This document shows, in pieces, positions 1 to 64,000 of a stretch of DNA of 64,000 nucleotides. Made by a program: the position numbers and the translations under genes. The notes under the pieces were generated by a model, which had not been told where the DNA came from, searched no databases, and saw only the letters and a program-made list of their open reading frames with translations. How positions within the stretch are numbered: position 1 is the first letter of the stretch; every line of letters starts with the position of its first letter. Source of the DNA: an uncultured Acidimicrobiia bacterium (lineage in GTDB: Bacteria; Actinomycetota; Acidimicrobiia; Acidimicrobiales; JACDCH01); NCBI GenBank assembly GCA_963721305.1, contig CAVRIR010000003.1, positions 600,884 through 664,883 of the forward strand. Reading direction: 5' to 3'.

Positions 1-1
1 C

Positions 2-259
2 ATCCTCGACGACAGCACGAGCGCGCTCGACGTCGCCACCGAGGGTCGGGTCCAGGACGCCATGCGGGGTCTCATGGGCGATACGACGATCTTCCTGGTG
101 GCGCAGCGCATCAGCGCCGTCCTCACCGCCGATGTCATCGTCGTGCTCGAGGAGGGACAGATCGTCGCGAAGGGTCCGCATCGAGAGCTGCTGCGCGAGA
201 GCCCGCAGTACCGATCGATCTACGAGTCACAGCTGGGCGCGGTGCCCGAGAATGTCTGA
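2..259 (+). CDS. ABC transporter ATP-binding/permease subunit, C-terminal fragment (5' end outside window)
   Basis: Frame 2 reads ILDDSTSALD (Walker B/D-loop) then IFLVAQRIS...LEEGQIVAKGPHRELL. The stop overlaps the next start (ATGTCTGA). Confidence 0.85.
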   Translation: MLDDSTSALDVATEGRVQDAMRGLMGDTTIFLVAQRISAVLTADVIVVLEEGQIVAKGPHRELLRESPQYRSIYESQLGAVPENV

Positions 260-2036
260 CGACGTCCTGAGCTCCCCGGAACCGCCTGCTCCGCCCAAGT
301 CACTCCCGCGGTTGCTGTCCTACGTCTGGCACTCGCCAGGCCGCATCGCCGCCGTCGTCGTGTTGAGCTTCTCGGGCACGTTGCTGGCGATCCTGCCCGC
401 AGTGTTCGTCGGGTCGATCATCAACGGTCCGATCACCGATGGCGACAAGTCCGCTCTCGCCGTCGACCTGGTCGTCGTGCTCGTCGTCGCGGTGGCCGGT
501 TTCGTCGCGATGTGGTTCGGTGGCCGCCTGCTGGCGGTCACCGCGCAGGACGCGATGTACCGGCTGCGGCGCGAGGTGTTCGAGCACACTCAGATCCTGT
601 CGTTGCGGTACTTCGATCGTCAGCCGATCGGCGACTTGATGAGCCGGGTGACGAACGACCTCGACTCGGTCAACCAGTTCTTCGACAAGGGTCTGTACCC
701 GGCGATCAACTCCGTGTTCACGCTGATCAGCACGACGGTGCTCATGTTCATCGTGAGCTGGCAGCTGTCGCTCGCCGTGATCCTCATCGCACCGGTGATC
801 CTCGTGATGATGAGCATCACGTCGCGTCACTCGGGCCCGGCGTTCGCGGTGCTGCAAGAGCGAACGGGTGCCTTGAACGGCGTGGCCGAGGAACTGATCA
901 CGGGCGATCGGACCATCAAGGCGTACCGCGTGGAAGAGCTGGCGATCGCCAAGCTCGAGCAACTCAGCGACGAAGCGCGCGAGGCAGGTCAGCACGCCAA
1001 CTTCGTCGCGCTGACCGCGACGCCCTTGTCGGCGATGCTGTCGAACCTCGACATCACACTTGTCGCGCTCGCGGGTGGCTGGCTCTCCATCCGTGGCACC
1101 GTCGATGTCGGAACCGTGGCGTCGTTCTTCATCTTCGCCCGCACGTTCAGCCGGCCGCTGAACCAGTTCGCGCAGATCCTCAACATGGCCCTCCAGGCAC
1201 GGGCCGGCGGTGCTCGTGTGTTCGAGATCCTCGACGAGCAGCCCGAGATCGTCGACCGCGCGGGCGCTCGTGACGTGACCGCGATCAACGGCGACGTGGT
1301 GATGGACCACGTGGACTTCTCCTACGTGCCCGGCGTCCCGATCCTTCGCGACGTCTCGCTGCGCGCAGAGCCAGGCCGCAAGATCGGTCTCGTCGGGCCG
1401 ACGGGAGCAGGCAAGAGCACCATCATCAACGTCATCACCCGCTACTACGACATCGAGCGCGGCGACATCCGCCTCGATGACACCAGCATCTATGACGTCA
1501 CCCAGGAGACGCTGCGGGAGCGTGTCGGCATGGTGTTGCAGGAGCCGTACCTGTTCTCCGAAACGGTGATGGCGAACATCCGCTACGCGCGATTGGATGC
1601 AACCGACGACGAGTGCATCGCGGCAGCGAAGGCCGCGAGCGCTGACTCGTTCGTCATGACGTTGCCGAGCGGCTACGACACAGTGCTGTCCGGTGGCGGG
1701 TCGAGTCTGAGTCAAGGCCAGCGGCAGCTCATCACCATCGCCCGCATCATCCTCGCTGACCGGCCTGTGCTCATTCTCGACGAAGCCACGTCCAGCGTGG
1801 ACACTCGCACGGAGAAGAAGCTTCAGGAAGCCCTGACGAAGATGATGCACGGACGTACGAGCTTCGTGATCGCGCATCGCCTGTCGACGATCCGCGACGC
1901 GGACGTCATCGTCGCGATCGCGGAAGGCCGCGTCGTCGACGTCGGCAGTCACGACGAGCTCATGGCGGCGAAGGGCTTCTACCACGACCTCTACATGAGC
2001 CAGTTCCGCGGCGACGCGACACCGGTGTCGGTCTAG
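252..2036 (+). CDS. ABC transporter ATP-binding/permease subunit (MsbA/MdlB-type exporter half, partner of the upstream subunit)
   Basis: ATG at 252 inside the 132..2036 ORF. Hydrophobic TM-rich N-half, then GPTGAGKST (Walker A), LSQGQRQL (signature) and LILDEATSSVD (Walker B). Confidence 0.9.
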   Translation: MSDDVLSSPEPPAPPKSLPRLLSYVWHSPGRIAAVVVLSFSGTLLAILPAVFVGSIINGPITDGDKSALAVDLVVVLVVAVAGFVAMWFGGRLLAVTAQDAMYRLRREVFEHTQILSLRYFDRQPIGDLMSRVTNDLDSVNQFFDKGLYPAINSVFTLISTTVLMFIVSWQLSLAVILIAPVILVMMSITSRHSGPAFAVLQERTGALNGVAEELITGDRTIKAYRVEELAIAKLEQLSDEAREAGQHANFVALTATPLSAMLSNLDITLVALAGGWLSIRGTVDVGTVASFFIFARTFSRPLNQFAQILNMALQARAGGARVFEILDEQPEIVDRAGARDVTAINGDVVMDHVDFSYVPGVPILRDVSLRAEPGRKIGLVGPTGAGKSTIINVITRYYDIERGDIRLDDTSIYDVTQETLRERVGMVLQEPYLFSETVMANIRYARLDATDDECIAAAKAASADSFVMTLPSGYDTVLSGGGSSLSQGQRQLITIARIILADRPVLILDEATSSVDTRTEKKLQEALTKMMHGRTSFVIAHRLSTIRDADVIVAIAEGRVVDVGSHDELMAAKGFYHDLYMSQFRGDATPVSV

Positions 2037-2041
2037 GTCCT

Positions 2042-2807
2042 TTGGACGACTTCGCTGCGGAGCTGGGAGCCTTGATCGAGCAGCAGCGCGAGCTGTCGAC
2101 GATGCTCGAGCCGCTCGATGAACGCGACTGGCACCGGCCGACGCGCTGCGACGGCTGGGACGTGGCCGATGTGGTGCTGCACCTCGCGCAGACCAACGAG
2201 ATGGCGATCGGCAGCGCGGCAGGGAAGGTTCGACGAGGCGATCGACACGCTGACGTCGGGTCTCGGCCAGGCTGACAACGTCGACGACGGTGCCGACCTC
2301 ATGGTTCGCCACCAGCGCGGTGCGCCCGTCGACGAGCTGCGGGCGCGCTGGCAGCGCAGCGCGGACACGTTGCAAGGCGTCCTTCACGACGTGGATCCGC
2401 ACGAGCGCGTCGACTGGGTCGCAGGTCAGATCTCGGTCCGGACGCTGACGTCGACGCGCCTCGCCGAGACGTGGATCCACACCGGCGATGTTGCCGGCGC
2501 CATCGGCGTCGAGCCGCAGCGGGCAGAGAGGCTCCGGTACGTTGCCCGACTCGCGTGGCGGACGCTGCCGTACGCGTTCGCCCGAGAGGGGCGCTCGCTC
2601 GGCGGGCCGGTCGCGTTCGAGCTCGTCGGACCCACAGGGAATGCGTGGCGCTTCGTTCCCGACGCCCCGGCGCGGACGACGGTCAGGGGTGACGGCGTCG
2701 AGCTCTGTCTCGTTGCTGCTCGCAGGGTGGCCCCCAGCGATACAGGCCTCGAGACGGACGGGCCGAACGGTGCTGCCGTCCTCGATCTGGTGCGCACCTA
2801 CGCCTGA
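2042..2807 (+). pseudogene. maleylpyruvate isomerase-family mycothiol-dependent (DinB-fold) enzyme, reading frame broken near 2225
   Basis: The N-terminus (TTG 2042, ...RCDGWDVADVVLHLAQTNEM...) lies in one frame. The remainder (FDEAIDTL...WIHTGDVAGAIG...) lies in the 2118..2807 frame, so a single-base shift near 2220-2230 joins them. Confidence 0.7.
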
Positions 2808-2867
2808 GCGCTCGACACTACGATCGCTCGGTCGAGCCCTCGGGAGAACCTGACTTTGGACAACGTG

Positions 2868-3329
2868 ATGCAGCGGGACGCGGCCAAGCGGGTCGTGCTT
2901 GTGGTCTCCGTGGCTGCCATTGCGTTGGTGCTCCTGGCTGTCGTCCGTTCTCCGGGTGCCAATGCCGCGCCCCGAGCGGATCTGCAGACGAGGACCACGA
3001 GAACGAGCCTCCGGCGGGCAACGTCGACCACCACGACGACGACCGCGCCGACCACGACGACCGGGGCGCCGGTCACCACTGCGGTGCCTCCCGGTGGAAC
3101 GGCGCCGAATGGCGGACCGCTGCTCGTGCCGGGCGCGAGCGACGCGCCGGCCAGCCAGGCCGGTGACGTCAAGAACAGCGACAACACGGGAACGATCGTT
3201 GCGCTCGTGATCTCGGGGCTGCTCCTGGTCGCCGTGCTGCTCGCCGTGCTGACCTATTGGTTCTGGCGCAACACTCGCCCGGAGAAGGTGCCCGCCGAAT
3301 CCCCGCCCGACAACCTTGCTGGAGCGTGA
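2868..3329 (+). CDS. membrane-anchored Thr/Pro-rich hypothetical protein
   Basis: ATG 2868 within the 2856..3329 ORF. N-terminal hydrophobic segment VVLVVSVAAIALVLLAVV, a poly-Thr/Pro tract, and a C-terminal TM IVALVISGLLLVAVLLAVLTYWFW. Confidence 0.5.
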   Translation: MQRDAAKRVVLVVSVAAIALVLLAVVRSPGANAAPRADLQTRTTRTSLRRATSTTTTTTAPTTTTGAPVTTAVPPGGTAPNGGPLLVPGASDAPASQAGDVKNSDNTGTIVALVISGLLLVAVLLAVLTYWFWRNTRPEKVPAESPPDNLAGA

Positions 3330-3334
3330 AGACG

Positions 3335-3565
3335 ATGGCTGACGAACTCGACGTCGACGCGATGATCCAACGCTTCCACGACCGCGCGGCTGCGGTGCGC
3401 AGCCGGCCGTTGCCGCCGATCGCGGGGGAGGAGCGCGCCGCGTTCATCAGGCAGGCCCAACTGGACTATCAGGACTTCGCCATCATCAGCGACGCGAAGG
3501 GCTCGCTCGACAGCGGCGTGCTGACGTTGACCATCGACCTTCGCCCCGCCGAGTCTCGCTCCTAG
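3335..3565 (+). CDS. small hypothetical protein (76 aa)
   Basis: ATG 3335 in the 3257..3565 ORF (MADELDVDAMIQRFHDRAA...). Tightly spaced between flanking same-strand genes. No recognisable domain. Confidence 0.4.
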   Translation: MADELDVDAMIQRFHDRAAAVRSRPLPPIAGEERAAFIRQAQLDYQDFAIISDAKGSLDSGVLTLTIDLRPAESRS

Positions 3566-3577
3566 CCTTCAGATCCC

Positions 3578-4177
3578 ATGGCAGACGATCGGTTGGCCCG
3601 CGCGATCGCCGCGATCGACGCGGCCAACGCCGACGATCCCGAGACGATCGTCGTGCGGGGCCAGCGGCAACCGAAGGAACTGGCACACGCGGTGCTCATG
3701 ACCGAGAGGGTGCGCCAGCTCGACCCGAACCCGACCGACGCGCAACTACTGGCGGCACGGGCGCACCATCTCCGGCGTTGGTCGATCCCTCGGTCGTCCT
3801 ATCCCGACGGGCGGGCCGGCTACCTGCGCTGGCGCACGACGCTCAACCGACAGCATGCGTCCGAAGTCGGTGGCATCTTGACTGATGTCGGCTACGACGC
3901 GTCGACGATCGACGAGGTGCAACGCATCATCCGCAAGGAGGCGCTGAAGACCGACCCCGTGGTGCAGACCCACGAGGATGCGTTGTGCCTGGTGTTCGTC
4001 GAGACGCAGCTCGGCGAGCTCGTCGATCGGCTGGGTGACGACAAGGCGGTCGATGTCGTCGCGAAGACTCTTCGCAAGATGAGTCCGAACGGAATCGACG
4101 TTGCGCTGGCGATGCCGCTCGACGCGCGGGCGCGCGCGGTCGTCGAACATGCGATGGCGACACTCGAAAAGCCGTAA
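3578..4177 (+). CDS. DUF4202 domain-containing protein
   Basis: The 199-aa ORF has the LAARAHHLRRWSIPRSSYPDGRAGYLRWR...HEDALCLVF pattern I associate with DUF4202. Confidence 0.7.
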   Translation: MADDRLARAIAAIDAANADDPETIVVRGQRQPKELAHAVLMTERVRQLDPNPTDAQLLAARAHHLRRWSIPRSSYPDGRAGYLRWRTTLNRQHASEVGGILTDVGYDASTIDEVQRIIRKEALKTDPVVQTHEDALCLVFVETQLGELVDRLGDDKAVDVVAKTLRKMSPNGIDVALAMPLDARARAVVEHAMATLEKP

Positions 4178-4210
4178 TGTTCAGCGCCGTTGCCGAGGGA
4201 GGCCTGAAGG

Positions 4211-5135
4211 ATGAGCGACCAATCCGACGACGAAACCCCGCCCCCGGCGTCGTGGCCTGCGGACCCATCGGGCTCACAGGTGCCGCCACCACCGCCGCCC
4301 CCTCCGCCGCCACCTCCAGCGCCGGGCGGTCCGGCCGCGCCTCCACCCCCGCCTCCGCCGCCTCCTCCTCCTCCTCCTCCTCCCCACCACCCCACCCCGC
4401 CGCCGCCTGAGCCAGCGGCGCCCGCGCCTCCGCCGCCTCCACCGCCTCCACCCGCGCCGGTTGCTCCGGCACCGCCTCCGCCGCCTCCACCCGCGCCGGT
4501 TGCTCCGGCACCGCCTCCGCCACCTCCGCCCGCGCCGGTTGCTCCGGCGCCGCCTCCGCCTCCGCCTCCCGCCGCCTCTGCAGGCGCCACCCGTCGCGCC
4601 TGCGCCGCCGCCTCCGCCTCCGCCTCCCCAACCGGGATACGAGCAGGCGCCACCCGTCGCGCCTCCGATGGCGCCACCGACCGTGCCTCCTCCGCCCCCT
4701 CCGCCTCTGCAGGCGCCACCCGTCGCGCCCGCACCGGTGGTGAACGATCCTCACGGCCTCGGCATCGCCCTCGGCCGCCTCGGTGGCGGTCCTCGCCGCG
4801 GTTCGAAGGCCGCGGCTGCCGCCCTCGGCGTGTTGCTCGGCGAGGGCGAGGTCGTCGAAGGACTCGTCGCCGGGCAGGTCTACGGCGCCAACGCCGTCGG
4901 TGCCCTGACCAACCAACGATTCATCGTCGTCAATGACCGTGAGTTCAAACCCGACGTCATCGAGCTACCCGTTGACGCAGATACGACCGTGCAGGGTTGG
5001 CAAGACGATCGCAACGCCGCGCTCCTGGTGCAGGGGAGCGGCGGACAGTCGGCGCAGATCGAACGCATCGCCGACCGTCCGCTGGCCATGGAGATGGCAC
5101 AACGCCTTCGAGCGAGAGCAGCCGGACAGGGCTGA
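4211..5135 (+). pseudogene. proline-rich protein with C-terminal bacterial PH-like domain; +1 frame change near 4567
   Basis: The 4211 frame gives MSDQSDDETPPPASWP followed by long poly-Pro. The 4461..5135 frame gives PPLQAPPVAP...GEGEVVEGLVAGQVYGANAVGALTNQRFIVVNDREFKPDVIELP (PH-like). The switch falls inside the CCN run cct ccc gcc gcc. Confidence 0.6.
4432..4548 (+). repeat. 3 x 39-bp tandem repeat inside the proline-rich coding region (13-aa unit PPPPPPPAPVAPA)
   Basis: cccgcgccggttgctccggc recurs at 4451, 4490 and 4529, an exact 39-nt period. Confidence 0.85.
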
Positions 5136-5177
5136 CTACGCTCTTTGGCACAAACCAGCGACCCGGGAGGGCACGCA

Positions 5178-5669
5178 GTGTCTCGCACCCCTCGCATCGT
5201 CGGGACGATCGCGATCGTCGTCGGCGTTCTTGCATTCATCGCCGGCATCGTCGTATGGGGCGTCGTTCGATACCAGCTGTCCGAGCAGCACATCACGGTG
5301 TCGGAGGATGCGCCGTTCCTCGGCGGTAAGGACGTGAAGGGCCCGTTCACCGCGTTCGCGCAGGCGGCGGCGATCAACAAGCACGCGACCAAGGCGGGCG
5401 GCGGCAAGACGTACGCGGAGTTGCCCCAGGACGATCCCAATCGCAGCACGGTGATGACCGCGGACTTCCTGCAGGCTTCTCTCTACACGTCCGTGGTCGC
5501 GTTCGGTGTCGCCTTCCTCGTCTCCGTGCTCGGCGTGTTCTTCTTCTTGATCGGAGTCACGTTGCACGAGCTCGATCGACGAACGAAGCGGCTCGTGGAG
5601 ACCGGCGCCACCGAAGAGGCGACGGAGACAGCGCCGGCCGACGCGACGATGCCGGCGCCGGCCACGTAG
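5178..5669 (+). CDS. two-TM membrane protein, hypothetical
   Basis: GTG 5178 preceded by gggaggg. TM segments IVGTIAIVVGVLAFIAGIVVWGVV and VVAFGVAFLVSVLGVFFFLIGV. The ORF track starts at TTG 5145. Confidence 0.55.
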   Translation: MSRTPRIVGTIAIVVGVLAFIAGIVVWGVVRYQLSEQHITVSEDAPFLGGKDVKGPFTAFAQAAAINKHATKAGGGKTYAELPQDDPNRSTVMTADFLQASLYTSVVAFGVAFLVSVLGVFFFLIGVTLHELDRRTKRLVETGATEEATETAPADATMPAPAT

Positions 5670-5675
5670 ACGCGG

Positions 5676-5704
5676 CGAAGGCCCGCTGCAAGAGCGGGCC
5701 TTCG
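5676..5704. terminator. perfect 12-bp stem / 5-nt loop hairpin between convergent membrane-protein gene and tRNA-Gly
   Basis: cgaaggcccgct-gcaag-agcgggccttcg; every stem position pairs. Confidence 0.7.
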
Positions 5705-5707
5705 GCG

Positions 5708-5780
5708 AGCGGTAGACCGGGCTCGAACCGGCGACCTCGACCTTGGCAAGGTCGCGCTCTACCAACTGAGCTACTACCGC
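5708..5780 (-). tRNA. tRNA-Gly (anticodon GCC)
   Basis: The reverse complement folds as GCGGTAG-TA-GCTC-AGTTGGTA-GAGC-G-CGACC-TTGCCAA-GGTCG-AGGTC-GCCGG-TTCGAGC-CCGGT-CTACCGC-T. 73 nt, no encoded CCA. Confidence 0.9.
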
Positions 5781-5851
5781 AAGGCCGCCGAGCATACCGC
5801 GCCCGGTGAAGGTCCTCCGATCGCTTCGAGCCGACGCTTACGCTGCCGCCC

Positions 5852-6490
5852 GTGACCGCGAGCGCCTGGGCGTTGGTCGTGATCGCCGCCGCTTTCGCGG
5901 TGGGCGACTGGGTCGCCGTGGCCACGGCCAACAGGCAGCTCGAATACGTGTGCAAGCCCGCCGCGATCTTCTTTCTGTTTGCGCTCGCCGCCGCGCTCGA
6001 TGTGGGCGACCCCTCGGTGCAGCACTGGTTCATGCTGGCGCTCTTGCTGTCGCTGGTTGGCGACGTCTTCTTGATGTTGGCTCGTGACCTGTTCCTGCCC
6101 GGACTGGTCGCGTTCCTGCTTGCTCACGTCGCCTACATCGTCGGCATGTGGGTCGACGGCGTCGGCACGCTCGCTTTCGTGCTCGGTCTCGCGGCCGCAG
6201 TGCTCGCCGCGGTGATCGTCGGCGCCCGAATCGTGAGCGCGATCAACAATGGCGAACACGCCGCGATGGCGAGACCTGTCATGGCGTACATGGCGATCAT
6301 CTCGCTCATGCTCGCGAGCGCGTTCGGCACCGGCGAAGGTTTCGCCATCGCCGGTGCCGCGCTGTTCTATGTATCGGACGCGCTCATCGCCTGGGAGCGA
6401 TTCGTACGTCCACAGCCGTGGCACCCTCTTGCCATCATCGTCACGTACCACGTCGCGCAAACAGCATTGACCTTGTCGCTGATCACGTGA
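5852..6490 (+). CDS. lysoplasmalogenase family (YhhN) membrane protein
   Basis: Polytopic 212-aa ORF with LLLSLVGDVFLM and LFYVSDALIAW motifs typical of YhhN. Confidence 0.8.
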   Translation: MTASAWALVVIAAAFAVGDWVAVATANRQLEYVCKPAAIFFLFALAAALDVGDPSVQHWFMLALLLSLVGDVFLMLARDLFLPGLVAFLLAHVAYIVGMWVDGVGTLAFVLGLAAAVLAAVIVGARIVSAINNGEHAAMARPVMAYMAIISLMLASAFGTGEGFAIAGAALFYVSDALIAWERFVRPQPWHPLAIIVTYHVAQTALTLSLIT

Positions 6491-6512
6491 GCCTCAGCGA
6501 CATCGCGCGTCG

Positions 6513-6665
6513 TCAGACGGTGCGATTGCGTCCGAAGATGCTGTAGCCGCCAGGGCCGACCAGACATGCGGCGATGAAGAGGATGATGGCCAGGATGATC
6601 TGACCTTGGAGCAGTTGGACCACGCCGATCACGGCGAGGATCACAGCGAGTATCCAGAGCAGCAT
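6513..6665 (-). CDS. GPGG-motif small membrane protein (50 aa), absent from the ORF track
   Basis: Hand translation gives MLLWILAVILAVIGVVQLLQGQIILAIILFIAACLVGPGGYSIFGRNRTV. An aggagg sits 6 nt upstream of the ATG. Confidence 0.6.
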   Translation of the reverse strand: MLLWILAVILAVIGVVQLLQGQIILAIILFIAACLVGPGGYSIFGRNRTV

Positions 6666-6766
6666 TACAGCCTCCTGATGATTGGTAGCTCGTCAGCAGC
6701 GAAGGAGTACCCGAGACCTCGCGCGGTCAGACCGTTCGAACTGTTCATGCGAGCTACCGTGCCGGT

Positions 6767-7198
6767 ATGGAAGGACCGATCGTGGTTGGCACTGATGGGT
6801 CGGAGTCCGCGGCAGTCGCTGTCTCCGAGGCGATCCAGCTCGCGAAAGCCTTCGACCTGACGCTGCACGTGCTGTGTGCGTTCCATCCGCAAGCTATGGA
6901 CACGCGTGGTCTGCCGTCGGAGTTCGCGGCCTCGCTACGCCCGGACAGCAGAGTCCAAGCGGTCCTCGACGACGTGGTGTCGCGCGCTCGTCAGGCAGGC
7001 GTCACCGTCGAGCAATACGCGGTGACCGGCGACCCTGCGGGCGCCATCCTTGATCTCGCAGAGTCGGTGGACGCCGGCCTCATCGTGGTCGGCAACAAGG
7101 GCATCAGCTCGGTGCGGCGATACGTGCTCGGCAATGTGCCGAGCAAGGTCGTGCACCACGCAACGTGCTCGACGCTGGTCGTGAACACGGCCGTGTGA
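6767..7198 (+). CDS. universal stress protein (UspA family)
   Basis: IVVGTDGSESA...GLIVVGNKGISSVRRYVLGNVPSKVVHHATCSTLVV. Confidence 0.85.
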   Translation: MEGPIVVGTDGSESAAVAVSEAIQLAKAFDLTLHVLCAFHPQAMDTRGLPSEFAASLRPDSRVQAVLDDVVSRARQAGVTVEQYAVTGDPAGAILDLAESVDAGLIVVGNKGISSVRRYVLGNVPSKVVHHATCSTLVVNTAV

Positions 7199-7401
7199 AC
7201 GCCTTCCCGAAAACGACGATGGCCCGGGGGCATCGTTGACCCGGGGCCCTCGTTGATCCGACACCGATCCCCGCGGAATCGGCGACCCTTTTGTCCATCG
7301 GCGCAATTCGTCGCACGTCGAGGACGTATGCGTGCCAGGACGAGGCGGTTCGAGAGCGTTTGACCGATTTTGCTCCCCCCGAAGCCGCGTAATGTCGGCC
7401 G

Positions 7402-8643
7402 ATGCCGATCTCGCTGCGGACGACGGTTGCCGCCGGGCTCGGGCGCGCCGTGGCGGCAACATCGCGCGCCACTCGCCGTGGCGACGGCTCGGTCATCGGC
7501 GCCCGGGTCACGCTCGTGCTGGCGCCGCACGCGCTCGACGAGCTGGCCGCAGGGCGGCGGATCGCGACGGTGTCGGGAACCAACGGCAAGTCGACGACGA
7601 CGGCGTTCCTCGCCGCCGCGTGTACCGCTGGTGGACACACCGTCGCGTCCAACGTCGAAGGCGCGAACCTGCAGTCCGGAGTCGTGGCGCTGCTCACGAG
7701 CCATCGCGCTGACGACGCCGACCTCGCAGTGCTCGAGATCGACGAGCTCGCGTTGCCGGCACTCCTGTCGAGCTTCGATCGTCCCACCGTGGTTTTGCTG
7801 AACCTGTCGCGTGATCAACTCGATCGCTTCGGTGAAGTGCGCACGGTCGCGGCCGAGTGGCGGCATGCATTCGCCACGCGGGCGTCGACCGTCGTCGCGA
7901 ACGCTGATGATCCGTTGGTGGTGTGGGGCGCGTCCTCGGCTGGCGACATCACGTTCGTCGGCGTCGGACTCGGATGGAAGCTCGATGCCGTGTCGTGCCC
8001 GAGCTGCGGCGAACGCATCGAGTCCACCGCGAATGACTGGTGGTGCAGCGGGTGTGCGTTGCGCCGGCCATCCGGATACGAGCTCGTCGGTGACGAGCTG
8101 CGCGACCCGTCGGGAAACGTCGTGACCGCGCTGCGTCCAGGTGTGCCCGGTCGCCACAACTTGGCGAACGCCGCGCTGGCGGTCGTGGCGGCAATGCGTC
8201 TCGGCGTCGATCCTCAGACGGCATCGCGTGCCACCGAGTCGATCACCTCGGTCGCGGGGCGATACCAGACCGTCCCCATCGGTGGCTCGCAGGTTCGCTT
8301 GTTGTTGGCGAAGAATCCGGCCGGCTGGCACGAGCTGCTGGCGATGATCGACGGTGAAACCCGTTCGTTGCTGCTTGCGATCAACGCACGCATCGCTGAC
8401 GGGCGCGATCCGTCCTGGCTGTGGGACGTCGAGTTCGAGCGGCTGCGCGGCCGCAAGGTCGTCGCCGCCGGTGACCGCGCTGCCGATCTCGCGGTGCGAC
8501 TGCACTACGCCGAAGTCGACTGCGAGGTGTGGGACGGCGACGTGCTCGATCGACTGCGCACGTGGGACGAGCCGGAGATCGACGTCCTCGCGAACTACAC
8601 CGTGTTCGCGGATCTCACTCGCGCGCTGAGATGGTCGACGTGA
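7402..8643 (+). CDS. murT: lipid II isoglutaminyl synthase subunit MurT (Mur ligase family)
   Basis: VSGTNGKSTT P-loop, Cys4 ribbon CPSCGERIESTANDWWCSGC, DUF1727-like C-terminus, and translational coupling to gatD. Confidence 0.85.
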   Translation: MPISLRTTVAAGLGRAVAATSRATRRGDGSVIGARVTLVLAPHALDELAAGRRIATVSGTNGKSTTTAFLAAACTAGGHTVASNVEGANLQSGVVALLTSHRADDADLAVLEIDELALPALLSSFDRPTVVLLNLSRDQLDRFGEVRTVAAEWRHAFATRASTVVANADDPLVVWGASSAGDITFVGVGLGWKLDAVSCPSCGERIESTANDWWCSGCALRRPSGYELVGDELRDPSGNVVTALRPGVPGRHNLANAALAVVAAMRLGVDPQTASRATESITSVAGRYQTVPIGGSQVRLLLAKNPAGWHELLAMIDGETRSLLLAINARIADGRDPSWLWDVEFERLRGRKVVAAGDRAADLAVRLHYAEVDCEVWDGDVLDRLRTWDEPEIDVLANYTVFADLTRALRWST

Positions 8644-9374
8644 CGGCGCGCGACAGCGCGGTGCGCGTTGCGTTGCTGTTCCCGGAGCTGCTGGGCACCT
8701 ATGGTGACGGCGGCAACGCGGTCGTGCTCGCGCAGCGGTTGCATTGGCGAGGGATCGATGCGGATGTCGTGCGCGTTGCCGTGACCGATCCGGTGCCGAC
8801 GTCGTGTGACATCTACGTGCTCGGTGGCGGTGAGGACGCGCCGCAGACGTTCGCCACCGAGCAACTCGCGGCGCATGGTTTCGGCGACGCCGTCGCGGCC
8901 GGCGCGGTCGTGTTCGCCGTGTGCGCCGGCTTCCAGATCCTCGGCCACTCGTTCACGGGCGCCGACGGCGCGCAGCAGCCTGGCCTCGGTGTGCTCGATT
9001 GCGTCACCCGTCCCAAGGGCAGCCGCCAGATCGGTGAGCTCGTCGTGCGGCCGACGGCGCTGGACCTACCGATGCTCACGGGGTTCGAGAACCACGGTGG
9101 CATCACCGAGCTGGGTCCTGCCGCGAAAGCGCTCGGCGCCGTCGTCGTCGGTTCGGGCAACGGCACGGGCGGTGTCGAAGGTGTGCTCACCGGCAAGGTG
9201 ATGGGAACGTACCTGCACGGCCCCGCGCTCGCGCGCAACCCGGCGCTGGCCGATCTGTTGCTGTCGTGGGTCGTGGGCGCGCTCGAGCCGCTCGACGATC
9301 AGATCGTCGAGCGACTGCGCACGCAGCGTCTGTCGGAAGCGCTCAGCTCCCGGCGGGCGGGACGATCGACTTGA
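8631..9374 (+). CDS. gatD: lipid II isoglutaminyl synthase glutaminase subunit GatD (CobQ-type amidotransferase)
   Basis: ATG 8631 overlaps the murT stop. LFPELLGTYGDGGNA, AVCAGFQILG (nucleophile Cys) and TYLHGPALARNP. Confidence 0.85.
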   Translation: MVDVTARDSAVRVALLFPELLGTYGDGGNAVVLAQRLHWRGIDADVVRVAVTDPVPTSCDIYVLGGGEDAPQTFATEQLAAHGFGDAVAAGAVVFAVCAGFQILGHSFTGADGAQQPGLGVLDCVTRPKGSRQIGELVVRPTALDLPMLTGFENHGGITELGPAAKALGAVVVGSGNGTGGVEGVLTGKVMGTYLHGPALARNPALADLLLSWVVGALEPLDDQIVERLRTQRLSEALSSRRAGRST

Positions 9375-10791
9375 GCTCGAGGTAGTGCTCGAGGCCTTCT
9401 CGACCGAACTCGCGCCCGATGCCCGAACCCTTGAACCCGCCGAACGGCGCGATGAAGTCCATCGTGTACTGGTTGATGCCGTAGGTGCCCGTGCGTACGC
9501 GGCGGGCGATGTCGAGACCCTGATCGACATCAGCCGTCCACACCGATCCGGCGAGGCCGTACTCGGAATCGTTGGCGATGCGCACCGCGTCGCTGACGTC
9601 GTCGAAGGGGATCACCGCGAGCACCGGCCCGAAGATCTCTTCCTGCGCGATGCGCATGCTGTTGTCGACGTTGGCGAACACCGTCGGCTGCACGTACCAG
9701 CCCGTCTCGAGGCCGGGCGGACGACCGTTGCCGCCGACGACGACCTTCGCGCCTTCTTCTTGGCCGACGGCGATGTACTTCTCGACTCGCTCCTGCTGCC
9801 GCTCGGCAACGAGCGGACCGACCTCGGTCGCGGGATCACTCGGATCGCCGACGGCGAGGCCGCCGACCATCGCGCCGAGCGCGTCGACGACCTCGTCGTA
9901 GCGCTTGCGGCTGGCGAGGATGCGGGTCTGCGCGACGCACGCCTGGCCGTTGTTCATGAGCGATGCGAACTTGAGTCCTTCCATGGTGGCGCCGAGGTCG
10001 GCGTCGTCGAGGATGATCGCGGCAGACTTGCCGCCGAGCTCGAGGCTGTAGCGCTTGAGCTGCTCGCCGCAGATGCTGGCGATGCGTCGGCCGGCAGCCG
10101 TCGAACCGGTGAACGCGATCTTGTCGACATCGCCGTGACGCACGAGGTGCTCACCGACCTCACGGCCAGCGGGCACCACGCTCACGACGCCCTTCGGTAC
10201 GCCCGCCTCTTCGAGCAACTCGGCCATGAAGAACGCGTCGAGCGGCGTCTCGGGCGACGGCTTGATCACGATGGCGCAGCCCGCGAGCAGCGCGGGCGCC
10301 AGCTTCGACATGGTCACGAACTGTGGGACGTTCCACGGCACGATCGCCCCGACCACGCCCACGCCTTCGCGGCGGACGATCACGTCGCTACCGAGCACGC
10401 CCGCGCGGCGCTCCTCCCACGGGTACTCCGCCCCGATCTGAAGGAACGTGTTGAGCATCATCCACGGCGCCGGACCCTGCGCCAGCTGCGAGAACGTGAT
10501 GGGGGAGCCCATCTCTTCGGTGATGATCGCGGCCATGTCCATCATGCGAGCGGCGTAGATGTTGCTGAAGTTCTGCACGATCTCGGCCCGCTCGGCCGGC
10601 GCCATGCGCGGCCAGTCGCCGTTGTCGAACACGTCGCGGGCGGCGGCGACGGCGCGATCGATGTCGTCTTCGGTGCCCTCCGGCACGCGGCCCACGAGCT
10701 CTTCGCTGTGGGGTGAGATCACGTCGATGGTGTCGCGGCCTGCCGGCTCGACCCATTCTCCGCCGATGAACAACTTGTCGTACGTGTGCAT
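9343..10791 (-). CDS. aldehyde dehydrogenase family protein
   Basis: 482 aa with ELGGKSAAII and NNGQACVAQTR catalytic motifs. Its 3' end overlaps the gatD 3' end by 32 nt. Confidence 0.9.
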   Translation of the reverse strand: MHTYDKLFIGGEWVEPAGRDTIDVISPHSEELVGRVPEGTEDDIDRAVAAARDVFDNGDWPRMAPAERAEIVQNFSNIYAARMMDMAAIITEEMGSPITFSQLAQGPAPWMMLNTFLQIGAEYPWEERRAGVLGSDVIVRREGVGVVGAIVPWNVPQFVTMSKLAPALLAGCAIVIKPSPETPLDAFFMAELLEEAGVPKGVVSVVPAGREVGEHLVRHGDVDKIAFTGSTAAGRRIASICGEQLKRYSLELGGKSAAIILDDADLGATMEGLKFASLMNNGQACVAQTRILASRKRYDEVVDALGAMVGGLAVGDPSDPATEVGPLVAERQQERVEKYIAVGQEEGAKVVVGGNGRPPGLETGWYVQPTVFANVDNSMRIAQEEIFGPVLAVIPFDDVSDAVRIANDSEYGLAGSVWTADVDQGLDIARRVRTGTYGINQYTMDFIAPFGGFKGSGIGREFGREGLEHYLELKSIVPPAGS

Positions 10792-10922
10792 GCACGGACG
10801 TTAGCCGTGACCTCGCCCGATACGAATGGTCGCCCTGCGAATGTTGGATGGAAACGGGCGCTCTGGCGCCCGTTTCTCCCCGGAGTTCGGGGTGTCAGGG
10901 GCCGAGTATCGTGTCCCGTTCC

Positions 10923-10994
10923 GGCGGCGTGGCCGAGTGGCTTAGGCAAGGGCCTGCAAAGCCCTGTACACCGGTTCGATTCCGGTCGCCGCCT
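10923..10994 (+). tRNA. tRNA-Cys (anticodon GCA)
   Basis: GGCGGCG acceptor pairs with CGCCGCC. Anticodon arm agggc-ctgcaaa-gccct, T arm accgg-ttcgatt-ccggt, discriminator U. Confidence 0.9.
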
Positions 10995-10995
10995 C
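10954..10995 (+). repeat. attL-like 42-bp direct repeat (anticodon loop to 3' end of tRNA-Cys)
   Basis: ctgcaaagccctgtacaccggttcgattccggtcgccgcctc is identical to 22494..22535. Confidence 0.85.
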
Positions 10996-11811
10996 TACCA
11001 GAAGTGCTGGTCAGGGCCATGGAGTCGGCCTCCCAGGCTCGTTTGGCGCGTCAGGGCGCGTTGGATGGCGCGCCAGGTCCGCGCCATGACGTGCTGGGAG
11101 CGAGTCGGCGAAGGAACGCCGGCGAACGGCGACGGACGCAAGCGAACAGACGACGGGCGGTGCGGCCAGGGCTTCTGAGGCTCTGTCCCATCTGATGTCC
11201 ACCGGCAACTCGGCAAGGACCGGCGTCCGCACCAAGTGTCCACATGAGCCGGTCTCTGGCGCGTTGCTAGCTCGGTGTTGGCGATGTCGTTCCGGCGCGG
11301 GTGAATGAACGCGATGTGCGTCGGGAGCGCCAGTTGGGAGATGGTCCGTGGATGAGCGATACCGAGTAATTGGGCAGCCGTCGGCGCCAGGGGATGCGAG
11401 AAGAAGCGACACGCACCGGATGTCTCTGATCCGGCGTTCCATGGACGCGTTCAGTGCTCTCGGCGGGCTGAACATTCGGGGGCAGTCTGTGGACGATCGA
11501 TACCGAGCGGATCGCGACGTCGCGAATTCGTCCGTCAAGCGAGATGTATCGGCACATCCCGGTCGCCCGGATTGCAGCATGCGGCTGAACAGATCGGCAG
11601 CTATGTGCGGGACGCACCGCGCATCTCCACTCCACACACACAGCTCTGACGACGAGCCGGGGCCGTCGCCTGCCGCCACCATGCGCTCCCACCTAAACCC
11701 CATGGACACCGGCGTCCTCGACCGGGCGGCCGACTGGCTCGACGACTGCTCAATCCCGACCCGCACGCCGAACGGCAGAAGGACAGAGGCCGCCACGGCC
11801 TTCTCGACGAG

Positions 11812-12114
11812 CTAGCCCTCGATCAGCCACGCCATCGCGGGAATCACCAGCAGCCCCATGCCGATCTGGAACACCTTCCACGAGAAGCTCGCGGTCCGTT
11901 CAGACCAGCCAGCGTGTCGCGTGGCACTAGTCCAAGTATCGGTGTTGATCGACGGGCCCTGGCACATGAACGCGGCGAAGACAACTCCACCAAGTCCGAT
12001 TGCCAGGATCGCAGGGACCACCGTGCCCAGCGCAGCGAGCACCAGAAAGACGTGCACCGACGCCAACCCAATGAACGCCGTGCCGATCACCGCGCGTCCT
12101 CGGAGCCTGCTCAC
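11812..12114 (-). CDS. small three-TM membrane protein, hypothetical
   Basis: GTG 12114; VSRLRGRAVIGTAFIGLASVHVFLVLAALGTVVPAILAIGLGGVVFAAFM...VFQIGMGLLVIPAMAWLIEG. This is the C-terminal part of the 11812..12654 ORF. Confidence 0.4.
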   Translation of the reverse strand: MSRLRGRAVIGTAFIGLASVHVFLVLAALGTVVPAILAIGLGGVVFAAFMCQGPSINTDTWTSATRHAGWSERTASFSWKVFQIGMGLLVIPAMAWLIEG

Positions 12115-12226
12115 GTCGGTCGCATGCTGCCCGTTCTGGAGCGCCGTCGCACAGCGGAGGGATTGCTGGATGCGAGCGGCGGGAAGGGCACTTCTGCGCT
12201 GTGGAGGACAACAGCCAGTATGAGGT

Positions 12227-13040
12227 GTGGACCAGGACGCAGCGGTTGTCGAGATCGTCGAGTGGGCGAAGGGTGACGACAACATTCGGGCCGTAGTTCT
12301 CACGGGTTCCGGAGCGCGGGGCTCGGTCGGCGCTGATCCGCTTTCGGACGTCGATGTCGAGCTGTATGTCCGGGACCCGTCGATGCTGCTGGAGCGCGAC
12401 GGGTGGCACCGACGATTCGGACAGATCCTGGCGACTGAGTCGCTTCCGAACCAGGGTTGGAACCCGACCCGACTGCTGTACCTCGTGGACGGCAAGATCG
12501 ACTTCACCATCGTGAACGTCGATGAGGCGCATCGGGTAGTCCCCGACCGCGTGTTCCGGGTGCTGCTCGACCGCGACGGCATCGCGGAAACCATGAGTGT
12601 TGATCCGACGCGTCTGCGGCCTCCCGATCCGGGCGAGGTCTCGGAGTGCTGCAACTGGTTCTATGCCGCGGCACTGATGGAGGCGAAGCTCCTGGTCCGC
12701 GGCCAACTGTGGCAGGCGAAGTTCCGCGAGTGGGATCTGCTGCGCCAGCTCTTGCGCATGGTCGAGTGGGACCATCGAGCACGCTATGGATGGGACTACG
12801 ACACTTGGTACAACGGCAAGAACATCGACCGGTGGGCCGACGCCGATGTCCTGTCGGCAGCCCATGCATGTTGGTCGGCCCTTGAGCATGCGGACATGCA
12901 GCGAGCGTTACGAGCAATCGGTCGTTCTGTTCAGCACGCTCGAGCCACGAACTGCGAACAGCATCGGAGTTGACCCGTTCGGCCACGAAACCGTCGCAGC
13001 CGAACTCGAACGGCTGCTCGCACTCGACGGGCCGCAGTAA
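12227..13040 (+). pseudogene. aminoglycoside 6-nucleotidyltransferase (ANT(6)/AadK)-like protein, frame change near 12900
   Basis: N-terminus VVEIVEWAKGDDNIRAVVLTGSGARG...DVDVELYV resembles the ANT(6) family. The C-terminal helix region (YEQSVVLFSTLEPRTANSIGVDPFGHETVAAELERLLAL) continues in the 12786..13040 frame. Confidence 0.6.
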
Positions 13041-13140
13041 CACGCCGGGCGGGATCGGCACGTTCCGGACGGGTTGCGGCCCCGCAGACCAGCACGATCG
13101 ACGAGCACAGACATCACGCGCCTATCGCAGTTCTGGCGCG

Positions 13141-13536
13141 TCATTGATTGCTGTCCAGGGCGCCCTCCGCCGTCAACGCGTGGTGAGCGGCTAGAAACGC
13201 CTGACGGCCAGCCGGGGTGCCGCAATAGACCGTTGCGTGAGCAAGCGTGTCCTGTATCTGGGCCACGGTGACCCCGCTCCTCAACGCGCCCTTCACGTAG
13301 ATGCCGAGTTCATCGAAGCGACCCAGCGCGGTGAGAATGCCGAGATTCAGGATGCTTCGGGTCCGATGATCGAGACCCGTGTTGCTCCACGCTGACCCCC
13401 AGGCCCACTCCGTGACGATCCGTTGGAACGCCATCATGAAGTCGTCGGATTCGGCGAGACTGGTGTCGACGTACGCCGCGCCGAGCACTTCGCGGCGCAC
13501 TTGGAGACCCTTTTCGAACAACTCGCTCTCCGCCAC
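13141..13536 (-). CDS. carboxymuconolactone decarboxylase family protein
   Basis: GTG 13536 preceded by gagaggag. ELFEKGLQVRREVLG...LDHRTRSILNLGILTALGR...VYCGTPAG. The long N-terminal extension of the 13141..14070 ORF is rejected. Confidence 0.75.
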   Translation of the reverse strand: MAESELFEKGLQVRREVLGAAYVDTSLAESDDFMMAFQRIVTEWAWGSAWSNTGLDHRTRSILNLGILTALGRFDELGIYVKGALRSGVTVAQIQDTLAHATVYCGTPAGRQAFLAAHHALTAEGALDSNQ

Positions 13537-14135
13537 TGATCGGCTCCTCTCACGATCGCCGCAACACGTGGGTGTGATCAGCCGGCGATGCGCCGGCTGT
13601 CGCGGGTGACGCGATTGGCCGCGCCAGATTGCCCGTTCTGGAGCATGCCCGCACCCACCCTCCAATGCCGGGCCCAGCGAGCGCGATATCGGCATGTCTG
13701 AAGCAGTGGAAGTTGTCAAGAGAATGTTGCGCGTGTCGGCCGCTGTTGCAGCGTTGTTGGCCGTCGTGACGTGACGCGGGACGCGCGAGGTGAGCGCGCG
13801 GGCACGCGGTGGGAGGGCGGTCAAGGCCGGCCGACAGGCCGCCCTCTGGGGGAGCCTTGACGGCCCGGTCGTTACCGGGTTCGAGAATGTGGTGCCAAGC
13901 CGGTCACGGCTTGGCGGTGGCGTCGTCGAAGACGCGTTGCGCTGCTGTCTCCAGTTCCCCACGGGGTGTGGGGGGCAAGCAGACCGGGCTCGGTTGCTTG
14001 GACATGTCTTCGCCGGTCCCCGAGATCGGGGCCGAGCATGGAGCGGTGCGGCGCAGCCAGCAGTGCTCAATCACATATTGACGACCGCGAAGGTCATGCC
14101 GATACACGAGCCGGTCTGCTGGCTGCGTCCGAGCG

Positions 14136-15149
14136 TCACCCTGTCTCGACTGTCGCGAGGCAGCGGATCTCGCCGTCGCGTAGGCCGTAGTAGACGAGGG
14201 TGAGAAGTTTGCGGGCCGCGGCGACGCGGGCGATGTTGCGTCCTCGCCGCTCGGCGATGCGCCGATAGTCGTTCTTGATCTTGTCGTGGCCGTGGTTCTT
14301 GGACACCGCTTCGACCGCCGCCCACCGCAACAGCCGCGACCCTTGTTTCGTGATCGACCCGCGGCGGATCTTGGTGTCCGACTCCCGATGCGTGGGGGTC
14401 ATCCCTGCCCACGAACACAACCGGTGCGGCGAGTCGAACCTGGTGATGTCGCCGATCTCGGCCACGAACACCGCGGCCAACACCGGACCGACACCGTGCA
14501 ATGCTTGCACGGCGCGGTAGCCGGCGTGCCCGTCGAGCCGTGACGCGATCGTGCGGTCCAGACCGGTGATCTCGGTCGTGTAGATGCCGATGAGCCGACG
14601 CAGCGACTCCAGTCGACAGGCGTAACCGGCGGGCAGCTCGAGCGCGTCGAGCTGGGCGGTGCCACCGGGACCGAACATGTCCACCCGCGCTGGCAGCACG
14701 CCGTGTTTGCCCATCACCGCATGGACCTGCGCTTTGAGCGCGGACCGCAACCGCATCAGCTTGTGGCGATAACGGACCAGCTCCCGCAGCTCCCGCAGCT
14801 CCGGCGGGGCGATCCACGCCTCGGCCAGCCGACCCAGGCGCAACAGATCGACCAGATCATTGGCGTCACGTTCGTCGTTCTTCACCCGCCGCTTGCCCCA
14901 GTCGTTGCCCAACGGGTGCGCCAGATGCACGTGCGCGCCCATGTCGCGCAGCAAGTCGACCGCCCAGTACCACCCGAACGTGGCCTCCACGACCACCTCC
15001 GGCTCCGGACCGGCGGCCGCCACCGCCGTCGCCAACGCCAACGGGTCGTTGTCGATATGCACCTTCGACAACAACTCGCCCGCCGCGTTCTTGCGCACGA
15101 TCACCGACCGGCGGCGATGCAGATCGATACCGACATACTCTCGTTCCAC
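14136..15149 (-). CDS. IS110 family transposase
   Basis: YVGIDLHRRRSV (DEDD N-domain)...ERDANDL...LHGVGPVLAAVFVAEIGDITRF...ESDTKIRRGSITKQGSRLLRWA. GTG 15149 preceded by gaaagaagg. Confidence 0.9.
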   Translation of the reverse strand: MEREYVGIDLHRRRSVIVRKNAAGELLSKVHIDNDPLALATAVAAAGPEPEVVVEATFGWYWAVDLLRDMGAHVHLAHPLGNDWGKRRVKNDERDANDLVDLLRLGRLAEAWIAPPELRELRELVRYRHKLMRLRSALKAQVHAVMGKHGVLPARVDMFGPGGTAQLDALELPAGYACRLESLRRLIGIYTTEITGLDRTIASRLDGHAGYRAVQALHGVGPVLAAVFVAEIGDITRFDSPHRLCSWAGMTPTHRESDTKIRRGSITKQGSRLLRWAAVEAVSKNHGHDKIKNDYRRIAERRGRNIARVAAARKLLTLVYYGLRDGEIRCLATVETG

Positions 15150-15421
15150 AGGGACCTTCTTTCGTCGTGAGGGTGTTGCTTTGGCGAGCTCGAGTGTTGT
15201 TCCACTCGACCCCACACGACGAGAGGAGGCCCTCTTCGCGGTCGTCATCGTCGGACTCCCACACCTCGGCGCCGCCCGACCCCACGTCAAGCCGTCACGC
15301 AAGCAGCGGCAACTGCTTCATCGCGATCACATCCAGGTCGCCTGGACGAGCGAGGCTGCGCGTTACTTGGGTTGGTCCGAGGTGCGCGGTCAAGCTCTGG
15401 CAGATTCGTCGGAGGCGGTCT

Positions 15422-16039
15422 CTATTGCGATACCGCGGTTCCGAGGGAGTCGGCTCCCTCGAACTTCGGGGAGCCCTTTTCATAGAAGACGTCAACTTCG
15501 GCAATGTCAAAGCCCGCCTCCGTCAGCAGATCAACGATCGGACGGGTGAGATGGCATCCGCCGAGCATCCGCTTTTGGAGGGGCTCGACGCGTCGTTGCC
15601 AGTGGCGGACGCGCACGTCCGGTGCCAGTCCGTGTTCGAGGAAGTGCAGGGTTCCTCCTGGCTTGAGGACGCGTCGCACTTCACGCAAAGCCGCGGCGAC
15701 GTCGGGGATCGTGCACAGTGTCCACGTCGACAAGGCGGCGTCGTAGCTGTCGTCGTCGAACGGCAACGACTGACCGTCGAGGCCAGACCGCTCGACGGGA
15801 ACCTTCGTCGCCCGCACGCGGTCGTCGGCCAGCTTCCACGCAAGGTCGGCCGGCTCGACCGCGGCAACACGAGTGACGGCGTCGGGATAGAACGGGACGT
15901 TGAGTCCCGAGCCGAAACCGATCTCGACGACATCGCCCGCCAGACCTTCACACGCCCGGCGTCGCAACGGCGCAAGTGTCTTCATGCCGCCCGCGACGTT
16001 CATGAACCGAGGCAGGATCCGATCACCGTACAGACCCAT
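15422..16039 (-). CDS. class I SAM-dependent methyltransferase
   Basis: VVEIGFGSGLN motif I and LKPGGTLHFLEH. Confidence 0.85.
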   Translation of the reverse strand: MGLYGDRILPRFMNVAGGMKTLAPLRRRACEGLAGDVVEIGFGSGLNVPFYPDAVTRVAAVEPADLAWKLADDRVRATKVPVERSGLDGQSLPFDDDSYDAALSTWTLCTIPDVAAALREVRRVLKPGGTLHFLEHGLAPDVRVRHWQRRVEPLQKRMLGGCHLTRPIVDLLTEAGFDIAEVDVFYEKGSPKFEGADSLGTAVSQ

Positions 16040-16251
16040 GACGGCCTCCCCTCTCGCCGGGCAGCGTCACACATCTGCGACGATGCCACAAGGGATCACT
16101 ACCGCCGTCCTAGCGGTAGCGCGGGATAGCCGGATCACGCGCGACCGCTCGCCAACACGCAACCATCCGGGAACGCTCATCGGAACATTTCCGGATGGGT
16201 CGCGGCACCGGGCCACCCATCCGGGTTCGGCACGTATGCGCTGTGCGTGGG

Positions 16252-16656
16252 CTACGACCGTTGGGTCAGTTCGACGACATTGCCGTCCGGATCTCGATAT
16301 CGAGCTGACCGTCCCCACGGCTGCGAGTGTGGGGCGTGGAGGACCTCGGCTCCGGCCCCCACCGCACGGGCGTGAGCGGCATCGAGATCATCGACGTCGA
16401 ATCCGATCTGTGACCTACGGGTCACCGAGCCGTCCTTGGACGCGTAGAGCGCGAAGTGAATGAAGGCGCCCTCGGTCCACGACGTCGCGGCATGTCGCCC
16501 GCTGGTCCATCGATCGTTGCCATTGTGATCGCCCACGTGGAGGTCAAGACCGAACGTGTCGCGATACAGAGCTAGCGATCGGTCAAGGTCGCCGACCTCG
16601 AAGACAACGGCGACGAGTCGACAGTGTTCAGTCACGTCGACATCCTGCCGCGCCAC
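16252..16656 (-). CDS. VOC (glyoxalase/bleomycin-resistance fold) family protein
   Basis: 134 aa; VFEVGDLDRSLALYRDTFGL...RYRDPDGNVVEL. Confidence 0.8.
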   Translation of the reverse strand: MARQDVDVTEHCRLVAVVFEVGDLDRSLALYRDTFGLDLHVGDHNGNDRWTSGRHAATSWTEGAFIHFALYASKDGSVTRRSQIGFDVDDLDAAHARAVGAGAEVLHAPHSQPWGRSARYRDPDGNVVELTQRS

Positions 16657-16687
16657 AACGGCGGAAGCGGCACGTACCGGATGTCGT

Positions 16688-17514
16688 TCAATCGGCGACT
16701 GCGAAGGCGTAGGCGGCGCCGTTCAGCTTCCCGATCATGCGGTAGACGTGCCAGAGACAGTCACCGAGCATGATGCGGTAGTTCGTGACGCCGAACTCGT
16801 CGATGTACCGCTGCGGGTCGCGAAGAAGGCGCGCTGCATGGATCAGCCGGCGGCCTCCGGCACCGTCGCGTTCTTGGCGGTACTCGCCCCACTCGCTGCC
16901 GTAGTCAGTCGAGCCGACGACGGCGAAGCCGGCACCAGCGGCCGCGGTTCGAGATCCGCCGCTCGGACACTGTTCGCGCCGGCGCCCTCGCGCCAGAACA
17001 AGGCAGCTTCCCCGTCTGTCATCCGCTGCCCGGTCAACACCTGCACGACGTAGACCGTGCCGCCGGTCGTGAGGACCCGTCGGAACTCGTGGAACGCTGC
17101 GTCGAGGTCGGCGTACATCAGGCACTCCTTCGCCCACACCAGGTCCACAGAACCTCTCGGCAGCGGTAGCTGCTGCGCCGTTCCGCGTACGAAGGACACG
17201 GACGACGTCAACCCTGCAGACTCGGCGGCTCGGCGTCCAAGCTCGAGGTGACGCTCCACCGGATCGACACCGTGCGCCCGAAGCTGATAGCGGCGAGCGA
17301 GTTCGACCGTGTCGTCGCCTTCGCCGCAGCCCACGTCGACCGCGGAGGCTCCTCGGTGAGGGACCAGCCGCTCGAAGTCGGCCCACAGGCTGTGCGGACC
17401 GCGCGGGTTCAACGACTCGTCGAGCCTCTCCTGGAACCGCTCCTCGATCCGCGGAAAGTCGTCATACGAGTCATCGAGCGAAACTCCGTCGGCCACGCTG
17501 CGACTATGGCCCAC
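16688..17514 (-). pseudogene. class I SAM-dependent methyltransferase, frame change near 16935
   Basis: The 16843..17514 frame has VDVGCGEGDD...GGTVYVV. The conserved-looking tail (STDYGSEWGEYRQERDG...YRIMLGDCLWHVYRMIGKLNG) lies in the 16688 frame. Confidence 0.65.
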
Positions 17515-17584
17515 ATCACACGTTCACGTACGGGATCGGCTTCATTTCCCGGTCGCTCAGATCTGGCCCCTGCGGCGTGCGTCG

Positions 17585-18379
17585 CTAGGCGTGGCGGCCC
17601 CATGCTTGGACCATCCTCGGGCCGGCCACGAGCGTGGTCGGGTCGTCAGTGAGTGCTTGTAGCTCTTTGTGCGCAGCGTCGTATTCGTCGGCTCTCGTTA
17701 CGCCCGCGGCGAGGACGGCCGCCCTGATCTTGCCCATTGACATCTGCTGAAGCTGTTTGTGGGGGCCATCCAGATACGCAGCTTGGGCGACACGTACTCC
17801 CACGCCCACCAATCCCGCCTCGCGCAACAAGGCCGGAAGGCGAGGACCGATGTCGTTGTCGCCGCCGTTGCGGCGAACGGTCTCGCGGAACCACTCGACC
17901 CAGTGGTCATACGCGGGGCAAGCCGGTTCGGTAAAGCAACCCCCGAAATGCACGTCCTCCACGATGACCACGCCGCCCGACCGCACCGCATCCGCCATGG
18001 CCCCCACAACAGCCGCGGGATCGCGCAAATGCGAAAGCAGCATCCGCGCGAACGCAAGATCCAACCCCGAATCGACGAAGTCCTCCACCGGGCCAACCCG
18101 GAACGTCACGTTGTTCAACCCACGGGCGGCTGCCTCCTGGCGAGCTGCTCCTAGCAGGGCATCGTCAAGATCAACCCCTGTGACATGACCAGACGGCCCG
18201 ACACGTCGCGCCAGCTCCATCGTGACGTGGCCGCCGCCGCATCCCAGATCAACGCAGCGTCCCCCCGGCGCGACACCGACCATGTCGAGAACGACGAGCG
18301 TCGCAGGGGCGTGCACAGCCGCCAACAAGTCCATTCGCTCACGAACGCCCAATCCTCGTTCAATCGTGTAGTCGGCCAC
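17585..18379 (-). CDS. class I SAM-dependent methyltransferase
   Basis: GTG 18379 preceded by ggagggg. CVDLGCGGGHVTMELA...VRSGGVVIVEDV. Confidence 0.8.
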   Translation of the reverse strand: MADYTIERGLGVRERMDLLAAVHAPATLVVLDMVGVAPGGRCVDLGCGGGHVTMELARRVGPSGHVTGVDLDDALLGAARQEAAARGLNNVTFRVGPVEDFVDSGLDLAFARMLLSHLRDPAAVVGAMADAVRSGGVVIVEDVHFGGCFTEPACPAYDHWVEWFRETVRRNGGDNDIGPRLPALLREAGLVGVGVRVAQAAYLDGPHKQLQQMSMGKIRAAVLAAGVTRADEYDAAHKELQALTDDPTTLVAGPRMVQAWGRHA

Positions 18380-18568
18380 AGACCCCTCCGGGCTCACACA
18401 CACTCCAGGCACCACTCGCAAGACACATCGCCTCACTCGGGCGTCCAGCACTCATAATGCCGGTTCCTTCGCTCGCGTGCTGAGGCAGGAACCACGCGGT
18501 AACGCTCGGAGCCCGGCGTTTGGGGTCAGGGGATCGTCTGCCGAAGCCGGGCGTGGTAGCGCGATGGT

Positions 18569-20143
18569 TTGGCTGTGGGACACATCGTCATGGGATTGCT
18601 CTTCTTTCCGCGCGGCGGGTCGGCACAGGTCGCGCGCTACTTGTCGACGGCGTTGGCCGACGCCCACTGGTCGGTGGAGCTCGTGACGGGATCGCTGGGC
18701 GACCCCGGAGAGTTCACGCATGCGCCGTCGTTCTTCGCTGGAGCTCCTCTGCAACACCTGGATTACTCAGACGCGGTGCGAGTGTTCATGGCCGGCGGAA
18801 GCGCGATCTCTGCTCCCGTGCCTATGCACCCGTCGTACGAAGACCGCGAGGACGCGCCGGACGTGGTGTTTGCCGCGGTGCCGGACGACCTCGCCGAGCA
18901 TCTCTCGGCGGTGTGGGAGTCACCGTTTCGTGCCGCTGGGGCAGACCGTGCCCATGTGTTCCACCTCCACCACCTGACGCCGCAGCACGACGCGGTACGG
19001 CGTCACTGGCCCCAAGGTGCCGTCGTCGCTCACCTCCACGGCACGGAGATCAAGTTCCTCGAGGCGGTCAACGCACGCGCAGCACTTGCGAAGGCGGTGG
19101 GGACGACACTGGCGGGCATGCCCGCATGGGTCCGGGTCAACCCAGACGGGGGTGCGGGACTCGACGATCGCCAGCGCGAGCTGTTGCGCACTACGCGGTG
19201 GGATTGGTGGCAGTACGGCGCGGCCTGGCGCGATCGGCTCCTGCGTCAGGCCGACGCCGCGGACCACCTCGTCTTGGTGTCACCGACCGAGCGCGGCCGG
19301 GCTGTCGAGGTACTCGATGTCGATGCCGACCGGGTTTCGGATATCCCGAACGGCGTGGACGTGACAAGGTTCTGCCCACGACCGATGAGCCGGGAGGCGC
19401 GCCGAAACCACTTCAGGCGTTGGCTCGTCGAGGATCCCCGAGGCTGGAACGAAACCTCCGTAGCCGGCACGGTGGGATACTGCGAGGCGGACCTCGACCG
19501 GCTTCTGGGCCCCGACGGCGACGCGACGGTCCTGGTCTTCGTCGGGCGCTTCACCTCCGCCAAGCGGGTCCCGTTGCTGGTGCGGGCGTTCGCCCGCGCC
19601 AGGGCGCGGTTCGACCGTCCGGCATCCCTTGTGGTTTGGGGCGGATATCCGGGCGAGTGGGAGGGTGAACACCCGGTCACGGTTGCCGGCAAGATCGGTG
19701 CGGAGGGACTGTTCTTCGCCGGATGGAGGGGCCATGCCGATCTGCCCGAGGCGCTCGCCGCCTGCGACGCGCTGGTGATCCCGTCGGTCGACGACTCGTA
19801 CCCGCAGGCGCCGCTCGAGGCCATGGCTGTCGGCCTCCCGGTGATTGCCACCAACAGCGGCGGGTTCCCGTTCGTGGTCAACCTCGACCCCGCTCGACCC
19901 ACCGGCTGGCTCGTTCCGCCCGATGACGAGCGCGCCCTGTCAGAGGTGCTCGTCTGGGCGGTCAATCGTCCGCACGAGCTTTCTCGACGAGGCGACGCAG
20001 CGCTTGCACATGCCCGATCGCGCCTGTCGTGGGCCAGCCGTGTCGAGCTGTTCGAAGAGGCGTACGCGTCCGCCAGGGACTGGCGGGCAAGACGTGGCTC
20101 CGGCAAAGCAAGCAGCGCTGACCGCACGAACCGCGCACGCTGA
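18569..20143 (+). CDS. glycosyltransferase family 4 protein
   Basis: N-terminus GLLFFPRGGSAQV; C-terminal GT-B motif VIPSVDDSYPQAPLEAMAVGLPVIATNSGG. The start is uncertain: TTG 18569, GTG 18575 or ATG 18590. Confidence 0.8.
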   Translation: MAVGHIVMGLLFFPRGGSAQVARYLSTALADAHWSVELVTGSLGDPGEFTHAPSFFAGAPLQHLDYSDAVRVFMAGGSAISAPVPMHPSYEDREDAPDVVFAAVPDDLAEHLSAVWESPFRAAGADRAHVFHLHHLTPQHDAVRRHWPQGAVVAHLHGTEIKFLEAVNARAALAKAVGTTLAGMPAWVRVNPDGGAGLDDRQRELLRTTRWDWWQYGAAWRDRLLRQADAADHLVLVSPTERGRAVEVLDVDADRVSDIPNGVDVTRFCPRPMSREARRNHFRRWLVEDPRGWNETSVAGTVGYCEADLDRLLGPDGDATVLVFVGRFTSAKRVPLLVRAFARARARFDRPASLVVWGGYPGEWEGEHPVTVAGKIGAEGLFFAGWRGHADLPEALAACDALVIPSVDDSYPQAPLEAMAVGLPVIATNSGGFPFVVNLDPARPTGWLVPPDDERALSEVLVWAVNRPHELSRRGDAALAHARSRLSWASRVELFEEAYASARDWRARRGSGKASSADRTNRAR

Positions 20144-21210
20144 CATGTCTCGACCCATCTCGAAAGTACGCTCCGCACCGGCGGTATGGGAGGGTGCCGG
20201 TTGCCGCGCACGACGGCGGAATACGGGATGATTCAGGTGTTCGCGCCGCCGCGCGGGCTCGGGTCGTCCGGATTGCTCTGAGTGTGGCGGCGGGTACGGC
20301 GCGGGGCGGTCACGTCGCCCGCGCCTGACGGAGTTCTTCGATGACGGCGCGTCGCGCTTGCTCAAGCGCTTCGAGGTAGGTCGAACCCCCACGGCGCGCG
20401 ACCATTCCGACTTGATGGGATAAGCGCTGCTGGACATCGCCTGCTGTCGGACGCTTGACAGCGGCCGGCCACTGCGGACGAAGCAGCTGTGAGGCCGTTC
20501 CCTCCGTCCACGACGTGATGCTTTCGAGGAACTCAATCCCTAAGGACGGTGCACCATCTGTGGTCCATGCTGCCCAAGCCGACGCTGGTCCTTTCCTGGG
20601 AGGCGAAGGCTTGCGGGCGGCCTTCGAACTGGCAAACGCGAGACGCTCGCGCCGTGTCGTCGTCGCAGCAGACGACGCTCGAGAACGGAACCAACGACAT
20701 GACGATCCTCTCTGAGGTTCAGAAGAGGCGGCATGCCTGCGGGGCGGCAACCACAACCGGTCGTCCTGCCAACCAAGCGTCCCTTCGGGACAACCGCAAC
20801 TGTACCGCCTCCACAGCAGGTCGACCCGTCAGGACACGGACCGCATCGTCGGTGCACGGCACCGCACGACACGTCACTGTTCCGCGGCTCGCACGACGAG
20901 CCGACAAGGGTGCCACCGCCGGCGCCGAGCGTCAGATCGGGCGCAGCGAGGTCAACTGACAGGCGCATCGTCGGCGACAAGGTCCAGCCCTGCACGCGCT
21001 GAGCCGGCGATAAGGAATGCCCAAGATCGTTTAGGCGCCCGTCCCCCTCGGAGTGCTCTCGTTACCGTCTCGGCCCTGGATGTCTGCGGCGGCGCCGCGC
21101 ACCAACGAAGGAAGTGACTCGACTGACCTCGAGTGAACCGGCACATCCGGCGATGTGTGACACCAGCGGAGGATTCCTTCGTGCCGGGGGATGTCCAGTT
21201 TCGGCTGCCG

Positions 21211-21567
21211 TCACCCTTCCTCGCGGCTCCCGGCGAAGGTAATCGTGTTGCCGTTGGGATCGCTCACGCTGGCGATCGCGATACCCGATGACACCGTCTG
21301 CATGTCGGTCTCAACGCCGATGCTCGTCAAGTGCTCGGTTACGGGAGTGACCGTGTCCACGACCAGCGTCGCAACACATGATCCCGCTCCCTCCGACCGC
21401 TCGACACCGGTAGCCCGCCCGTACGGTTCAGTTGCCACGCGGCGAGGCCGTCCATCGGCGCCGATCGGGCGGACGACCGAACAGGGCGGTGTACCACTCG
21501 ACCCCGGCAGCGTGGTCGGTGACAATCATCTCGGCCAGGACGTTGGTGATCTCGGGCGCAGCCATGC
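21211..21567 (-). pseudogene. VOC family protein with two frame changes (about 21455 and 21425)
   Basis: Hand translation gives MAAPEITNVLAEMIVTDHAAGVEWYTALFGRPPD in one frame, PMDGLAAWQL...GGL in a second, and ERSEGAGSCVATLVVD...SDPNGNTITF in a third. Confidence 0.55.
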
Positions 21568-21648
21568 ACTCGTCCTACCTCATTGACAGCGACGCCAGGC
21601 CGCCCGACTTGCGTCTCACACGGAGGTCCGGGACGCATCGGCCTGCTG

Positions 21649-22113
21649 TCAGGCTGAAATGCCGCGACGTTCGAGCTCCACCCGCAGTCGAGCCGCATCC
21701 ATTTCCAACATGGATGGTTCCGCTTGGCCACTGCCAGTCCACAGCTCCCGCAGGAAGTCGAGGTTCTCCCAGATTGGAGCAGTGGGTCGGCCGTCGTCGG
21801 CGTGGCGAGGCGTGACCCACCAGTGCAGGTGAGGAACGCCGTTGCCGAGCGACTCGACGTTCGTCTTGACTGGGGAGAACACAGCGTCGACTGCCGCGCA
21901 CACCTCGGTCAGCTCAGCGAGATGACGTGATCGGGTGACTTCATCAAGGTGGTACATCTCCCTGATGCACAGCCGGCTGACGAAAAACGCGGCGCCTCTG
22001 TAGCGCTGGTTCCGGTGAAGGCGTAGCCAGCCCGTCTCCAGCCCCGCCACATCGCCAGGGCGAGGTTCGGTCTCCTGGAGCGCGTTCTCGGCGCAGAGCG
22101 GACATTTTCCCAT
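21649..22113 (-). CDS. HIT-like family protein (variant histidine triad HLHWWVTPR)
   Basis: 154 aa with an N-terminal CPLC; GNGVPHLHWWVTPRH occupies the position of the HxHxHxx motif, with the third His replaced by Trp. Confidence 0.6.
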   Translation of the reverse strand: MGKCPLCAENALQETEPRPGDVAGLETGWLRLHRNQRYRGAAFFVSRLCIREMYHLDEVTRSRHLAELTEVCAAVDAVFSPVKTNVESLGNGVPHLHWWVTPRHADDGRPTAPIWENLDFLRELWTGSGQAEPSMLEMDAARLRVELERRGISA

Positions 22114-22493
22114 TCCCGAACGCTATTGCTGGTTGCGGTTCTGCTCGCGGAACCGACTGCGAGAGCCAGGCTCTGGGCGGTCGGCCCGTCGGAGTGCTCG
22201 TGCCGTGGGCCTGCCCCAGATGTGCCGTACTCGGGCAGCCCGATTACGGACACGAACGCGACGGGTGACACGCCACAGCTCGCATCAAGTTCAGGAGCTG
22301 GTTACGACGCGGCGCGCGTTGTACAACGAAGTCGTCACCCACAACTCGTACCGCGCGCGTGGCGTTGCGAGACCGTTCCATGGCGCGTGGATGGCGCGAC
22401 CGCTGACGTTCGCCTCGGCTCGGTGATGTTCGACGCAGCGCGGTGACCAGCATTTTCGTCCGTCGGCGTCCGTCTGTGACCGTACGCGGAGGA

Positions 22494-22535
22494 CTGCAAA
22501 GCCCTGTACACCGGTTCGATTCCGGTCGCCGCCTC
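22494..22535 (+). repeat. attR-like orphan 3' half of tRNA-Cys (42-bp direct repeat; followed by CCA)
   Basis: Identical to 10954..10995. The upstream 5' half is unrelated to a tRNA. The sequence reads ...gcctcca here and ...gcctcta at the left copy. Confidence 0.85.
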
Positions 22536-22992
22536 CAACGTTTGAGCAGGTCAGGCGCTTGTCGCGTGAGACAGCGAACGGCACATCACCATCGTCATCG
22601 TCTCGTGCCTTTCTCGTCGTGGGGAACCGCGACGGGCACTCCTGATGACAACAGTGCGTTTGCCTCTTACGAGCCACGCCGCGGACAGGACACTGGCGGC
22701 ACGGCTGTTCGTTTAACAGCCAGACCCGTGGCCGGCAGGCACTTCAAGAGCCGAACCGCCAGCACCCTCGACGCTACGAGCAACCCCGTCGCGCCAACCC
22801 GATTCTCAATCGGGCACTTCTGCGCTGTCGGTGGTGGTGTTCAGATGCGCGCCGGTCGGCTTGGAGGAGGTGCTTGTGTGACAGCTGACCGAGGTCTTGT
22901 CGCGACGAATTAGTTGTCGAGCGGCGCCGGTGGCGCGAGGTTTTGGCCAGTCGCCTCAGGGCGGGGACGGCTGGGGACTGGGGGCGTGTCCG

Positions 22993-25503
22993 ATGCTGGG
23001 ACGCTGGGTTGTTGTGCGTGGGCTGGCAGTTCGGGGCATTGGGGGGCGCCGGTCTCGGTTGGGGCGTGTTGGTTTGGTCGTGTTGGTTGGGGTCGCGTTG
23101 TTGGGGTTGTCGGGTTGTGTGGCTGATCCGCCGCCGCGGATCGGGTTGGCGGTTGCGGGGAACGGTGAGGCGGCGTTGTCGTGGCAGCCGCCGCTGGCGG
23201 CGCCGTTTCCGACTACGAGTTATCGGGTGACGCCGTGGGTCGGTCAGGTGGCACAGACACCGATGGTGGTGAGCTCGTCGGCCACGACTTCGACAGTGAC
23301 TGGTTTGAGCAATGGGCTCGCGTACACGTTCACGGTGACGGCGGTTGACAGTCGTGGTGACGAGAGCGCGTCGTCGGGCCAGTCGAACCGGGTCACGCCG
23401 AGTGCGGTGATCCCGGCGGTCACTTCGGTCGACGCCGGTGGAACGACGTCGTGTGCTCGGGTCGCCAACGGCACGGCGGAGTGCTGGGGCAACAATCCGG
23501 TCGGCGAGTTCGGTAACGGCACGACTGCCAACTCGAACATTCCAGTCATTGCCGCGATTGGCCATGTCTTCAGCACGGTCGAGACCGGCGGGCTGGCGTC
23601 TTGTGGGCTGACCCCCTCGAACACGGTGGAGTGCTGGGGTTACAACCTCGACGGCGAGCTGGGCAACGGCACCACTACCACCTCGACCACCCCTGTGCCC
23701 GTGACCGGGATCAGCAACGCGACCGCGATCGCGGCGGGCGGACGGCACGCGTGCGCGCTGCTGAGTGGCGGCACGGTGCAGTGTTGGGGCTACAACGCGT
23801 CCGGCCAGCTCGGCAACGGCACCACCACCAACTCTTCGGTGCCGGTGCCCGTAAGCGGGATCACCACCGCCACCGCCATCACGGCCGGGCACTTGCACAC
23901 CTGTGCCCGCCTCGCTGACGGCACGGTGCAGTGCTGGGGCAGCGCATTCGGCGATGGCTCCAACACCGACTCATCCACTCCCATCGCGGTCAGCGGGATC
24001 AGCACCGCCACCGCCATCACCGCCGGGTACGTGGATACGTGCGCCCTGCTCACCAATCACACCGTCGAGTGTTGGGGCGCCAACAACCAAGGCCAGCTCG
24101 GCGATGGCTCCACCACCGACTCGTTCAGTCCGGTCGCAGTTAACGGGATCACGTCCGCCACCGCGGTCGGGGCGGGCGACGTGCACACTTGCGCGGTCCT
24201 CACCGGCGGCACGGTGAAATGTTGGGGCTACAACGCGTTCGGCCAGCTCGGCAACAACACCACCACCAATTCGTCCACCCCCGTCACCGTGACCAACCTT
24301 CCCGCCGTCACCGCGGTCGCTGCAGGAGCCAACCACACCTGTGGCCTGCTCACCGGCGGCACCGTCGCCTGCTGGGGCGACAACGGCGTCGGCCAACTCG
24401 GCAACGGCACCACCACCGGCGCGCCCACCCCGGTCCCCGTCGCCTGGCCCGCTCCCGTTGCCATCACCGCCGGCACCGAGCACACCTGCGTCCTGCTCAC
24501 CGGAGGCACCATCGCCTGCTGGGGCCGTAACCAATTCGGGCAGCTCGGCAACGGCACCACCGTCGACTCGTCTACCCCTGTCGGGGTCATTGGGATCACC
24601 CAGGCTGTCGCCGTTGCCGCCGGCGGCGAGCACACCTGCGCCCTGCTCAGCGACAACATCGTCAAGTGCTGGGGCCGGAACAATTTCGGCGAGCTCGGCA
24701 ACAGCAGCTTGACCGACTCGTCGACCCCGGTCGCGGTTACCGGGATCAACAACGCCATCGGCATCGCTGCCGGCATTGGGCACACGTGCGCCGTGCTCAG
24801 CGGTTTCCACCTCAAGTGCTGGGGCAACAACTCCTTCGGGCAGCTCGGCAACGGCAGCACCGTCAATGCCGTCAGCCCTGCCGACGTGACCGGGATCTCC
24901 ACTGCCACCGCCATCACCGCCGCCAGCTCGCACACCTGCGCGATGCTTTTGGGCGGCACCGTCAAATGCTGGGGTGGCAACTTGCTCGGCCAGCTCGGCG
25001 ACAGCACCACCGCCGGCTCGACCACGCCGGTCGCCGTCACCGGGATCACTACCGCTGTCGGTGTCACCGCCAGCGGCTTCCACACCTGCGCCCTGCTCTT
25101 CGACAGCACCGTCGCCTGCTGGGGCAGCGGAGGCAGCAACGGCACCAACACCGACTCGTCCACCCCCGTGCCGGTCTCCGGGATCACCACCGCCGTCAGG
25201 ATCACCGCCGGCGACTCCCACACGTGCGCCCTGCTTACCAGCGGCACGATCGAATGCTGGGGTTTCAATTCCCTAGGCCAACTCGGCAACGGCACCACCA
25301 CCGACTCGATAACCCCGGTCGCCGTCACCGGGATCACGACCGGCATCACCGTCTACGCCAACGCCATCACCGCCGGCACTGAGTACACCTGCGCCCTCCT
25401 GACCGGCGGGACCATCGACTGTTGGGGCCTCAACACCCAGGGACAGCTCGGCAACGGGACCACCATCGACTCGCACACCCCTGTCGAGGTCGTCTGGCCC
25501 TAG
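22993..25503 (+). CDS. lipoprotein with one FN3 domain and 14 RCC1-type beta-propeller blades (two tandem 7-blade propellers)
   Basis: ATG 22993; signal plus lipobox LLGLSGC. FN3 pattern (LSWQPP...YRVTP...[19 protein letters not shown]). 14 occurrences of the CWG-x4-GQLGNG blade motif. Confidence 0.85.
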
Positions 25504-25629
25504 ACCGCCACCTCTGCTCACGCAGCGATACGCAAACGCCCGAGGATTGTTGACGCCGAGGCATGCAGAACATCAGCGGCGGAAATGCCGCCTACCGCGT
25601 GAGCGGTATCGGCACGTCCCGGCGGCGGG

Positions 25630-26055
25630 TCAGGCGGCGGCCACGGTGACGGTAAGGGCAGGCCCGAGCGCGCACAAAGCGCCGGGCCGGCAGGTGACGA
25701 CCGTCCAGATGTTCGCTTGACCGGGTACGGCCGCGGTAAACGTTCTCCGAGGCGGGCTGCACGTCGTATCGCACGAGTCGTTGGTCTCCAAGGTCGGTGC
25801 GAACTGCTCGTTGCCACCGACCCAGTGCAACTCGGTGGGGTCTACGTTCACCTCCAACTGTTGGTAGACGCGTAGCGTTATCGGCGTCGGGGTCTGACCC
25901 TTGACCAGCGTGACGATCACAGGGTCGGGTGACGGCTGGCCCCGCGTGGTGCTAGTCGAGCCGAAGGAGGGCTGGCCGCTCGTGTTGCTGCTCGTCGACC
26001 CGCAACCCGCGGCCACGACGGCTGCGAGAAGCAAGACACACAATCGCAGTCTCAT
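25630..26055 (-). CDS. small lipoprotein, hypothetical
   Basis: MRLRLCVLLLAAVVAAGC lipobox followed by a Ser/Thr-rich linker. ATG 26055 within the 25630..26088 ORF. Confidence 0.55.
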   Translation of the reverse strand: MRLRLCVLLLAAVVAAGCGSTSSNTSGQPSFGSTSTTRGQPSPDPVIVTLVKGQTPTPITLRVYQQLEVNVDPTELHWVGGNEQFAPTLETNDSCDTTCSPPRRTFTAAVPGQANIWTVVTCRPGALCALGPALTVTVAAA

Positions 26056-26381
26056 ATGACGCACCGTTCGCTGCAGTAGCCCAAGCACCGTCGCTCAAGC
26101 GGACGGTATTTGGGACGCTCGATGTCGGCGTCTGGTTCCCTGAACTGCGGTCTCACTTGTCGCCTGGCGAACCGCACCCATCCCGTATTGACGGATCTGA
26201 GTGCGATGTATCAGGCACTTATGAGCGGTGCGGATCGGCCCCTAGGTCGCGAGTATGCCCCTTCGGGTCGGCCACATCGCGCCGGCGGGGGACGGCGAAA
26301 TCTGCTCAACTTCGGACTCGGGTGGTGTTCGAGACGGACGACCTCGTCCTGAACTCGGTGCACATCCTCGGAGGGGACACG

Positions 26382-26801
26382 ATGAGCGATTACTCACAGG
26401 GACCGGGTTGGTGGCAGGCGACGGACGGGAAGTGGTACCCGCCAGATGCGACGGCCGCAGGGCAAGGTGCCTTCGCGCCTGTTCCGTCGAGTGGACAGGA
26501 CGTCGACGCGAAGGGATTCGTGCGATCGCTCTACGACTTCAAGCTCGACCACTTCGTCACGCCGAAGGTCCTGCGGTTCATCTATGCCATTGTCGTCATC
26601 CTGCTGAGCCTCGGTGCCGTGCTGTTCCTGCTCGCCGGCCTTAGCTCGGGCGACTCGTCGAGCGCAGTCGCCGCGCTCATCGGCGTGCCGATCGCATACT
26701 TCCTGTACTTGGTGTTCACCCGCATCTATTTCGAACTCATCGCCGCCTTCTTCCACATACACGACGACGTGCGGGCGATCCGTCGCAACAACAGATCCTG
26801 A
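26382..26801 (+). CDS. DUF4282 domain-containing membrane protein
   Basis: ATG 26382 after ggagggg. GWWQATDGKWYPP then FVRSLYDFKLDHFVTPKVLRFIYAIVVIL...YLVFTRIYFELIAAFFHI. Confidence 0.7.
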   Translation: MSDYSQGPGWWQATDGKWYPPDATAAGQGAFAPVPSSGQDVDAKGFVRSLYDFKLDHFVTPKVLRFIYAIVVILLSLGAVLFLLAGLSSGDSSSAVAALIGVPIAYFLYLVFTRIYFELIAAFFHIHDDVRAIRRNNRS

Positions 26802-27024
26802 ATCCTTCGGTTGCGTGACATCGTTACGAGTGACGCGGAGACGTTCTCGGAACTCGGGCGTTCCCATTGCTCGAGGCGCGGTTCTAGCGCCCCGGGTGTC
26901 CCCTGTCGGCGCCGAGAGGTGCTCGATGACGGCACGTATACGCGCTCTGAGCCCAATAGTCGTCGCTACAGATGCGTTATTCTTTCAACGGCCGCGGCGT
27001 CGGCGGGACGGTAGCGTCGCGTGC

Positions 27025-27855
27025 ATGCGTGGGCGGCTTGGCACCATCACCGTGTTGTCGGTACTCGGCCTGCTCGCCGCCTGTGGAAGCGACAAGGCGA
27101 CGAGTTCGTCATCGTCGGGGCCACAATCTCGGAGCAGTTCCTCGTCGACCGCAGTACCGAGCCTGTCGGGGACGGCGTGGACACTGACGAGTTACCTGGG
27201 CGCCGGCGGCACGATGGTGGCGTCATCGCCGGGCGCCGCGCTCAGCTTTGCTGCTGACGGGACTTTGTCGGGCAACACTGGATGCAACTCGTTCGGCGGG
27301 ACGTACACGTCCGCTGACTCGAAGCTGACGATCAGGCTGGGACCGATGACATTACGGGCATGTGCCGATCCGGCAGCCATGGCACAGGAGACCGCGATCG
27401 TCCAACAACTACCCACGGTGTCCAGCTACACGACGACCGGAGGCGTGTTGACGCTCACGGGAACGAACGGCAGCCCGTTGTTCATCTACGCGATGTCGAA
27501 CAACACACTGCCGGGAACGTCGTGGCAGGTGACCGGCGTCAACAACGGTCGGGGAGGTGTGGAGTCGACGGCCCTGACCGAACAGCTCACCGCCACCTTC
27601 GGCAGCGATGGGACGTTCACTGCTTTCGGTGGTTGCAACCAGCTTGCCGGGCGCTACACGACCACGGGCACCTCGGGGCTCGCGGTCGGCCCGTTGAGCG
27701 GAACCGACAAGTCATGCAGCAGCGACGTCGACCAGCTCGAACACGAGTACTCGACCGCGCTGGCCCAAGTAGCCAGCTACGACATCATCAACGGCACACT
27801 GACCATGCGGGACCGCCAAGGTTCAACTCAGGTCACCGCCATCGCCGCCCACTGA
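27025..27855 (+). CDS. lipoprotein with two META (HslJ-like) domains
   Basis: LGLLAACGS lipobox. Two copies of the W.L..Y.....GCNSFGG.Y-type pattern (GNTGCNSFGGTYT; FGGCNQLAGRYT). Confidence 0.8.
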   Translation: MRGRLGTITVLSVLGLLAACGSDKATSSSSSGPQSRSSSSSTAVPSLSGTAWTLTSYLGAGGTMVASSPGAALSFAADGTLSGNTGCNSFGGTYTSADSKLTIRLGPMTLRACADPAAMAQETAIVQQLPTVSSYTTTGGVLTLTGTNGSPLFIYAMSNNTLPGTSWQVTGVNNGRGGVESTALTEQLTATFGSDGTFTAFGGCNQLAGRYTTTGTSGLAVGPLSGTDKSCSSDVDQLEHEYSTALAQVASYDIINGTLTMRDRQGSTQVTAIAAH

Positions 27856-27985
27856 ACCTTCATCGCCTCACTTGTCGTGGGCAACTCACAGATGACAAGC
27901 CGCCACGCCCGCCTGTCAGTGTCGGGCACTCGATACCTGCAACCGCGTCCGAGATCGGCACGTTCCGGATGTCTGCCAGGAGTAT

Positions 27986-28291
27986 GTGACGCTCCGCAGA
28001 GGTGATCCGATGACCGATGCTCAACAGGAGCCGGACCACTGCCCTCGGTGCGGGCGACGGTTGCCGTCCGCGACAGCAGGCGGACAGATCGGCCAAGTAC
28101 CGCGTGCACCCCAAGAGTTGTGTTCCTGGTGTCTCACGGGGCATGGACCGACGTGGACCGACCTGGGCACGCTCCGCAACACGAGAGGGCGACGCTTCAA
28201 CCTCCGACTACAGCGGAGATTGAGCCGGTGGTCTGGCGACGAAGTGACCTACAAGCTTGACCCGCCTGACCCCGACGTGGACACGAAGTAA
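27986..28291 (+). CDS. hypothetical protein with possible zinc ribbon (CPRC...CSWC)
   Basis: ORF only; two CxxC pairs. No recognisable family. Confidence 0.3.
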   Translation: MTLRRGDPMTDAQQEPDHCPRCGRRLPSATAGGQIGQVPRAPQELCSWCLTGHGPTWTDLGTLRNTRGRRFNLRLQRRLSRWSGDEVTYKLDPPDPDVDTK

Positions 28292-28520
28292 CGAAGCACT
28301 TACGAGCGGGTGCAGGTCAGCAGCTATGGGTTCGATAGTCCGATGCGCTGAGCCTCGATCACGACCGTGTCGCCGCTCTGCATCTCGATAGCGATGCCCG
28401 AACCATGCTCGACCTCGATCGGACCCTCGAGCCCCAGAACGCGCCGTCAATCGGATCGATCTGGTCCTCCATGGGCGTCGGTTCCTCCTTCGGTTCCGCG
28501 AGCTTGACACCCGCGGAGCG

Positions 28521-29552
28521 TCAGGAGGCCGTGAGCGCCGAACCCATGCCGCTCGACACGTGCAGGATGCAGTAATAGCTGTAGTTGCCTGCCGCGGGAA
28601 CGGTAAAGGTGAAGCTGCGGGCCGCTTCCGGCGGACCTGCGCCCGGCGGCGAGTTCGGCGGGAGCAGGCCGGTGTTGAAGAAGTCGGTCGCGTTGAGCGT
28701 CTGCGGCGACGGACCGGGCGCGGGCGCGTCCGTGCGCGGGTCGGTTGGGTTCTGGATCGGTGGCGTGTTGCCGGAGAACGTGGCCGTGTGCGGCGCAGCC
28801 GAATCGTTCAAGAACGTCACCTTGTCGCCCACCTTCATGCTCGGCGGCGGCGAGAACGCGAGCACGTCGGTGTGCGCGGTCGAGGCACCCATCTTGACGG
28901 TCCAGGTCTTCGTTCCGTCAGGATTGGTGGTCGACGCAGCAGGCGTGTTGTTCAGCGTCTGTGCCGCCGCCTCGCCCTCGGCCAGCCACTGCTGCTTCTC
29001 GCTGTTGCCGCGATCCTGCACCTGCTGCGGCGTATCGGACGTCGCGCTGGCGTCGACGACGTTCACCTTGCCGACCATCTGCGGGTGGATGACGCAGTGG
29101 TACTCGTAGGAACCGGTCTTGCCGAACGTCATCGTGAATGTCGGAACCGGCCCCGGGGCGAGCGGGAACAGGCCACTGTTGACGAACGTCGATCCGTCGT
29201 AGGGGCCGGTCGGTGGCGTGGGCGCGAACAGCGACGTGTCGCTGCCCGGAGCCGGGAGTTGTTGACCTGGGGCGAGGAAGGTGACCGAGTGCGGCTCGAT
29301 GGCCCCGTCCCACGACCAGTTCACCGGCGTGTTGACCGGAACGGTGACCGTGTCCGGCATGTATTGGAGCACCGCGATCGTCTTGTTGCCCGGATCGTTG
29401 ATGCCGGCCTGCACCTGGATAGTGGTCGGCGCCGGTGCGGCAGACGACGACGATGGCGAGCTGTTCGATGCGGTGGAGTTGGAATCGGAGCTACAGGCCC
29501 CGAGGATCAACACGATCACCACCGTTGCCATCAAGGTCCGCGTTGCTCGCAC
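28521..29552 (-). CDS. lipoprotein with two cupredoxin (plastocyanin/azurin-like) copper-binding domains
   Basis: GTG 29552 after ggggag; LILGAC lipobox. Type-1 Cu ligand patterns YEYHCVIHPQM and YSYYCILHVSSGM. Confidence 0.8.
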   Translation of the reverse strand: MRATRTLMATVVIVLILGACSSDSNSTASNSSPSSSSAAPAPTTIQVQAGINDPGNKTIAVLQYMPDTVTVPVNTPVNWSWDGAIEPHSVTFLAPGQQLPAPGSDTSLFAPTPPTGPYDGSTFVNSGLFPLAPGPVPTFTMTFGKTGSYEYHCVIHPQMVGKVNVVDASATSDTPQQVQDRGNSEKQQWLAEGEAAAQTLNNTPAASTTNPDGTKTWTVKMGASTAHTDVLAFSPPPSMKVGDKVTFLNDSAAPHTATFSGNTPPIQNPTDPRTDAPAPGPSPQTLNATDFFNTGLLPPNSPPGAGPPEAARSFTFTVPAAGNYSYYCILHVSSGMGSALTAS

Positions 29553-29733
29553 GATCACTCCCCACTCGAGGCGAAGCAGGGAATCTTCCAGGCGCGGCAG
29601 CACGGGTCAAGCACCGCGTTCGCGGTCGGGTGCGAAACCCGGCGAGAAACGGCCTGTGTCCCCGCGGCCTGTATCGCCTCGAGATCGACCCAGTCCTTCG
29701 TACGGTTGAAGAACGGTCAGGTCACTCGGGCGG

Positions 29734-30063
29734 TCACCCCGAGTCGGGATGCCAGAACGCGTCGCGCTCAACGGCGAAGACGACGCCGTTGATCGCCCAG
29801 TCCAGCCGCTCTTGGATCTGGTCTGAGTCGCCGCGCCAGTCGGGCCACCTACCTCCGGCTGGCATCGCGATCGTCATCGTCGAACGATGCTCCGGAGCGA
29901 ATCGAAAGCCATGGCGCGACTCGATCGCGTCGATTGCCTGGGCGCTGAGTCCCGTAGTCAACTCGGCTCCGCAGGTGTGCAGGGCCTGTTCAATGTCAGC
30001 CTCTCCACTAGCGCAGAATGCCGCCGGTTCCTGAGCGGGATGTATCGCCACATATGCGCTCAC
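29734..30063 (-). pseudogene. SMI1/KNR4-like protein fragment (C-terminally truncated or frame-shifted at 29735)
   Basis: LSAQAIDAIESRHGFRFAPEHR...WPDWRGDSDQIQERLDWAINGVVFAVERDAFWHPDSG then a stop. A GDRPSDL-type continuation is visible in another frame. The region then runs into the cupredoxin gene. Confidence 0.4.
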
Positions 30064-30240
30064 AAGCTCGGCGCCGATGAGCTGCCACGTCGCGTCGTTA
30101 CGTGCAGGAGTGTCGGCGCGACGGCGCGACGAGCGTAACAGTCGATATGTACGCCTTCCCGCCCGCCAAGAAAAAGCGCGAGTAACCCGGCTCGTCGTCC
30201 GCTCCCTGGGAGGCCCGACGGAGATGGTTCGCGCTGTACT

Positions 30241-30972
30241 TTGCGGGTCGTGCCGGAGTTCGCCACCTTCGATCAGCGACGCTATCCCACCGTCTCGGCA
30301 CGCGAGGGGTACGCGGCGTGGCACGTGACCTACGAGGACAGCGTGCAGGACATCATGGACCTCCGGATCCTCGAGCGGATCACGTCGGTGCCTTGGCGCG
30401 CAGTGACGCACGTCGCGGATCTCGGCTGCGGGAGCGGCCGGACCGCAGCCTGGCTGGCAGAGCAGGACATCGCGACGATTGATGGTGTCGACCTCACTCC
30501 CGAGATGCTCAGCAAGGCGCGCGAGCGCGGGCTGCACCGTCGCCTCGAAGAGGCCGACGTACGGTCCACACCACTGCCGACGGGCGCATATGACCTTGCG
30601 ATCTGCTCACTCGTCGACGAGCACCTGCGGGAGCTCGCGCCGCTCTATCGCGAGGCTCGCCGTCTCCTTTGCGCTGACGGCAGGTTCGTTGTCGTCGGGT
30701 ACCACCCGTTCTTCATCATGGCGAGCGGCATGCCGACTCATTTCGATGACGCGAACGGCCGACCCGTCGCCATCGAGACCTACGTGCATCTCCCCAGCGA
30801 GCACATGCAGGCAGCCCAGACGGTCGGATTCGTCGCGACTGAGATGCATGAAGCGGTGATCGATGACGAGTGGATTCGGCGGAAGCCGAAGTGGGACACG
30901 TATCGCGACTGGCCGATCAGCTTCGCGTGGGTCTGGAACGTGCGGTATCACGAGGAGCCGTCAAGCCCGTGA
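30241..30972 (+). CDS. class I SAM-dependent methyltransferase
   Basis: VADLGCGSGRTAAWLA motif I and LLCADGRFVVVGYHP. Confidence 0.8.
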   Translation: MRVVPEFATFDQRRYPTVSAREGYAAWHVTYEDSVQDIMDLRILERITSVPWRAVTHVADLGCGSGRTAAWLAEQDIATIDGVDLTPEMLSKARERGLHRRLEEADVRSTPLPTGAYDLAICSLVDEHLRELAPLYREARRLLCADGRFVVVGYHPFFIMASGMPTHFDDANGRPVAIETYVHLPSEHMQAAQTVGFVATEMHEAVIDDEWIRRKPKWDTYRDWPISFAWVWNVRYHEEPSSP

Positions 30973-31718
30973 GAGCGCGCACACACCGCACGACCTGCGA
31001 TGAGGCGATCGCACTACATCGCTCGACCGAATCGGCGACCTGTCGCGGACTGCGAGCCCTGGAGGCGAGCGAGCGTCAGCTGACCGACGAACACCTCGAC
31101 GTCTACGACGGTCGCGACGGCTGGTGGAACCCGGACCACGGTGTGATCGAGTTGCCCGACGGGTGGGAGTTCGTGCCCAGCGGCGACGCGTTCATCACCC
31201 GGAGGGTCAAAGCGGCCGGCCGCTACTGGCTCGCCTGGACGCCCCGCACGCGGAACCGACCGCACCGCCGCGCTCTGGGGCTCATCGCTCCGGCCAAGGC
31301 GATCAGTGGCGCCCGTGAAGCCGCCGACGCAACAGCGGACCGGCGAGCAGCGCAGCGAGGCTCCGGCGCGAAGTACCGGGAACGCCAAGAAGCCGGATAT
31401 CGAGACCGACTCGCGGTCGCCATTGTCAGCTATCTCGACTTCGCCCCGGCCCACGCCGAACTCGCCGACGGCATCGCTCAACGGGCCGCGGCCCGAGCCG
31501 GCGAGGTCGGCTCTGGACGAGTGGGACGAACCCAACTTCTCAGCCTCGAGCGCCGAGCCGAGCTCGCCGCTCGAGCCGACATCCGCCACAACCACACCAA
31601 CTACGAAGACCACCTCGCCGAGATCGACCTTCACGGCGACGACTGGCTCTACGCCGAGATCAAAGCCGATGCACACGAATCCGTTGACGACTTCATCGAA
31701 CGCCATCGACAACGGTGA
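30969..31718 (+). CDS. DUF2293 domain-containing protein
   Basis: GTG 30969 overlaps the upstream stop (GTGA). ADIRHNHTNYEDHL and the surrounding Arg-rich helices match my recollection of DUF2293. Confidence 0.65.
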   Translation: MRARTHRTTCDEAIALHRSTESATCRGLRALEASERQLTDEHLDVYDGRDGWWNPDHGVIELPDGWEFVPSGDAFITRRVKAAGRYWLAWTPRTRNRPHRRALGLIAPAKAISGAREAADATADRRAAQRGSGAKYRERQEAGYRDRLAVAIVSYLDFAPAHAELADGIAQRAAARAGEVGSGRVGRTQLLSLERRAELAARADIRHNHTNYEDHLAEIDLHGDDWLYAEIKADAHESVDDFIERHRQR

Positions 31719-31771
31719 CAAGAGCGCCTGTACCTGGCATTTCCGCGCATGTGCTCACACGGTGCCGAGTT

Positions 31772-32591
31772 TCAGCGTGTGGTGTGTGCGATCAGGTCAG
31801 AAGTGAGGTGGCTTGGGTGCTGAAGGGGTCCCATGTGACTCACGTCGGGGTACACGATGTGTTGCGCCCCAGGGATCCCGACAGCGGTACCTGCGGCGAG
31901 CGCGGCGAGCATCAACGACTCGGGATCGCCGGTCCCGATTGTCACTGGCTGTTCGACGGTGGCGATGTCTTCCACTGAGATGCCGCCCGTCGTCTCGTAC
32001 AGCGTCGCTTCCGTCTCTGCCCGACACTTCAGCCGCACGGTGCCGTCCCGGAGGTCTTCAAGTCCGTGCTTCACGTAGCAGTCGAGGACCTCGTCGTGCA
32101 GAGTTGCCAACGAGGGACGGGACTTGAAGCGTTGCCGGGCGTGGGCTCGAGAGTTGAAGACCTCGGTGCGTCTCCGTGCCGAGGCGACCATCGGGTTGTG
32201 CTCCACCGGCGCGCGCATCCTGGTCGGCGGCACGATCGGTTCGAACACGAACACCGACGCGAATCGTTCCGGCTCTGCCACCGCTGCGGCCAGGGCAACG
32301 GCACCGCCGATCGAGTGCCCGAACAGGTGGATGCGTCCGTCGATGCGGCGAGCGGCGTCGAGTACGTCGGCGGTGATGTCGCACCACTCCAAGCTCGCCT
32401 CCGGCCATAACGGTGAGTCTCCGTGTCCGCGCAGGTCCAACGCGAAGAACGTGGTGCGGTGCAGCAAGCGCGCGAGCGAACGGTTCGTACATGCGTCCAC
32501 AAAAGCCGGTGGCGTGGCACACCAGTAGCGGCTCGCCCTCACCGCCGAGGTCGTGCACGGCGATCATGTCGTCCTCCACCACTACATCCAT
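31772..32591 (-). pseudogene. alpha/beta hydrolase, frame change near 32475
   Basis: N-terminus MDVVVEDDMIAVHDLGGEGEPLLVCHATGFCGRMYEPF lies in the 32058..32636 frame. The rest (FFALDLRGHGDS...LFGHSIGG nucleophile elbow...) lies in the 31772..32542 frame. Confidence 0.7.
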
Positions 32592-32714
32592 CGGTCTATC
32601 GAATAGCAGATCAGAGCCAGACCTCCCCGCCGACATCCGGCATCCGCCGATAAGACTTGCGGAATGCTGCTACCACTCGCGGGCCACCCGTTCACCGCGC
32701 CGGTGGACCGCGAC

Positions 32715-33218
32715 ATGCTCCCTTCGGAGCGTCGTGAGTTCGTCCGCACGCACCGCACTTGCGTGTTCGGCTACACCCGCCGCGCCGATGGTCCCGCCAT
32801 GTCGGTCGTGTACTACGTCCCGACAGATGACGACGAGCTACTGGTGTCCACAATGGCGATGCGCGGAAAGGCGCTCGCCGTCGCCCGCAACCCGAAGGTC
32901 AGTCTGTGCGTACTCGACGAGCACTGGCCGTTTACTTTCCTGCAGGTGTACACCGACGCCATCGTGGACGACGACCGTGATCTAGTTGTCAACGTAATGA
33001 TGGGTGTCGGCTGGCGCATGTCCGGACAGGAGCTAGCTGACGACGCCCGTCCCGTAGTCGAAGCGATGGCTCAGGAAGAGAACCGCGTCGTCCTCCGTTG
33101 CCGCCCGTACGCGACGTTCGCGACGCCGCCGCGTCACCTGCACGACAACGACCAAGACGAGCGCCTTACCCACTGGACTTCAGGCAGCGTCCCGTGGGAC
33201 TCACCCGATTCCGCCTAG
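32715..33218 (+). CDS. PPOX-class (pyridoxamine 5'-phosphate oxidase-like) probable F420-dependent enzyme
   Basis: MLPSERREFVRTHRTCVFGYTRRADGPAMSVVYYV...GKALAVARNPKVSLCVLDE. The ORF track starts at 32664. Confidence 0.7.
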   Translation: MLPSERREFVRTHRTCVFGYTRRADGPAMSVVYYVPTDDDELLVSTMAMRGKALAVARNPKVSLCVLDEHWPFTFLQVYTDAIVDDDRDLVVNVMMGVGWRMSGQELADDARPVVEAMAQEENRVVLRCRPYATFATPPRHLHDNDQDERLTHWTSGSVPWDSPDSA

Positions 33219-33402
33219 GGCTCCGTTCTGTGCAGCACCAGACCCCGCAATCTCGTGTCGTTCGTCGGTCGCACCATCTCGAGTGTCGCATAGCGTGTGG
33301 AACTGAGGGCGCTTCTCGCCGAGCTCGAGACCGTGCTTGGGCCTCCCGACGATCGAATGCTCGCGGAGGCGCAGGCCGCGTTCCAGAGGCTGAATTGACG
33401 AG

Positions 33403-33780
33403 TCAGACGCGGATGAGGGGGACAGCGCGCCCGAGGGCGGCCACGATCGGCCCGAGGTCGCGCTCATCGGACGTCATGACGCCATAGCCGCGTCGATGTG
33501 CGACGACCACGACGTGGGCGTCGACGACGTCGCTGGCCCTCGCCTTGCCGACAAGAGCGCCGACGTCGTGCGCGTCGCCATCATCGAAAGGCACCACCTC
33601 ACAACCCCGCAGGAATCGCCGTAGCTGCGCCTGCCGCGCCGATCGGCTCACCTGTGCGACGACAGGCGCAGTGGTCACAGGTACGACCCCGAGCTCCAAC
33701 CGCGCGCGGTGGTCGGCCCAGATCTCGCGATCCGATCGGTCGGCCGCCACCAGAGCGCCGGCGTCGTAAACAACCGTCAT
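33403..33780 (-). CDS. vapC: PIN-domain ribonuclease toxin VapC
   Basis: MTVVYDAGALVAADR (first acidic residue)...DAHVVVVA...VMTSDERDL. ATGA overlap with the upstream antitoxin. Confidence 0.8.
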   Translation of the reverse strand: MTVVYDAGALVAADRSDREIWADHRARLELGVVPVTTAPVVAQVSRSARQAQLRRFLRGCEVVPFDDGDAHDVGALVGKARASDVVDAHVVVVAHRRGYGVMTSDERDLGPIVAALGRAVPLIRV

Positions 33781-34055
33781 GCGGTCCTGCGCCGTGGGCT
33801 CGACGTCCGTTTGCGGAGCTGGCCCTTCACACGGTCCCGTGCAACGGTCATCTCGGCGTCCGTCAGTGCGCCATGGTGCGCCTCCCATTCGGCAACGGCT
33901 GCGAGACCGTCACGGATCAGCAGGGCACGCCGGGCGGCGTCGGTCATCCAGGCGGAGACGCTGACGCCCTCCTCGGCGGCGGCATCGAGGACGCGCTCGT
34001 GGACGTCGGCGTCCACCGTGATGGCGAGCTTCGGTGAGGGCTTCCCTCGAGGCAT
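33777..34055 (-). CDS. vapB: ribbon-helix-helix type antitoxin (VapB-like)
   Basis: MPRGKPSPKLAITVDADVHERVLDAAAEEGVSVSAWMTDAARRAL. 92 aa, 4-nt overlap with vapC. Confidence 0.7.
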   Translation of the reverse strand: MPRGKPSPKLAITVDADVHERVLDAAAEEGVSVSAWMTDAARRALLIRDGLAAVAEWEAHHGALTDAEMTVARDRVKGQLRKRTSSPRRRTA

Positions 34056-34256
34056 GTGTCGAACCCTACTACTACGGTAGGAGGGTTGCCAGTCGCACCC
34101 GTGATTGACCATTACTGACCGCCATCGCCCTTCCTGCTTGCTCCCTCGTGCTCCCTGCGCCCTTGGTAAAAATGACAGGTCAGGCACGGTTTGCGCAGTG
34201 ACCGTTGCGGACTGGCGGGGGACTGGCTCACTGACGGCGACCGGCGTGTGCGCCCT

Positions 34257-34589
34257 TCACCGGACCTTGTTCGCCCATCGCTTCGACCACTCGTCGAGAG
34301 GGGCGATCGCGTCGCCGAGCGCACTGCCAAGCCTCGTGAGCGCGTAGTCCTGACCCTCGCGACGGATGAGACCTGCTTCTGTCTGTTCTCGCAGGCGTTC
34401 ATACAGAACACTGGGCGAGAGGCCGTCACAGCGCGCCAGCAGGGCGCGCGCGCCGAGCGGCCCGCGTTGGAGTTCCCACAGGATTCGCAGCGCCCATCGA
34501 CGCCCGAGGAGGTCGAGGGCCGCCATCAGTGGACGTCCCGTCCTCGACGCGCGCACCGGCTGTCCTGGTTTCGGGGTCTTCGACGCCAT
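34257..34589 (-). CDS. HxlR family transcriptional regulator
   Basis: ALDLLGRRWALRILWEL..GPLGARALLARCDGLSPSVLYERLREQTEAGLI. Confidence 0.85.
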   Translation of the reverse strand: MASKTPKPGQPVRASRTGRPLMAALDLLGRRWALRILWELQRGPLGARALLARCDGLSPSVLYERLREQTEAGLIRREGQDYALTRLGSALGDAIAPLDEWSKRWANKVR

Positions 34590-34660
34590 TCGAGGTCAAC
34601 CCTCCTCGCGTTTCGTTTTCCGTAACGAGACTGTACCGTCGTCGTTACTGATTCCGTAAC

Positions 34661-35281
34661 ATGTGTGCCCAGGAGGCGATCGTGACTCGAACAATCCCAC
34701 TCGAAGCGCCGTTCGAAACGGACACGCGAACGACACTGAGCCGGATGATGCCCGCCGGCGTACCGCCGATCGCGCTGTTCCGGACGTTCGCCCGCAACCT
34801 CCCGATGACGAAAGCGATGCACACGTGGGGGTCGTACGAGTTGAGCAAGGAGCTGTCGCTCTCCCTGCGCGATCGTGAGATCGTCATCGATCGCACATGT
34901 GCACGTTGCGGCTGCGAATACGAGTGGGGCGTTCACGTCGCCTTCTTCGCTCAGCGAGCAGCGTTGGACGACAACCAGATCACCTCGCTGGCACACGGCA
35001 GCCCCGACGACGCGTGCTGGGCCGCCGAGCGGGACCGGTTGGCGATCCGCACGGTTGATGCGCTCCACGACCTGTCCGACATTCCGGACGATCTTTGGTG
35101 CGAACTGCTCGAGGAGTTTCCCGTGGAGCAGATACTCGACTTGACCATGCTCTGCGGCTGGTACCACGCGATCAGCTTCACAGCGGTCGCCGCCCGAGTC
35201 CCGCTCGAGGAGTACGCCCCAAGGTTTCCCTCGCGTCACCCTCACGGCCCTCCACTCCATCCAACCCGAACAGAACGGTGA
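34661..35281 (+). CDS. carboxymuconolactone decarboxylase (AhpD-like) family protein
   Basis: Divergent from the HxlR gene. LRDREIVIDRTCARCGCEYEWGVH motif region. Confidence 0.75.
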   Translation: MCAQEAIVTRTIPLEAPFETDTRTTLSRMMPAGVPPIALFRTFARNLPMTKAMHTWGSYELSKELSLSLRDREIVIDRTCARCGCEYEWGVHVAFFAQRAALDDNQITSLAHGSPDDACWAAERDRLAIRTVDALHDLSDIPDDLWCELLEEFPVEQILDLTMLCGWYHAISFTAVAARVPLEEYAPRFPSRHPHGPPLHPTRTER

Positions 35282-35414
35282 TCTGAGCGCAGGAAACGAC
35301 CAAGCCGCACCTTTCGGACAGGTCCGCGGATTCCAGCGTTGCGGGGGCCGGGTGGTTGTGGAAGGGTCACGCGGGAGTCGCGCGAGTATCGGCGGCTGGA
35401 AGCGGGGGTGGGCG

Positions 35415-36884
35415 ATGGGTCTGCATGGGCGATTCGGACTTGTCCGGACTCGACGGTTGCACGCTGCGGTCCGACGCCGCGCCCGGTGGAGGAGCGTGCT
35501 GATCTTGGCGCTCCCGGTGGCCGTGGCATCGACGACCCTGACGGCTTGCGTGGCTGATCCTCCTCCGAGAATGGTTGGCGCCGTCGCCCACGACCACAGC
35601 GCGGTCGTGACCTGGCTTCCGCCCGTGGCTTCGAACGCGGGGATCGCGGCGTACGTCGTTACCCCGTATGTCAACCAGGTTGCGCAGACTCCGACCCGGT
35701 TCAACTCGGCGGCCACGACTCAAACGGTCACTGGGCTCACCAACAGCACCACGTACACCTTCACGGTTCTTGGCATCGACGCGGTAGGGAATGACACCGC
35801 TTCCTCGGGCGAATCGAACGCGGTATCACCTCCCGGGGCCACCGCCATCAGCGCGGGCAACTATCACACGTGCGCGCGGCTTCCGGGCGGCGTGGTCAAC
35901 TGCTGGGGCTCGAACAGCGACGGCGAGCTCGGCAACGGCCTCATCACCGGCTCGAACACTCCGGTCGCGGTCACCGGGATGACCAACGCCACCGCCATAG
36001 CGTCCGGCGAAGATCACACGTGCGCCCGGCTTGTTGGAGGGACCGTCGACTGCTGGGGTGGAAACTTCACCGGGCAGCTGGGCGATGGCAACACCTTCAA
36101 CCAGCCCACACCAGTTGCGGTCACCGGGATCACCACCGCCACCACCATCGCGACGGGCTACTTGCACTCGTGCGCGCTGCTCGTCGGAGGCACCGTCGAC
36201 TGCTGGGGCTCAAACGGTGCCGGGCAGTTGGGTGACGGCACCTTCACCGATTCGTCCACGCCGGTTGCGGTCACCGGGATCACCAACGCCACCGCCATCG
36301 CCGGCGGATTCGAACACACGTGCGCGCTGCTCAGCAGCGGAGCCGTCAACTGTTGGGGTGACAACAGCTTCGGCGGCCTCGGCAACGGCACCACCACCAC
36401 GTCGTTCACCCCCGTCGCCGTCACCGGCATCACCACCGCCACCGCCATCGCCACCGGCGGCAACCACACCTGCGCAGTGCTCGCTGGAGGCACCGTCGAC
36501 TGCTGGGGCGGAAACTTCGAAGGCCAATTGGGTGACGGCACCACCACCGATTCGTTCACCCCCGTCGCCGTCACCGGTATCACCACCGCCACCGCCATCG
36601 CAGCCGGCAATAGCCAGACGTGCGCGCTGCTCAGCAGCGGAGCCGTCGACTGTTGGGGCTACAACGGCTCGGGACAGCTGGGCAACGGCACCACCACCAA
36701 CTCGTCCAGCCCGGTCGCCGTCACCGGGATCACCACCGCCACCGCCATCACCGGCAACTCGGATTTCGATTGCGCTCTCCTTACCGGCGGCGCAGTCCAA
36801 TGCTGGGGTCACAACAACGTCGGGCAGCTTGGTAACAACACCACAACCGACGCGCACACCCCGGTCGAAGTCCTCTGGTCCTAG
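35415..36884 (+). CDS. lipoprotein with one FN3 domain and 7 RCC1-type blades (paralog of 22993..25503)
   Basis: ATG 35415; lipobox TTLTAC followed by VADPPPR, as in the paralog. FN3 (VTWLPP...YVVTP...TVTGLTNSTTYTFTV). 7 CWG-x4-GQLG blades; ends HTPVEVLWS versus HTPVEVVWP in the paralog. Confidence 0.85.
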   Translation: MGLHGRFGLVRTRRLHAAVRRRARWRSVLILALPVAVASTTLTACVADPPPRMVGAVAHDHSAVVTWLPPVASNAGIAAYVVTPYVNQVAQTPTRFNSAATTQTVTGLTNSTTYTFTVLGIDAVGNDTASSGESNAVSPPGATAISAGNYHTCARLPGGVVNCWGSNSDGELGNGLITGSNTPVAVTGMTNATAIASGEDHTCARLVGGTVDCWGGNFTGQLGDGNTFNQPTPVAVTGITTATTIATGYLHSCALLVGGTVDCWGSNGAGQLGDGTFTDSSTPVAVTGITNATAIAGGFEHTCALLSSGAVNCWGDNSFGGLGNGTTTTSFTPVAVTGITTATAIATGGNHTCAVLAGGTVDCWGGNFEGQLGDGTTTDSFTPVAVTGITTATAIAAGNSQTCALLSSGAVDCWGYNGSGQLGNGTTTNSSSPVAVTGITTATAITGNSDFDCALLTGGAVQCWGHNNVGQLGNNTTTDAHTPVEVLWS

Positions 36885-36992
36885 ACCGCGCCGTGGACAC
36901 GAAGCGGTTCACGGACTTCCATTCATCATCGTCGACAGCGGCTGTAAGGCTTCTCGGTAGCAACGACGCAACAACTTCACATCTCGCCCCGT

Positions 36993-37550
36993 TTAGCTGA
37001 CGCGCTCCCACTGACGATCTGGATGGCGCAGTGACATTGCCGTGACGCTGTTGCCTGTTCCCACAGAAGTGCTGGTGGTCAGGTCGATCGGATCCAGCGC
37101 GTTCCTCATCGCTTCACGAGCGTAGAAGAGTCGACTCCGAATCGTGCCCACTGGCACTCCCAGAAGCTCAGCGACTTCCGAGTGAGGACGCTGCCGCAGA
37201 TAGCAGTGGTCGACGACTTGGCGGTGCTCAGGGCTGAGCTTCCGGAGTGCCACGGCGATCGTGAGCGACCCGACGACGTGTTCCGTGTCATCGGGTGCAA
37301 CGGACTCCGCCGCGGTGGAAGTCGTACGGGGACGCCGGGCGCCGGCACGTGCGAGATCGACGAGCAGGTTGCGCATGATGCCGAACAGCCAACCGCCAAG
37401 GGAGCCCCGCTGCGGATCGAAGTGATGGGCGCTCTTCCAGGCGCGGAGCATGGTCTCTTGCACGACGTCTTCGGCGGAGCCCCAACTGCCCACGCGTCGA
37501 GCCGCGAAGGCACGGAGCTGAGGTCCGTACTCGACCATCGCCTGCCGCAT
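36993..37550 (-). CDS. ECF-type sigma-70 family RNA polymerase sigma factor
   Basis: Region 2 AEDVVQETMLRAW, region 4 HSEVAELLGVPVGTIRSRLFYAREAM. ATG 37550 is preferred; the ORF track extends to GTG 37601. Confidence 0.85.
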   Translation of the reverse strand: MRQAMVEYGPQLRAFAARRVGSWGSAEDVVQETMLRAWKSAHHFDPQRGSLGGWLFGIMRNLLVDLARAGARRPRTTSTAAESVAPDDTEHVVGSLTIAVALRKLSPEHRQVVDHCYLRQRPHSEVAELLGVPVGTIRSRLFYAREAMRNALDPIDLTTSTSVGTGNSVTAMSLRHPDRQWERVS

Positions 37551-37617
37551 GCCTTCGTTGGAGCCGAGACTCGCGTTGACGTTCTGTGGACATTCGATCA
37601 CGTGCGCAACATCCGCT

Positions 37618-37650
37618 AGTCGGCTGACCGCGACCCGTCAGTCGGCTGAC
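37618..37650. promoter_or_regulatory. exact 11-bp direct repeat AGTCGGCTGAC x2 at 22-bp spacing upstream of the ECF sigma gene; candidate activator (SARP) box
   Basis: Copies at 37618..37628 and 37640..37650. The second is embedded in the palindrome GTCAG-TCGG-CTGAC. A near-copy in inverted orientation (GTCAGCCGTCA) lies at 37690..37700. Confidence 0.45.
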
Positions 37651-37901
37651 GCCGCGCCGCGGCGGACGTCTGTGGGCCGGGAGCCTCCGGTCAGCCGTCA
37701 ACGGATGATTGGGTCGGGATGACTCGTCGGGAACGCCAGCAGAAACAAGTCGCGTCGGCGCTCGATCGAGGGCACTACGCCCGCGTGCTGGTCCTCGCGC
37801 GGGAACATCTCGCCGAATACCCCGACGATGACGACGTCCGGGAGGCGGCCGAGATCGCGCGAGCAGCGTGGGACCGTCCCGCCGGTCGATAACGGCGCGA
37901 G

Positions 37902-40900
37902 CTACGCCGTGGTCCGCAGCAGCTGCCTGATGACCCCCGTGGCGTCGTTCGCCCCCGCGGTGAACTCGTCCGCCGCAGTCTCGTTGCCCACCTCGTCACG
38001 GGCTCGGTCGAGAAGCACATCCACATCGGCTCGCGCGCCGACTCCGAACGCCAAACCGAGAGCAGCGCCCGGGGCTTTCCGCAGTTCGCTCGCCGCTCCC
38101 AGCAGTCGCGCGGCTCCCTGGCCGTCGTGCTCGAGCAATCCGGTCGCGGCGAGACTCTCGAGCGCGAACGCCAGGGCGCGCGGCAACGCGGCCTCGTTCG
38201 CGATCTGAAGCGCGTCGAGTTGACGCGATCGAGCCCGCCCGGCGTCGCCATCGATGCCTGCGGCCCAGCCGAGGATGGTGGCGCAATACGTTGCCGCCTC
38301 GGGGTGGTCGATCTCGCGTGCGGCATCGAGCCCTTCCTGCGCATAGGGGGCGGCGCGGTCGGCCCTTCCAGCGCGCCACTCCGTGATGGCGAGCCCGGTC
38401 AGCGACTCGGAGATACCGCGGACGAATCCGAACTCGCGCGCCCACGCGAGAGGGAGCGCCAGTACGGACCGGGCCCGATCGGCATCGCCCTTCTCGGACA
38501 GTGCCTCGCCGAGCTCGCCGAGCAACAGATTCAAGAATCCACTCAGCCCGAGGTTCTGTGCGATTGTGCAGGCGCGTTCCAGAGCATCGATTGCCCCCGC
38601 GTGGTCGCCTCGAACCGCTGCAAGCCGCGCCGCATACCGCAATGCGAGCGATTCGTGTGCCGACATCGCGTTCGAGGTAAGTAGGTCGAGGCTCGCCTGG
38701 AAGGCATCCTCGGCATCGGTGTAGCGATCTTCGAGGAACGCGAGTCGCCCCGTGGCGAACGCGCGCATCGCGCGGGTCAACGGATCGTCGCCCGCGGCGA
38801 TGAGCCGGTCTTCGGCGTCCGCGACGAGCTCAACTGCCCGCCCAACATCTCCGAGCGTCGAGAACGTGACGGAGATCGCCAGCTCGACGCCGGCGAGTTC
38901 CTCTTCCACCTCGTCCGCCTTGCAGTACAGCGAAACCGCTTCGCGCGACAGTTGCGAGATCTCTTCGAGTGAGCGGCAACAGTCGGGGCTCTGTCGTCGG
39001 AGCTGGCGTGCGCCACCGGCCTCGCCCCATTTCACGAATCCGGGCGCGTCGGCAAAGACTGTCCACGCGAGGACACGGGCCAGCGCGATGTCGCTGACCG
39101 GCCCCGCGCACGACCGGGCAACAGTGAACCAACGCGAGGCTTCGAGTCCGCGTCCGGTAATCCACCAATACCATCCGAGGCCGCCCGCGATGCGGTGTGC
39201 GGTTTCGGCGTCGCCTTCGTCGACGGCGACGTCGAGTGCAGCCCGCAGGTTCGTCAGATTCGAGGCGACAGCGCGCAGCCATCCGCGTTGGCGATACCCG
39301 CGCAGCGCCGCGATGCTGCGCACAGCGAAGTCCGCGTAGTAACGGACATGGGCGGCATAGATCGATTCGGTGTCGCCCAAAGCTTCGAGTCGATCTCGGC
39401 CGTAGTCGACGAGCGTTTGCAGCATGTGACATCGCCCGTATCCGTCGAACTCGTCGGTTTCGACAACGACCAGTGACTTGTCGACGAGCCGCGCGATCAA
39501 CTCGGACACGTCGTCACCTGAGATCTCTTCATCTGCGCACACGACCCGGGCGGCGGCGAGACTGCAGCTTCCGCGAAAGACCGAGAGTCGAATGAACACG
39601 AGCCGCTCGTCGTCGAAGAGCAGGTCGTAGCTCCAGTCGACGACGGCGCGAAGCGTCTGCTGGCGCGGAAGGGCGGTTCGCGCGCCGCGGGTGAGTACGC
39701 GGAATCGATCCTCCAGCCCGGCCGCCAGCTCAACGATCGGCATGGCGCGCATGCGGGCCGCCGCCAGTTCGATCGCGAGTGGCAATCCATCGAGCCGGCC
39801 GCAGATGTCTTCCAGCGTGTGCCTCATCTGCGGCGACTCGTCGCTCACGTCTGATACGGGGTCCACCGCGCGGCCGCGCTCGACGAACAGAGCGATCGCG
39901 TCGTCGAGCGCCAACGGCGGCACCGTCCACAGCACTTCGCCTGGGATCGCCATTCCTTCGCGACTCGTCGCCAGGATCCGAAGTCCCGGACACGACTCGA
40001 GCAGGTCCTGTGCCAGGACTGCAGCCGTAGCCACGAGGTGCTCACAGTTGTCGAGAACTATGAGCACGGCCTTGCCGCTCAGGTACTCCACCAGGCGCGG
40101 CACGTCGGTGTTGTCAGGGCCGCCTCGCGGCAAGTCGATCGCGTTCATGATCGCCGGCACGATCTCGTTTCCATCGCTGACGGCGGCGAGCTCGACCATC
40201 CAGACCTCGGCACCGCCGGAAGCGACGCGCTCGCGCGCGGCTTCCTGCGCAAGCCGAGACTTGCCGACACCGCCCGGTCCGACGAGCGTGACGAGGCGAC
40301 TCTCCTCCAGCACAGGCTTCAGAGCCGAAATCTCCGGGTGTCGGCCGACCAGCGTTGTCAAGGGCGTGCGCAGATTCGTCGTCGGACGACCCGTCGATGC
40401 AGGACCGCGCCCGAGAACGACATGGTCCTGCTGCAGGATGGCCGTCTCGAGCGCCCGTAGCTCGGCCGATGGCTCGAGACCGAGCTCTTCGCCGAGTACG
40501 TCGCGGGCGGCTTGATAAGCGCGCAACGCCTCGGCCTGGCGACCACACCGCGACAATGCCAACATCAGTTGCGCTCGGAAGTGCTCTCGCAACGGATGCG
40601 CGCCAACGAGCTGTTCCAGCTCGCCGATCAATGACGTATCGCGACCAAGGGCGAGGTCGGCGTCGATGCGCGCCTCGATGGCGACGAGGCGCGCTTCGGT
40701 GAGTCGCACGATCTCCTGCTGCGCGAAGTCCTCGTATGTCACGTCGGCGACTGGGTCGCCTCGCCACAGCGCGAGCGCCTCGTCGAGGAAGGCACGCGCG
40801 CGCACCGGATCGCCGGCGTGCATCGCGTCGTAGCCGCGCGCGGCGAGCGCGTCGAAACAGAAGATGTCGACCGATGCGCGGTCGATGGAAAGGGCGTACC

Positions 40901-41156
40901 CGCTCCCGCGCCTCGCGATCACGTCTGGCGCGTCGAGGACGCTTCGTAGCCGCGATACCTGTCGCTGGAGGGCGTTGGCCGACTGTTGCGGTGGGTCCGC
41001 ACCCCAGATCGCGTCGATCAATGCATCATCGGTGACAACCTCGCCGCATCGAAGCGCGAGGGCCGTGAGCAAGATCGCAACGCGCCGGCCCGCGACGGCG
41101 ATCCGCTCGCCACCGGCATCGACTACTTCGAGAGATCCCAGCAGCCCGATCTCCAC
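37902..41156 (-). CDS. AfsR/SARP-family regulator: OmpR-type wHTH + BTAD + NB-ARC/STAND ATPase + TPR-like C-terminus
   Basis: GTG 41156. LLGSLEV...ALLTALALR..VVTDDALIDAIWG; BTAD (ALALWRGDP...FAQQEIVRLTEARL...AYQAARDVLGEELGLEPS); Walker A GPGGVGKS; about 600 aa of helical repeats. Confidence 0.85.
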   Translation of the reverse strand: MEIGLLGSLEVVDAGGERIAVAGRRVAILLTALALRCGEVVTDDALIDAIWGADPPQQSANALQRQVSRLRSVLDAPDVIARRGSGYALSIDRASVDIFCFDALAARGYDAMHAGDPVRARAFLDEALALWRGDPVADVTYEDFAQQEIVRLTEARLVAIEARIDADLALGRDTSLIGELEQLVGAHPLREHFRAQLMLALSRCGRQAEALRAYQAARDVLGEELGLEPSAELRALETAILQQDHVVLGRGPASTGRPTTNLRTPLTTLVGRHPEISALKPVLEESRLVTLVGPGGVGKSRLAQEAARERVASGGAEVWMVELAAVSDGNEIVPAIMNAIDLPRGGPDNTDVPRLVEYLSGKAVLIVLDNCEHLVATAAVLAQDLLESCPGLRILATSREGMAIPGEVLWTVPPLALDDAIALFVERGRAVDPVSDVSDESPQMRHTLEDICGRLDGLPLAIELAAARMRAMPIVELAAGLEDRFRVLTRGARTALPRQQTLRAVVDWSYDLLFDDERLVFIRLSVFRGSCSLAAARVVCADEEISGDDVSELIARLVDKSLVVVETDEFDGYGRCHMLQTLVDYGRDRLEALGDTESIYAAHVRYYADFAVRSIAALRGYRQRGWLRAVASNLTNLRAALDVAVDEGDAETAHRIAGGLGWYWWITGRGLEASRWFTVARSCAGPVSDIALARVLAWTVFADAPGFVKWGEAGGARQLRRQSPDCCRSLEEISQLSREAVSLYCKADEVEEELAGVELAISVTFSTLGDVGRAVELVADAEDRLIAAGDDPLTRAMRAFATGRLAFLEDRYTDAEDAFQASLDLLTSNAMSAHESLALRYAARLAAVRGDHAGAIDALERACTIAQNLGLSGFLNLLLGELGEALSEKGDADRARSVLALPLAWAREFGFVRGISESLTGLAITEWRAGRADRAAPYAQEGLDAAREIDHPEAATYCATILGWAAGIDGDAGRARSRQLDALQIANEAALPRALAFALESLAATGLLEHDGQGAARLLGAASELRKAPGAALGLAFGVGARADVDVLLDRARDEVGNETAADEFTAGANDATGVIRQLLRTTA

Positions 41157-41206
41157 GCCCCGAGGATACGCACTGGTCCCTTCGCGAGGGTGAAGCGCCG
41201 CGTTTG

Positions 41207-42133
41207 TCAGACGATCTTCGGTATGACCTCGGCCGCGAGCCTTTCCATCTGATCGGCGATGTCGAACAGCGGGTTCACGAGGATCAACTCGGCGCCGGCG
41301 TCCGCGACCTGCTGCAGCCCGGCCACGCAATCGCTGGCTGTACCCGTCACCGCTACGGGCAGAAGCGTTCGACCGAGCTCACCGTAGAAATCGGTCAAGG
41401 CGTCCGACATTCGTTGGCGCGCTTGTCGCGGATCGTCATCGACGGCGACGTAGACGCGTTTGGCGATCCGAAACATTTCCGCGTCCAGCCCCGATTCAAC
41501 GAGCATCGACCGCACCGTGCGGACCTGCTCGGTGAAGCTCGCGGTGGTCGACGAGCCCGCGCCGAAGAATCCGTCGCCGAGTTGAATGGCGCGACGCAGT
41601 GCGGCGGGATGGCTGCCGCCGAACCACAGCGGTGGGTAGGGCTTTTGGAACGGCTTGGGCTCCATGGTCGCGGCGTCCAACTGCCAGAACCGTCCCGCCA
41701 CCGCAGCTTCGGGTTCGGTCCAGAGCGCCTTCATCACGTCGATTCCTTCGACGAACCGCGTCACGAGATGGTCGTCGGGATCGACACCGAATGCCGAGAA
41801 CATGCGATTCCGTCCGCCGATCCCGACTCCGACCTCGAGTCGTCCGCGGCTGAGTTGGTCCAGCGTGGCGATGCTCTTGGCGAGATGAACCGGGCTGTGC
41901 AGTGGTGTCACGAACACGGAGCATCCCAGCCGAATCTCATCGGTCAGCGCGGCCGCATACGCCATGATCTCGAGTGGGCTGGGATGAGGAATGCGGCCGA
42001 GCACCTGTTCGGTGATCCAGGCGCTCTCGAAACCGAGCTGTTCGGCACGTCTCAGGTAATCGCGGAACTCCTTCGGACGGAAGGAACCGTCGGGGAGATG
42101 CTGCGGAAGGGGAATCGCGTACCGGGTCATCAC
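41207..42133 (-). CDS. LLM-class (luciferase-like) probable F420-dependent oxidoreductase
   Basis: 308 aa; GFESAWITEQ...RLEVGVGIGG...LWFGGS pattern. Confidence 0.8.
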   Translation of the reverse strand: MMTRYAIPLPQHLPDGSFRPKEFRDYLRRAEQLGFESAWITEQVLGRIPHPSPLEIMAYAAALTDEIRLGCSVFVTPLHSPVHLAKSIATLDQLSRGRLEVGVGIGGRNRMFSAFGVDPDDHLVTRFVEGIDVMKALWTEPEAAVAGRFWQLDAATMEPKPFQKPYPPLWFGGSHPAALRRAIQLGDGFFGAGSSTTASFTEQVRTVRSMLVESGLDAEMFRIAKRVYVAVDDDPRQARQRMSDALTDFYGELGRTLLPVAVTGTASDCVAGLQQVADAGAELILVNPLFDIADQMERLAAEVIPKIV

Positions 42134-42336
42134 GTTGCCTGTTCTGACGATGTTCGAAGGGGCGGCGCGGTGGGCGCGGCCATCACGATCGGTGGACTCG
42201 GCTTCGATTTGGGGCTGCTGGCGACGACGGCGTGCCGGGCGCGTGGCGTGGCGCCTCCGTGTTCATCCGCGACCGCGGGAAACCTCGTGGACACCGGTCA
42301 CTATCCAACCTGGCGTCGCGCGAGCCCGTGGTGCAG

Positions 42337-42963
42337 CTAGACAGCCGCCTTCGTCCGTGAACGACCATTCTTCGCGGCGGTGAGCGTCGAGCTCTGCAGC
42401 TGCTCGACCGCCGCGCAGAGAGCGTCGATCTTGTCCTCGAGTCGTCGGACGTCCTTGTCGCGCTTCTTCGACTTCTCGCCCGGACCGTTCGTCGCGTCAT
42501 GCTCGGCCTTGACGGCGAGATAGCAGGCGCGCAGTCGACGGCCGGTGTCGCGTTCCTCGGCGATGTAGCGACCCAGCAGCTCGCCCGTCTGGATGTCGAT
42601 CGAATGATCGGCGAAGAACTGGTCGAACACGTCGGGTCCGGTCTTGCCTGCGTCTTCGGCGATGCGGGCGACGCCGAGGAAGTGCATCTTGTCGTAGTCG
42701 CTGATCTCGGTCGAACAGGCGCACGCGAGCCGCTCGGCCCGCTTCGGATCGTCGGCCTTCGGGCGCAGGTTGTATCCGAGCTCGTTGATCCGCTTGGCGA
42801 ACGCCATGCCGTGCTCACCTTCACGCGCCGCGACGGTGAGGAGCGTGGCTTTCACGCCATCATGGGGAGTCACCGCCGCCCAGGCAGTGAGGTACTCGTG
42901 TGCTTCGGTCTCGGCCAGGGACACAGCGTTCAGGAGCCCGAGGTAGGACGGCTTGTCAGACAT
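42337..42963 (-). CDS. hypothetical protein, possibly ferritin-like four-helix bundle
   Basis: ATG 42963 (MSDKPSYLGLLNAVSLAETEAHEYL...AAREGEHGMAFAKRI...). Lys/Arg-rich coiled tail. Family assignment is weak. Confidence 0.45.
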   Translation of the reverse strand: MSDKPSYLGLLNAVSLAETEAHEYLTAWAAVTPHDGVKATLLTVAAREGEHGMAFAKRINELGYNLRPKADDPKRAERLACACSTEISDYDKMHFLGVARIAEDAGKTGPDVFDQFFADHSIDIQTGELLGRYIAEERDTGRRLRACYLAVKAEHDATNGPGEKSKKRDKDVRRLEDKIDALCAAVEQLQSSTLTAAKNGRSRTKAAV

Positions 42964-43116
42964 GTGGTTCTCCCATCGATCCGATATGCACAGTCTGACA
43001 GACGCCTGATGTCGGCGTTTTCGGGCCGAGATCGCGGCGCAGACCTCAACCCGCAAGGGCGAATGGCCGAGGTAGCACGGGTGACGGGCGAGGGGCGGAG
43101 CGCGACCGTGCGCGCG

Positions 43117-44529
43117 ATGTCTCTCGGGCGGCGCTTTCTCGCGTCACGGGCCCGCCGTCGGTGGGCGCTGGTGGTCGTCGTCGCCCTTGCGGTGCCACTG
43201 CTGTTGGCGCCGTGGCGATCCGGGCGCCCCCGTGACCAGGTGCAGATCTTCGGCGCGACGTCAGCCGGCCCGATCGCCCCCGTCACGCCCGATCCGTGCG
43301 GGGCGCCCGACCACTGGGTCGGCGCGTGGATGGCTGCGCCGCAGGACTCGACCACCTTCGTGCCCCCTCGTACGCCCGACGGCGACAAGACCCCGGACGC
43401 GACCCAGGTCACCGCTCCGGTGTCGTTCAAGAACCAGTCCTTCCGCATGATCGTGACCCCGAACTTCGGGGGCTCCGAGATGCGGGTTCGGCTGTCCAAC
43501 CGGTTCGGCACCCGCCCGGTGACCTTCACCGCCGTGCACGTCGCACGCCGCCTCGACGGCGCGACCATCGTCCCTTCGACGGACCACGTCGCCACGTTCA
43601 ACGGCGCGCTGGCGGTCACGGTGGCCCCGGGGACGATGGTGGTCAGCGATCCGGTCGCGCTCGGCGTCGACGCGTTCCAGGACCTGGCGATCAGCTTCTA
43701 TGTCACGGGGAAGACGTCGCTCGACGTCCACCTCGACGCGTTGCAGACGCAGTACCTGACGTCGCCGGGTGCCGGTGACCACACTGCCGACACCGACGGC
43801 GACAGCTTCGATCAGTCCGTCCTCAGCTGGCTCGCCGTCGACGGTGTCGACGTCCTCGCACCGTCCAACGTGAGCGCGGTGGCGGTCCTCGGTGACTCGC
43901 TGACCGACGGCCTCGGTTCGACCGCGGACGCGGATGCACGCTGGACGGACGATCTCGCGCGCCGGGCGCTCGCCACCGGTCAACCGATCTCCGTGCTCAA
44001 CGCGGGCATCAGCGGCGACCAGGTCACACACGACAACATCGGACGGGCCGACATGGTCAACGGCGCCGGTCTGAGCGCGGTGGATCGCCTCGACCTCGAC
44101 GCACTCGAGCAGTCGGGAGTCCGCACCGTGGTGGTGTTCGTCGGCATCAACGATCTGCTCGCCCCGACGGGCGTGGATCCGGCACATGCCGTGATCAAGG
44201 GCTACCAAGCGATGATCGCCGAGGCGCACGCGCACGGGATCCGCGTGGTCGGCGCGACCCTCACGCCGGCGGCACAAACGGGTGTCGTCGAAGGGTGGCG
44301 GCGCTCGATCAACACCTGGGTCCGGACGAGCGGGCGGTTCGACTCGGTCATCGACCTCGATGCCGCGGTCCGCGATCCGCACCAACCGAGCCGCATCGCC
44401 CCGGGGCTCACGGACGAGGTGTTGCACCTCAACGACAGGGGCTACCGAGCGCTGGCCGGATCGATCGATCTCCACGGGCTGTTTGACCCGTCCGCGCTCG
44501 AGTGCGGGAGTACGATCCCGACGTCCTAG
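43117..44529 (+). CDS. secreted SGNH/GDSL hydrolase family protein
   Basis: ATG 43117 with a signal-like WALVVVVALAVPLLLAP. VAVLGDSLTDG (block I Ser), NAGISGD, VFVGINDL, and an HLNDRGY tail. Confidence 0.8.
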   Translation: MSLGRRFLASRARRRWALVVVVALAVPLLLAPWRSGRPRDQVQIFGATSAGPIAPVTPDPCGAPDHWVGAWMAAPQDSTTFVPPRTPDGDKTPDATQVTAPVSFKNQSFRMIVTPNFGGSEMRVRLSNRFGTRPVTFTAVHVARRLDGATIVPSTDHVATFNGALAVTVAPGTMVVSDPVALGVDAFQDLAISFYVTGKTSLDVHLDALQTQYLTSPGAGDHTADTDGDSFDQSVLSWLAVDGVDVLAPSNVSAVAVLGDSLTDGLGSTADADARWTDDLARRALATGQPISVLNAGISGDQVTHDNIGRADMVNGAGLSAVDRLDLDALEQSGVRTVVVFVGINDLLAPTGVDPAHAVIKGYQAMIAEAHAHGIRVVGATLTPAAQTGVVEGWRRSINTWVRTSGRFDSVIDLDAAVRDPHQPSRIAPGLTDEVLHLNDRGYRALAGSIDLHGLFDPSALECGSTIPTS

Positions 44530-44551
44530 GACACCGGACTCGGGGGTGACC

Positions 44552-46303
44552 GTGCATCAACGCTCGTCGCGGCGAACACTTCGCCGTATCTGTGTACTGC
44601 TCTTCGTTTGCGTGCTCGTCGTGGCCGCGTGCAGCAGCAAGAAGTCCACGTCGTCAGGTGGTACGAGCGCGGGGTCGTCGAGCGACACCACCAAGCCCGT
44701 GTACGGAGGGAGCGTGGTGTACGCGGAGGACGCGGAGGACGCCGGCGGGCTGTGCCTGCCCGAGGCGCAGTTGGACGCGGCCGGCATCAATTACGCCCGA
44801 ACGATCTACGACACGCTGACGGTTCCCAACGCGCAGGGCCAGTTCGTGCCGTTCCTCGCCCAGTCGGTGGCGAAGAACTCTGATGCCACGGTGTGGACGA
44901 TCGTCCTGCGTCAGGGCATCAAGTTCCACGACGGCTCGCCGCTGACCGCGACGGTCGTCAAGAACAACCTCGACGCGTACCGTGGCGCGTATCCGACGCG
45001 GCACCCGATCCTGTTCGGCTTGGTGTTCGGCCCGTACATCAAGGACGTGACTGCAGACGACGCCACCTCCACGGTGACGGTGACGGTCGACGGCGACCCG
45101 GTCACGCCGGGCAACCAGGGTTGGCAGACATTCGACTCGTACCTGTGGTCGAGCGGGCGGCTCGGCATCATGGGCCAGGCACAGCTCGACGACGTCGGCG
45201 GCTGCGCGAAGAACCTGATCGGCACCGGTCCGTTCAAGCTCAAGGAGTGGGTCATCAACGACCACTTCACCGCGGTGAAGAACCCTGACTACTGGGGCAC
45301 CGATCCGGCCAACGGCAACAAGCTGCCGTATCTCGATCAGATCACGTTCAAGCCCGTGCCCGACGGTCAGCAGCGCCTCAACGGGCTCGAGAGCGGCCAG
45401 TTCCAGTTGATGTACACGACGAGCAACATCGTCCAACAACAGCTCCGCGGACTCGCGCAGAAGGGCACGATCAACAACCAAGAGGCGAGCAAGTACACGA
45501 CGACGAGCCACCTGATGTTGTGCACCGCGCCACCGACGGACACCACGTGTCCCGGGAGCCCGTTCGCGAACATGCACGCGCGACTCGCGGTCGCGTACGC
45601 GCTCGATCGAACGACGATCAACCAGGTCCGCGCGAAAGGCATCACGCAGATCGCGAGCGGTCCGTTCCCACCGGGCACCATGGGCTACCTCCAGGACGCC
45701 GGCTTCCCGCAGTTCGACCTGCAGAAGGCGAAGGACGAGGTGGCCGCCTACAAGACCGACACCGGCAAGGACCTGACGTTCACCTACGGCGGCACGCCCG
45801 ACCCCGAGGGTGTCGAGACGCAGAACTTCATCAAGAGCATGTTCGAGGCCGCAGGCATGAAGGTCTCGACGTACACGGTGGAGCAGACGCAGTACATCAA
45901 TGTGGCTGTCGCGCGGAACTACCAGATGTACGGCTGGAACAACTTCGGCGGCAGTGACCCCGACGGCCTGTTCGTCTGGTGGCACTGCGGCAACAGCGAT
46001 GCGTCGCCCGCCGCTTGTGACAACCTCGTCAACTTCGGCGGTTTCAACGACCCGATCATCAACAGCGATCTCGAGAAGGGGCGCGTCGAGCCCGATCCGA
46101 CGAAGCGCGCCGGCTACTACGAGGACATCAACCGCGAGTTCTCCAAGCAGCTCTACAACCTGTGGATCGACTGGACGAACTGGGCGATCGGGAGCTCACC
46201 GAAGGTGCACGGGATCATCGGCCCGCAACTTCCGGACGGGAGCAAACCGGACTCCACCGTCGCCACCGGCTTCCCGGTCAGTGCGATCTTCGTGACTCCC
46301 TAG
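44552..46303 (+). CDS. ABC transporter substrate-binding lipoprotein, family 5 (peptide/nickel type), orphan
   Basis: GTG 44552; lipobox VVAACSS. LAQSVAKNSDATVWTIVLRQGIKFHDGSPLTA is typical of SBP_bac_5. No permease or ATPase genes are adjacent. Confidence 0.85.
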   Translation: MHQRSSRRTLRRICVLLFVCVLVVAACSSKKSTSSGGTSAGSSSDTTKPVYGGSVVYAEDAEDAGGLCLPEAQLDAAGINYARTIYDTLTVPNAQGQFVPFLAQSVAKNSDATVWTIVLRQGIKFHDGSPLTATVVKNNLDAYRGAYPTRHPILFGLVFGPYIKDVTADDATSTVTVTVDGDPVTPGNQGWQTFDSYLWSSGRLGIMGQAQLDDVGGCAKNLIGTGPFKLKEWVINDHFTAVKNPDYWGTDPANGNKLPYLDQITFKPVPDGQQRLNGLESGQFQLMYTTSNIVQQQLRGLAQKGTINNQEASKYTTTSHLMLCTAPPTDTTCPGSPFANMHARLAVAYALDRTTINQVRAKGITQIASGPFPPGTMGYLQDAGFPQFDLQKAKDEVAAYKTDTGKDLTFTYGGTPDPEGVETQNFIKSMFEAAGMKVSTYTVEQTQYINVAVARNYQMYGWNNFGGSDPDGLFVWWHCGNSDASPAACDNLVNFGGFNDPIINSDLEKGRVEPDPTKRAGYYEDINREFSKQLYNLWIDWTNWAIGSSPKVHGIIGPQLPDGSKPDSTVATGFPVSAIFVTP

Positions 46304-46315
46304 AGGCCGCGGCGC

Positions 46316-47311
46316 TCAGGGCGTCAGGGTGACCTTGATGGCACCCGTCGTCTTGTCGCCGGCGGTCTCGAACGCCGCTGACACCTCGTCGAGCGGGAAT
46401 TGGTGCGTGGTCAGCGCGCGCAGCTCGTCCTGCCACCTGCCGGTCAGCCGCGCCGCGGTCGCGAACTCGGTCTCCCGCTCACCGCTGCCGTAACAGAACG
46501 AGCCGAGGAGCGCGACCTCCTTCATCATGAGTCGCTGCAGGTCGACCGGCTTCGGACCGTTGAACGTGCCGAGCAGCACCAGGCGCCCGCCGCGACCGAT
46601 CACGCGGATCGCGTCGGCGACCGTGTCGGCCGCGCCGCCGACGCTTTCGATGACGACGTCCGGTCGATGCTCCTTGCCCCACGGGATCGCGTCGGTCTCG
46701 TCGAGCACCGTGACACCGAGTCGCTCCGCCGCGGCGCGCTGGTGGGGATGGCGAGCGGTGATCGCAACGCGCGCGGCGCGGTCACGCGCGGCCAGTGCCG
46801 CGCACAGCCCGATTGCGCCCGCGCCCAGAACGAGAACCGAGCTGTCCGGTTCGATCGCGGCGCGACCGACGCCGCGCACCGCAACTGCGAGCGGCTCGGT
46901 GAGCGACGCCGTCACCGCGTCGACGCCATCGGGAACCGCGGCGAGGTTCACGGCGGGCGCGTCGATCAGCTCCGCGAGGCCCCCGTTGCGCCCGAGCCCG
47001 AGTCCGTAGCCGCCTCGATTGCACAGGTTGCTTCGACCGCTCAGGCAGAACGTGCAGGTACCGCAGGCGACGTTCGGCGACACCGCATAGCGCGCATCGG
47101 CAAGACCCGACGGCCCGTCGACGATCGTGCCGGAGAGCTCGTGGCCCGGTGATGTGCCGGTCGCTCGCGGCAACGCGCCGTGCCACATGTGCAGGTCCGA
47201 GCCGCAGATGCCGCACGCCTCGACGCTCAACCGGACCCAACCGGGTTCGAGCGGACGCGGCTCGTCGTCCACCACCTCGAGACCATCCGCGCTCCACACC
47301 GCACGTCGCAT
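46316..47311 (-). CDS. zinc-dependent alcohol dehydrogenase family protein
   Basis: ATG 47311; CGICGSDLH, GHELSG, CGTCTFCLSGRSNLC, VLGAGAIG. It is only the C-terminal third of the 923-aa ORF. Confidence 0.85.
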   Translation of the reverse strand: MRRAVWSADGLEVVDDEPRPLEPGWVRLSVEACGICGSDLHMWHGALPRATGTSPGHELSGTIVDGPSGLADARYAVSPNVACGTCTFCLSGRSNLCNRGGYGLGLGRNGGLAELIDAPAVNLAAVPDGVDAVTASLTEPLAVAVRGVGRAAIEPDSSVLVLGAGAIGLCAALAARDRAARVAITARHPHQRAAAERLGVTVLDETDAIPWGKEHRPDVVIESVGGAADTVADAIRVIGRGGRLVLLGTFNGPKPVDLQRLMMKEVALLGSFCYGSGERETEFATAARLTGRWQDELRALTTHQFPLDEVSAAFETAGDKTTGAIKVTLTP

Positions 47312-47356
47312 CCGTTCACCGTACGCCCGGTTGACATGACTCGATAGCTTCTCGGG

Positions 47357-48001
47357 GTGGCATTCCGGGGATGGCCTTCCGAGGCGATCGAGTTCTTCGA
47401 CGGCCTCGAGGCCGACAACTCGAAGGCGTACTGGCAAGCGCACAAGTCGGAGTACGAGAGCCTGGTGCAACGGCCGATGGCCGAGCTGCTGGCCGACCTC
47501 GAGCCCGAGTTCGGCGAGGGTCGCATCTTCCGGCCCTACCGCGACGTGCGGTTCAGTCGTGACAAGTCGCCGTACAAGACGAACATCGCCGCGACACTGG
47601 CCGGTGGCGGCTACGTGAGCTTCTCGGCCGACGGGCTCGGCGCCGGGACGGGTTACTACATGATGGCGACTGATCAGCTCGATCGGTTCCGCCGTGCGAT
47701 CGACGACGATCGCACGGGCATCGAGCTCGAGAAGCTCGTGAAGGCACTGCAGAAGGCGCACATCGAAGTGACTGCGCACGACTCGCTCAAGACCGCACCG
47801 AAGGGCTATGCGAAGGACCATCCGCGGATCGAGCTGTTGCGGCAGAAGGGCCTTGTCGCGTGGAAGCAATGGCCGGTCGGCGCGTGGCTCGGCACCGCGC
47901 AAGCCCGGAAGCGCACCGTCGATCTCCTTCACGCCGCGAAGCCGATGTGCAACTGGCTCGACACGCATGTCGGGCCGAGCACCGAACCCGCCTACCGCTG
48001 A
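47357..48001 (+). CDS. DUF2461 (TIGR02453) family protein
   Basis: FFDGLEADNSKAYWQAHKSEYE...IFRPYRDVRFSRDKSPYKT. Confidence 0.8.
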   Translation: MAFRGWPSEAIEFFDGLEADNSKAYWQAHKSEYESLVQRPMAELLADLEPEFGEGRIFRPYRDVRFSRDKSPYKTNIAATLAGGGYVSFSADGLGAGTGYYMMATDQLDRFRRAIDDDRTGIELEKLVKALQKAHIEVTAHDSLKTAPKGYAKDHPRIELLRQKGLVAWKQWPVGAWLGTAQARKRTVDLLHAAKPMCNWLDTHVGPSTEPAYR

Positions 48002-48010
48002 TCGACCGCG

Positions 48011-49195
48011 ATGGCGGCAGGCGTTCGGCGGATCTCGGCGGAACAACGCCGGGCTCGCCTCGCGCGCCGTCATCATCTCGCGCCGAACGACCTCGCCACC
48101 GCCGTTCGGACTGCAGTCGACGATCTCGTCGCCGTTCACTCGAGTGATCCGGCGTCGGTGTTCGTCGGGCTGGCGGTGCGCGCGAAGAACGCGACCGTGG
48201 CTTCGATCGAGCGCGAGCTGTACGAGACGCGATCGATCGTCCGCATGCTCGGCATGCGCCGCACCGTGCATGTCGTCGACGTCGCCCTCGTGCCGATCGT
48301 GCACGCCAGCAGTGCGCGCGCGGTCGCGGCGCGCGAGCGGAAACGCACACTCGACTTCGTCGAGAGGGCCGGCATCCCGGACGCACAGCGGTGGCTCGCG
48401 AAGCTCGAGGCACAGACATTGCGCGCGCTGAGGAAGCGCGGCGAGGCGACTGCGACCGAGTTGGCGTCCGACGTCCCTGGATTGCGCGAACAGATCTCGG
48501 TCGGTGCGGGCACGAAGTGGGCGGGCACGGTGAGCGCGTCCACTCGCGTGTTGTCGTTGCTCGCGGCGGACGGGCTGATCGTGCGCGGCCGGCCGCGCGG
48601 GAGCTGGATCAGCAGCCAGTACCGGTGGGCGCCGATGTCGGCCTGGCTCCCCGAAGGGGCAGAGGAGCCGGCGGCGGCCGACGCGCGTGTGCAACTCGCC
48701 GAGCGGTGGTTGCAGACCTACGGCCCCGCGACGGTGAACGACATCAAGTGGTGGACGGGCTGGACAGCCGGACAGGTTCGCGACGCGCTCGCCGGTCTGT
48801 CCGTCGAGGAGGTCGACCTCGACGGCGCCGCCGGCATCGTGCTCGCGGGCGACGGCGCGCCGATCAAGGCGCCGGCGCCGTTCGCCGCGCTGTTGCCCGG
48901 ACTCGACACGTCGGTCATGGGTTGGTCCGACCGAAGCTGGTTCCTCGGAGGGCATGGCCCCTTGTTGTTCGATCGGTCCGGCAACGCCGGACCGACGGTC
49001 TGGTGGGACGGCCGCGTGGTCGGTGGCTGGGCGCAGCGCAAGGATGGCGAGGTCGTCTGCCGTGTGCTCGAAGACGTCGGGGCGCACGCGGTGACGGCGA
49101 TCGACGCGGCAGCGGAGCGGCTCGCATCGTGGCTCGGACCGGCGCGCGTGACACCCCGCTTCCGGACGCCGGTCGAGCGCGCCCTCGCAATCTGA
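48011..49195 (+). CDS. winged-helix DNA-binding protein of the YcaQ/AlkZ-like (DUF1006) family
   Basis: 394 aa; RRARLARRHHL, VRMLGMRRTVHVV, and WWTGW...DGRVVGGWAQRKDG patterns. Confidence 0.7.
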   Translation: MAAGVRRISAEQRRARLARRHHLAPNDLATAVRTAVDDLVAVHSSDPASVFVGLAVRAKNATVASIERELYETRSIVRMLGMRRTVHVVDVALVPIVHASSARAVAARERKRTLDFVERAGIPDAQRWLAKLEAQTLRALRKRGEATATELASDVPGLREQISVGAGTKWAGTVSASTRVLSLLAADGLIVRGRPRGSWISSQYRWAPMSAWLPEGAEEPAAADARVQLAERWLQTYGPATVNDIKWWTGWTAGQVRDALAGLSVEEVDLDGAAGIVLAGDGAPIKAPAPFAALLPGLDTSVMGWSDRSWFLGGHGPLLFDRSGNAGPTVWWDGRVVGGWAQRKDGEVVCRVLEDVGAHAVTAIDAAAERLASWLGPARVTPRFRTPVERALAI

Positions 49196-49247
49196 GACTT
49201 ACCCGGGTGTCGCCTGAATTCCCAGCGTATGTGGGTAATTTGGCCCG

Positions 49248-52224
49248 GTGATCCGCTCGCCCGAGAGCGCTGTCTCGGCGATCGCTCGCCAGCTCGCCGA
49301 GTTGGGTGCAGGAGAGCGCTCGAAGGTCTTCCGCATGACGTGGTGGAGCGAGCGGATGCTCGACTGGGCGATGGCGCGCCCGGAGTTCAAGACGCAACTG
49401 TTCCGGTTCGTCGACGTGTTTCCCGCCCTCGCCGACAACGACGACGTCGCCGGGCATCTCGTCGAGTACTTCGAAGGCGTTCCCGTCCCGCGCGTGTTGG
49501 ATCTCGGCGTCGACGTCGCCGGGCACGTTCCGTTCGGGCGCGCCATCGAAGCGCGGGTGGCCCGCCGAAACATCCTGCGCATGGCCGAACAATTCATCGT
49601 CGGTCAGACGTCCGTCGAAGCCGTCGACGGGTTGCACCGCCTCTGGCGATCAGGATCGGCGGCGACGGTCGACCTGCTCGGGGAGAAGACGATCGTCGAC
49701 GCGGAAGCCGACCGGTACGCGGCGCGTGTCGACGAGCTCGTGCGAGCGCTCGCCGCGGCATCGGCGCACTGGGCACCCGACGATCATCTCGAGAGAGACG
49801 ACCTCGGAGTGATCCCGCGGATCAACGTGAGCATCAAGCCCACCGCACTCGCCGCGCACTACGAGCCCTTGACGCGCGCCATCGGACTCGAACGGGCGAA
49901 GGAACGCATCCGCCCGTTGCTCGCGCTCGCCCGCGACAAGGGCGCATTCGTGCACTTCGACATGGAGCACTTCGACGCGAAGGATCTCACGCTGCAGCTC
50001 TTCCGGGAGTTGCTCACCGAGCCCGACCACGCAGACCTCGAGGCCGGCATCGTCGTGCAGGCGTACACGAAGGGAAGCCGAAACGATCTCGCCGATCTGA
50101 TCGCGTTCTCCGCATCTCGAACCAAGCCGATCACGGTTCGGCTCGTGAAAGGCGCGTACTGGGACACCGAGACCGTGCACGCCCGAGCCGCCGGTTGGCC
50201 GGTGCCCGTGTACGAGCGGAAGGCGGAGACGGACGCGAACTTCGAGCGCTGCGTTCGGTTGCTGCACGACCACCACGGTGAGGTGCGCGCCGCGTTCGCA
50301 ACGCACAACTTGCGATCGCTCGCGTACGCGATCGCGTACGCCCGGTCCAAGGGCATCCCCGATACCGGGTTCGAGGTGCAGATGCTCTACGGGATGGCCG
50401 AGCCGATGCAGGCGGCGGTGCGCCGCAGCGGCCTACGGCTGCGGGTGTACGCGCCGGTGGGCGAGCTGGTTCCAGGAATGGCCTACCTCGTCCGTCGGCT
50501 CCTCGAGAACACGAGCAACGAGAGCTTCGTCCGCCATCGTTTCGTCGAGGAACGCGAGCTCGACGAACTCCTCGCCGCGCCGGAGGTCGACACGCTGCCC
50601 GTGCCAGGCGCCGCCATGAGCCGCCCAACGACGGACGCCGTCGCGCCGACGCCCTACGAACCCGAACCCGTCGCCGAGTGGCGACAACCCGCGGCGCGGG
50701 CCTCCTTCGCAGTAGCGGTCGACGCCGTCGGCGGTGCGTCCGCGCTCGACGTGCCCGCGCTGATCGATGGCGAGCGCGTGTGGACCTCGACGACGATCGA
50801 CAGCGTCGATCCCGGGAGGTTCGACCGGGTGATCGCACGCAGTGCGGCGTGTGACGTGACGCACGCGGACGCCGCGGTCGCCGCTGCTTCTGCGCGAGTC
50901 GAACGTTGGCGATCGACGCCGGTCGCCGAGCGCGCCGGCGTCCTGTTCCGCGCCGCGGCGTGGATGCGCTCGAATCGCAACCAACTCGCCGCCATCGAGG
51001 TGTTCGAGTGCGGCAAGCCGTGGGACCAAGCCGACGCCGACGTGTGCGAGGCGATCGACTTCTGCGAGTACTACGGCCGCGGCATGCTCCGACTCGAGGG
51101 CGAGGCCGCGAGCCGCGTGCAATCGCCGCCGGGGGAGCGCAACCGCCTGACCTACCAAGGCAAGGGGGTGGCCGCGGTCATCGCACCGTGGAACTTCCCG
51201 CTCGCGATTCCGTGCGGGATGACGGCGGCCGCGCTCGTCGCCGGCAACCCGGTGATCTTGAAGCCCGCCGAGCAGTCGCCCGGCATCGCGTGGCAACTGG
51301 TCGAGGCGTTTGCCGCCGCTGGGCTGCCCGAGGGCGTGCTCCAGTTCCTGCCCGGCTACGGCGAGGCCGTCGGCGCGCGCCTCGTGGAGCACCCGGAGGT
51401 CGCGGTCATCGCGTTCACCGGATCGAAGGCCGTCGGCTTGCACATCAACGACGTCGCCGCGATCACCCGCCCAGGACAACGTCACATCAAGCGAGTCATC
51501 GCGGAGATGGGTGGGAAGAACGCTCTGGTGATCGATTCGGACGCCGATCCCGACGAAGCGGTGCCGGCGGTGATCACATCTTCGTTCGGGTACGCGGGCC
51601 AGAAGTGCTCGGCCGCATCCCGCGTGATCGTGGTGGACCGCGTCTACGAGCAGTTCGTGCCGCGCCTGGCCGCAGCGACTGCGGAAGTGATCGTCGGGCA
51701 TCCGTCCAACATGGCGACGCAGGTCGGCCCGGTGATCGACGCCGACGCGCATCATCGGCTGTCGATGGCCATCGAGAAAGCGTCAGCAGACGGCTCTGTC
51801 ATCGCACGCCAAGACGACATTCCCGCAGGCGGGTGGTACGTAGCGCCCACAATGGTGGCGGTGGACCATCCCGATGCGACGATCGCCCGCGACGAATTGT
51901 TCGGCCCGGTGGTGGCCGTCCTTCGCGCGCGCGACTTCGATCACGCCATCGAGCTCGCCAACGACACGGACTATGCACTGACCGCGGGGCTGTTCTCGCG
52001 GTCGCCGGTCCACATCGACCGCGCCGCACGCGTCGTTGCGGGCGGGCAACGTCTACATCAACCGAGGCACGACCGGCGCGGTCGTCGGACGCCAACCGTT
52101 CGGCGGGTACGGGCTCTCCGGCGTCGGCTCGAAGGCCGGCGGCCCCGACTACCTGCTGCAATTCCTCGACCCGCGCGCGATCACGGAGAACACCGTGCGC
52201 CAAGGTTTTGCGGCCGACACGTGA
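49248..52224 (+). pseudogene. putA: bifunctional proline dehydrogenase / L-glutamate gamma-semialdehyde dehydrogenase PutA, single frame change near 52035
   Basis: GTG 49248. ProDH barrel (VSIKPTAL...VRLVKGAYWD...LYGM), ALDH (EMGGKNA...GQKCSA). The conserved tail GNVYINRGTTGAVVGRQPFGG...LLQFLDPRAITENT lies in the 52036..52224 frame. Confidence 0.85.
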
Positions 52225-52386
52225 CCGAGAACACGCCGATCACGGTTCCCGTGGCGTCCGATCCCGTGACTTCGAACCCCCGCCCCCGGCTCCTCCTCCC
52301 TCCCCGCCGCCCGGGCCGTCGCCCGAGCCCGGGGCCCTGCAGCAGCGCTGAACCGCCAGGCCGCCTACATCGCGCTGGCCTCGGCC

Positions 52387-52779
52387 GTGCTCGCCGTCGT
52401 CGGCTCGTTCCAGGTGTGGCTCAGCATCACCATCGCCGGTCTGTCGCCGCCGGGCTCGACGCAGACGGGGTGGGACGGCGGCGACGGCCGCACGATCCTC
52501 GTCGCCGGCATCGCTGCCGCGGTTGCCGCAGGCGCGCTCCTCATCGGACGGCACGATCTCTGGATCAAGATCGTGCTGCTGATCAGTGGCGCGATCGCGG
52601 CGATCATCGCGCTCGTCAACATGGTCGACGCCGGCTCGAAGGCGCACGACATCAGAGTCGAGTTCGGCATCCCGTCGGGCGACGTGAAAGCGGAGATCGG
52701 CATCGGTCTCTTCATGGTGGTCATCGCCGGCCTCGGCATGCTGGCGGCAGGACTGCGCGTGCGGACGAGCTCTTCGTGA
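52387..52779 (+). CDS. four-TM membrane protein, hypothetical; true start may be GTG 52221 if two frame changes in C-runs are errors
   Basis: Hydrophobic segments at ILVAGIAAAVAAGALLI, IKIVLLISGAIAAIIALV and IGIGLFMVVIAGLGMLAAGL. Upstream in-frame codons (NRQAAYIALASAVL) extend TM1 but lack a start. A Pro-rich leader is visible in the two other frames from 52221. Confidence 0.5.
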   Translation: MLAVVGSFQVWLSITIAGLSPPGSTQTGWDGGDGRTILVAGIAAAVAAGALLIGRHDLWIKIVLLISGAIAAIIALVNMVDAGSKAHDIRVEFGIPSGDVKAEIGIGLFMVVIAGLGMLAAGLRVRTSSS

Positions 52780-54044
52780 CCGCGCCGGTCGCCGCGACCG
52801 CGCGGTCGTCTCGGGGTGCGCGCGACACGGTCTGGTTCCCGATCCTCGTCTTCGTCGGCATCGCCCTGGTCTTGTTCGTCACCGTCGAGGTGTCGCACGA
52901 CCACTTCAGCGCAGAGCACGAGCCGGCAGCGGGTGCGCTGCCGACGCAAGGCCACTGGTACTCCGGATGGCTGCAGTTCGACGCGGCCTGGTACGTGTAC
53001 ATCGCCGAGCACGGCTACGACGCGCAGCAGAAGGCCGCATTCGATTCCGGGCAGCAGTCGGCGATCGCCTACTTCCCCGCTTATCCGCTCACGGTCCGCG
53101 CCGTAGCTGCGATCACCGGTTACGAGGACGGGGGCGTGGCGATGCTCACCACGTTCTCGTGTGGCCTCGCGTTCGCGTTGCTCTTCTGGTACTGGTGTCG
53201 CGATCGGATGTCGCGACGGGCACGGCGAACGGCTCTCGTGTTGCTGCTCGTGTACCCGTACGCGTGGTTCCTGTATGGCAGCGGTTACGGGGACGCATTG
53301 TTCCTGGCCGTGACGGTCGCGGCGTTCCTGTTCCTCGAACATGACCATCCCGTCCTCGCCGGTGTCGCCGGCTTCGTCGCGCTCGCGGCGCGACCGACGG
53401 GGACCGCGGTCTTCATCGGGCTCGTCGCCGTCGCCCTCGAGCATCGCGGTGTCGTGACCCGCGATGCGGAGCCCGCCGCCGTCGACGGCGGTTTGTGGGG
53501 TCGCGAACGGTCACGCTGGCACCTGCACCGCGGTCGCCTGCGCCGGGGTGACGCCGGAGTCCTCCTCGCATTCGGCGGACTCGCGAGCTACGTCTTCTTC
53601 TGCGCGACGCAGTACGGCGACCCGTTCGCCTTCGCCACCGTGCAGAAGGCTCCGGGATGGGACCAGGGCGCCGGGCTGCACACGTGGTTGAAGATCGGGT
53701 TCTTCGGACACCTCGTGCACGGCTCGCCCGCCTACTCCGTCCGCCTGCTGGCCGAGGCGGTGCTCGCGCTCGCGTTCCTGCTCGGCGCCTACCTCGTGTT
53801 GCGTCGATTCGGTTGGAGCTATGCGCTGTACTCGCTCGCGATCGTCGCGGTGCCGATGTTCGGTACCGGCGACTTCCAGGGCATGGGCCGTTACATCCTC
53901 GGCTGCTTCCCCGTGTTCGCCGCGGTCGGCGACTGGTTGGCCACGCCGAGACGGGAAGTCTTGCGGGCGGCAACAGTTTTCATCAGCTTTCTCGCGCTCG
54001 TGATGCTGGCAAGCTTGTTCGGCCGCAGTTACTACCTCACCTGA
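52776..54044 (+). CDS. PIG-V/mannosyltransferase-2-like polytopic GT-C glycosyltransferase
   Basis: GTG 52776 overlaps the upstream stop (GTGA). WLQFDAAWYVYIAEHGY...IAYFPAYPL signature, then about 9 further TM segments. It is the C-terminal part of the 1598-aa ORF. Confidence 0.7.
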   Translation: MTAPVAATARSSRGARDTVWFPILVFVGIALVLFVTVEVSHDHFSAEHEPAAGALPTQGHWYSGWLQFDAAWYVYIAEHGYDAQQKAAFDSGQQSAIAYFPAYPLTVRAVAAITGYEDGGVAMLTTFSCGLAFALLFWYWCRDRMSRRARRTALVLLLVYPYAWFLYGSGYGDALFLAVTVAAFLFLEHDHPVLAGVAGFVALAARPTGTAVFIGLVAVALEHRGVVTRDAEPAAVDGGLWGRERSRWHLHRGRLRRGDAGVLLAFGGLASYVFFCATQYGDPFAFATVQKAPGWDQGAGLHTWLKIGFFGHLVHGSPAYSVRLLAEAVLALAFLLGAYLVLRRFGWSYALYSLAIVAVPMFGTGDFQGMGRYILGCFPVFAAVGDWLATPRREVLRAATVFISFLALVMLASLFGRSYYLT

Positions 54045-54066
54045 CCGACCACGAAACTCGAGAGCG

Positions 54067-54828
54067 ATGAACGCAGACCTCGGCACGCTCACGCTCTTCT
54101 TCCCGATGTGGAACGAAGAGGAGATGATCCTGCGTACGGTCAACGCGGCGAACGAGACCGGAGCGGATCTGGTCGCCTGCGGCGTCATCTCGGACTACGA
54201 GGTGCTGATCGTGGACGACGCGTCCACGGACGCGACCGGAAAGATCGCGGACGAGCTCGCCGCATGCGACCCGCGAGTCCGTGTGGTCCACCATGCGGTG
54301 AACCGAAAGCTCGGCGGCAGCGTGCGCACGGGCTTGGCGGAAGCGACCTCCGACCTCGTCCTCTACACGGATGCCGACATGCCGTTCGACCTCGCCGACC
54401 TCGGCAAGGCGCTGCGATTGCTGCGGGTCTACGACGCCGACATCGTCAGCGCTTACCGGTTCGACCGCACGGGCGAGGGAGCCCGCCGAAGCGCGTACTC
54501 GCACCTCTACAACCTGCTCGTGAAGTCGCTGTTCGGGTTGCGGATCCGTGACGTGAATTTCGCGTTCAAGTTGATCCGGCGAGAAGTGCTCGAGAATCTC
54601 GATCTCGTGAGCGAAGGATCGTTCATCGATGCTGAACTGCTCGCCAAGGCACAACGGCGCGGGTATTACATCATCCAGTTCGGGGTCGACTACTTCCCGC
54701 GTGAACGGGGCATGTCGACGCTCTCGTCGCCGTCAGTGATCGCGACGATCCTGCGGGAGCTGACGCAGTTGTTGCCGTCCGTGTGGCGGGTGACGCCGTT
54801 GCCCGAGCACACGCCTCGGCACCGGTGA
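54067..54828 (+). CDS. glycosyltransferase family 2 (polyprenyl-phosphate sugar synthase-like)
   Basis: FFPMWNEEE...LIVDDASTDAT...YTDADMPF (DXD region)...RDVNFAFKLIRREVL. Confidence 0.85.
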   Translation: MNADLGTLTLFFPMWNEEEMILRTVNAANETGADLVACGVISDYEVLIVDDASTDATGKIADELAACDPRVRVVHHAVNRKLGGSVRTGLAEATSDLVLYTDADMPFDLADLGKALRLLRVYDADIVSAYRFDRTGEGARRSAYSHLYNLLVKSLFGLRIRDVNFAFKLIRREVLENLDLVSEGSFIDAELLAKAQRRGYYIIQFGVDYFPRERGMSTLSSPSVIATILRELTQLLPSVWRVTPLPEHTPRHR

Positions 54829-54840
54829 CCTGATGACGCG

Positions 54841-55687
54841 ATGACGCGCCTGCTGATCGTCAATGCCGACGACTTCGGGCTGACTGCAGGTGTGTGCCGT
54901 GCCGTCGTGCGCGGGCACCGCGAAGGGATCGTGACGTCGACGTCCGCGCTTGGCCGTCGGCCCCGCATTCGCCGCGAACGCGTCGCTGCTCGACGACGTG
55001 CCCGAGCTCGGTGTCGGCGTGCACCTCGCCGCCGTCGGCGAGGATCCGCCGCTGTCGACCTCCGCCGAGGTCCCGACGCTCGTCGACCGCGACGGTCGAT
55101 TCCCGCTCTCCTGGAAACGGTTCCTTCCACGTGCGTTCGCCGGTCGCGTGGACGTCGGCGAGCTCGAACGCGAGCTGAACGCGCAGCTCGACGTCGTGAG
55201 CGATGCGCTACCAGGGCGGACGATCACCCACCTCGACACGCATCAGCACCTCCATCTGTGGCCGCCGTTCGGGGCGCTCGTCGTGAAGCTCGCGCAGCAA
55301 CGCGACATCCCCGCAGTACGGGTGACGCGCTCGGCGGTGCGACGGGGCCGATCCGTCGTACTGAACCGGTTGGCCAGGCGGTTCGAGCTCGTGGCCTCGA
55401 GCGCGGGGTTGCGCAGCACCGACGACTTCGCCGGGTTCGACGAGGGCGGCACGTTCGCGACCGACGCACTCGTCCGGACGATCGATCGGCTCGGCGCGGG
55501 TGCCGCCCGCACCATCGAGATCGGCATCCATCCGGGTGAGCACGGTGACCCCGACCTGGCTCGATACGAATGGGGTTACCGGTGGGGCGACGAGCTGGAC
55601 GCGCTGGTGTCGCAGACCGTTCGCGACGCGGTCGATCGCAACGGATTCACGCTCGGCTCGTACGCCGCCCTCGGAGCGCCGTCGTGA
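54841..55687 (+). pseudogene. ChbG/HpnK (YdjC) family carbohydrate deacetylase, frame change near 54948
   Basis: [37 protein letters not shown] lies in the first frame. AVGPAF...GVHL...HLDTHQHLH...EIGIHPG lies in the 54950..55687 frame. Confidence 0.75.
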
Positions 55688-56370
55688 CGGAACGGGCGGT
55701 CGAGCTGTTCGCGGGCGCGCCCCGGGCGACGCGCCTGCACACCCGCTTGCGCTGGTGGTGGTGCCCGTTTCCGGTGATCGCCGGCGCGGTGCCCGAAACC
55801 GGCGACGTGCTCGAAGTCGGCTGCGGTCACGGTCTGCTGTCGCTGTACCTCGGACTCGAGTCGCCCCGACGGCGCGTCGTGGGCACCGACATCGACAGCG
55901 CCAAGATTGCCGAAGCCAAGGAGGCCGCCGGCCGGTTGCGGCCCGGCGAGGCGACGGTGTCGTTCGAAGCGGTCGATCCCGGTTACGCGCCGGACGGTCG
56001 ATGGGGCGCGATCGTGCTCGCGGACGTCCTGTACCTGCTGTCCGAGGAGGACCAGCGTGCGCTTCTGGTCGCGTGCGCGCGGGCCGTCCGGCCCGGAGGT
56101 GTGGTGGTCGTGAAGGAGATGGCGCTCACACCGCGGTGGAAGTTCGAGTGGAACAAGGCGCAGGAGATGTTGGCGACGAAGGTGTTCCGCGTCACCGACT
56201 CAGTCGGGACGGGGTTGACGTTCGTGAATCCGGAGCGGATGTCCGGCTGGCTCGATGCCGAAGGACTCGACACGACGCACCACCCGATCGACCGCGGGTA
56301 CCCGTGGCCGCATCATCTGATCGTCGCGACCGCATCGACGAACGCGTCGATCTCCGAGTCCTCGATGTAG
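55684..56370 (+). CDS. class I SAM-dependent methyltransferase
   Basis: GTG 55684 overlaps the upstream stop (GTGA). VLEVGCGHGLLSLYL, GTDID, VRPGGVVVVKE. Confidence 0.75.
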   Translation: MTERAVELFAGAPRATRLHTRLRWWWCPFPVIAGAVPETGDVLEVGCGHGLLSLYLGLESPRRRVVGTDIDSAKIAEAKEAAGRLRPGEATVSFEAVDPGYAPDGRWGAIVLADVLYLLSEEDQRALLVACARAVRPGGVVVVKEMALTPRWKFEWNKAQEMLATKVFRVTDSVGTGLTFVNPERMSGWLDAEGLDTTHHPIDRGYPWPHHLIVATASTNASISESSM

Positions 56371-57455
56371 CCGTGTGGCGAGACCCGGATGCCGCCGCCG
56401 CGCGCGGCGCACACGAATCCCTGCCCTTCGAGCGACGCCGCGACGGTCGCCGAGTCAGCGTTGTCGAGCACGAACGTCACCAGACCTGACCGCGCGCCTC
56501 GCGATCGGTCGCTCAAGATGCGGACGTAATCGACGTGCGTCAGGTTCTCGACCAACCGCTCGCACAGGCCATCGACGTACGACCACACGCGGTCGATGCC
56601 CGCGTCGAGCAGCAAGGCCATGGATGCACCAAGCGCGAGGATGCCCGCCTCGTTTGGTGATCCGCCTTCGAACCGGCGCGCCGAGTCGTCCCAGACGAGC
56701 TCGCGCCGGTCCCAGTCACCCCGATGTGCGACCGATGCCCATCCCGGCTCGAGCGGTCGGAGCCGATCGCGCACGCTGGGGGCGACGTAGAAGACGCCCA
56801 CGCCGCGCGGCGCGCACAACCACTTGTGCGGCCCCGCGGTGGCGAAGTCCACGTCCCACTTGTCGAGCTCACAGGGGATGACGCCGAGGCCTTGCATCAG
56901 GTCGACGCACAGCAGCGAGCCGGCGTCGTGGCACAGCTTCGAAAGGGCTTCGAGATCCACCCTCCAACCACGACCGAAGTTGACCCAGCTGGTGGCGACG
57001 AGCTTCGGCGGTGGACCGTCGTCGATGACCGCGGCGAACGCTTCCGGCGGAAGCGTCCACCCGTCGCCGGCAGGCGCCACGAAGTCGACCCGCACGCCCG
57101 CGTCGCGCAGGGCCAGCCACGGGAGCACGGTCGACGGGAACTCGAGGTCGGGAACGACGATTCGATCGCCCGGCTGCCATTGCAAGCCGGAACACACGAA
57201 GCCGAGGCCTTCGGTCGTGTTCTTGACGAACGCGACGTCGGCCGCGTCGACGCCGAGCATCGATGCGGCATCGGCACGTGTGCGCGCCATGCCGGTCTCG
57301 ATCTCGTCGTAGTCGGTGCGGCCGTGCTGTTCGTAATGATCCGCCCACCAACGCATCGCGTCCGCCGCGGCGCGTGTGATCGGTGCGATGCCCGCGTGAT
57401 CGAGATAGCAGTGGTGATCGACCACCGGGAACTGGTCGCGGGGGAGCGCGGTCAT
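56313..57455 (-). CDS. aminotransferase class V-fold PLP-dependent enzyme
   Basis: 380 aa; YLDHAGIAP...FVKNTTEG...FATAGPHKWL (PLP Lys region). Its 3' end overlaps the convergent methyltransferase by 58 nt. Confidence 0.85.
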   Translation of the reverse strand: MTALPRDQFPVVDHHCYLDHAGIAPITRAAADAMRWWADHYEQHGRTDYDEIETGMARTRADAASMLGVDAADVAFVKNTTEGLGFVCSGLQWQPGDRIVVPDLEFPSTVLPWLALRDAGVRVDFVAPAGDGWTLPPEAFAAVIDDGPPPKLVATSWVNFGRGWRVDLEALSKLCHDAGSLLCVDLMQGLGVIPCELDKWDVDFATAGPHKWLCAPRGVGVFYVAPSVRDRLRPLEPGWASVAHRGDWDRRELVWDDSARRFEGGSPNEAGILALGASMALLLDAGIDRVWSYVDGLCERLVENLTHVDYVRILSDRSRGARSGLVTFVLDNADSATVAASLEGQGFVCAARGGGIRVSPHGYIEDSEIDAFVDAVATIR

Positions 57456-57462
57456 CGACGGA

Positions 57463-57954
57463 TCACGAACGCGCCGTGCTCTCGGTCGTGACCTGCGCGA
57501 CGAGCTGGAGCACGCGGTGCCCGAGCTGCTCGGTGAGCGCGATCTGGGTCATGGTCCGCATGATGCCGCTGACCCCGAGGATGCCGTTGATGACTTCTTG
57601 CAGGTGCTCGTTCGTACGTGCGACCACCCGACAGTGGAGATCGCCCTGGCCTGTCGTGGCGTGCACCTCGAGCACCTCGGGGATCCCAGAGAGATGCGAC
57701 GTGACGTCGACCAACCGGCCTTGCGCGATCTCCAACGTGACGAAGGCGAGGACGTTGTAGCCGAGCGCGCGGAGGTCGAGATCGGGTCCGAAGCCGGTGA
57801 TGATGCCCCGTGATCGGAGCTTGTCGAGCCGCGCCTGTGCCGTGCCACGGGCGACGCGGAGCCGGCGAGCGAGCTCCATGACCCCGGCCCTCGGGGACTC
57901 GGCGATGGCGAGGATGAGTTGGGCGTCGAGGGCGTCGATACCGGTGGGCAGCAT
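57463..57954 (-). CDS. Lrp/AsnC family transcriptional regulator
   Basis: ATG 57954; LDAQLILAIAESPRAGVMELARRLRVARGTAQARLDKLRSRGII plus a RAM-type C-domain. Divergent from hppD. Confidence 0.85.
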   Translation of the reverse strand: MLPTGIDALDAQLILAIAESPRAGVMELARRLRVARGTAQARLDKLRSRGIITGFGPDLDLRALGYNVLAFVTLEIAQGRLVDVTSHLSGIPEVLEVHATTGQGDLHCRVVARTNEHLQEVINGILGVSGIMRTMTQIALTEQLGHRVLQLVAQVTTESTARS

Positions 57955-58082
57955 GGGCAGAGCGTAGGTCTGCACTGCGCCGGAAACTGTGCAGTCTGCA
58001 CAGTCTCTCATCCAACTGTTGACCGATCCGTGTTCGGCTCGTTGACTCGAAGGAGCAGTTCGCGAACCTAGGGGGCGTCCGT

Positions 58083-59201
58083 ATGTCGATGACGGAGACC
58101 AAGGCGCCACCGATGCTCGGTGGCATCGACCATCTCGAGTGGTGGGTCGGCAACGCCCGGGCGTTCGCCGGATTCCTGTGCTCTGCGTTCGGGTTCACGC
58201 CGATGGCCCACGCCGGCCCCGAGACCGGCCGCCGCGATCGTGTGTCGTATCTCTTGCAGCAGGGCGACGTCCGCTTCCTCGTGACCGGCGGTCTCGGCCC
58301 CGACGACATCGTCACCGACCACGTCCGTCGGCACGGCGACGGCATCCGAGACATCGCGTTCGTGGTGCCCGACGTCGACGGCGCGTACGACGCCGCCTTG
58401 GCGCGCGGCGCCACCGCCTTCCGTCCGCCCGCCGACGACGTCGACGCCGCCGGCAACGGCACGATCCGACACGCCGCGATCGCGACGTACGGCGAGACGG
58501 TGCACACCTTCCTCGACCGCTCCCGCTACGACGGACCGTTCGCGCCGGCGTACGAGCCGTCGCCCTTACGCGCGCCGATCGGTCCGCGCGCCGGCATCGA
58601 GCGCATCGACCACGTCGTCGCGAACGTGGAAGAGGGCGCCCTGCAACATTGGGTCGGCTACTACGAGGACGTGCTCGGGTTCGACAGACTCGTGCACTTC
58701 TCGGACGACGACATCTCGACCGAGTACTCGGCGCTCATGTCGACCGTCGTGTGGAACCACGACAAGATCGTCCTGCCGATCAACGAGCCCGCCGAGGGCC
58801 GCAAGAAGAGCCAGATCGAGGAGTACCTGGACTACTACGGCTCGCCTGGCGTGCAACACATCGCGCTGCACACGCGCGACATCATCTCGAGTGTCCACGC
58901 GCTGCGCGATCGCGGTGTGCGGTTCCTCGATGTGCCGGCCAGCTACTACGCCGAAGCGCGCGAACGGGTCGGGGAGGTCGGCGCAACGCTGCCATGGGAG
59001 CGACTGGCCGAGCTCGGCATCCTGATCGACCGCGATCCCGATGGCTACCTGTTGCAGATCTTCACGGAGTGCGTCACCGACCGCCCGACCGTGTTCTTCG
59101 AGATCATCCAACGGGAGGGCGCCAAGGGGTTCGGCGAGGGCAACTTCAAGGCCCTCTTCGAGGCCATCGAGCGCGAACAGGAACGCCGCGGCAACCTGTA
59201 G
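58083..59201 (+). CDS. hppD: 4-hydroxyphenylpyruvate dioxygenase
   Basis: IDHLEWWVGNA...IDHVVANVE...PINEPAEGRKKSQIEEYL..Y.GPGVQHIAL...QIFT...FFEIIQR.GA.GFGEGNFKALFEAIEREQ. Confidence 0.9.
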   Translation: MSMTETKAPPMLGGIDHLEWWVGNARAFAGFLCSAFGFTPMAHAGPETGRRDRVSYLLQQGDVRFLVTGGLGPDDIVTDHVRRHGDGIRDIAFVVPDVDGAYDAALARGATAFRPPADDVDAAGNGTIRHAAIATYGETVHTFLDRSRYDGPFAPAYEPSPLRAPIGPRAGIERIDHVVANVEEGALQHWVGYYEDVLGFDRLVHFSDDDISTEYSALMSTVVWNHDKIVLPINEPAEGRKKSQIEEYLDYYGSPGVQHIALHTRDIISSVHALRDRGVRFLDVPASYYAEARERVGEVGATLPWERLAELGILIDRDPDGYLLQIFTECVTDRPTVFFEIIQREGAKGFGEGNFKALFEAIEREQERRGNL

Positions 59202-59224
59202 GGCTAACCTGAGCCGCCCACCCG

Positions 59225-59298
59225 GGGCGATTAGCTCAGTTGGCTAGAGCACCTGCATGACGCGCAGGGGGTCGGGGGTTCGAATCCCTCATCGCCCA
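59225..59298 (+). tRNA. tRNA-Val (anticodon GAC)
   Basis: GGGCGAT acceptor pairs with ATCGCCC. Anticodon arm cctgc-atgacgc-gcagg, T arm ggggg-ttcgaat-ccctc, discriminator A. Confidence 0.85.
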
Positions 59299-59300
59299 CG
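59287..59300 (+). repeat. left copy of 14-bp target-site duplication CCTCATCGCCCACG (last 12 nt of tRNA-Val plus 2)
   Basis: Identical 14-mer at 60626..60639, directly abutting both IS ends. Confidence 0.8.
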
Positions 59301-60625
59301 CGTGTGATGTCGCGAGACATCGGAAACACCTTGAACCCTTATCTCGGTGGCTGGCGGGGTTTGGGTCCTGGTGGCCGTCCGAGGGGTTGGTAGTTCTTGG
59401 CGGGGTCGATGGTGAGTTTGCGGATGAGCTCGCCGGTGGTGGCGTGGGCGACGCGGACGTCGAGGTTGTGGACGAGAACGATCACGCGGGTGCCGCGGTG
59501 TTCGGCGCCGAGGCCGATGTGGTGGAGGCGCCCGTTGACGCGCAGAGTGATCTTTGCGCTGTGGTCGACGGTGTCGTGGCGGACGCGGTCGTGGCTGTCG
59601 TCGCGGTCGCCTGGGGATGCTTTGGGTCGCCGGTGGTAGGCGTCGGCTGGTGTGCATCGCTGCGGTAGGGATCGGTGCGGTCGTTGGTGGTTGTAGTGCT
59701 CGGCGAACGCGTCGAGCAGTGCTTGTAGCTCGGCGATGGTCACGGGCTGGTCGGGTTGCGCGTCGAGCCATCGCTTGAGGGTCTGGTGGAAGCGTTCGAC
59801 TTTCCCGCAGGTTGTCGGATGGTTGGGCCGGGAGTTCTTCTGCGTGATGCGGAGGCGGCGAAGCTCGGCCTCGAAGCCGTTGCGGCCGCCTTTGCCACCG
59901 GCGAAGCGGGTGGTGAACACCATGCCGTTGTCGGTCAGCGTCGACGCGGGCACGCCGTGGTGGGCGATAGCGGCGCGGAACTCGTTGAGCACGATCGGTC
60001 CGGTGACGCGGTGGTGCGCGGTGAGGCGCAGGGCGTAGCGGGCGTGATCGTCGAGCCAGCACAGGACCTCGACGTCGACGCCGCCAGCGAGGCGGTAGTG
60101 GGTGAAGTCGGCCTGCCAAGTCTCGTTGGGCTGCTCGGCTTGGAAGCGCACATAGCTCGAGCGCGGACGCTTGTGCGGCTGGGGGGTGACGAGTCCCGCA
60201 CGGTGCAGATAGCGCCCGATCGTGGCGGCCGACAGCGACACGCCATGGTGGTGCGCGAGATGCCAGCGGATCGTCTCCGCTCCGGCGTCGTCGCCGGCTT
60301 CGACGAGCCGACGCCGCAGCTCGACGATCACAGCGACAACATCGAGCGGCGTCGCCCTCGGCGAGTTGTTCGCCCGCCGTGACTTCGGCTCGAACGCGGC
60401 GTCGCCTTCGTCGCGGTAGCGGGCCACCAGCCGCGACACCCAGCCCGGCGACACGCCATAGTCACGACCGACCTCCCGAACCCCACGGCCCTCGAGGACC
60501 ACTGCAGTGATGACAAGCCGGGCACGTGACATGCCCGAGCGTCAAGACCTGCATCGCCGCCACGGTGGACCTCAGGTGTTTCCCATGACGCGCGACAGGT
60601 GTTTCCTATGTCCTGACATCACACA
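59301..60625 (-). mobile_element. IS481-family insertion sequence (1325 bp) with imperfect terminal inverted repeats
   Basis: Ends are cGTGTGATGTC...GACATCACACa. The subterminal GGAAACACCT motif occurs once at the left end and twice (inverted) at the right end. Single rve-type transposase ORF, flanked by a 14-bp direct repeat. Confidence 0.85.
59339..60532 (-). CDS. IS481 family transposase (HTH + DDE/rve integrase core)
   Basis: 397 aa; PNETWQADFTHY...WLDDHARY...TDNGMVFT...NHPTTCGKVERFHQTLK...YNHQRPHRSL. Confidence 0.9.
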   Translation of the reverse strand: MSRARLVITAVVLEGRGVREVGRDYGVSPGWVSRLVARYRDEGDAAFEPKSRRANNSPRATPLDVVAVIVELRRRLVEAGDDAGAETIRWHLAHHHGVSLSAATIGRYLHRAGLVTPQPHKRPRSSYVRFQAEQPNETWQADFTHYRLAGGVDVEVLCWLDDHARYALRLTAHHRVTGPIVLNEFRAAIAHHGVPASTLTDNGMVFTTRFAGGKGGRNGFEAELRRLRITQKNSRPNHPTTCGKVERFHQTLKRWLDAQPDQPVTIAELQALLDAFAEHYNHQRPHRSLPQRCTPADAYHRRPKASPGDRDDSHDRVRHDTVDHSAKITLRVNGRLHHIGLGAEHRGTRVIVLVHNLDVRVAHATTGELIRKLTIDPAKNYQPLGRPPGPKPRQPPR

Positions 60626-60639
60626 CCTCATCGCCCACG
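60626..60639 (+). repeat. right copy of 14-bp target-site duplication
   Basis: CCTCATCGCCCACG immediately after the right IS end. Confidence 0.8.
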
Positions 60640-61118
60640 GCCCGTTGTCAGAGTTACAACGTTTGCCCTGGTCAGAGGCCATTTCGTCGTGTCCGGTCGC
60701 TCGGACCAATGTTCGTCGCGTCTTTCAAACCCCGGTGATCCGGCGCACGTTCAGTCGAGACCCAGCCGTCCGATCGGCAGCGGTATGTCGGTGGGACACG
60801 GCAGCAGCATTGACGCGCTTCGCGTCGTGCCGGACCCGCCCCAGCCGCCTAGATCGCTGGCTGTGTGCGGCTCAGCATCCGCGACCAACGTCGCCGCGAA
60901 AATCGCCGAGCACCGCTCCACCGAGCGTCGTGGTTCAGTCAGTCAGTTGGTCGACGCGACGGAGACGCAGTCCGCTGTCGCGGATGGCTCGACTCTTCGT
61001 GACGGCAGCGACTGAACCGGCGGCGCGTCGCCGACGTTGACCACGTCGGGCTCGGCTCCGTGTGGTTGCGCCGGGTTGGCGGTCGTCGGCCGGATTCGCC
61101 CGAGTTCGGAGAGCACGT

Positions 61119-64000
61119 CTAGTCGAGATCTGCGATCCACAGCAACGCGATGGACGACGGCCACTCCGGCTGACGGTCGTCGACGAGCACGCTGATGAGG
61201 ATCCGCTCGACCCATGCCTGCTTCACCAACCGCTCCACCGCCGGCTCGCGCCCATGGAAAGTCCGCTCGTGGCCTGACTCGAGCAATAGCGTGAAGCCCT
61301 CGAAGTCGCCGAAGCGGTCGTAGAACACCGCGACCACTTTCCCGATGAACTCAGCGCCGAAGCGAGAAACGTGTCGTCCGCCCTGATCATCCCCGTCGTG
61401 CTCGTGGCCGGGATGCCTCGGATGCCCTGGTACGTCCCCGGAGGGCGACGGCCCAATCACGTTCGGGTTGCCGTCGAAGCCGAGGACCCGACCGGCGATG
61501 AGTTGCTCGTACTTGCGCAGCACCGGAAGCCAGCGGCTCGTGACCTCCGTGACGCTGATCCGCCAACGGATCCATGCCAGGAGCCGCTCCTCGGGGTAGA
61601 GCAGGTTGTCCTTCATGGTGATCGGGATCCGAACCTGGAACGCGCCACGGAGCTGCCGCCAGGCGAGTGCGTAGCCAGGAACGCCGGCCTCCCGCTGGGC
61701 GAGGTTCGGCGAGCTGTCCTTGGTATGCCTGAACAGCTGGGCTGGGGAGAGCTGCTGGACCCCGATGTCGTAGATGTCGCCACGTCGTATGCCCGGAGGA
61801 AGGTCCAGCGACAACAGCCCCGCGTAATGGCCGGCACCGGGAGGCACCGGGATGAAGCTGATACCCGCGGCCGGGCACTGGATCGTGTGACTGTCGAACG
61901 CGACCAGTTGGTGGCTGCGGTACATCCGGTCGGCCAGCACGATGACCTCGGCGGCGTCCACCTCCGGCAGGTAGAACGAGGCGATCGAATCCTTGGGCGT
62001 GTTGCCCCACGTCACCAGCAGCTCGTCCAGGCCGAGCGACGCGGGGTCGCTGGCGCGGATCTCAAACGGATGGGGCATGACGCGAGATGGCTCGGCGCCG
62101 GGGTTCGGGCCGTCGATCCAGGCGATGTTGCGCTGAGCGAGCTTGTCCGACGTCGTGCCGCTCGCGCCGTTGGGGATAGGCGTATCGTCGTACCGGATCT
62201 CGGCGATCAGGCACTGGTGCGGCGCGGCGGTGATCGCTGAGTTGATGGACGACGTGCCGGTCCACGGCCCATCCCAATTCGACTGACCGCCCGATGGGGG
62301 CGTGGGCACGAGGAACTTCTGACCGGGCTGATTGATGTCCAGCCAGCACCCGAAGTAGGAGTCGACCTCGACGTTAGGTGAGGTCACGATCGATCGCGCG
62401 TTGGGCGAGTCGATCTGGGTGTTCATGTCGGCCGGGCTGGTCAGGTTCACGCGCCTGCTGGCGAAGCACGGTACCGAGCTGTATTCGAGCGCACCGGACT
62501 GATTGGTCTGCACGCCGAGGAGGGCGATCTTGTGCCCGGCGGTGCCGTTCGAGCCCCACCGGTAGGACCCCTGTCCCTGGCCGACCTCGGTGAAGGTCGA
62601 AGAGGTGGTCGCCGCTGGGAAGAGTCGGAAGAACACGCGTACCGGTTCGACCGTGACGACGGAGCTGGCCAGGATCCGCACACGTGCGACCGCGAAGTTG
62701 AAGGTCGGGTCGTGGGTCGTGGAGTTGTCAGCCAAGAACTCCAGTGCGGACAGCTCTTCGCTTTGCTGCAGTGTCGTCTCGAATGTGTCGCCATTCGTGA
62801 TTAGCGAAGGGTTGTTCAACCGATCCAGAACGGAGGTGATGTATCCGGGCGCGTCTGCTGCGGTGGAAGGGTTGGGTACACCGAACATCGTGTGAGCCTG
62901 AGTCGGCGTCACCTTGAAGAACCGCAGGTCGTAGCTCAGCCAGGTCGGGAACGCCGTCGGGTGGTCCGGATCCGTATCGGTGAAATACGGGTCCTCGCCC
63001 TTCGTCAGCTCGATCGGTGCCGACGTGGTCACCGTGATCGGCCCGACGGTAAAGGTGGCGTGCAGCGTGAGGATCGCAACCTCGTGTACCTGGAGCGCGT
63101 TGAACGCCGCGCTGCCGGCGAACGACACGGTGTAGGGGTAGAGGAACTGCTGCATCTCCGAGACCAACGAGGGATCTGTCGCCTCGATTGGTGACGGTCC
63201 GAACGTGGACACCGCAGGCAGGTTGGCTCGGATCGTCGACCGCTGGCTCGACGTCAGGGAGCTGTTGAGGGCGTCGTCGAGCGTGACCGTGATGTTTGGT
63301 GCGGGTGACGGCGGCTGGTTCAACGCGGCTGCGGTCGCGAAGCCGAGCGCTTCGTTGGTGAAACCCTGCACCGACAGCCAGAAGGCCTTCGGCCAGCTGG
63401 TGTGGACGATGACCTCGTCCTGGCCGAACGTCGCCTTGTTGATGACGAAGCCGATCTCGGGGATCGCCAGCGGTGCCCCCCAGATCTGCTCGACGGCCGT
63501 CGTACTGCCCCGCCGATCGGTCCAGCACCCGAAGAAACGGCCGTGCGCGACGCTCAACCCGATGTAGTCGCCGAACTCCTGCGCGTTGTCCTGGGGCGTG
63601 ACGGCCTCATCGGTGCCCAACGTCGTGACTTGGATTGCCGGCGACCACGTCCCTCCGAAGTCGGTCGAGTACTGCATCCAGATGTCGGCTTGCACACGGT
63701 TGGCGTCGTTGACGGTGTCGTAATAGATGATCATCATCCGGCCGCTGTCGTCGTCGACGGCAAGCCGCGGGAAGAACTGATCGTTCTTGCCGGCCTGGTC
63801 GTTGATCTTCACCGCCGCCGACCAGTTCTGGCCGCCGTCGGTCGAGCGCGCGAACCAAACTCGCGTCTTGCACGCCGACGTGGTTGTGGTTCCCGGAGCG
63901 TTGGCGGGAGAGTTGCACCCGGTGCCGCCGGCCAGGTCGTGCCAGCACGCGTATACGTCGTCGCGCCCGCTGCCGCTGTAGGCCCCGCCGCTGAGGTTGA
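61119..64000 (-). CDS. large protein: N-terminal BNR/sialidase-like propeller (partial, 5' end outside window) fused to about 750 aa with no recognisable domain
   Basis: The frame stays open to position 64000 (hand translation upstream of the track's GTG 63812 gives ...VWFARSTDGGQNWSAAVKIN...). Asp-box motifs STDGGQNW and STDFGGTW. The rest is unrecognised, ending in a His/Gly/Pro linker and a small YDRFGDFEGF domain. Confidence 0.7.
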   Translation of the reverse strand, partial: NLSGGAYSGSGRDDVYACWHDLAGGTGCNSPANAPGTTTTSACKTRVWFARSTDGGQNWSAAVKINDQAGKNDQFFPRLAVDDDSGRMMIIYYDTVNDANRVQADIWMQYSTDFGGTWSPAIQVTTLGTDEAVTPQDNAQEFGDYIGLSVAHGRFFGCWTDRRGSTTAVEQIWGAPLAIPEIGFVINKATFGQDEVIVHTSWPKAFWLSVQGFTNEALGFATAAALNQPPSPAPNITVTLDDALNSSLTSSQRSTIRANLPAVSTFGPSPIEATDPSLVSEMQQFLYPYTVSFAGSAAFNALQVHEVAILTLHATFTVGPITVTTSAPIELTKGEDPYFTDTDPDHPTAFPTWLSYDLRFFKVTPTQAHTMFGVPNPSTAADAPGYITSVLDRLNNPSLITNGDTFETTLQQSEELSALEFLADNSTTHDPTFNFAVARVRILASSVVTVEPVRVFFRLFPAATTSSTFTEVGQGQGSYRWGSNGTAGHKIALLGVQTNQSGALEYSSVPCFASRRVNLTSPADMNTQIDSPNARSIVTSPNVEVDSYFGCWLDINQPGQKFLVPTPPSGGQSNWDGPWTGTSSINSAITAAPHQCLIAEIRYDDTPIPNGASGTTSDKLAQRNIAWIDGPNPGAEPSRVMPHPFEIRASDPASLGLDELLVTWGNTPKDSIASFYLPEVDAAEVIVLADRMYRSHQLVAFDSHTIQCPAAGISFIPVPPGAGHYAGLLSLDLPPGIRRGDIYDIGVQQLSPAQLFRHTKDSSPNLAQREAGVPGYALAWRQLRGAFQVRIPITMKDNLLYPEERLLAWIRWRISVTEVTSRWLPVLRKYEQLIAGRVLGFDGNPNVIGPSPSGDVPGHPRHPGHEHDGDDQGGRHVSRFGAEFIGKVVAVFYDRFGDFEGFTLLLESGHERTFHGREPAVERLVKQAWVERILISVLVDDRQPEWPSSIALLWIADLD

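Follow-up and report, generated by a model that had tools for sequence, protein, structure and literature searches.

The window, a 64-kb (64,000-nt) stretch of DNA from a soil Acidimicrobiia bacterium, contained an intact tRNA-Cys(GCA) gene and, about 11.5 kb downstream, a second exact copy of the last 42 nt of that gene. The DNA between the two copies (10996-22493) is called the island below, and its genes were called from a six-frame Pfam scan of 10900-22700. The features, in order along the window, were:

10923..10994, plus strand: tRNA-Cys(GCA); 5' part chromosomal, predicted element DNA from the anticodon loop onward (attL)
10954..10995, plus strand: proximal copy of the 42-nt att core, an exact match to 22494-22535
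10996..11100, plus strand: predicted element-derived flank of attL (P' arm), with GTGCTGGTCAGGG at 11004-11016 and GGCGCGTTGGATGGCGCG at 11055-11072
11101..12226, no strand: about 1.1 kb without a recognisable gene, with short internal direct repeats; no Pfam match in any frame
12227..13040, plus strand: ANT(6)-like nucleotidyltransferase, frameshift near the 3' end (PF04439, E 7e-33)
13141..13539, minus strand: CMD/PcaC-like decarboxylase, apparently intact (PF02627, E 5e-16)
14136..15302, minus strand: IS110-family transposase, single copy (PF01548 and PF02371)
15422..16039, minus strand: SAM methyltransferase 1, intact (PF08241)
16252..16656, minus strand: VOC/glyoxalase-family gene 1, intact (PF00903, E 4e-16)
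16688..17523, minus strand: SAM methyltransferase 2, one frameshift, conserved C-terminal part in another frame (PF13649/PF08241)
17585..18451, minus strand: SAM methyltransferase 3, intact (PF13649/PF13847)
18543..20185, plus strand: discrete 1.64-kb block with a GT4 glycosyltransferase, CDS 18569-20143 (PF00534/PF13692/PF13439)
20186..21210, no strand: about 1 kb without a recognisable gene; no Pfam match and no tblastn match to the family integrases described below
21211..21574, minus strand: VOC-family gene 2, two frameshifts; N-terminal, middle and C-terminal parts in three frames, read from the translation
21649..22113, minus strand: HIT-like gene, apparently intact (PF01230, E 2.6e-4; weak, 22.0 bits against a cut-off of 21.5)
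22384..22493, plus strand: predicted element-derived arm of attR (P arm), with GGCGCGTGGATGGCGCG at 22382-22398, from alignment to family arms
22494..22535, plus strand: distal orphan copy of the 42-nt att core, probably the displaced tRNA 3' half; exact repeat, no tRNA called
22536..22555, plus strand: flank outside attR, starting CAACGTT, like the native flank of relatives
22536..42336, no strand: further variable stretch without a bounding repeat, genes from Pfam

The tRNA gene was called at 10923-10995 by ARAGORN and at 10923-10994 by Rfam (RF00005, 63 bits), and its 5' half was identical in 31 of 31 positions to that of the relative L204. The string CTGCAAAGCCCTGTACACCGGTTCGATTCCGGTCGCCGCCTC runs from the first anticodon-loop base (CTGCAAA) to one base beyond the discriminator. 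It was exact at 10954-10995 and 22494-22535 and occurred twice in total within the 64-kb window; no third copy was found there, even with 13 mismatches permitted. By our own estimate, about 1e-16 such exact 42-mer pairs would be expected by chance in 64 kb. A fragment boundary at the anticodon loop is a canonical Islander sublocation, and the fragment lay on the same strand and the same replicon as the intact tRNA. At the distal copy no tRNA 5' half lay upstream, and neither ARAGORN nor Rfam called a second tRNA. The intact gene, the exact recurrence of its last 42 nt and the missing 5' half, all given in a preliminary description of this DNA, were thus borne out by the string search and the tRNA calls.

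The arms beside the two copies carried paired motifs. In the P arm, GTGACCAGCA at 22443-22452 was complementary in 9 of 10 positions to TGCTGGTCAG at 11005-11014, and GTCCGT occurred twice (22458-22463 and 22468-22473). The motif GGATGGCGCG had only two occurrences in the window, at +68..+77 from the proximal core and at -105..-96 from the distal core. In related bacteria, elements that share this core carry CGCGTCCATCCCGCG at +70..+84 from the core and a counterpart about 97-111 nt before it, the same geometry as in the window. The motif itself was a variant: GGCGCGT(T)GGATGGCGCG in the window versus CGCGTCCATCCCGCG in the family, and GGATGG versus CCATCC. The roughly 110 nt of the P arm aligned with the arms beside orphan copies in L191 (z 15), L144 (9.0), L180 (8.8), L100 (8.6) and L205 (5.6), with z scores taken against shuffled sequences. 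Similarity of the P' arm to family P' arms was weak overall (z 0.5-5.6). Outside the distal copy, 22536..22555 had no significant similarity to family P' arms and resembled native flanks, with tRNA-Cys followed by CAACGTT in L204, by CAACG in L001 and by CAAATGTTCTGGCAGGTCAG in L209.

In relatives, the same core encloses integrase genes. L205 and L206, whose ALDH was 91% identical to that of the window, had an exact orphan 42-mer at 2.6 kb from tRNA-Cys, with a PF00589 integrase between the two. L207 and L208 (ALDH 90%) had a similar layout across 3.9 kb, with two mismatches in the orphan copy, and the L137 element reached at least 7 kb and contained a helicase, a Prim-Pol and a D5-like gene. 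A tblastn search with the L205 integrase (E <= 0.01) matched about 45 of 130 metagenome and relative contigs, most of them with the 42-mer. Family elements seen over their full extent measured 2.6-3.9 kb and had no comparable cargo; such small integrase elements were abundant in soil Acidimicrobiia. The tRNA gene was a hot spot: about ten different sequences lay 3' of it among the loci that kept the ALDH-tRNA-Cys synteny, and each syntenic lineage had a flank of its own there.

The island shares with the elements of L205/L206, L207/L208 and L137 the 42-nt core, P-arm homology, motif geometry and the ALDH-tRNA-Cys neighbourhood. It differs in that they have an integrase and the arm motif CGCGTCCATCCCGCG, and no cargo is common to both. 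On these likenesses in sequence the island was assigned to the att family of L205-type integrase elements, with a variant motif and weak P' arm similarity. The repeat, the same core around integrases in relatives, the distal arm homology and the motif spacing together upheld the earlier reading of the copies as attL and attR. A repeat unrelated to integration, arising from chance or segmental duplication or as part of a second tRNA-Cys gene, is practically dismissed: the absent tRNA call and the conserved att arm before the distal copy refute it, and the same repeat layout encloses integrases in relatives. The proximal copy was followed by TAC (..gcctCTA) and the distal copy by CAAC (..gcctCCA). 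The preliminary description had read this difference as fitting an element-derived proximal copy and a displaced distal one, an assignment that stands. In metagenomes, however, CCA came after 45 of the 63 intact copies and after 28 of the 40 orphan ones, so the triplet alone is not diagnostic.

The interior genes of the earlier list (IS110, three SAM methyltransferases, GT4, ANT(6)-like, VOC, CMD and HIT-like) were confirmed by Pfam, except that VOC-family gene 2 had no Pfam match and was identified from its translation. The NCBIfam ANT(6) models scored the ANT(6)-like gene far under their cut-offs, and the C-terminal part of this gene runs on in another frame. The CMD gene scored 131.6 bits against TIGR02425, slightly below the cut-off of 155.7, and the transposase 199 bits against NF033542 (cut-off 140). 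A relative of SAM methyltransferase 1 with 50% identity adjoins an orphan att copy in L153. Direct repeats were found at 11344-11366/11485-11507, and 11403-11436 was similar to 16664-16697. A composite transposon or IS-bounded island was rejected: the lone IS110-type transposase is internal (14136-15302), and the bounding repeat is tRNA sequence.

At least four disrupted genes had been claimed. Three were seen (ANT(6)-like, methyltransferase 2 and VOC 2), with four frameshifts in total. As these frameshifts could be assembly errors, the island need not be old. Of the earlier label "old and immobilised", only the second word is borne out, and in the sense of non-autonomous.

No gene for a site-specific recombinase or an excisionase was detected in the island. 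Six frames of 10900-22700 gave no match to PF00589, PF00239, PF07508 or HTH_17 at E <= 0.1, and the six-frame Pfam scan of that interval found no excisionase, relaxase, FtsK/Tra or replication domains. Family integrases had no tblastn match in the window (E <= 0.01). The earlier statement that no intact integrase or excisionase is present was borne out by these searches. The stretch 20186..21210, without a recognisable gene, lies roughly where the integrase gene sits relative to the distal copy in intact family members; the integrase of L205 and that of L100 begin 0.8-1.15 kb inward from the orphan copy.

The island is of an ordinary, well-understood kind, and in all likelihood 10996-22493 is the remnant of an integrative element that a tyrosine integrase put into tRNA-Cys, with the integrase since lost. 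From its anatomy, the attP of the element would have borne, as its 42-nt core, a copy of the tRNA 3' part that starts with the anticodon loop. Recombination would have rebuilt a working tRNA from the chromosomal 5' part and the element 3' part (attL, followed by the P' arm), and the native 3' half, displaced, would have ended up at the distal boundary as attR, with the P arm before it. A single element would have delivered both arms. In the order of events that we infer, the integrase and excision module would then have been lost, an IS110-type insertion sequence may have moved in later, and some cargo genes may have been disrupted later. Gene-sized patches may have been added too, at least in the case of the GT4 gene, which is nearly identical to a gene in another context in a related bacterium. 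The weak P' resemblance, the off-consensus motif, the small size of the fully seen family elements and their lack of comparable cargo, the absence of the island cargo from integrase-bearing relatives and the small compositional deviation count against the remnant reading.

The GT4 block (1644 nt) was 95.4% identical in nucleotides to L213 165-1808, with unrelated flanks. GT4 homologues number in the thousands in Acidimicrobiia; the family is widespread there, so at least some of the interior need not have come with the element. This bears on a possible but rather doubtful course of events, in which a small L205-like element integrated, most of the interior was added later by gene-sized patches and IS, and the integrase was overwritten. 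Besides the GT4 block, with its near-identical gene in a different context, the cargo-free 2.6-3.9 kb of the fully seen family members, the IS110 transposase and a composition near that of the host fit such an assembly in place. However, cargo-bearing family forms are plausible because larger members such as L137 (at least 7 kb, with helicase, Prim-Pol and D5-like gene) exist, and the order of events it proposes has no direct evidence. The island cargo was not found in any integrase-bearing relative, nor the interior in any relative examined.

Several known systems resemble the remnant element. In Actinobacteria, the tyrosine-integrase elements pSAM2 (tRNA-Pro) and SLP1 (tRNA-Tyr) carry the 3' part of the tRNA in attP and regenerate the tRNA on integration. 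They encode integrase, excisionase, replication and transfer functions, which the six-frame Pfam scan found absent from the island. In Islander (PMC4383910), 3760 islands have a 3' fragment, and an anticodon-centred site is recorded for 2083. Its tRNA islands of the tyrosine-integrase 'A' site type share with this locus an intact tDNA and a displaced 3' fragment, in direct orientation, from the anticodon loop; they differ in that an integrase gene is required inside the interval, and since this interval has none, the island would be filtered out. Another likeness is to cis-mobilizable elements (CIMEs), whose first description concerned ICESt1-related islands of Streptococcus thermophilus. Like them, the island retains attL and attR without integration or transfer genes, and its site is one that related elements also use, which makes accretion conceivable; unlike them, its ICE/IME descent and mobilisation are putative, and the host is an uncultured actinobacterium, not a firmicute.

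The island is not capable of autonomous movement. Its two att sites remain intact in core and arms, and excision by an integrase supplied in trans could therefore occur. That the island is a cargo module excised and moved by the integrase (and any excision factor) of a related element is unlikely, though the exact core and the paired motif kept in both arms, the abundance of related integrase elements and the CIMEs of the literature (PMC5704250) are in its favour. P-core-P' junctions, as expected of excised or tandem forms, occurred in L180, L171, L191 and L138 compared with L181. The donor could be an element at another genomic position or one newly arriving at this tRNA. Against this, the window held no sign of excision, and 42 nt is too short for perfect conservation to imply selection. 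No integrase was matched to the island, whose arm motif differs from that of the integrase-bearing relatives seen. Less likely still, and offered as speculation, the island may supply the cargo in a two-part arrangement in which the 2.6-3.9 kb elements donate the integrase. If so, the small donor elements would excise and move integrase-less islands whose att arms match, and the tRNA-Cys hot spot would trade cargo modules with no recombinase needed per module.

To the right of the distal copy, 22536..42336 encoded two RCC1/fn3 proteins, a DUF4282 protein, a cupredoxin, a methyltransferase, a DUF2293 protein, a hydrolase, a PNPOx, a PIN and a CMD protein, an ECF sigma factor, a BTAD/NB-ARC regulator and a luciferase-like protein. 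An empty site with tRNA-Cys directly followed by the RCC1 gene had been predicted and was not found among relatives. In the gene table of P0001, the closest relative (ALDH 96%), a 208-aa gene, a 452-aa GDSL lipase gene and SBP_bac_5 follow ALDH within 555 bp. Their window counterparts, close in size and spacing, lie at 42337-46303, with the 208-aa and lipase genes at 42.3-44.5 kb; the content of 22536..42336 is missing from P0001 between tRNA-Cys and these two genes. Variable DNA therefore reaches about 20 kb past the distal copy, about 31 kb is variable in all, and the 11.5 kb between the repeats forms the first module of it. The RCC1 gene is probably not conserved chromosomal flank. This gene table was the sole empty-looking site and implies a difference of about 31 kb, not 11.5 kb; the larger insertion, and the lack of an empty site with DNA recovered for the lineage, weigh against the remnant reading.

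With somewhat less than an even chance, modules accreted here in tandem: the island would be only the youngest, and the DNA from 22536 to about 42336 would belong to an earlier island in this tRNA that has lost its far att copy. On that view all of the roughly 31 kb is foreign to the backbone. The matching gene order in P0001 speaks for this, as do the different genes that P0002, L204 and L205 each have in the interval, the scars with two orphan copies in L117 and L127, and the compositional deviation from about 10 to 42.5 kb. The lack of a third att copy at 13 mismatches speaks against it, as do the absence of integrase and transposase from the open reading frames tested at 22.9-49 kb and the native-looking distal outer flank (CAACGTT), unlike P' arms. 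A deletion in the P0001 lineage would also yield an identical gene table.

The earlier suggestion to compare GC and tetranucleotides between island and flanks was followed, and the deviation was real but small and spanned about 10 to 42.5 kb, past the island; that of 22536..42336 resembled the island's. GC was 0.660 in the island versus 0.676, cargo GC3 was 0.70-0.79 versus 0.82-0.90 in left-flank core genes, and tetranucleotide correlation to the core was 0.957-0.972 versus 0.973-0.989.

A tRNA-Cys(GCA) gene was called at 10923-10995 by ARAGORN and at 10923-10994 (63 bits) by Rfam. The 42 nt at 10954-10995 (the proximal copy), which start at the first anticodon-loop base and extend one nucleotide beyond the discriminator, recurred exactly at 22494-22535 (the distal copy), and this exact repeat was confirmed to be far beyond chance. 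These were the sole two copies within the window, where no third att copy was found with up to 13 mismatches allowed. The flank after the proximal copy reads TAC and that after the distal copy CAAC. The DNA preceding the distal copy is not a tRNA 5' half. A second complete tRNA at 22494, which the preliminary description had named as a gene it might have overlooked, was ruled out, as neither ARAGORN nor Rfam called one there; the intact tRNA-Cys and the exact 3'-half repeat lacking a 5' half were both as described.

The DNA between the two copies (10996-22493, the island) was characterized by a Pfam scan of all six frames of 10900-22700, with E ≤ 0.1 for recombinase and mobility domains. The interior genes named previously were recovered, the second VOC gene from translation.

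Genes of the island (identified by Pfam unless stated otherwise)
12227-13040, plus strand, ANT(6)-like nucleotidyltransferase
13141-13539, minus strand, CMD/PcaC-like gene
14136-15302, minus strand, IS110-family transposase (also above the NCBIfam cut-off)
15422-16039, minus strand, methyltransferase 1
16252-16656, minus strand, VOC gene 1
16688-17523, minus strand, methyltransferase 2
17585-18451, minus strand, methyltransferase 3
18569-20143, plus strand, GT4 glycosyltransferase
21211-21574, minus strand, VOC gene 2 (read from translation alone)
21649-22113, minus strand, HIT (weak match)

Four apparent frameshifts, which may be assembly errors, were seen: one in the ANT(6)-like gene (about 12.93 kb), one in methyltransferase 2 (about 16.85 kb) and two in VOC gene 2 (21.4-21.5 kb); the remaining genes look intact. 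Frame disruption is therefore visible, as the preliminary description held, but in three genes and not in four or more. A split gene also occurs in a contig that, from its similar ERZ accession, may belong to the same ENA project. The cargo consists of assorted small-molecule-modifying enzymes that give no sign of forming one pathway. Nor do they give evidence of a genuine resistance gene; scores for the ANT(6)-like protein fell far under the NCBIfam resistance-gene cut-offs. The NCBIfam model matched by the IS110 transposase is named "IS110 family RNA-guided transposase". Short direct repeats (11344-11507 and 11403-11436) occupy the gene-less 1.1 kb beside attL, the tRNA-Cys side of the island, and one of them is repeated at 16664-16697, just upstream of VOC gene 1.

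A GT4 block of 1644 nt (18543-20185) was 95.4% identical in nucleotides to positions 165-1808 of locus L213, with sharp edges lying 26-47 nt outside the coding sequence. In L213 the neighbours of the GT4 relative are unrelated genes, and an att copy is absent; the GT4 family is widespread in Acidimicrobiia. The other cargo genes were not found in any of the 213 loci compared, apart from a methyltransferase in L153 (50% identical) and a distant IS110 relative in L204 (18159-19265, 43-60% identical). Given a GT4 block that occurs in another context, few cargo relatives and an island composition near the host's, the interior looks like a mosaic from related bacteria, part of which may have been added after integration. 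A megablast of the island against plasmid and phage collections gave no match.

The exact 42-mer was frequent in soil metagenomes, occurring in at least 120 contigs and in three IMG/VR contigs. These copies were classed as 75 intact tRNA-Cys genes and 48 orphan 3' halves, i.e., copies with no tRNA 5' half before them. One relative, L205/L206, whose aldehyde dehydrogenase (ALDH) gene is 91% identical to the window's, contained tRNA-Cys and, 2.6 kb away, an exact orphan 42-mer, with a PF00589 integrase and some small ORFs in between (element at 7227-9936 in L205). A second relative, L207/L208 (ALDH 90%), had a 3.9-kb counterpart (3543-7487 in L208), in which the integrase is split and the orphan copy carries two mismatches. 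The ALDH-tRNA-Cys arrangement and the architecture are common to these loci and the window, whereas an integrase is present only in the relatives. L137, a larger member of the family, has in addition an HTH_17 protein, a helicase, a Prim-Pol and a D5-like protein. In tblastn searches (E ≤ 0.01) the L205 integrase matched about 45 of 130 metagenome and relative contigs, most with the 42-mer, and gave no match in the window. The six-frame Pfam scan of 10900-22700 likewise gave no integrase, serine recombinase, excisionase, relaxase or replication domain at E ≤ 0.1, in agreement with the reported absence of an intact integrase or excisionase. No remnant of an element backbone was found by tblastx of the intact elements and all 42-mer-bearing contigs against the island.

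Several loci bear on the behavior of the site. L180, L171 and L191 combine P arm, core and P' arm, the order that an excised circle or a tandem junction would give. L138 (P-core-P') and L181 (tRNA-core-P') have one P' flank in common. Two orphan 42-mers 229 nt apart, neither preceded by a tRNA 5' half, were found in L117 (5251-5521) and L127 (5680-5950) and look like the scar of repeated integration and loss. L209 (42-mer at 21-62) and L210 (1117-1158), from different samples, encode an identical ALDH protein and diverge right after tRNA-Cys, a sign of turnover between strains at this site; L210 carries another integrase, 30% identical to that of L205, less than 200 nt from the tRNA.

The att arms were compared across these loci. 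Inner flanks without the core gave no matches by blastn, and arm homology was visible solely in a multiple alignment, in which 22384-22493 (about 110 nt inside the distal copy) aligned with the orphan-adjoining sequence of L191, L100, L180, L144 and L205. Local alignment scores of the arms were 5.6 to 15 standard deviations over shuffles. In the L205-type att family, CGCGTCCATCCCGCG has two fixed positions relative to a core, 97-111 nt before it and 70-84 nt after it. The window has the variant GGCGCGT(T)GGATGGCGCG; its 10-nt centre has just two occurrences in the 64 kb, one at 68-77 nt past the proximal copy and the other at 96-105 nt upstream of the distal copy. In addition, GTGACCAGCA (22443-22452) is complementary to TGCTGGTCAG (11005-11014) at 9 of 10 positions, and the pair would form an inverted repeat around the core in the original attP. 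Motif aside, the sequence following the proximal copy was only weakly similar to family P' arms. The flank outside the distal copy had no resemblance to P' arms and starts with CAACGTT, as does the sequence after the intact tRNA of L204.

These comparisons identify the DNA immediately inside the distal copy as element arm and show that the DNA beyond it is not; for the DNA that follows the proximal copy, a weaker match of the motif suggests an identity as the other arm. The assignment first proposed, with the distal copy as the displaced original and the proximal copy element-derived, is thereby confirmed. The trinucleotide after each copy (CCA or CTA), formerly used to tell the native copy, proved non-diagnostic: CCA comes after 45 of the 63 intact copies and after 28 of the 40 orphans. 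The sequence GC(T/A)GGTCAG(G) was found 10-20 nt past the tRNA end in roughly one in four copies, intact and orphan alike (loci L081-L210); some contigs have it as the 3' arm of a hairpin resembling a terminator, others have this arm alone.

The established behavior of tRNA-targeting tyrosine integrases (PMC4383910) provides the basis for a mechanism. An element with a tRNA-Cys 3' half in its attP would have recombined with the chromosomal gene; element sequence would have regenerated the tRNA, the original 3' half would have moved to the far end, and the integrase module would have been lost later. In L205 and L100 the start of the integrase lies 0.8-1.15 kb in from the orphan copy; at the corresponding place the window has fragments of VOC and roughly 1 kb of DNA that could not be assigned. 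With the integrase module lost and both att sites kept, the island is non-autonomous, and "immobilised", the earlier term, needed adjusting. The island fits, judged from sequence, the published definition of a cis-mobilizable element (non-autonomous, att sites kept; PMC5704250), and might possibly move in trans. The attL/attR reading is upheld by the arm homology at the distal copy and by integrase-bearing relatives of the same architecture. Islands of this sort, integrated at a tRNA, are well known, and the importance is modest. An island without an integrase could here be assigned to an integrase family through its att arms; island-finding methods that require an integrase inside the interval would miss such islands.

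The ALDH gene left of the tRNA (9343-10791, minus strand) has relatives that place the window in Acidimicrobiia. An ALDH-based search of genome contigs gave relatives at most 85% identical, of which only L001 keeps the tRNA beside ALDH, on a contig that stops 141 nt past the tRNA. On the core side, the genes GATase_3, MurT, Usp, YhhN and tRNA-Gly were syntenic in most close relatives examined, not in L205, and the tRNA side was different in each. About ten different post-tRNA sequences were found among loci keeping ALDH-tRNA-Cys, and in this uncultured lineage of soil Acidimicrobiia the tRNA-Cys gene is a frequently used hot spot of integration.

The two closest relatives, P0001 and P0002, are represented by gene tables of contigs of 34.7 kb and 136.7 kb from JGI sample 3300047160. 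In the gene table of the closest, P0001 (ALDH 96%), the next genes after ALDH, reached within 555 bp, are a 208-aa gene, a 452-aa GDSL lipase and SBP_bac_5. Their window counterparts, at 42337-46303, are closely similar in sizes and spacing (208 aa and 452 aa exactly). The protein P0121, encoded on a 1.125-Mb contig, is 100% identical to the window's 208-aa protein; in P0139 and P0122 the 208-aa gene lies in non-syntenic surroundings. From the P0001 comparison, about 31 kb separates the tRNA from this backbone in the window, with the repeat-bounded 11.5 kb as its first part. GC and tetranucleotide deviation, the proposed composition check, was present, but it was small and continued from about 10 to 42.5 kb. 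Variable DNA therefore probably does not end at the distal copy and the RCC1 gene, as had been proposed; the P0001 gene table would put its edge at about 42.3 kb. The stretch from 22.5 to 42.3 kb could be an older island whose far att copy was lost, or ancestral DNA deleted in the P0001 lineage. With the right-hand limit, the CCA argument and the term "immobilised" adjusted, the original reading of a real tRNA-integrated island is supported.

Beyond SBP_bac_5, the P0001 gene table (1-4214) lists a second integrase, a Prim-Pol/AAA_25 protein and small ORFs; the place in the window corresponding to this integrase holds an alcohol dehydrogenase and DUF2461. Right of the island, 22897-25503 and 35352-36884 are paralogues that both encode an fn3 domain and, after it, RCC1 repeats, and the 150-nt periodic repeats are their RCC1 units. 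An 89-nt "tRNA-Pro" called by ARAGORN at 35401-35489 is probably a false positive, since it lies inside the RCC1/fn3 ORF 35352-36884 and has no Rfam tRNA match. The variable stretch also holds a PIN-domain ORF (33403-33888), an ECF sigma factor (36993-37601) and a 1142-aa BTAD/NB-ARC/TPR regulator (37902-41330).

Follow-up and report, generated by a model that had tools for sequence, protein, structure and literature searches.

The partly visible gene at the end of the window (the whole 64,000-nucleotide stretch of DNA that was analysed) encodes a protein in which an N-terminal head is joined to a conserved block of ~780 aa, here termed the chassis, and it is well supported that this block represents an unannotated family. 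Also well supported are that the head has been exchanged repeatedly during evolution on closely related chassis, and that most of the recognisable heads belong to families normally acting outside cells. We propose, with a probability of about 0.4, that the chassis serves exo-enzymes as a carrier or targeting device that works independently of Sec.

The gene and its conserved chassis

The minus-strand frame is open from position 61119 to the window edge, with a TAG stop at 61121-61119 and 959 sense codons, free of stops, up to base 63998; since no stop intervenes between 61119 and 63998, the gene extends past the edge. A protein in the public collection (P0001) matches the visible frame at 100% identity and 100% coverage and is 1209 aa long, so that its first 250 residues fall past the window edge, where the start codon and a ~100-aa partner gene (described below) are also expected. 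An earlier note, written from the letters and open reading frames alone, had thus been right to describe a 5'-truncated gene of more than 950 aa. Given that one search returned 491 homologues at E≤1e-3 and that there are 366 genomic loci, a chance ORF can be excluded on sequence grounds and the gene taken as real; the best match among species-representative genomes is 58% identical to the window protein. All motifs quoted in the note were located in the frame, and the blocks it called conserved-looking account for the majority of columns that are invariant when 60-68 homologues are aligned. The mapped parts are as follows.

61119..64000, minus strand: visible portion of the gene, its 3' 80% (959 of 1209 codons plus the stop), from the open frame and the identical P0001
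63468..63998, minus strand: propeller head, last two blades visible (full-length residues 251-427), from sub-threshold Pfam BNR/BNR_2 matches, Asp boxes and a conservation map of 83 heads
63822-63845, minus strand: Asp box STDGGQNW
63645-63668, minus strand: Asp box STDFGGTW
63555-63575, minus strand: FGDYIGL
62988..63467, minus strand: D1 (module residues 1-160), β-sandwich with short helices, AF2 pLDDT 84-97 and domain HMM matches in 81 sources
62034..62939, minus strand: D2 (module residues 177-478), large elaborated arrestin/Ig-like β-sandwich, from alignments and a separate AF2 model of pLDDT 85.1
62673-62711, minus strand: DPTFNFAVARVRI
62619-62642, minus strand: VRVFFRLF
62172-62219, minus strand: HQCLIAEIRYDDTPIP
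62115-62141, minus strand: LAQRNIAWI
61617..62033, minus strand: D3 (module residues 479-617), β-sandwich with a long terminal β-hairpin and disordered tip, AF2 pLDDT 86-98 and domain HMM
61416..61616, minus strand: Trp/Arg-rich helical hairpin (EERLLAW..W....RW.PVL.RY), then the linear motif GF.G.P..I.PSP.G.VPG, from AF2 helices 619-639 and 647-663 and near-invariant columns
61377-61427, minus strand: His/Gly/Pro linker as quoted in the note
61362..61415, minus strand: disordered His/Pro/Gly/Asp-rich linker, pLDDT <50 at module residues 685-702
61134..61361, minus strand: terminal OB-like barrel (b1-b2-b3-helix-b4-b5) with invariant G-K...D.FGDF.GF, from AF2 secondary structure, Foldseek and a profile search
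61293-61349, minus strand: FIGKVVAVFYDRFGDFEGF

The 782 aa that follow the propeller form one conserved block: all five chassis domain HMMs match together in 78-81 of 81 sources, where none is found alone. In its AlphaFold model (pLDDT 85 overall), the chassis comprises three Ig/arrestin-like β-sandwiches, the Trp/Arg-rich helical hairpin, the disordered His/Pro linker, and the OB-like end barrel. D1 opens with a conserved junction strand (...FVINKATFGQDEV). Most of the invariant polar residues sit in D2 (D180, R182, R277, R281, R339, Q351, D353, N356, D377, N379, H417, C419, D427, Q445, R446, N447), as does a Cys pair, C374/C419, conserved at 98-100%. The linker differs in length and sequence among homologues, and the compact module that the note had placed behind it is borne out by the AF2 model: the OB-fold strand order is present (strands E705-716, E722-729 and E734-738, helix H742-754, strands E757-763 and E766-775; pLDDT 88-94), and Foldseek relates the barrel to OB domains of phage DNA ligases at probability 0.98, with a TMt of only 0.21. 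The OB-module profile returned 817 matches, every one inside the chassis family. The note had suggested looking for the terminal YDRFGDFEGF module as a standalone protein; there was none, all short matches being family fragments that still hold the upstream linker or hairpin. In P0341 and four other clusters, the OB tail is joined directly to a head without D1-D3, which argues that it is an autonomous functional end; Bacillus members are without it. No hydrophobic or pore-like segment was found in the chassis. A T7SS-like character of the helical hairpin was rejected by inspection, since a WxG or YxxxD/E motif is missing and diderms have the family too.

Neither Pfam, NCBIfam, PADLOC and PHROGs nor all PDB sequences (phmmer and two family profiles) yielded a match to the chassis, such that the ~750 aa which the note could assign to no family became ~780 aa unexplained by profile libraries or solved structures. 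Foldseek, run against PDB and BFVD with the whole chassis and against PDB with D2 alone, gave fold-class matches only, all at TM≤0.38; these were tandem Ig-like, adhesin, MG-domain and arrestin-like, with no catalytic fold among them. The BFVD matches were generic Ig arrays (TM ~0.1), and those of D2 were weak and of arrestin-N, GH3-FnIII and hemocyanin type (TM≤0.37). A known glycoside hydrolase with CBMs, which the note had named as what would refute its reading, did not emerge from these structure searches, and literature searches returned no description of the chassis. It is present in 366 species genomes of ~12 phyla at 36-60% identity across phyla; carriers include both monoderms and diderms, with Actinomycetota, Chloroflexota, Bacillota and Saccharimonadales among them. 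In the cultured carriers, i.e., Ralstonia solanacearum UW163 (WP_052491352.1, on pUW163b), Paraburkholderia sprentiae (BJG93_32665) and Bacillus cereus 2-6A (WP_098349523.1), the chassis gene has a plasmid or accessory location. No phage homologue was detected by tblastn against 50,697 phage records, nor any for the chassis in PHROGs.

Heads and the partner of the BNR propeller

The head of the window protein is, by its sequence, a BNR/Asp-box β-propeller and at most a putative sialidase. Its full length contains five Asp boxes (positions 48, 101, 205, 302 and 361), two of them inside the window, where the visible portion also holds the Cys pair C278/C293 (conserved at 98-100%) and the GDY and WTDRR motifs. 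As in GH33 sialidases, the five S-x-D-x-G-x-x-W/F boxes are set at propeller-blade spacing, Pfam BNR and BNR_2 are the top matches, and solved sialidases are the top PDB sequence matches of the single sequence. The scores, however, are below or barely at threshold, with BNR_2 at 26.4 bits for the full length and 20.7 for the visible part (Pfam cut-off 31.4), BNR at 23.7 and 24.3 bits, respectively (cut-off 27), and the best PDB sialidase match by phmmer at E=0.008 over ~80 residues (83) of Asp-box sequence; the head family profile retrieved no solved sialidase from all PDB sequences at E≤0.01. Of the GH33 hallmarks (F/YRIP motif, Arg triad and Tyr/Glu nucleophile pair), an F/YRIP motif is absent, and the N-terminal D-I-R candidate Arg, ~80% conserved in the family, is Ala in the window protein. 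Other conserved Arg, Tyr and Glu residues of the head, possible counterparts of the triad and the pair, are R97, R153, R239, R351, R412/413, Y342, Y395 and E381, as read from the sequences of 83 heads. Of the note's "BNR/sialidase-like" label, the Asp-box propeller therefore stands, whereas "sialidase" is a fold-level term.

A further departure from sialidases, in which no such part is known, is that this head requires a ~100-aa partner domain. A gene for the partner lies upstream in 16 of 17 BNR-chassis loci and in 0 of 63 other loci, ending 2-43 nt before the BNR-chassis start in homologous loci; BNR-OB and BNR-only genes are likewise preceded by it. Identity between partners correlates better with that of the heads (r=0.70) than with that of the chassis (r=0.49). 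Among the 120 closest chassis-less relatives of the BNR head, 64 combine a signal peptide, the partner domain and the BNR propeller, by which the head is normally extracytoplasmic. Its slow evolution, on a par with that of the head (55% vs 58% identity), and its occurrence as a fused domain in relatives show that the partner is not an immunity protein. No class-specific small gene was found beside the other head classes.

The chassis is fused to at least 14 unrelated head classes, with frequencies that come from searches biased towards the window query; those identified are BNR, Peptidase_M14, LodA_N+C, Pro-kumamolisin+S8/S53, Aspzincin_M35, Kelch/galactose-oxidase-like and Vps10-BNR. Chassis sharing ≥65% identity carry unlike heads, and the M14, LodA and S53 classes are each spread over several chassis clades. 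Loci hold 1-3 chassis copies, with differing heads in tandem arrays (e.g., L003). The enzyme heads have intact motifs (e.g., M14 HxxE, S53 GTSA), and the S53 heads retain their zymogen prodomain. The LodA fusions already catalogued (PMC4417212) are N-terminal and different from the chassis fusions.

Absence of a signal peptide and genomic setting

The note had held that a signal peptide could not be assessed, but the full-length protein supplies the answer: its N-terminus (MAANVSLSQTTT...) is without one, and in homologous loci the partner gene ends ≤43 nt before that start. By a simple hydropathy heuristic and inspection, no signal-peptide-like N-terminus was found in any of the 14 head classes, including the cultured Ralstonia and Bacillus members.

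Across 80 loci, ORF clustering together with Pfam and PADLOC on the 137 nearest neighbours uncovered no conserved neighbour besides the partner gene, suggesting that the chassis protein and its partner are self-sufficient; neighbour clusters 13, 14, 19, 20 and 49 were dismissed as mere synteny between close relatives. Among the neighbours, TonB receptors, multicopper oxidases and sigma factors are the families met most often, and genes for secretion systems, holins or lysis are not linked to the chassis loci.

The note had also placed the gene just beyond a tRNA-Val/IS481 junction, a setting typical of horizontally acquired DNA. Both elements are present:

59225-59299: tRNA-Val(GAC)
59339-60532, minus strand: IS481-type transposase (rve, rve_3, HTH_32)

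Horizontal acquisition of the gene is nevertheless unsupported, since a perfect 14-bp target-site duplication, derived from the 3' end of the tRNA, belongs to the IS element itself, and since the GC3 of the gene (0.86) is like that of its neighbours (0.75-0.90). The 14-nt tRNA-end repeat was considered as an island att site and rejected, as it adjoins the IS inverted repeats without a gap and is the IS target duplication.

A proposed carrier for exo-enzymes and its alternatives

In the model we favour, the chassis would be non-catalytic, acting as a carrier and targeting scaffold. The exo-enzyme head would leave the cell that makes it independently of Sec (through dedicated export, in vesicles or on lysis), after which the chassis would hold it on a target surface or within an assembly, with the tethered OB barrel as the binding or oligomerising end; the logic would be akin to that of AB-type toxins and of cargo proteins that share a sorting or anchoring domain. 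For its function the BNR head would need the ~100-aa partner, which in Sec-secreted relatives is the head's own N-terminal domain. At the window locus, a gene of its own would be expected for the partner (expected pattern WPSLEEQL...GSALEKLI...PLWLRVYWRKNHPE...GGYP), translationally coupled and shortly before the gene start; the partner is probably a subunit, prodomain or chaperone of the propeller. From their conservation, the Cys pairs C278/C293 and C374/C419 would fit disulfides, while the Cys residues could instead form a metal site with H417, D377 and N379. As all structural matches are weak (TM≤0.38), the term binding scaffold is drawn from fold class alone, and with the family in monoderms and diderms alike, a single dedicated export route is hard to imagine. 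The lack of linked secretion-system, holin or lysis genes and of a hydrophobic or pore-like chassis segment also counts against the model.

Parallels with several known systems are partial. Large clostridial toxins and botulinum neurotoxins have no signal peptide, and AB5 toxins have OB-fold B subunits. The chassis proteins share with AB-type and large modular exotoxins an N-terminal enzyme part followed by a C-terminal non-catalytic binding or delivery part (as proposed for the chassis), the missing signal peptide, an OB-fold as a possible binding end, and a plasmid or accessory location in cultured carriers; they differ in that the chassis has neither a sequence or fold match to toxin delivery domains nor translocation helices, and in that the heads are digestive or oxidative enzymes as opposed to classical intracellular toxins. 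Polymorphic toxins consist of an N-terminal trafficking domain and a variable C-terminal toxin, with an immunity gene immediately downstream. Here too, enzymatic domains are recurrently swapped on a constant region, tandem paralogues carry different variable domains, and a small head-specific gene is adjacent (BNR class). The polarity is reversed, however, the variable domain being at the N-terminus; Rhs/YD, filamentous haemagglutinin, LXG, PAAR or similar trafficking domains are lacking; no gene is conserved downstream, the partner being upstream, slowly evolving and fused in relatives; and other head classes are without a cognate small gene. With T9SS CTD, T1SS C-terminal signal and dockerin cargo, the family has in common that many unrelated enzymes share one C-terminal module, the terminal ~80-aa domain being attachable directly to a head (BNR-OB proteins); yet the common part is ~780 aa as opposed to 60-100 aa, there are only 1-3 copies per locus, and no secretion or scaffoldin genes are linked. 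To our knowledge, Actinomycetota, Chloroflexota, Bacillota and Saccharimonadales are without T9SS and T1SS-type outer-membrane export. The best structural match of the whole chassis is to the N2-N3 region of the MSCRAMMs Bbp, SdrE and SdrG (E=4.5e-6, probability 0.95, TMq 0.10), and that of D2 is to the N-domain of TXNIP (arrestin fold, TXNIP/ARRDC; E=6e-4, probability 0.97). MSCRAMM hallmarks are a signal peptide, an LPXTG sortase anchor, and a DEv-IgG N2-N3 pair with latch. At TM 0.1-0.37 and 5-12% identity, and with no signal peptide, LPXTG or latch motif in the chassis protein, the likeness seen in the predicted model is one of fold class and not of membership.

Other explanations account for parts of these data. 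One is that the chassis, with no export role of its own, may build a particle, lattice or surface layer on which the head is displayed, oligomerising through, e.g., the OB barrel and the helical hairpin. Its high conservation with no conserved partner gene, the OB barrel on a flexible tether (OB folds often form rings) and the interchangeable heads would suit such a display scaffold, which we nonetheless regard as unlikely; the chassis does not resemble known shell, S-layer or encapsulin proteins, Bacillus members have no OB tail, and how extracytoplasmic-type heads meet their substrates is left unexplained. Still less probable is an intracellular conflict or defence protein, in which the constant chassis would sense an invader and the variable head (a protease or H2O2-producing oxidase) would be released inside the cell as a toxic effector. 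The missing signal peptide would agree with this, as would head swapping and tandem paralogues, which are typical of conflict systems, and the Bacillus plasmid copies, which adjoin a SIR2 protein, a P-loop NTPase, type I-C CRISPR-Cas and T7SS toxins. Those are, however, the only copies in a conflict-gene region: PADLOC gave no match for four family members, only ~3-4 of the 137 nearest neighbours match its defence models, the protein has no NTPase or nuclease, no homologues were found in the 50,697 phage records, and the heads are exo-enzyme families with prodomains, those of the BNR class having signal peptides in 64 of their 120 closest chassis-less relatives.

Alternatively, the polar residues of D2, which are very strongly conserved, could mark an unrecognised enzyme, with the chassis, and D2 especially, as a catalytic or metal-/ligand-binding unit and the heads as accessory domains for substrate recognition or processing. 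D2 has ~17 invariant polar residues (an H-x-C motif, C374, D377 and N379 among them), an unusually high number for spacer Ig domains; however, a β-sandwich fold class with no enzyme match, the lack of profile matches to enzyme families, and heads that are themselves complete enzymes with intact motifs make this improbable as well. Very little credence is given to an ordinary secreted glycosidase with Ig/CBM-like spacers and a mis-called N-terminus, a reading prompted by the BNR propeller, by the name "sialidase family protein" that PGAP gives homologues, and by the resemblance of the β-sandwiches to FnIII-like domains of GH3 enzymes. It is already largely refuted: 83 homologues align with the N-terminus from its first residue, the partner gene ending 2-43 nt upstream leaves no room for a leader, the same chassis bears proteases and oxidases, and a CBM or GH match is lacking.

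Beyond the carrier model itself, the ~780-aa chassis with its OB barrel might be an unrecognised self-contained device, for Sec-independent export/delivery or for self-assembling display, into which exo-enzymes or toxins are plugged interchangeably in ~12 phyla of monoderm and diderm soil bacteria; this is a speculative and rather doubtful extension. If true, it would represent a new class of modular effector carrier, for propellers, S53/M14/M35 proteases, and LodA and copper-radical-type oxidases. The BNR propeller family, as a two-part unit with an obligatory ~100-aa partner, bears on the true role of the widespread "sialidase family proteins". Were the chassis to act in carriage or targeting, ~800 clusters that are now annotated as "hypothetical" or mislabelled "sialidase" or "S53 peptidase" would make up a new family. 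The carrier question is directly testable in the cultured carriers Ralstonia solanacearum, Paraburkholderia sprentiae and the Bacillus cereus group. A chassis of this kind would explain how "secreted-type" enzymes that have no signal peptide, including the long-puzzling LodA-like oxidases and prodomain-bearing sedolisins, reach their substrates in abundant and mostly uncultured soil phyla, i.e., Acidobacteriota, Actinomycetota, Chloroflexota, Verrucomicrobiota and Dormibacterota.

The truncated gene and its surroundings

The minus-strand frame that closes with a TAG stop (61119-61121) is uninterrupted for 959 codons and reaches the window's last full codon; the ORF listing reports only 61119-63812, starting from the first GTG. 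A public protein of 1209 aa (P0001) is identical across all 959 visible residues, so the first 250 codons lie outside the window. The earlier note had thus rightly described a gene truncated at its 5' end by the window edge, and the motifs it quoted were all found in place. Downstream of the stop, no site resembling a terminator was detected. Two ORFs between the insertion sequence (IS) and the stop, 60507-61040 (plus) and 60943-61215 (minus), have no family match and are probably spurious high-GC calls, since the first extends into the right end of the IS. Elsewhere, fn3 plus RCC1-repeat propeller proteins form a paralogous pair (22897-25503 and 35352-36884, both plus). ARAGORN places an 89-nt tRNA-Pro(CGG) at 35401-35489, inside the second of these ORFs; either the tRNA or the ORF has probably been miscalled.

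The IS lies at a tRNA gene, within 59225-60639:

about 59301-60625: IS481-family element, its insertion point precisely the 3' end of tRNA-Val(GAC)
59339-60532 (minus): IS481 transposase ORF

Its terminal inverted repeats read (C/T)GTGTGATGTC...GGAAACACCT, with a second partial inverted-repeat copy at the right end (60573-60587 versus 60596-60610). A perfect 14-bp direct repeat, CCTCATCGCCCACG, brackets the element (59287-59300 and 60626-60639); the left copy is the tRNA-Val 3' end, which the duplication regenerates. This repeat is the target-site duplication of the IS itself, for which reason it was rejected as an island boundary. As the GC3 of the gene (0.86) is also similar to that of its neighbours, the proposed horizontal acquisition at this junction was not borne out. 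For the family as a whole, horizontal spread is evident from phyletic scatter.

Architecture and distribution of the chassis

The 782-aa remainder after the head, here called the chassis, matched nothing in Pfam, NCBIfam, PADLOC or PHROGs, nor any PDB sequence when searched as a single sequence and as two family profiles, in keeping with its first description as a region with no recognisable domain. A confident AlphaFold2 model (68 sequences; pLDDT 84.9, pTM 0.81) divides it as follows, in module residues:

1-160: D1, beta-sandwich
177-478: D2, large beta-rich domain
479-617: D3, beta-sandwich
619-663: helical hairpin
about 664-702: conserved linear motif, then disordered His/Pro linker
705-775: OB-like barrel, order b1-b2-b3-helix-b4-b5

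The strand order of the barrel is the classic OB one. Foldseek searches of the whole chassis against the PDB returned only tandem Ig-like arrays at a TM of about 0.1 (MSCRAMM N2-N3, integrin legs, alpha-2-macroglobulin/complement MG domains); the viral structure library likewise gave Ig-like arrays, together with a match of about 100 chassis residues to phage DNA ligase OB domains (probability 0.98). Modelled separately (pLDDT 85.1), D2 weakly resembles (TM<=0.37) arrestin-type N domains (TXNIP), GH3 FnIII-like domains and hemocyanin domain 3. Alignments place most of the family's invariant polar residues in D2, which also holds a Cys pair conserved at 98-100%. The nearly invariant motif GF(G/D)G(D/N)P..I.PSP.G.VPG (module residues 664-684; window about 61416-61481), modelled as unstructured and directly followed by the variable His/Pro linker, may serve for processing or docking.

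A single protein search yielded 491 homologues, and scanning a single genome for each species yielded 366 loci, nearly without exception from soil MAGs. These span Acidobacteriota, Actinomycetota, Alpha- and Betaproteobacteria, Chloroflexota, Dormibacterota, Bacteroidota, Verrucomicrobiota, Planctomycetota, Armatimonadota, Binatota and Saccharimonadales. A tblastn search of 50,697 phage records found no copy of the module. The nearest relatives of this chassis are Actinomycetota MAGs, in agreement with the window's GC content (67%) and its large AfsR/SARP-type regulator (37902-41330, minus; Trans_reg_C, BTAD, NB-ARC, TPR), a type typical of Actinomycetota; with PutA, also encoded here, these features make the window look actinobacterial. 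Cultured carriers, with the gene on plasmids or megaplasmids, are Ralstonia solanacearum, R. syzygii, Paraburkholderia sprentiae and the Bacillus cereus group.

The five chassis parts co-occur across 80 fetched loci (domain HMMs: each in 78-81 of 81 sources). Searching 1.84 billion proteins with the OB-tail profile gave 817 representatives; those that are short proved to be fragments retaining upstream linker or hairpin motifs, and the idea of a standalone terminal module, raised earlier as a check, was therefore dropped. Direct BNR-OB fusions of about 520 aa without D1-D3 do occur (P0341 and four further clusters); at the P0341 locus (L086:4691-6557; 518 aa) a partner gene precedes a BNR propeller, a short acidic linker and the OB tail, and the helical hairpin is missing too. 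In Bacillus members, a Cys-rich helical tail replaces the OB tail. On plasmids of B. cereus 2-6A (L081:7378-11025) and B. wiedmannii EPS29 (L084:7291-11025), the chassis carries a galactose-oxidase-like head, and one and the same 885-aa P-loop NTPase is encoded after the gene. The surroundings are conflict genes, with SIR2 and type I-C CRISPR-Cas on one plasmid and LanC and a T7SS EndoU toxin on the other.

Exchangeable heads and the partner of the BNR head

At least 14 unrelated classes of sequence precede the chassis, and none has a leader-like N-terminus:

Identified: BNR propeller; Peptidase_M14; LodA_N+LodA_C; Pro-kumamolisin prodomain + S8/S53; Aspzincin_M35; Kelch/galactose-oxidase-like; Vps10-type BNR
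Remaining: several, with no Pfam match

Chassis clusters at >=65% identity hold mixed heads (BNR, M14 and unknown; BNR and LodA; BNR and unknown-5), while M14, LodA and S53 heads each sit on several distinct chassis clades; heads have therefore been swapped repeatedly. Some loci carry two or three paralogues with differing heads. In an Acidobacteriaceae MAG (L003:8413-21231), three chassis genes lie in tandem, bearing a BNR head (with partner gene), a LodA-like head and a third; no LodB-like flavoprotein gene is apparent beside the LodA-headed copy. Published LodA fusions differ in kind from these (PMC4417212).

The head in our protein (residues 1 to about 427; 251-427 in the window) is a BNR propeller, with five Asp boxes. 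Its best profile matches (BNR, BNR_2 and other propeller models) all fall at or below curated cut-offs; the closest solved relative in a single-sequence search of PDB sequences is a sialidase (E=0.008 over 83 residues), and the head family profile matched no solved structure. Conservation mapped across 83 heads of this kind reveals many invariant charged residues and no RIP motif, the sole RIP-like Arg being Ala here. The propeller part of the original "BNR/sialidase-like" assignment thus stands, and sialidase identity is unproven on these sequence comparisons. A Cys pair inside the window, 98-99% conserved, flanks a 14-residue loop. No signal peptide is present at the full-length N-terminus (MAANVSLSQTTT...).

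When crudely called ORFs from 80 loci were clustered, a single conserved neighbour emerged: a protein of about 100 aa, encoded directly upstream on the same strand (gap <=43 nt) in 16 of the 17 loci with a BNR head and 0 of 63 others. This partner matches nothing in Pfam or the PDB. A head-only search returned 961 relatives, of which the best 120 were sorted by architecture: 64 have a signal peptide, partner domain and BNR (about 560 aa), 16 have partner and BNR but, by a simple heuristic, no leader, 18 are BNR alone and 5 are BNR-OB. A sizeable family of "sialidase family proteins" (L085:4001-5686; P0359, P0368, P0452) has the first arrangement. Where the propeller has no signal peptide, the partner is always encoded by a gene of its own, and it lies upstream of BNR-alone and BNR-OB genes as well. 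The two look like a gene-fission/fusion pair correlating with signal-peptide presence. Partner, head and chassis change at comparable rates (mean identities 55%, 58% and 52%), and partner identity tracks the head (r=0.70) better than the chassis (r=0.49). From these values, together with the fusion in relatives, the partner is an obligatory domain or subunit of the propeller, and an immunity protein was rejected; the propeller unit is normally extracytoplasmic.

Where the protein may act

The family thus comprises proteins without a signal peptide. Their chassis, conserved and not enzyme-like, consists of several beta-sandwiches with an OB end and carries swappable exo-enzyme-type heads; accessory genes are not obligatory, and a dedicated partner accompanies the BNR head. 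Sec-secreted head relatives, retained zymogen prodomains and conserved probable disulfides suggest action outside the cytoplasm, which, given the missing signal peptide, would imply exit by a Sec-independent route. The chassis and OB tail would then supply carriage, anchoring or target binding. We give this reading as a whole a probability of roughly 0.4.

A self-assembling display scaffold is a distinctly less likely alternative. An intracellular conflict or defence sensor-effector, for which the Bacillus plasmid neighbourhood is the main support, seems more doubtful still: none of four family members scanned matches PADLOC, 64 of the 120 best BNR head relatives carry signal peptides, and the 137 nearest neighbours, whose commonest families (TonB-receptor domains, multicopper oxidases, sigma factors) number at most five proteins each, include only a handful of defence-model matches. 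We regard a cryptic enzyme in D2 as equally improbable, and an ordinary glycosidase with a mis-called start as very improbable indeed.

Neither the profile libraries nor the searchable literature yielded a description of the chassis. Constant modules with swapped enzymatic domains are already known in other systems, but the present module, with its polarity and with neither a signal peptide nor accessory genes, corresponds to none of these.
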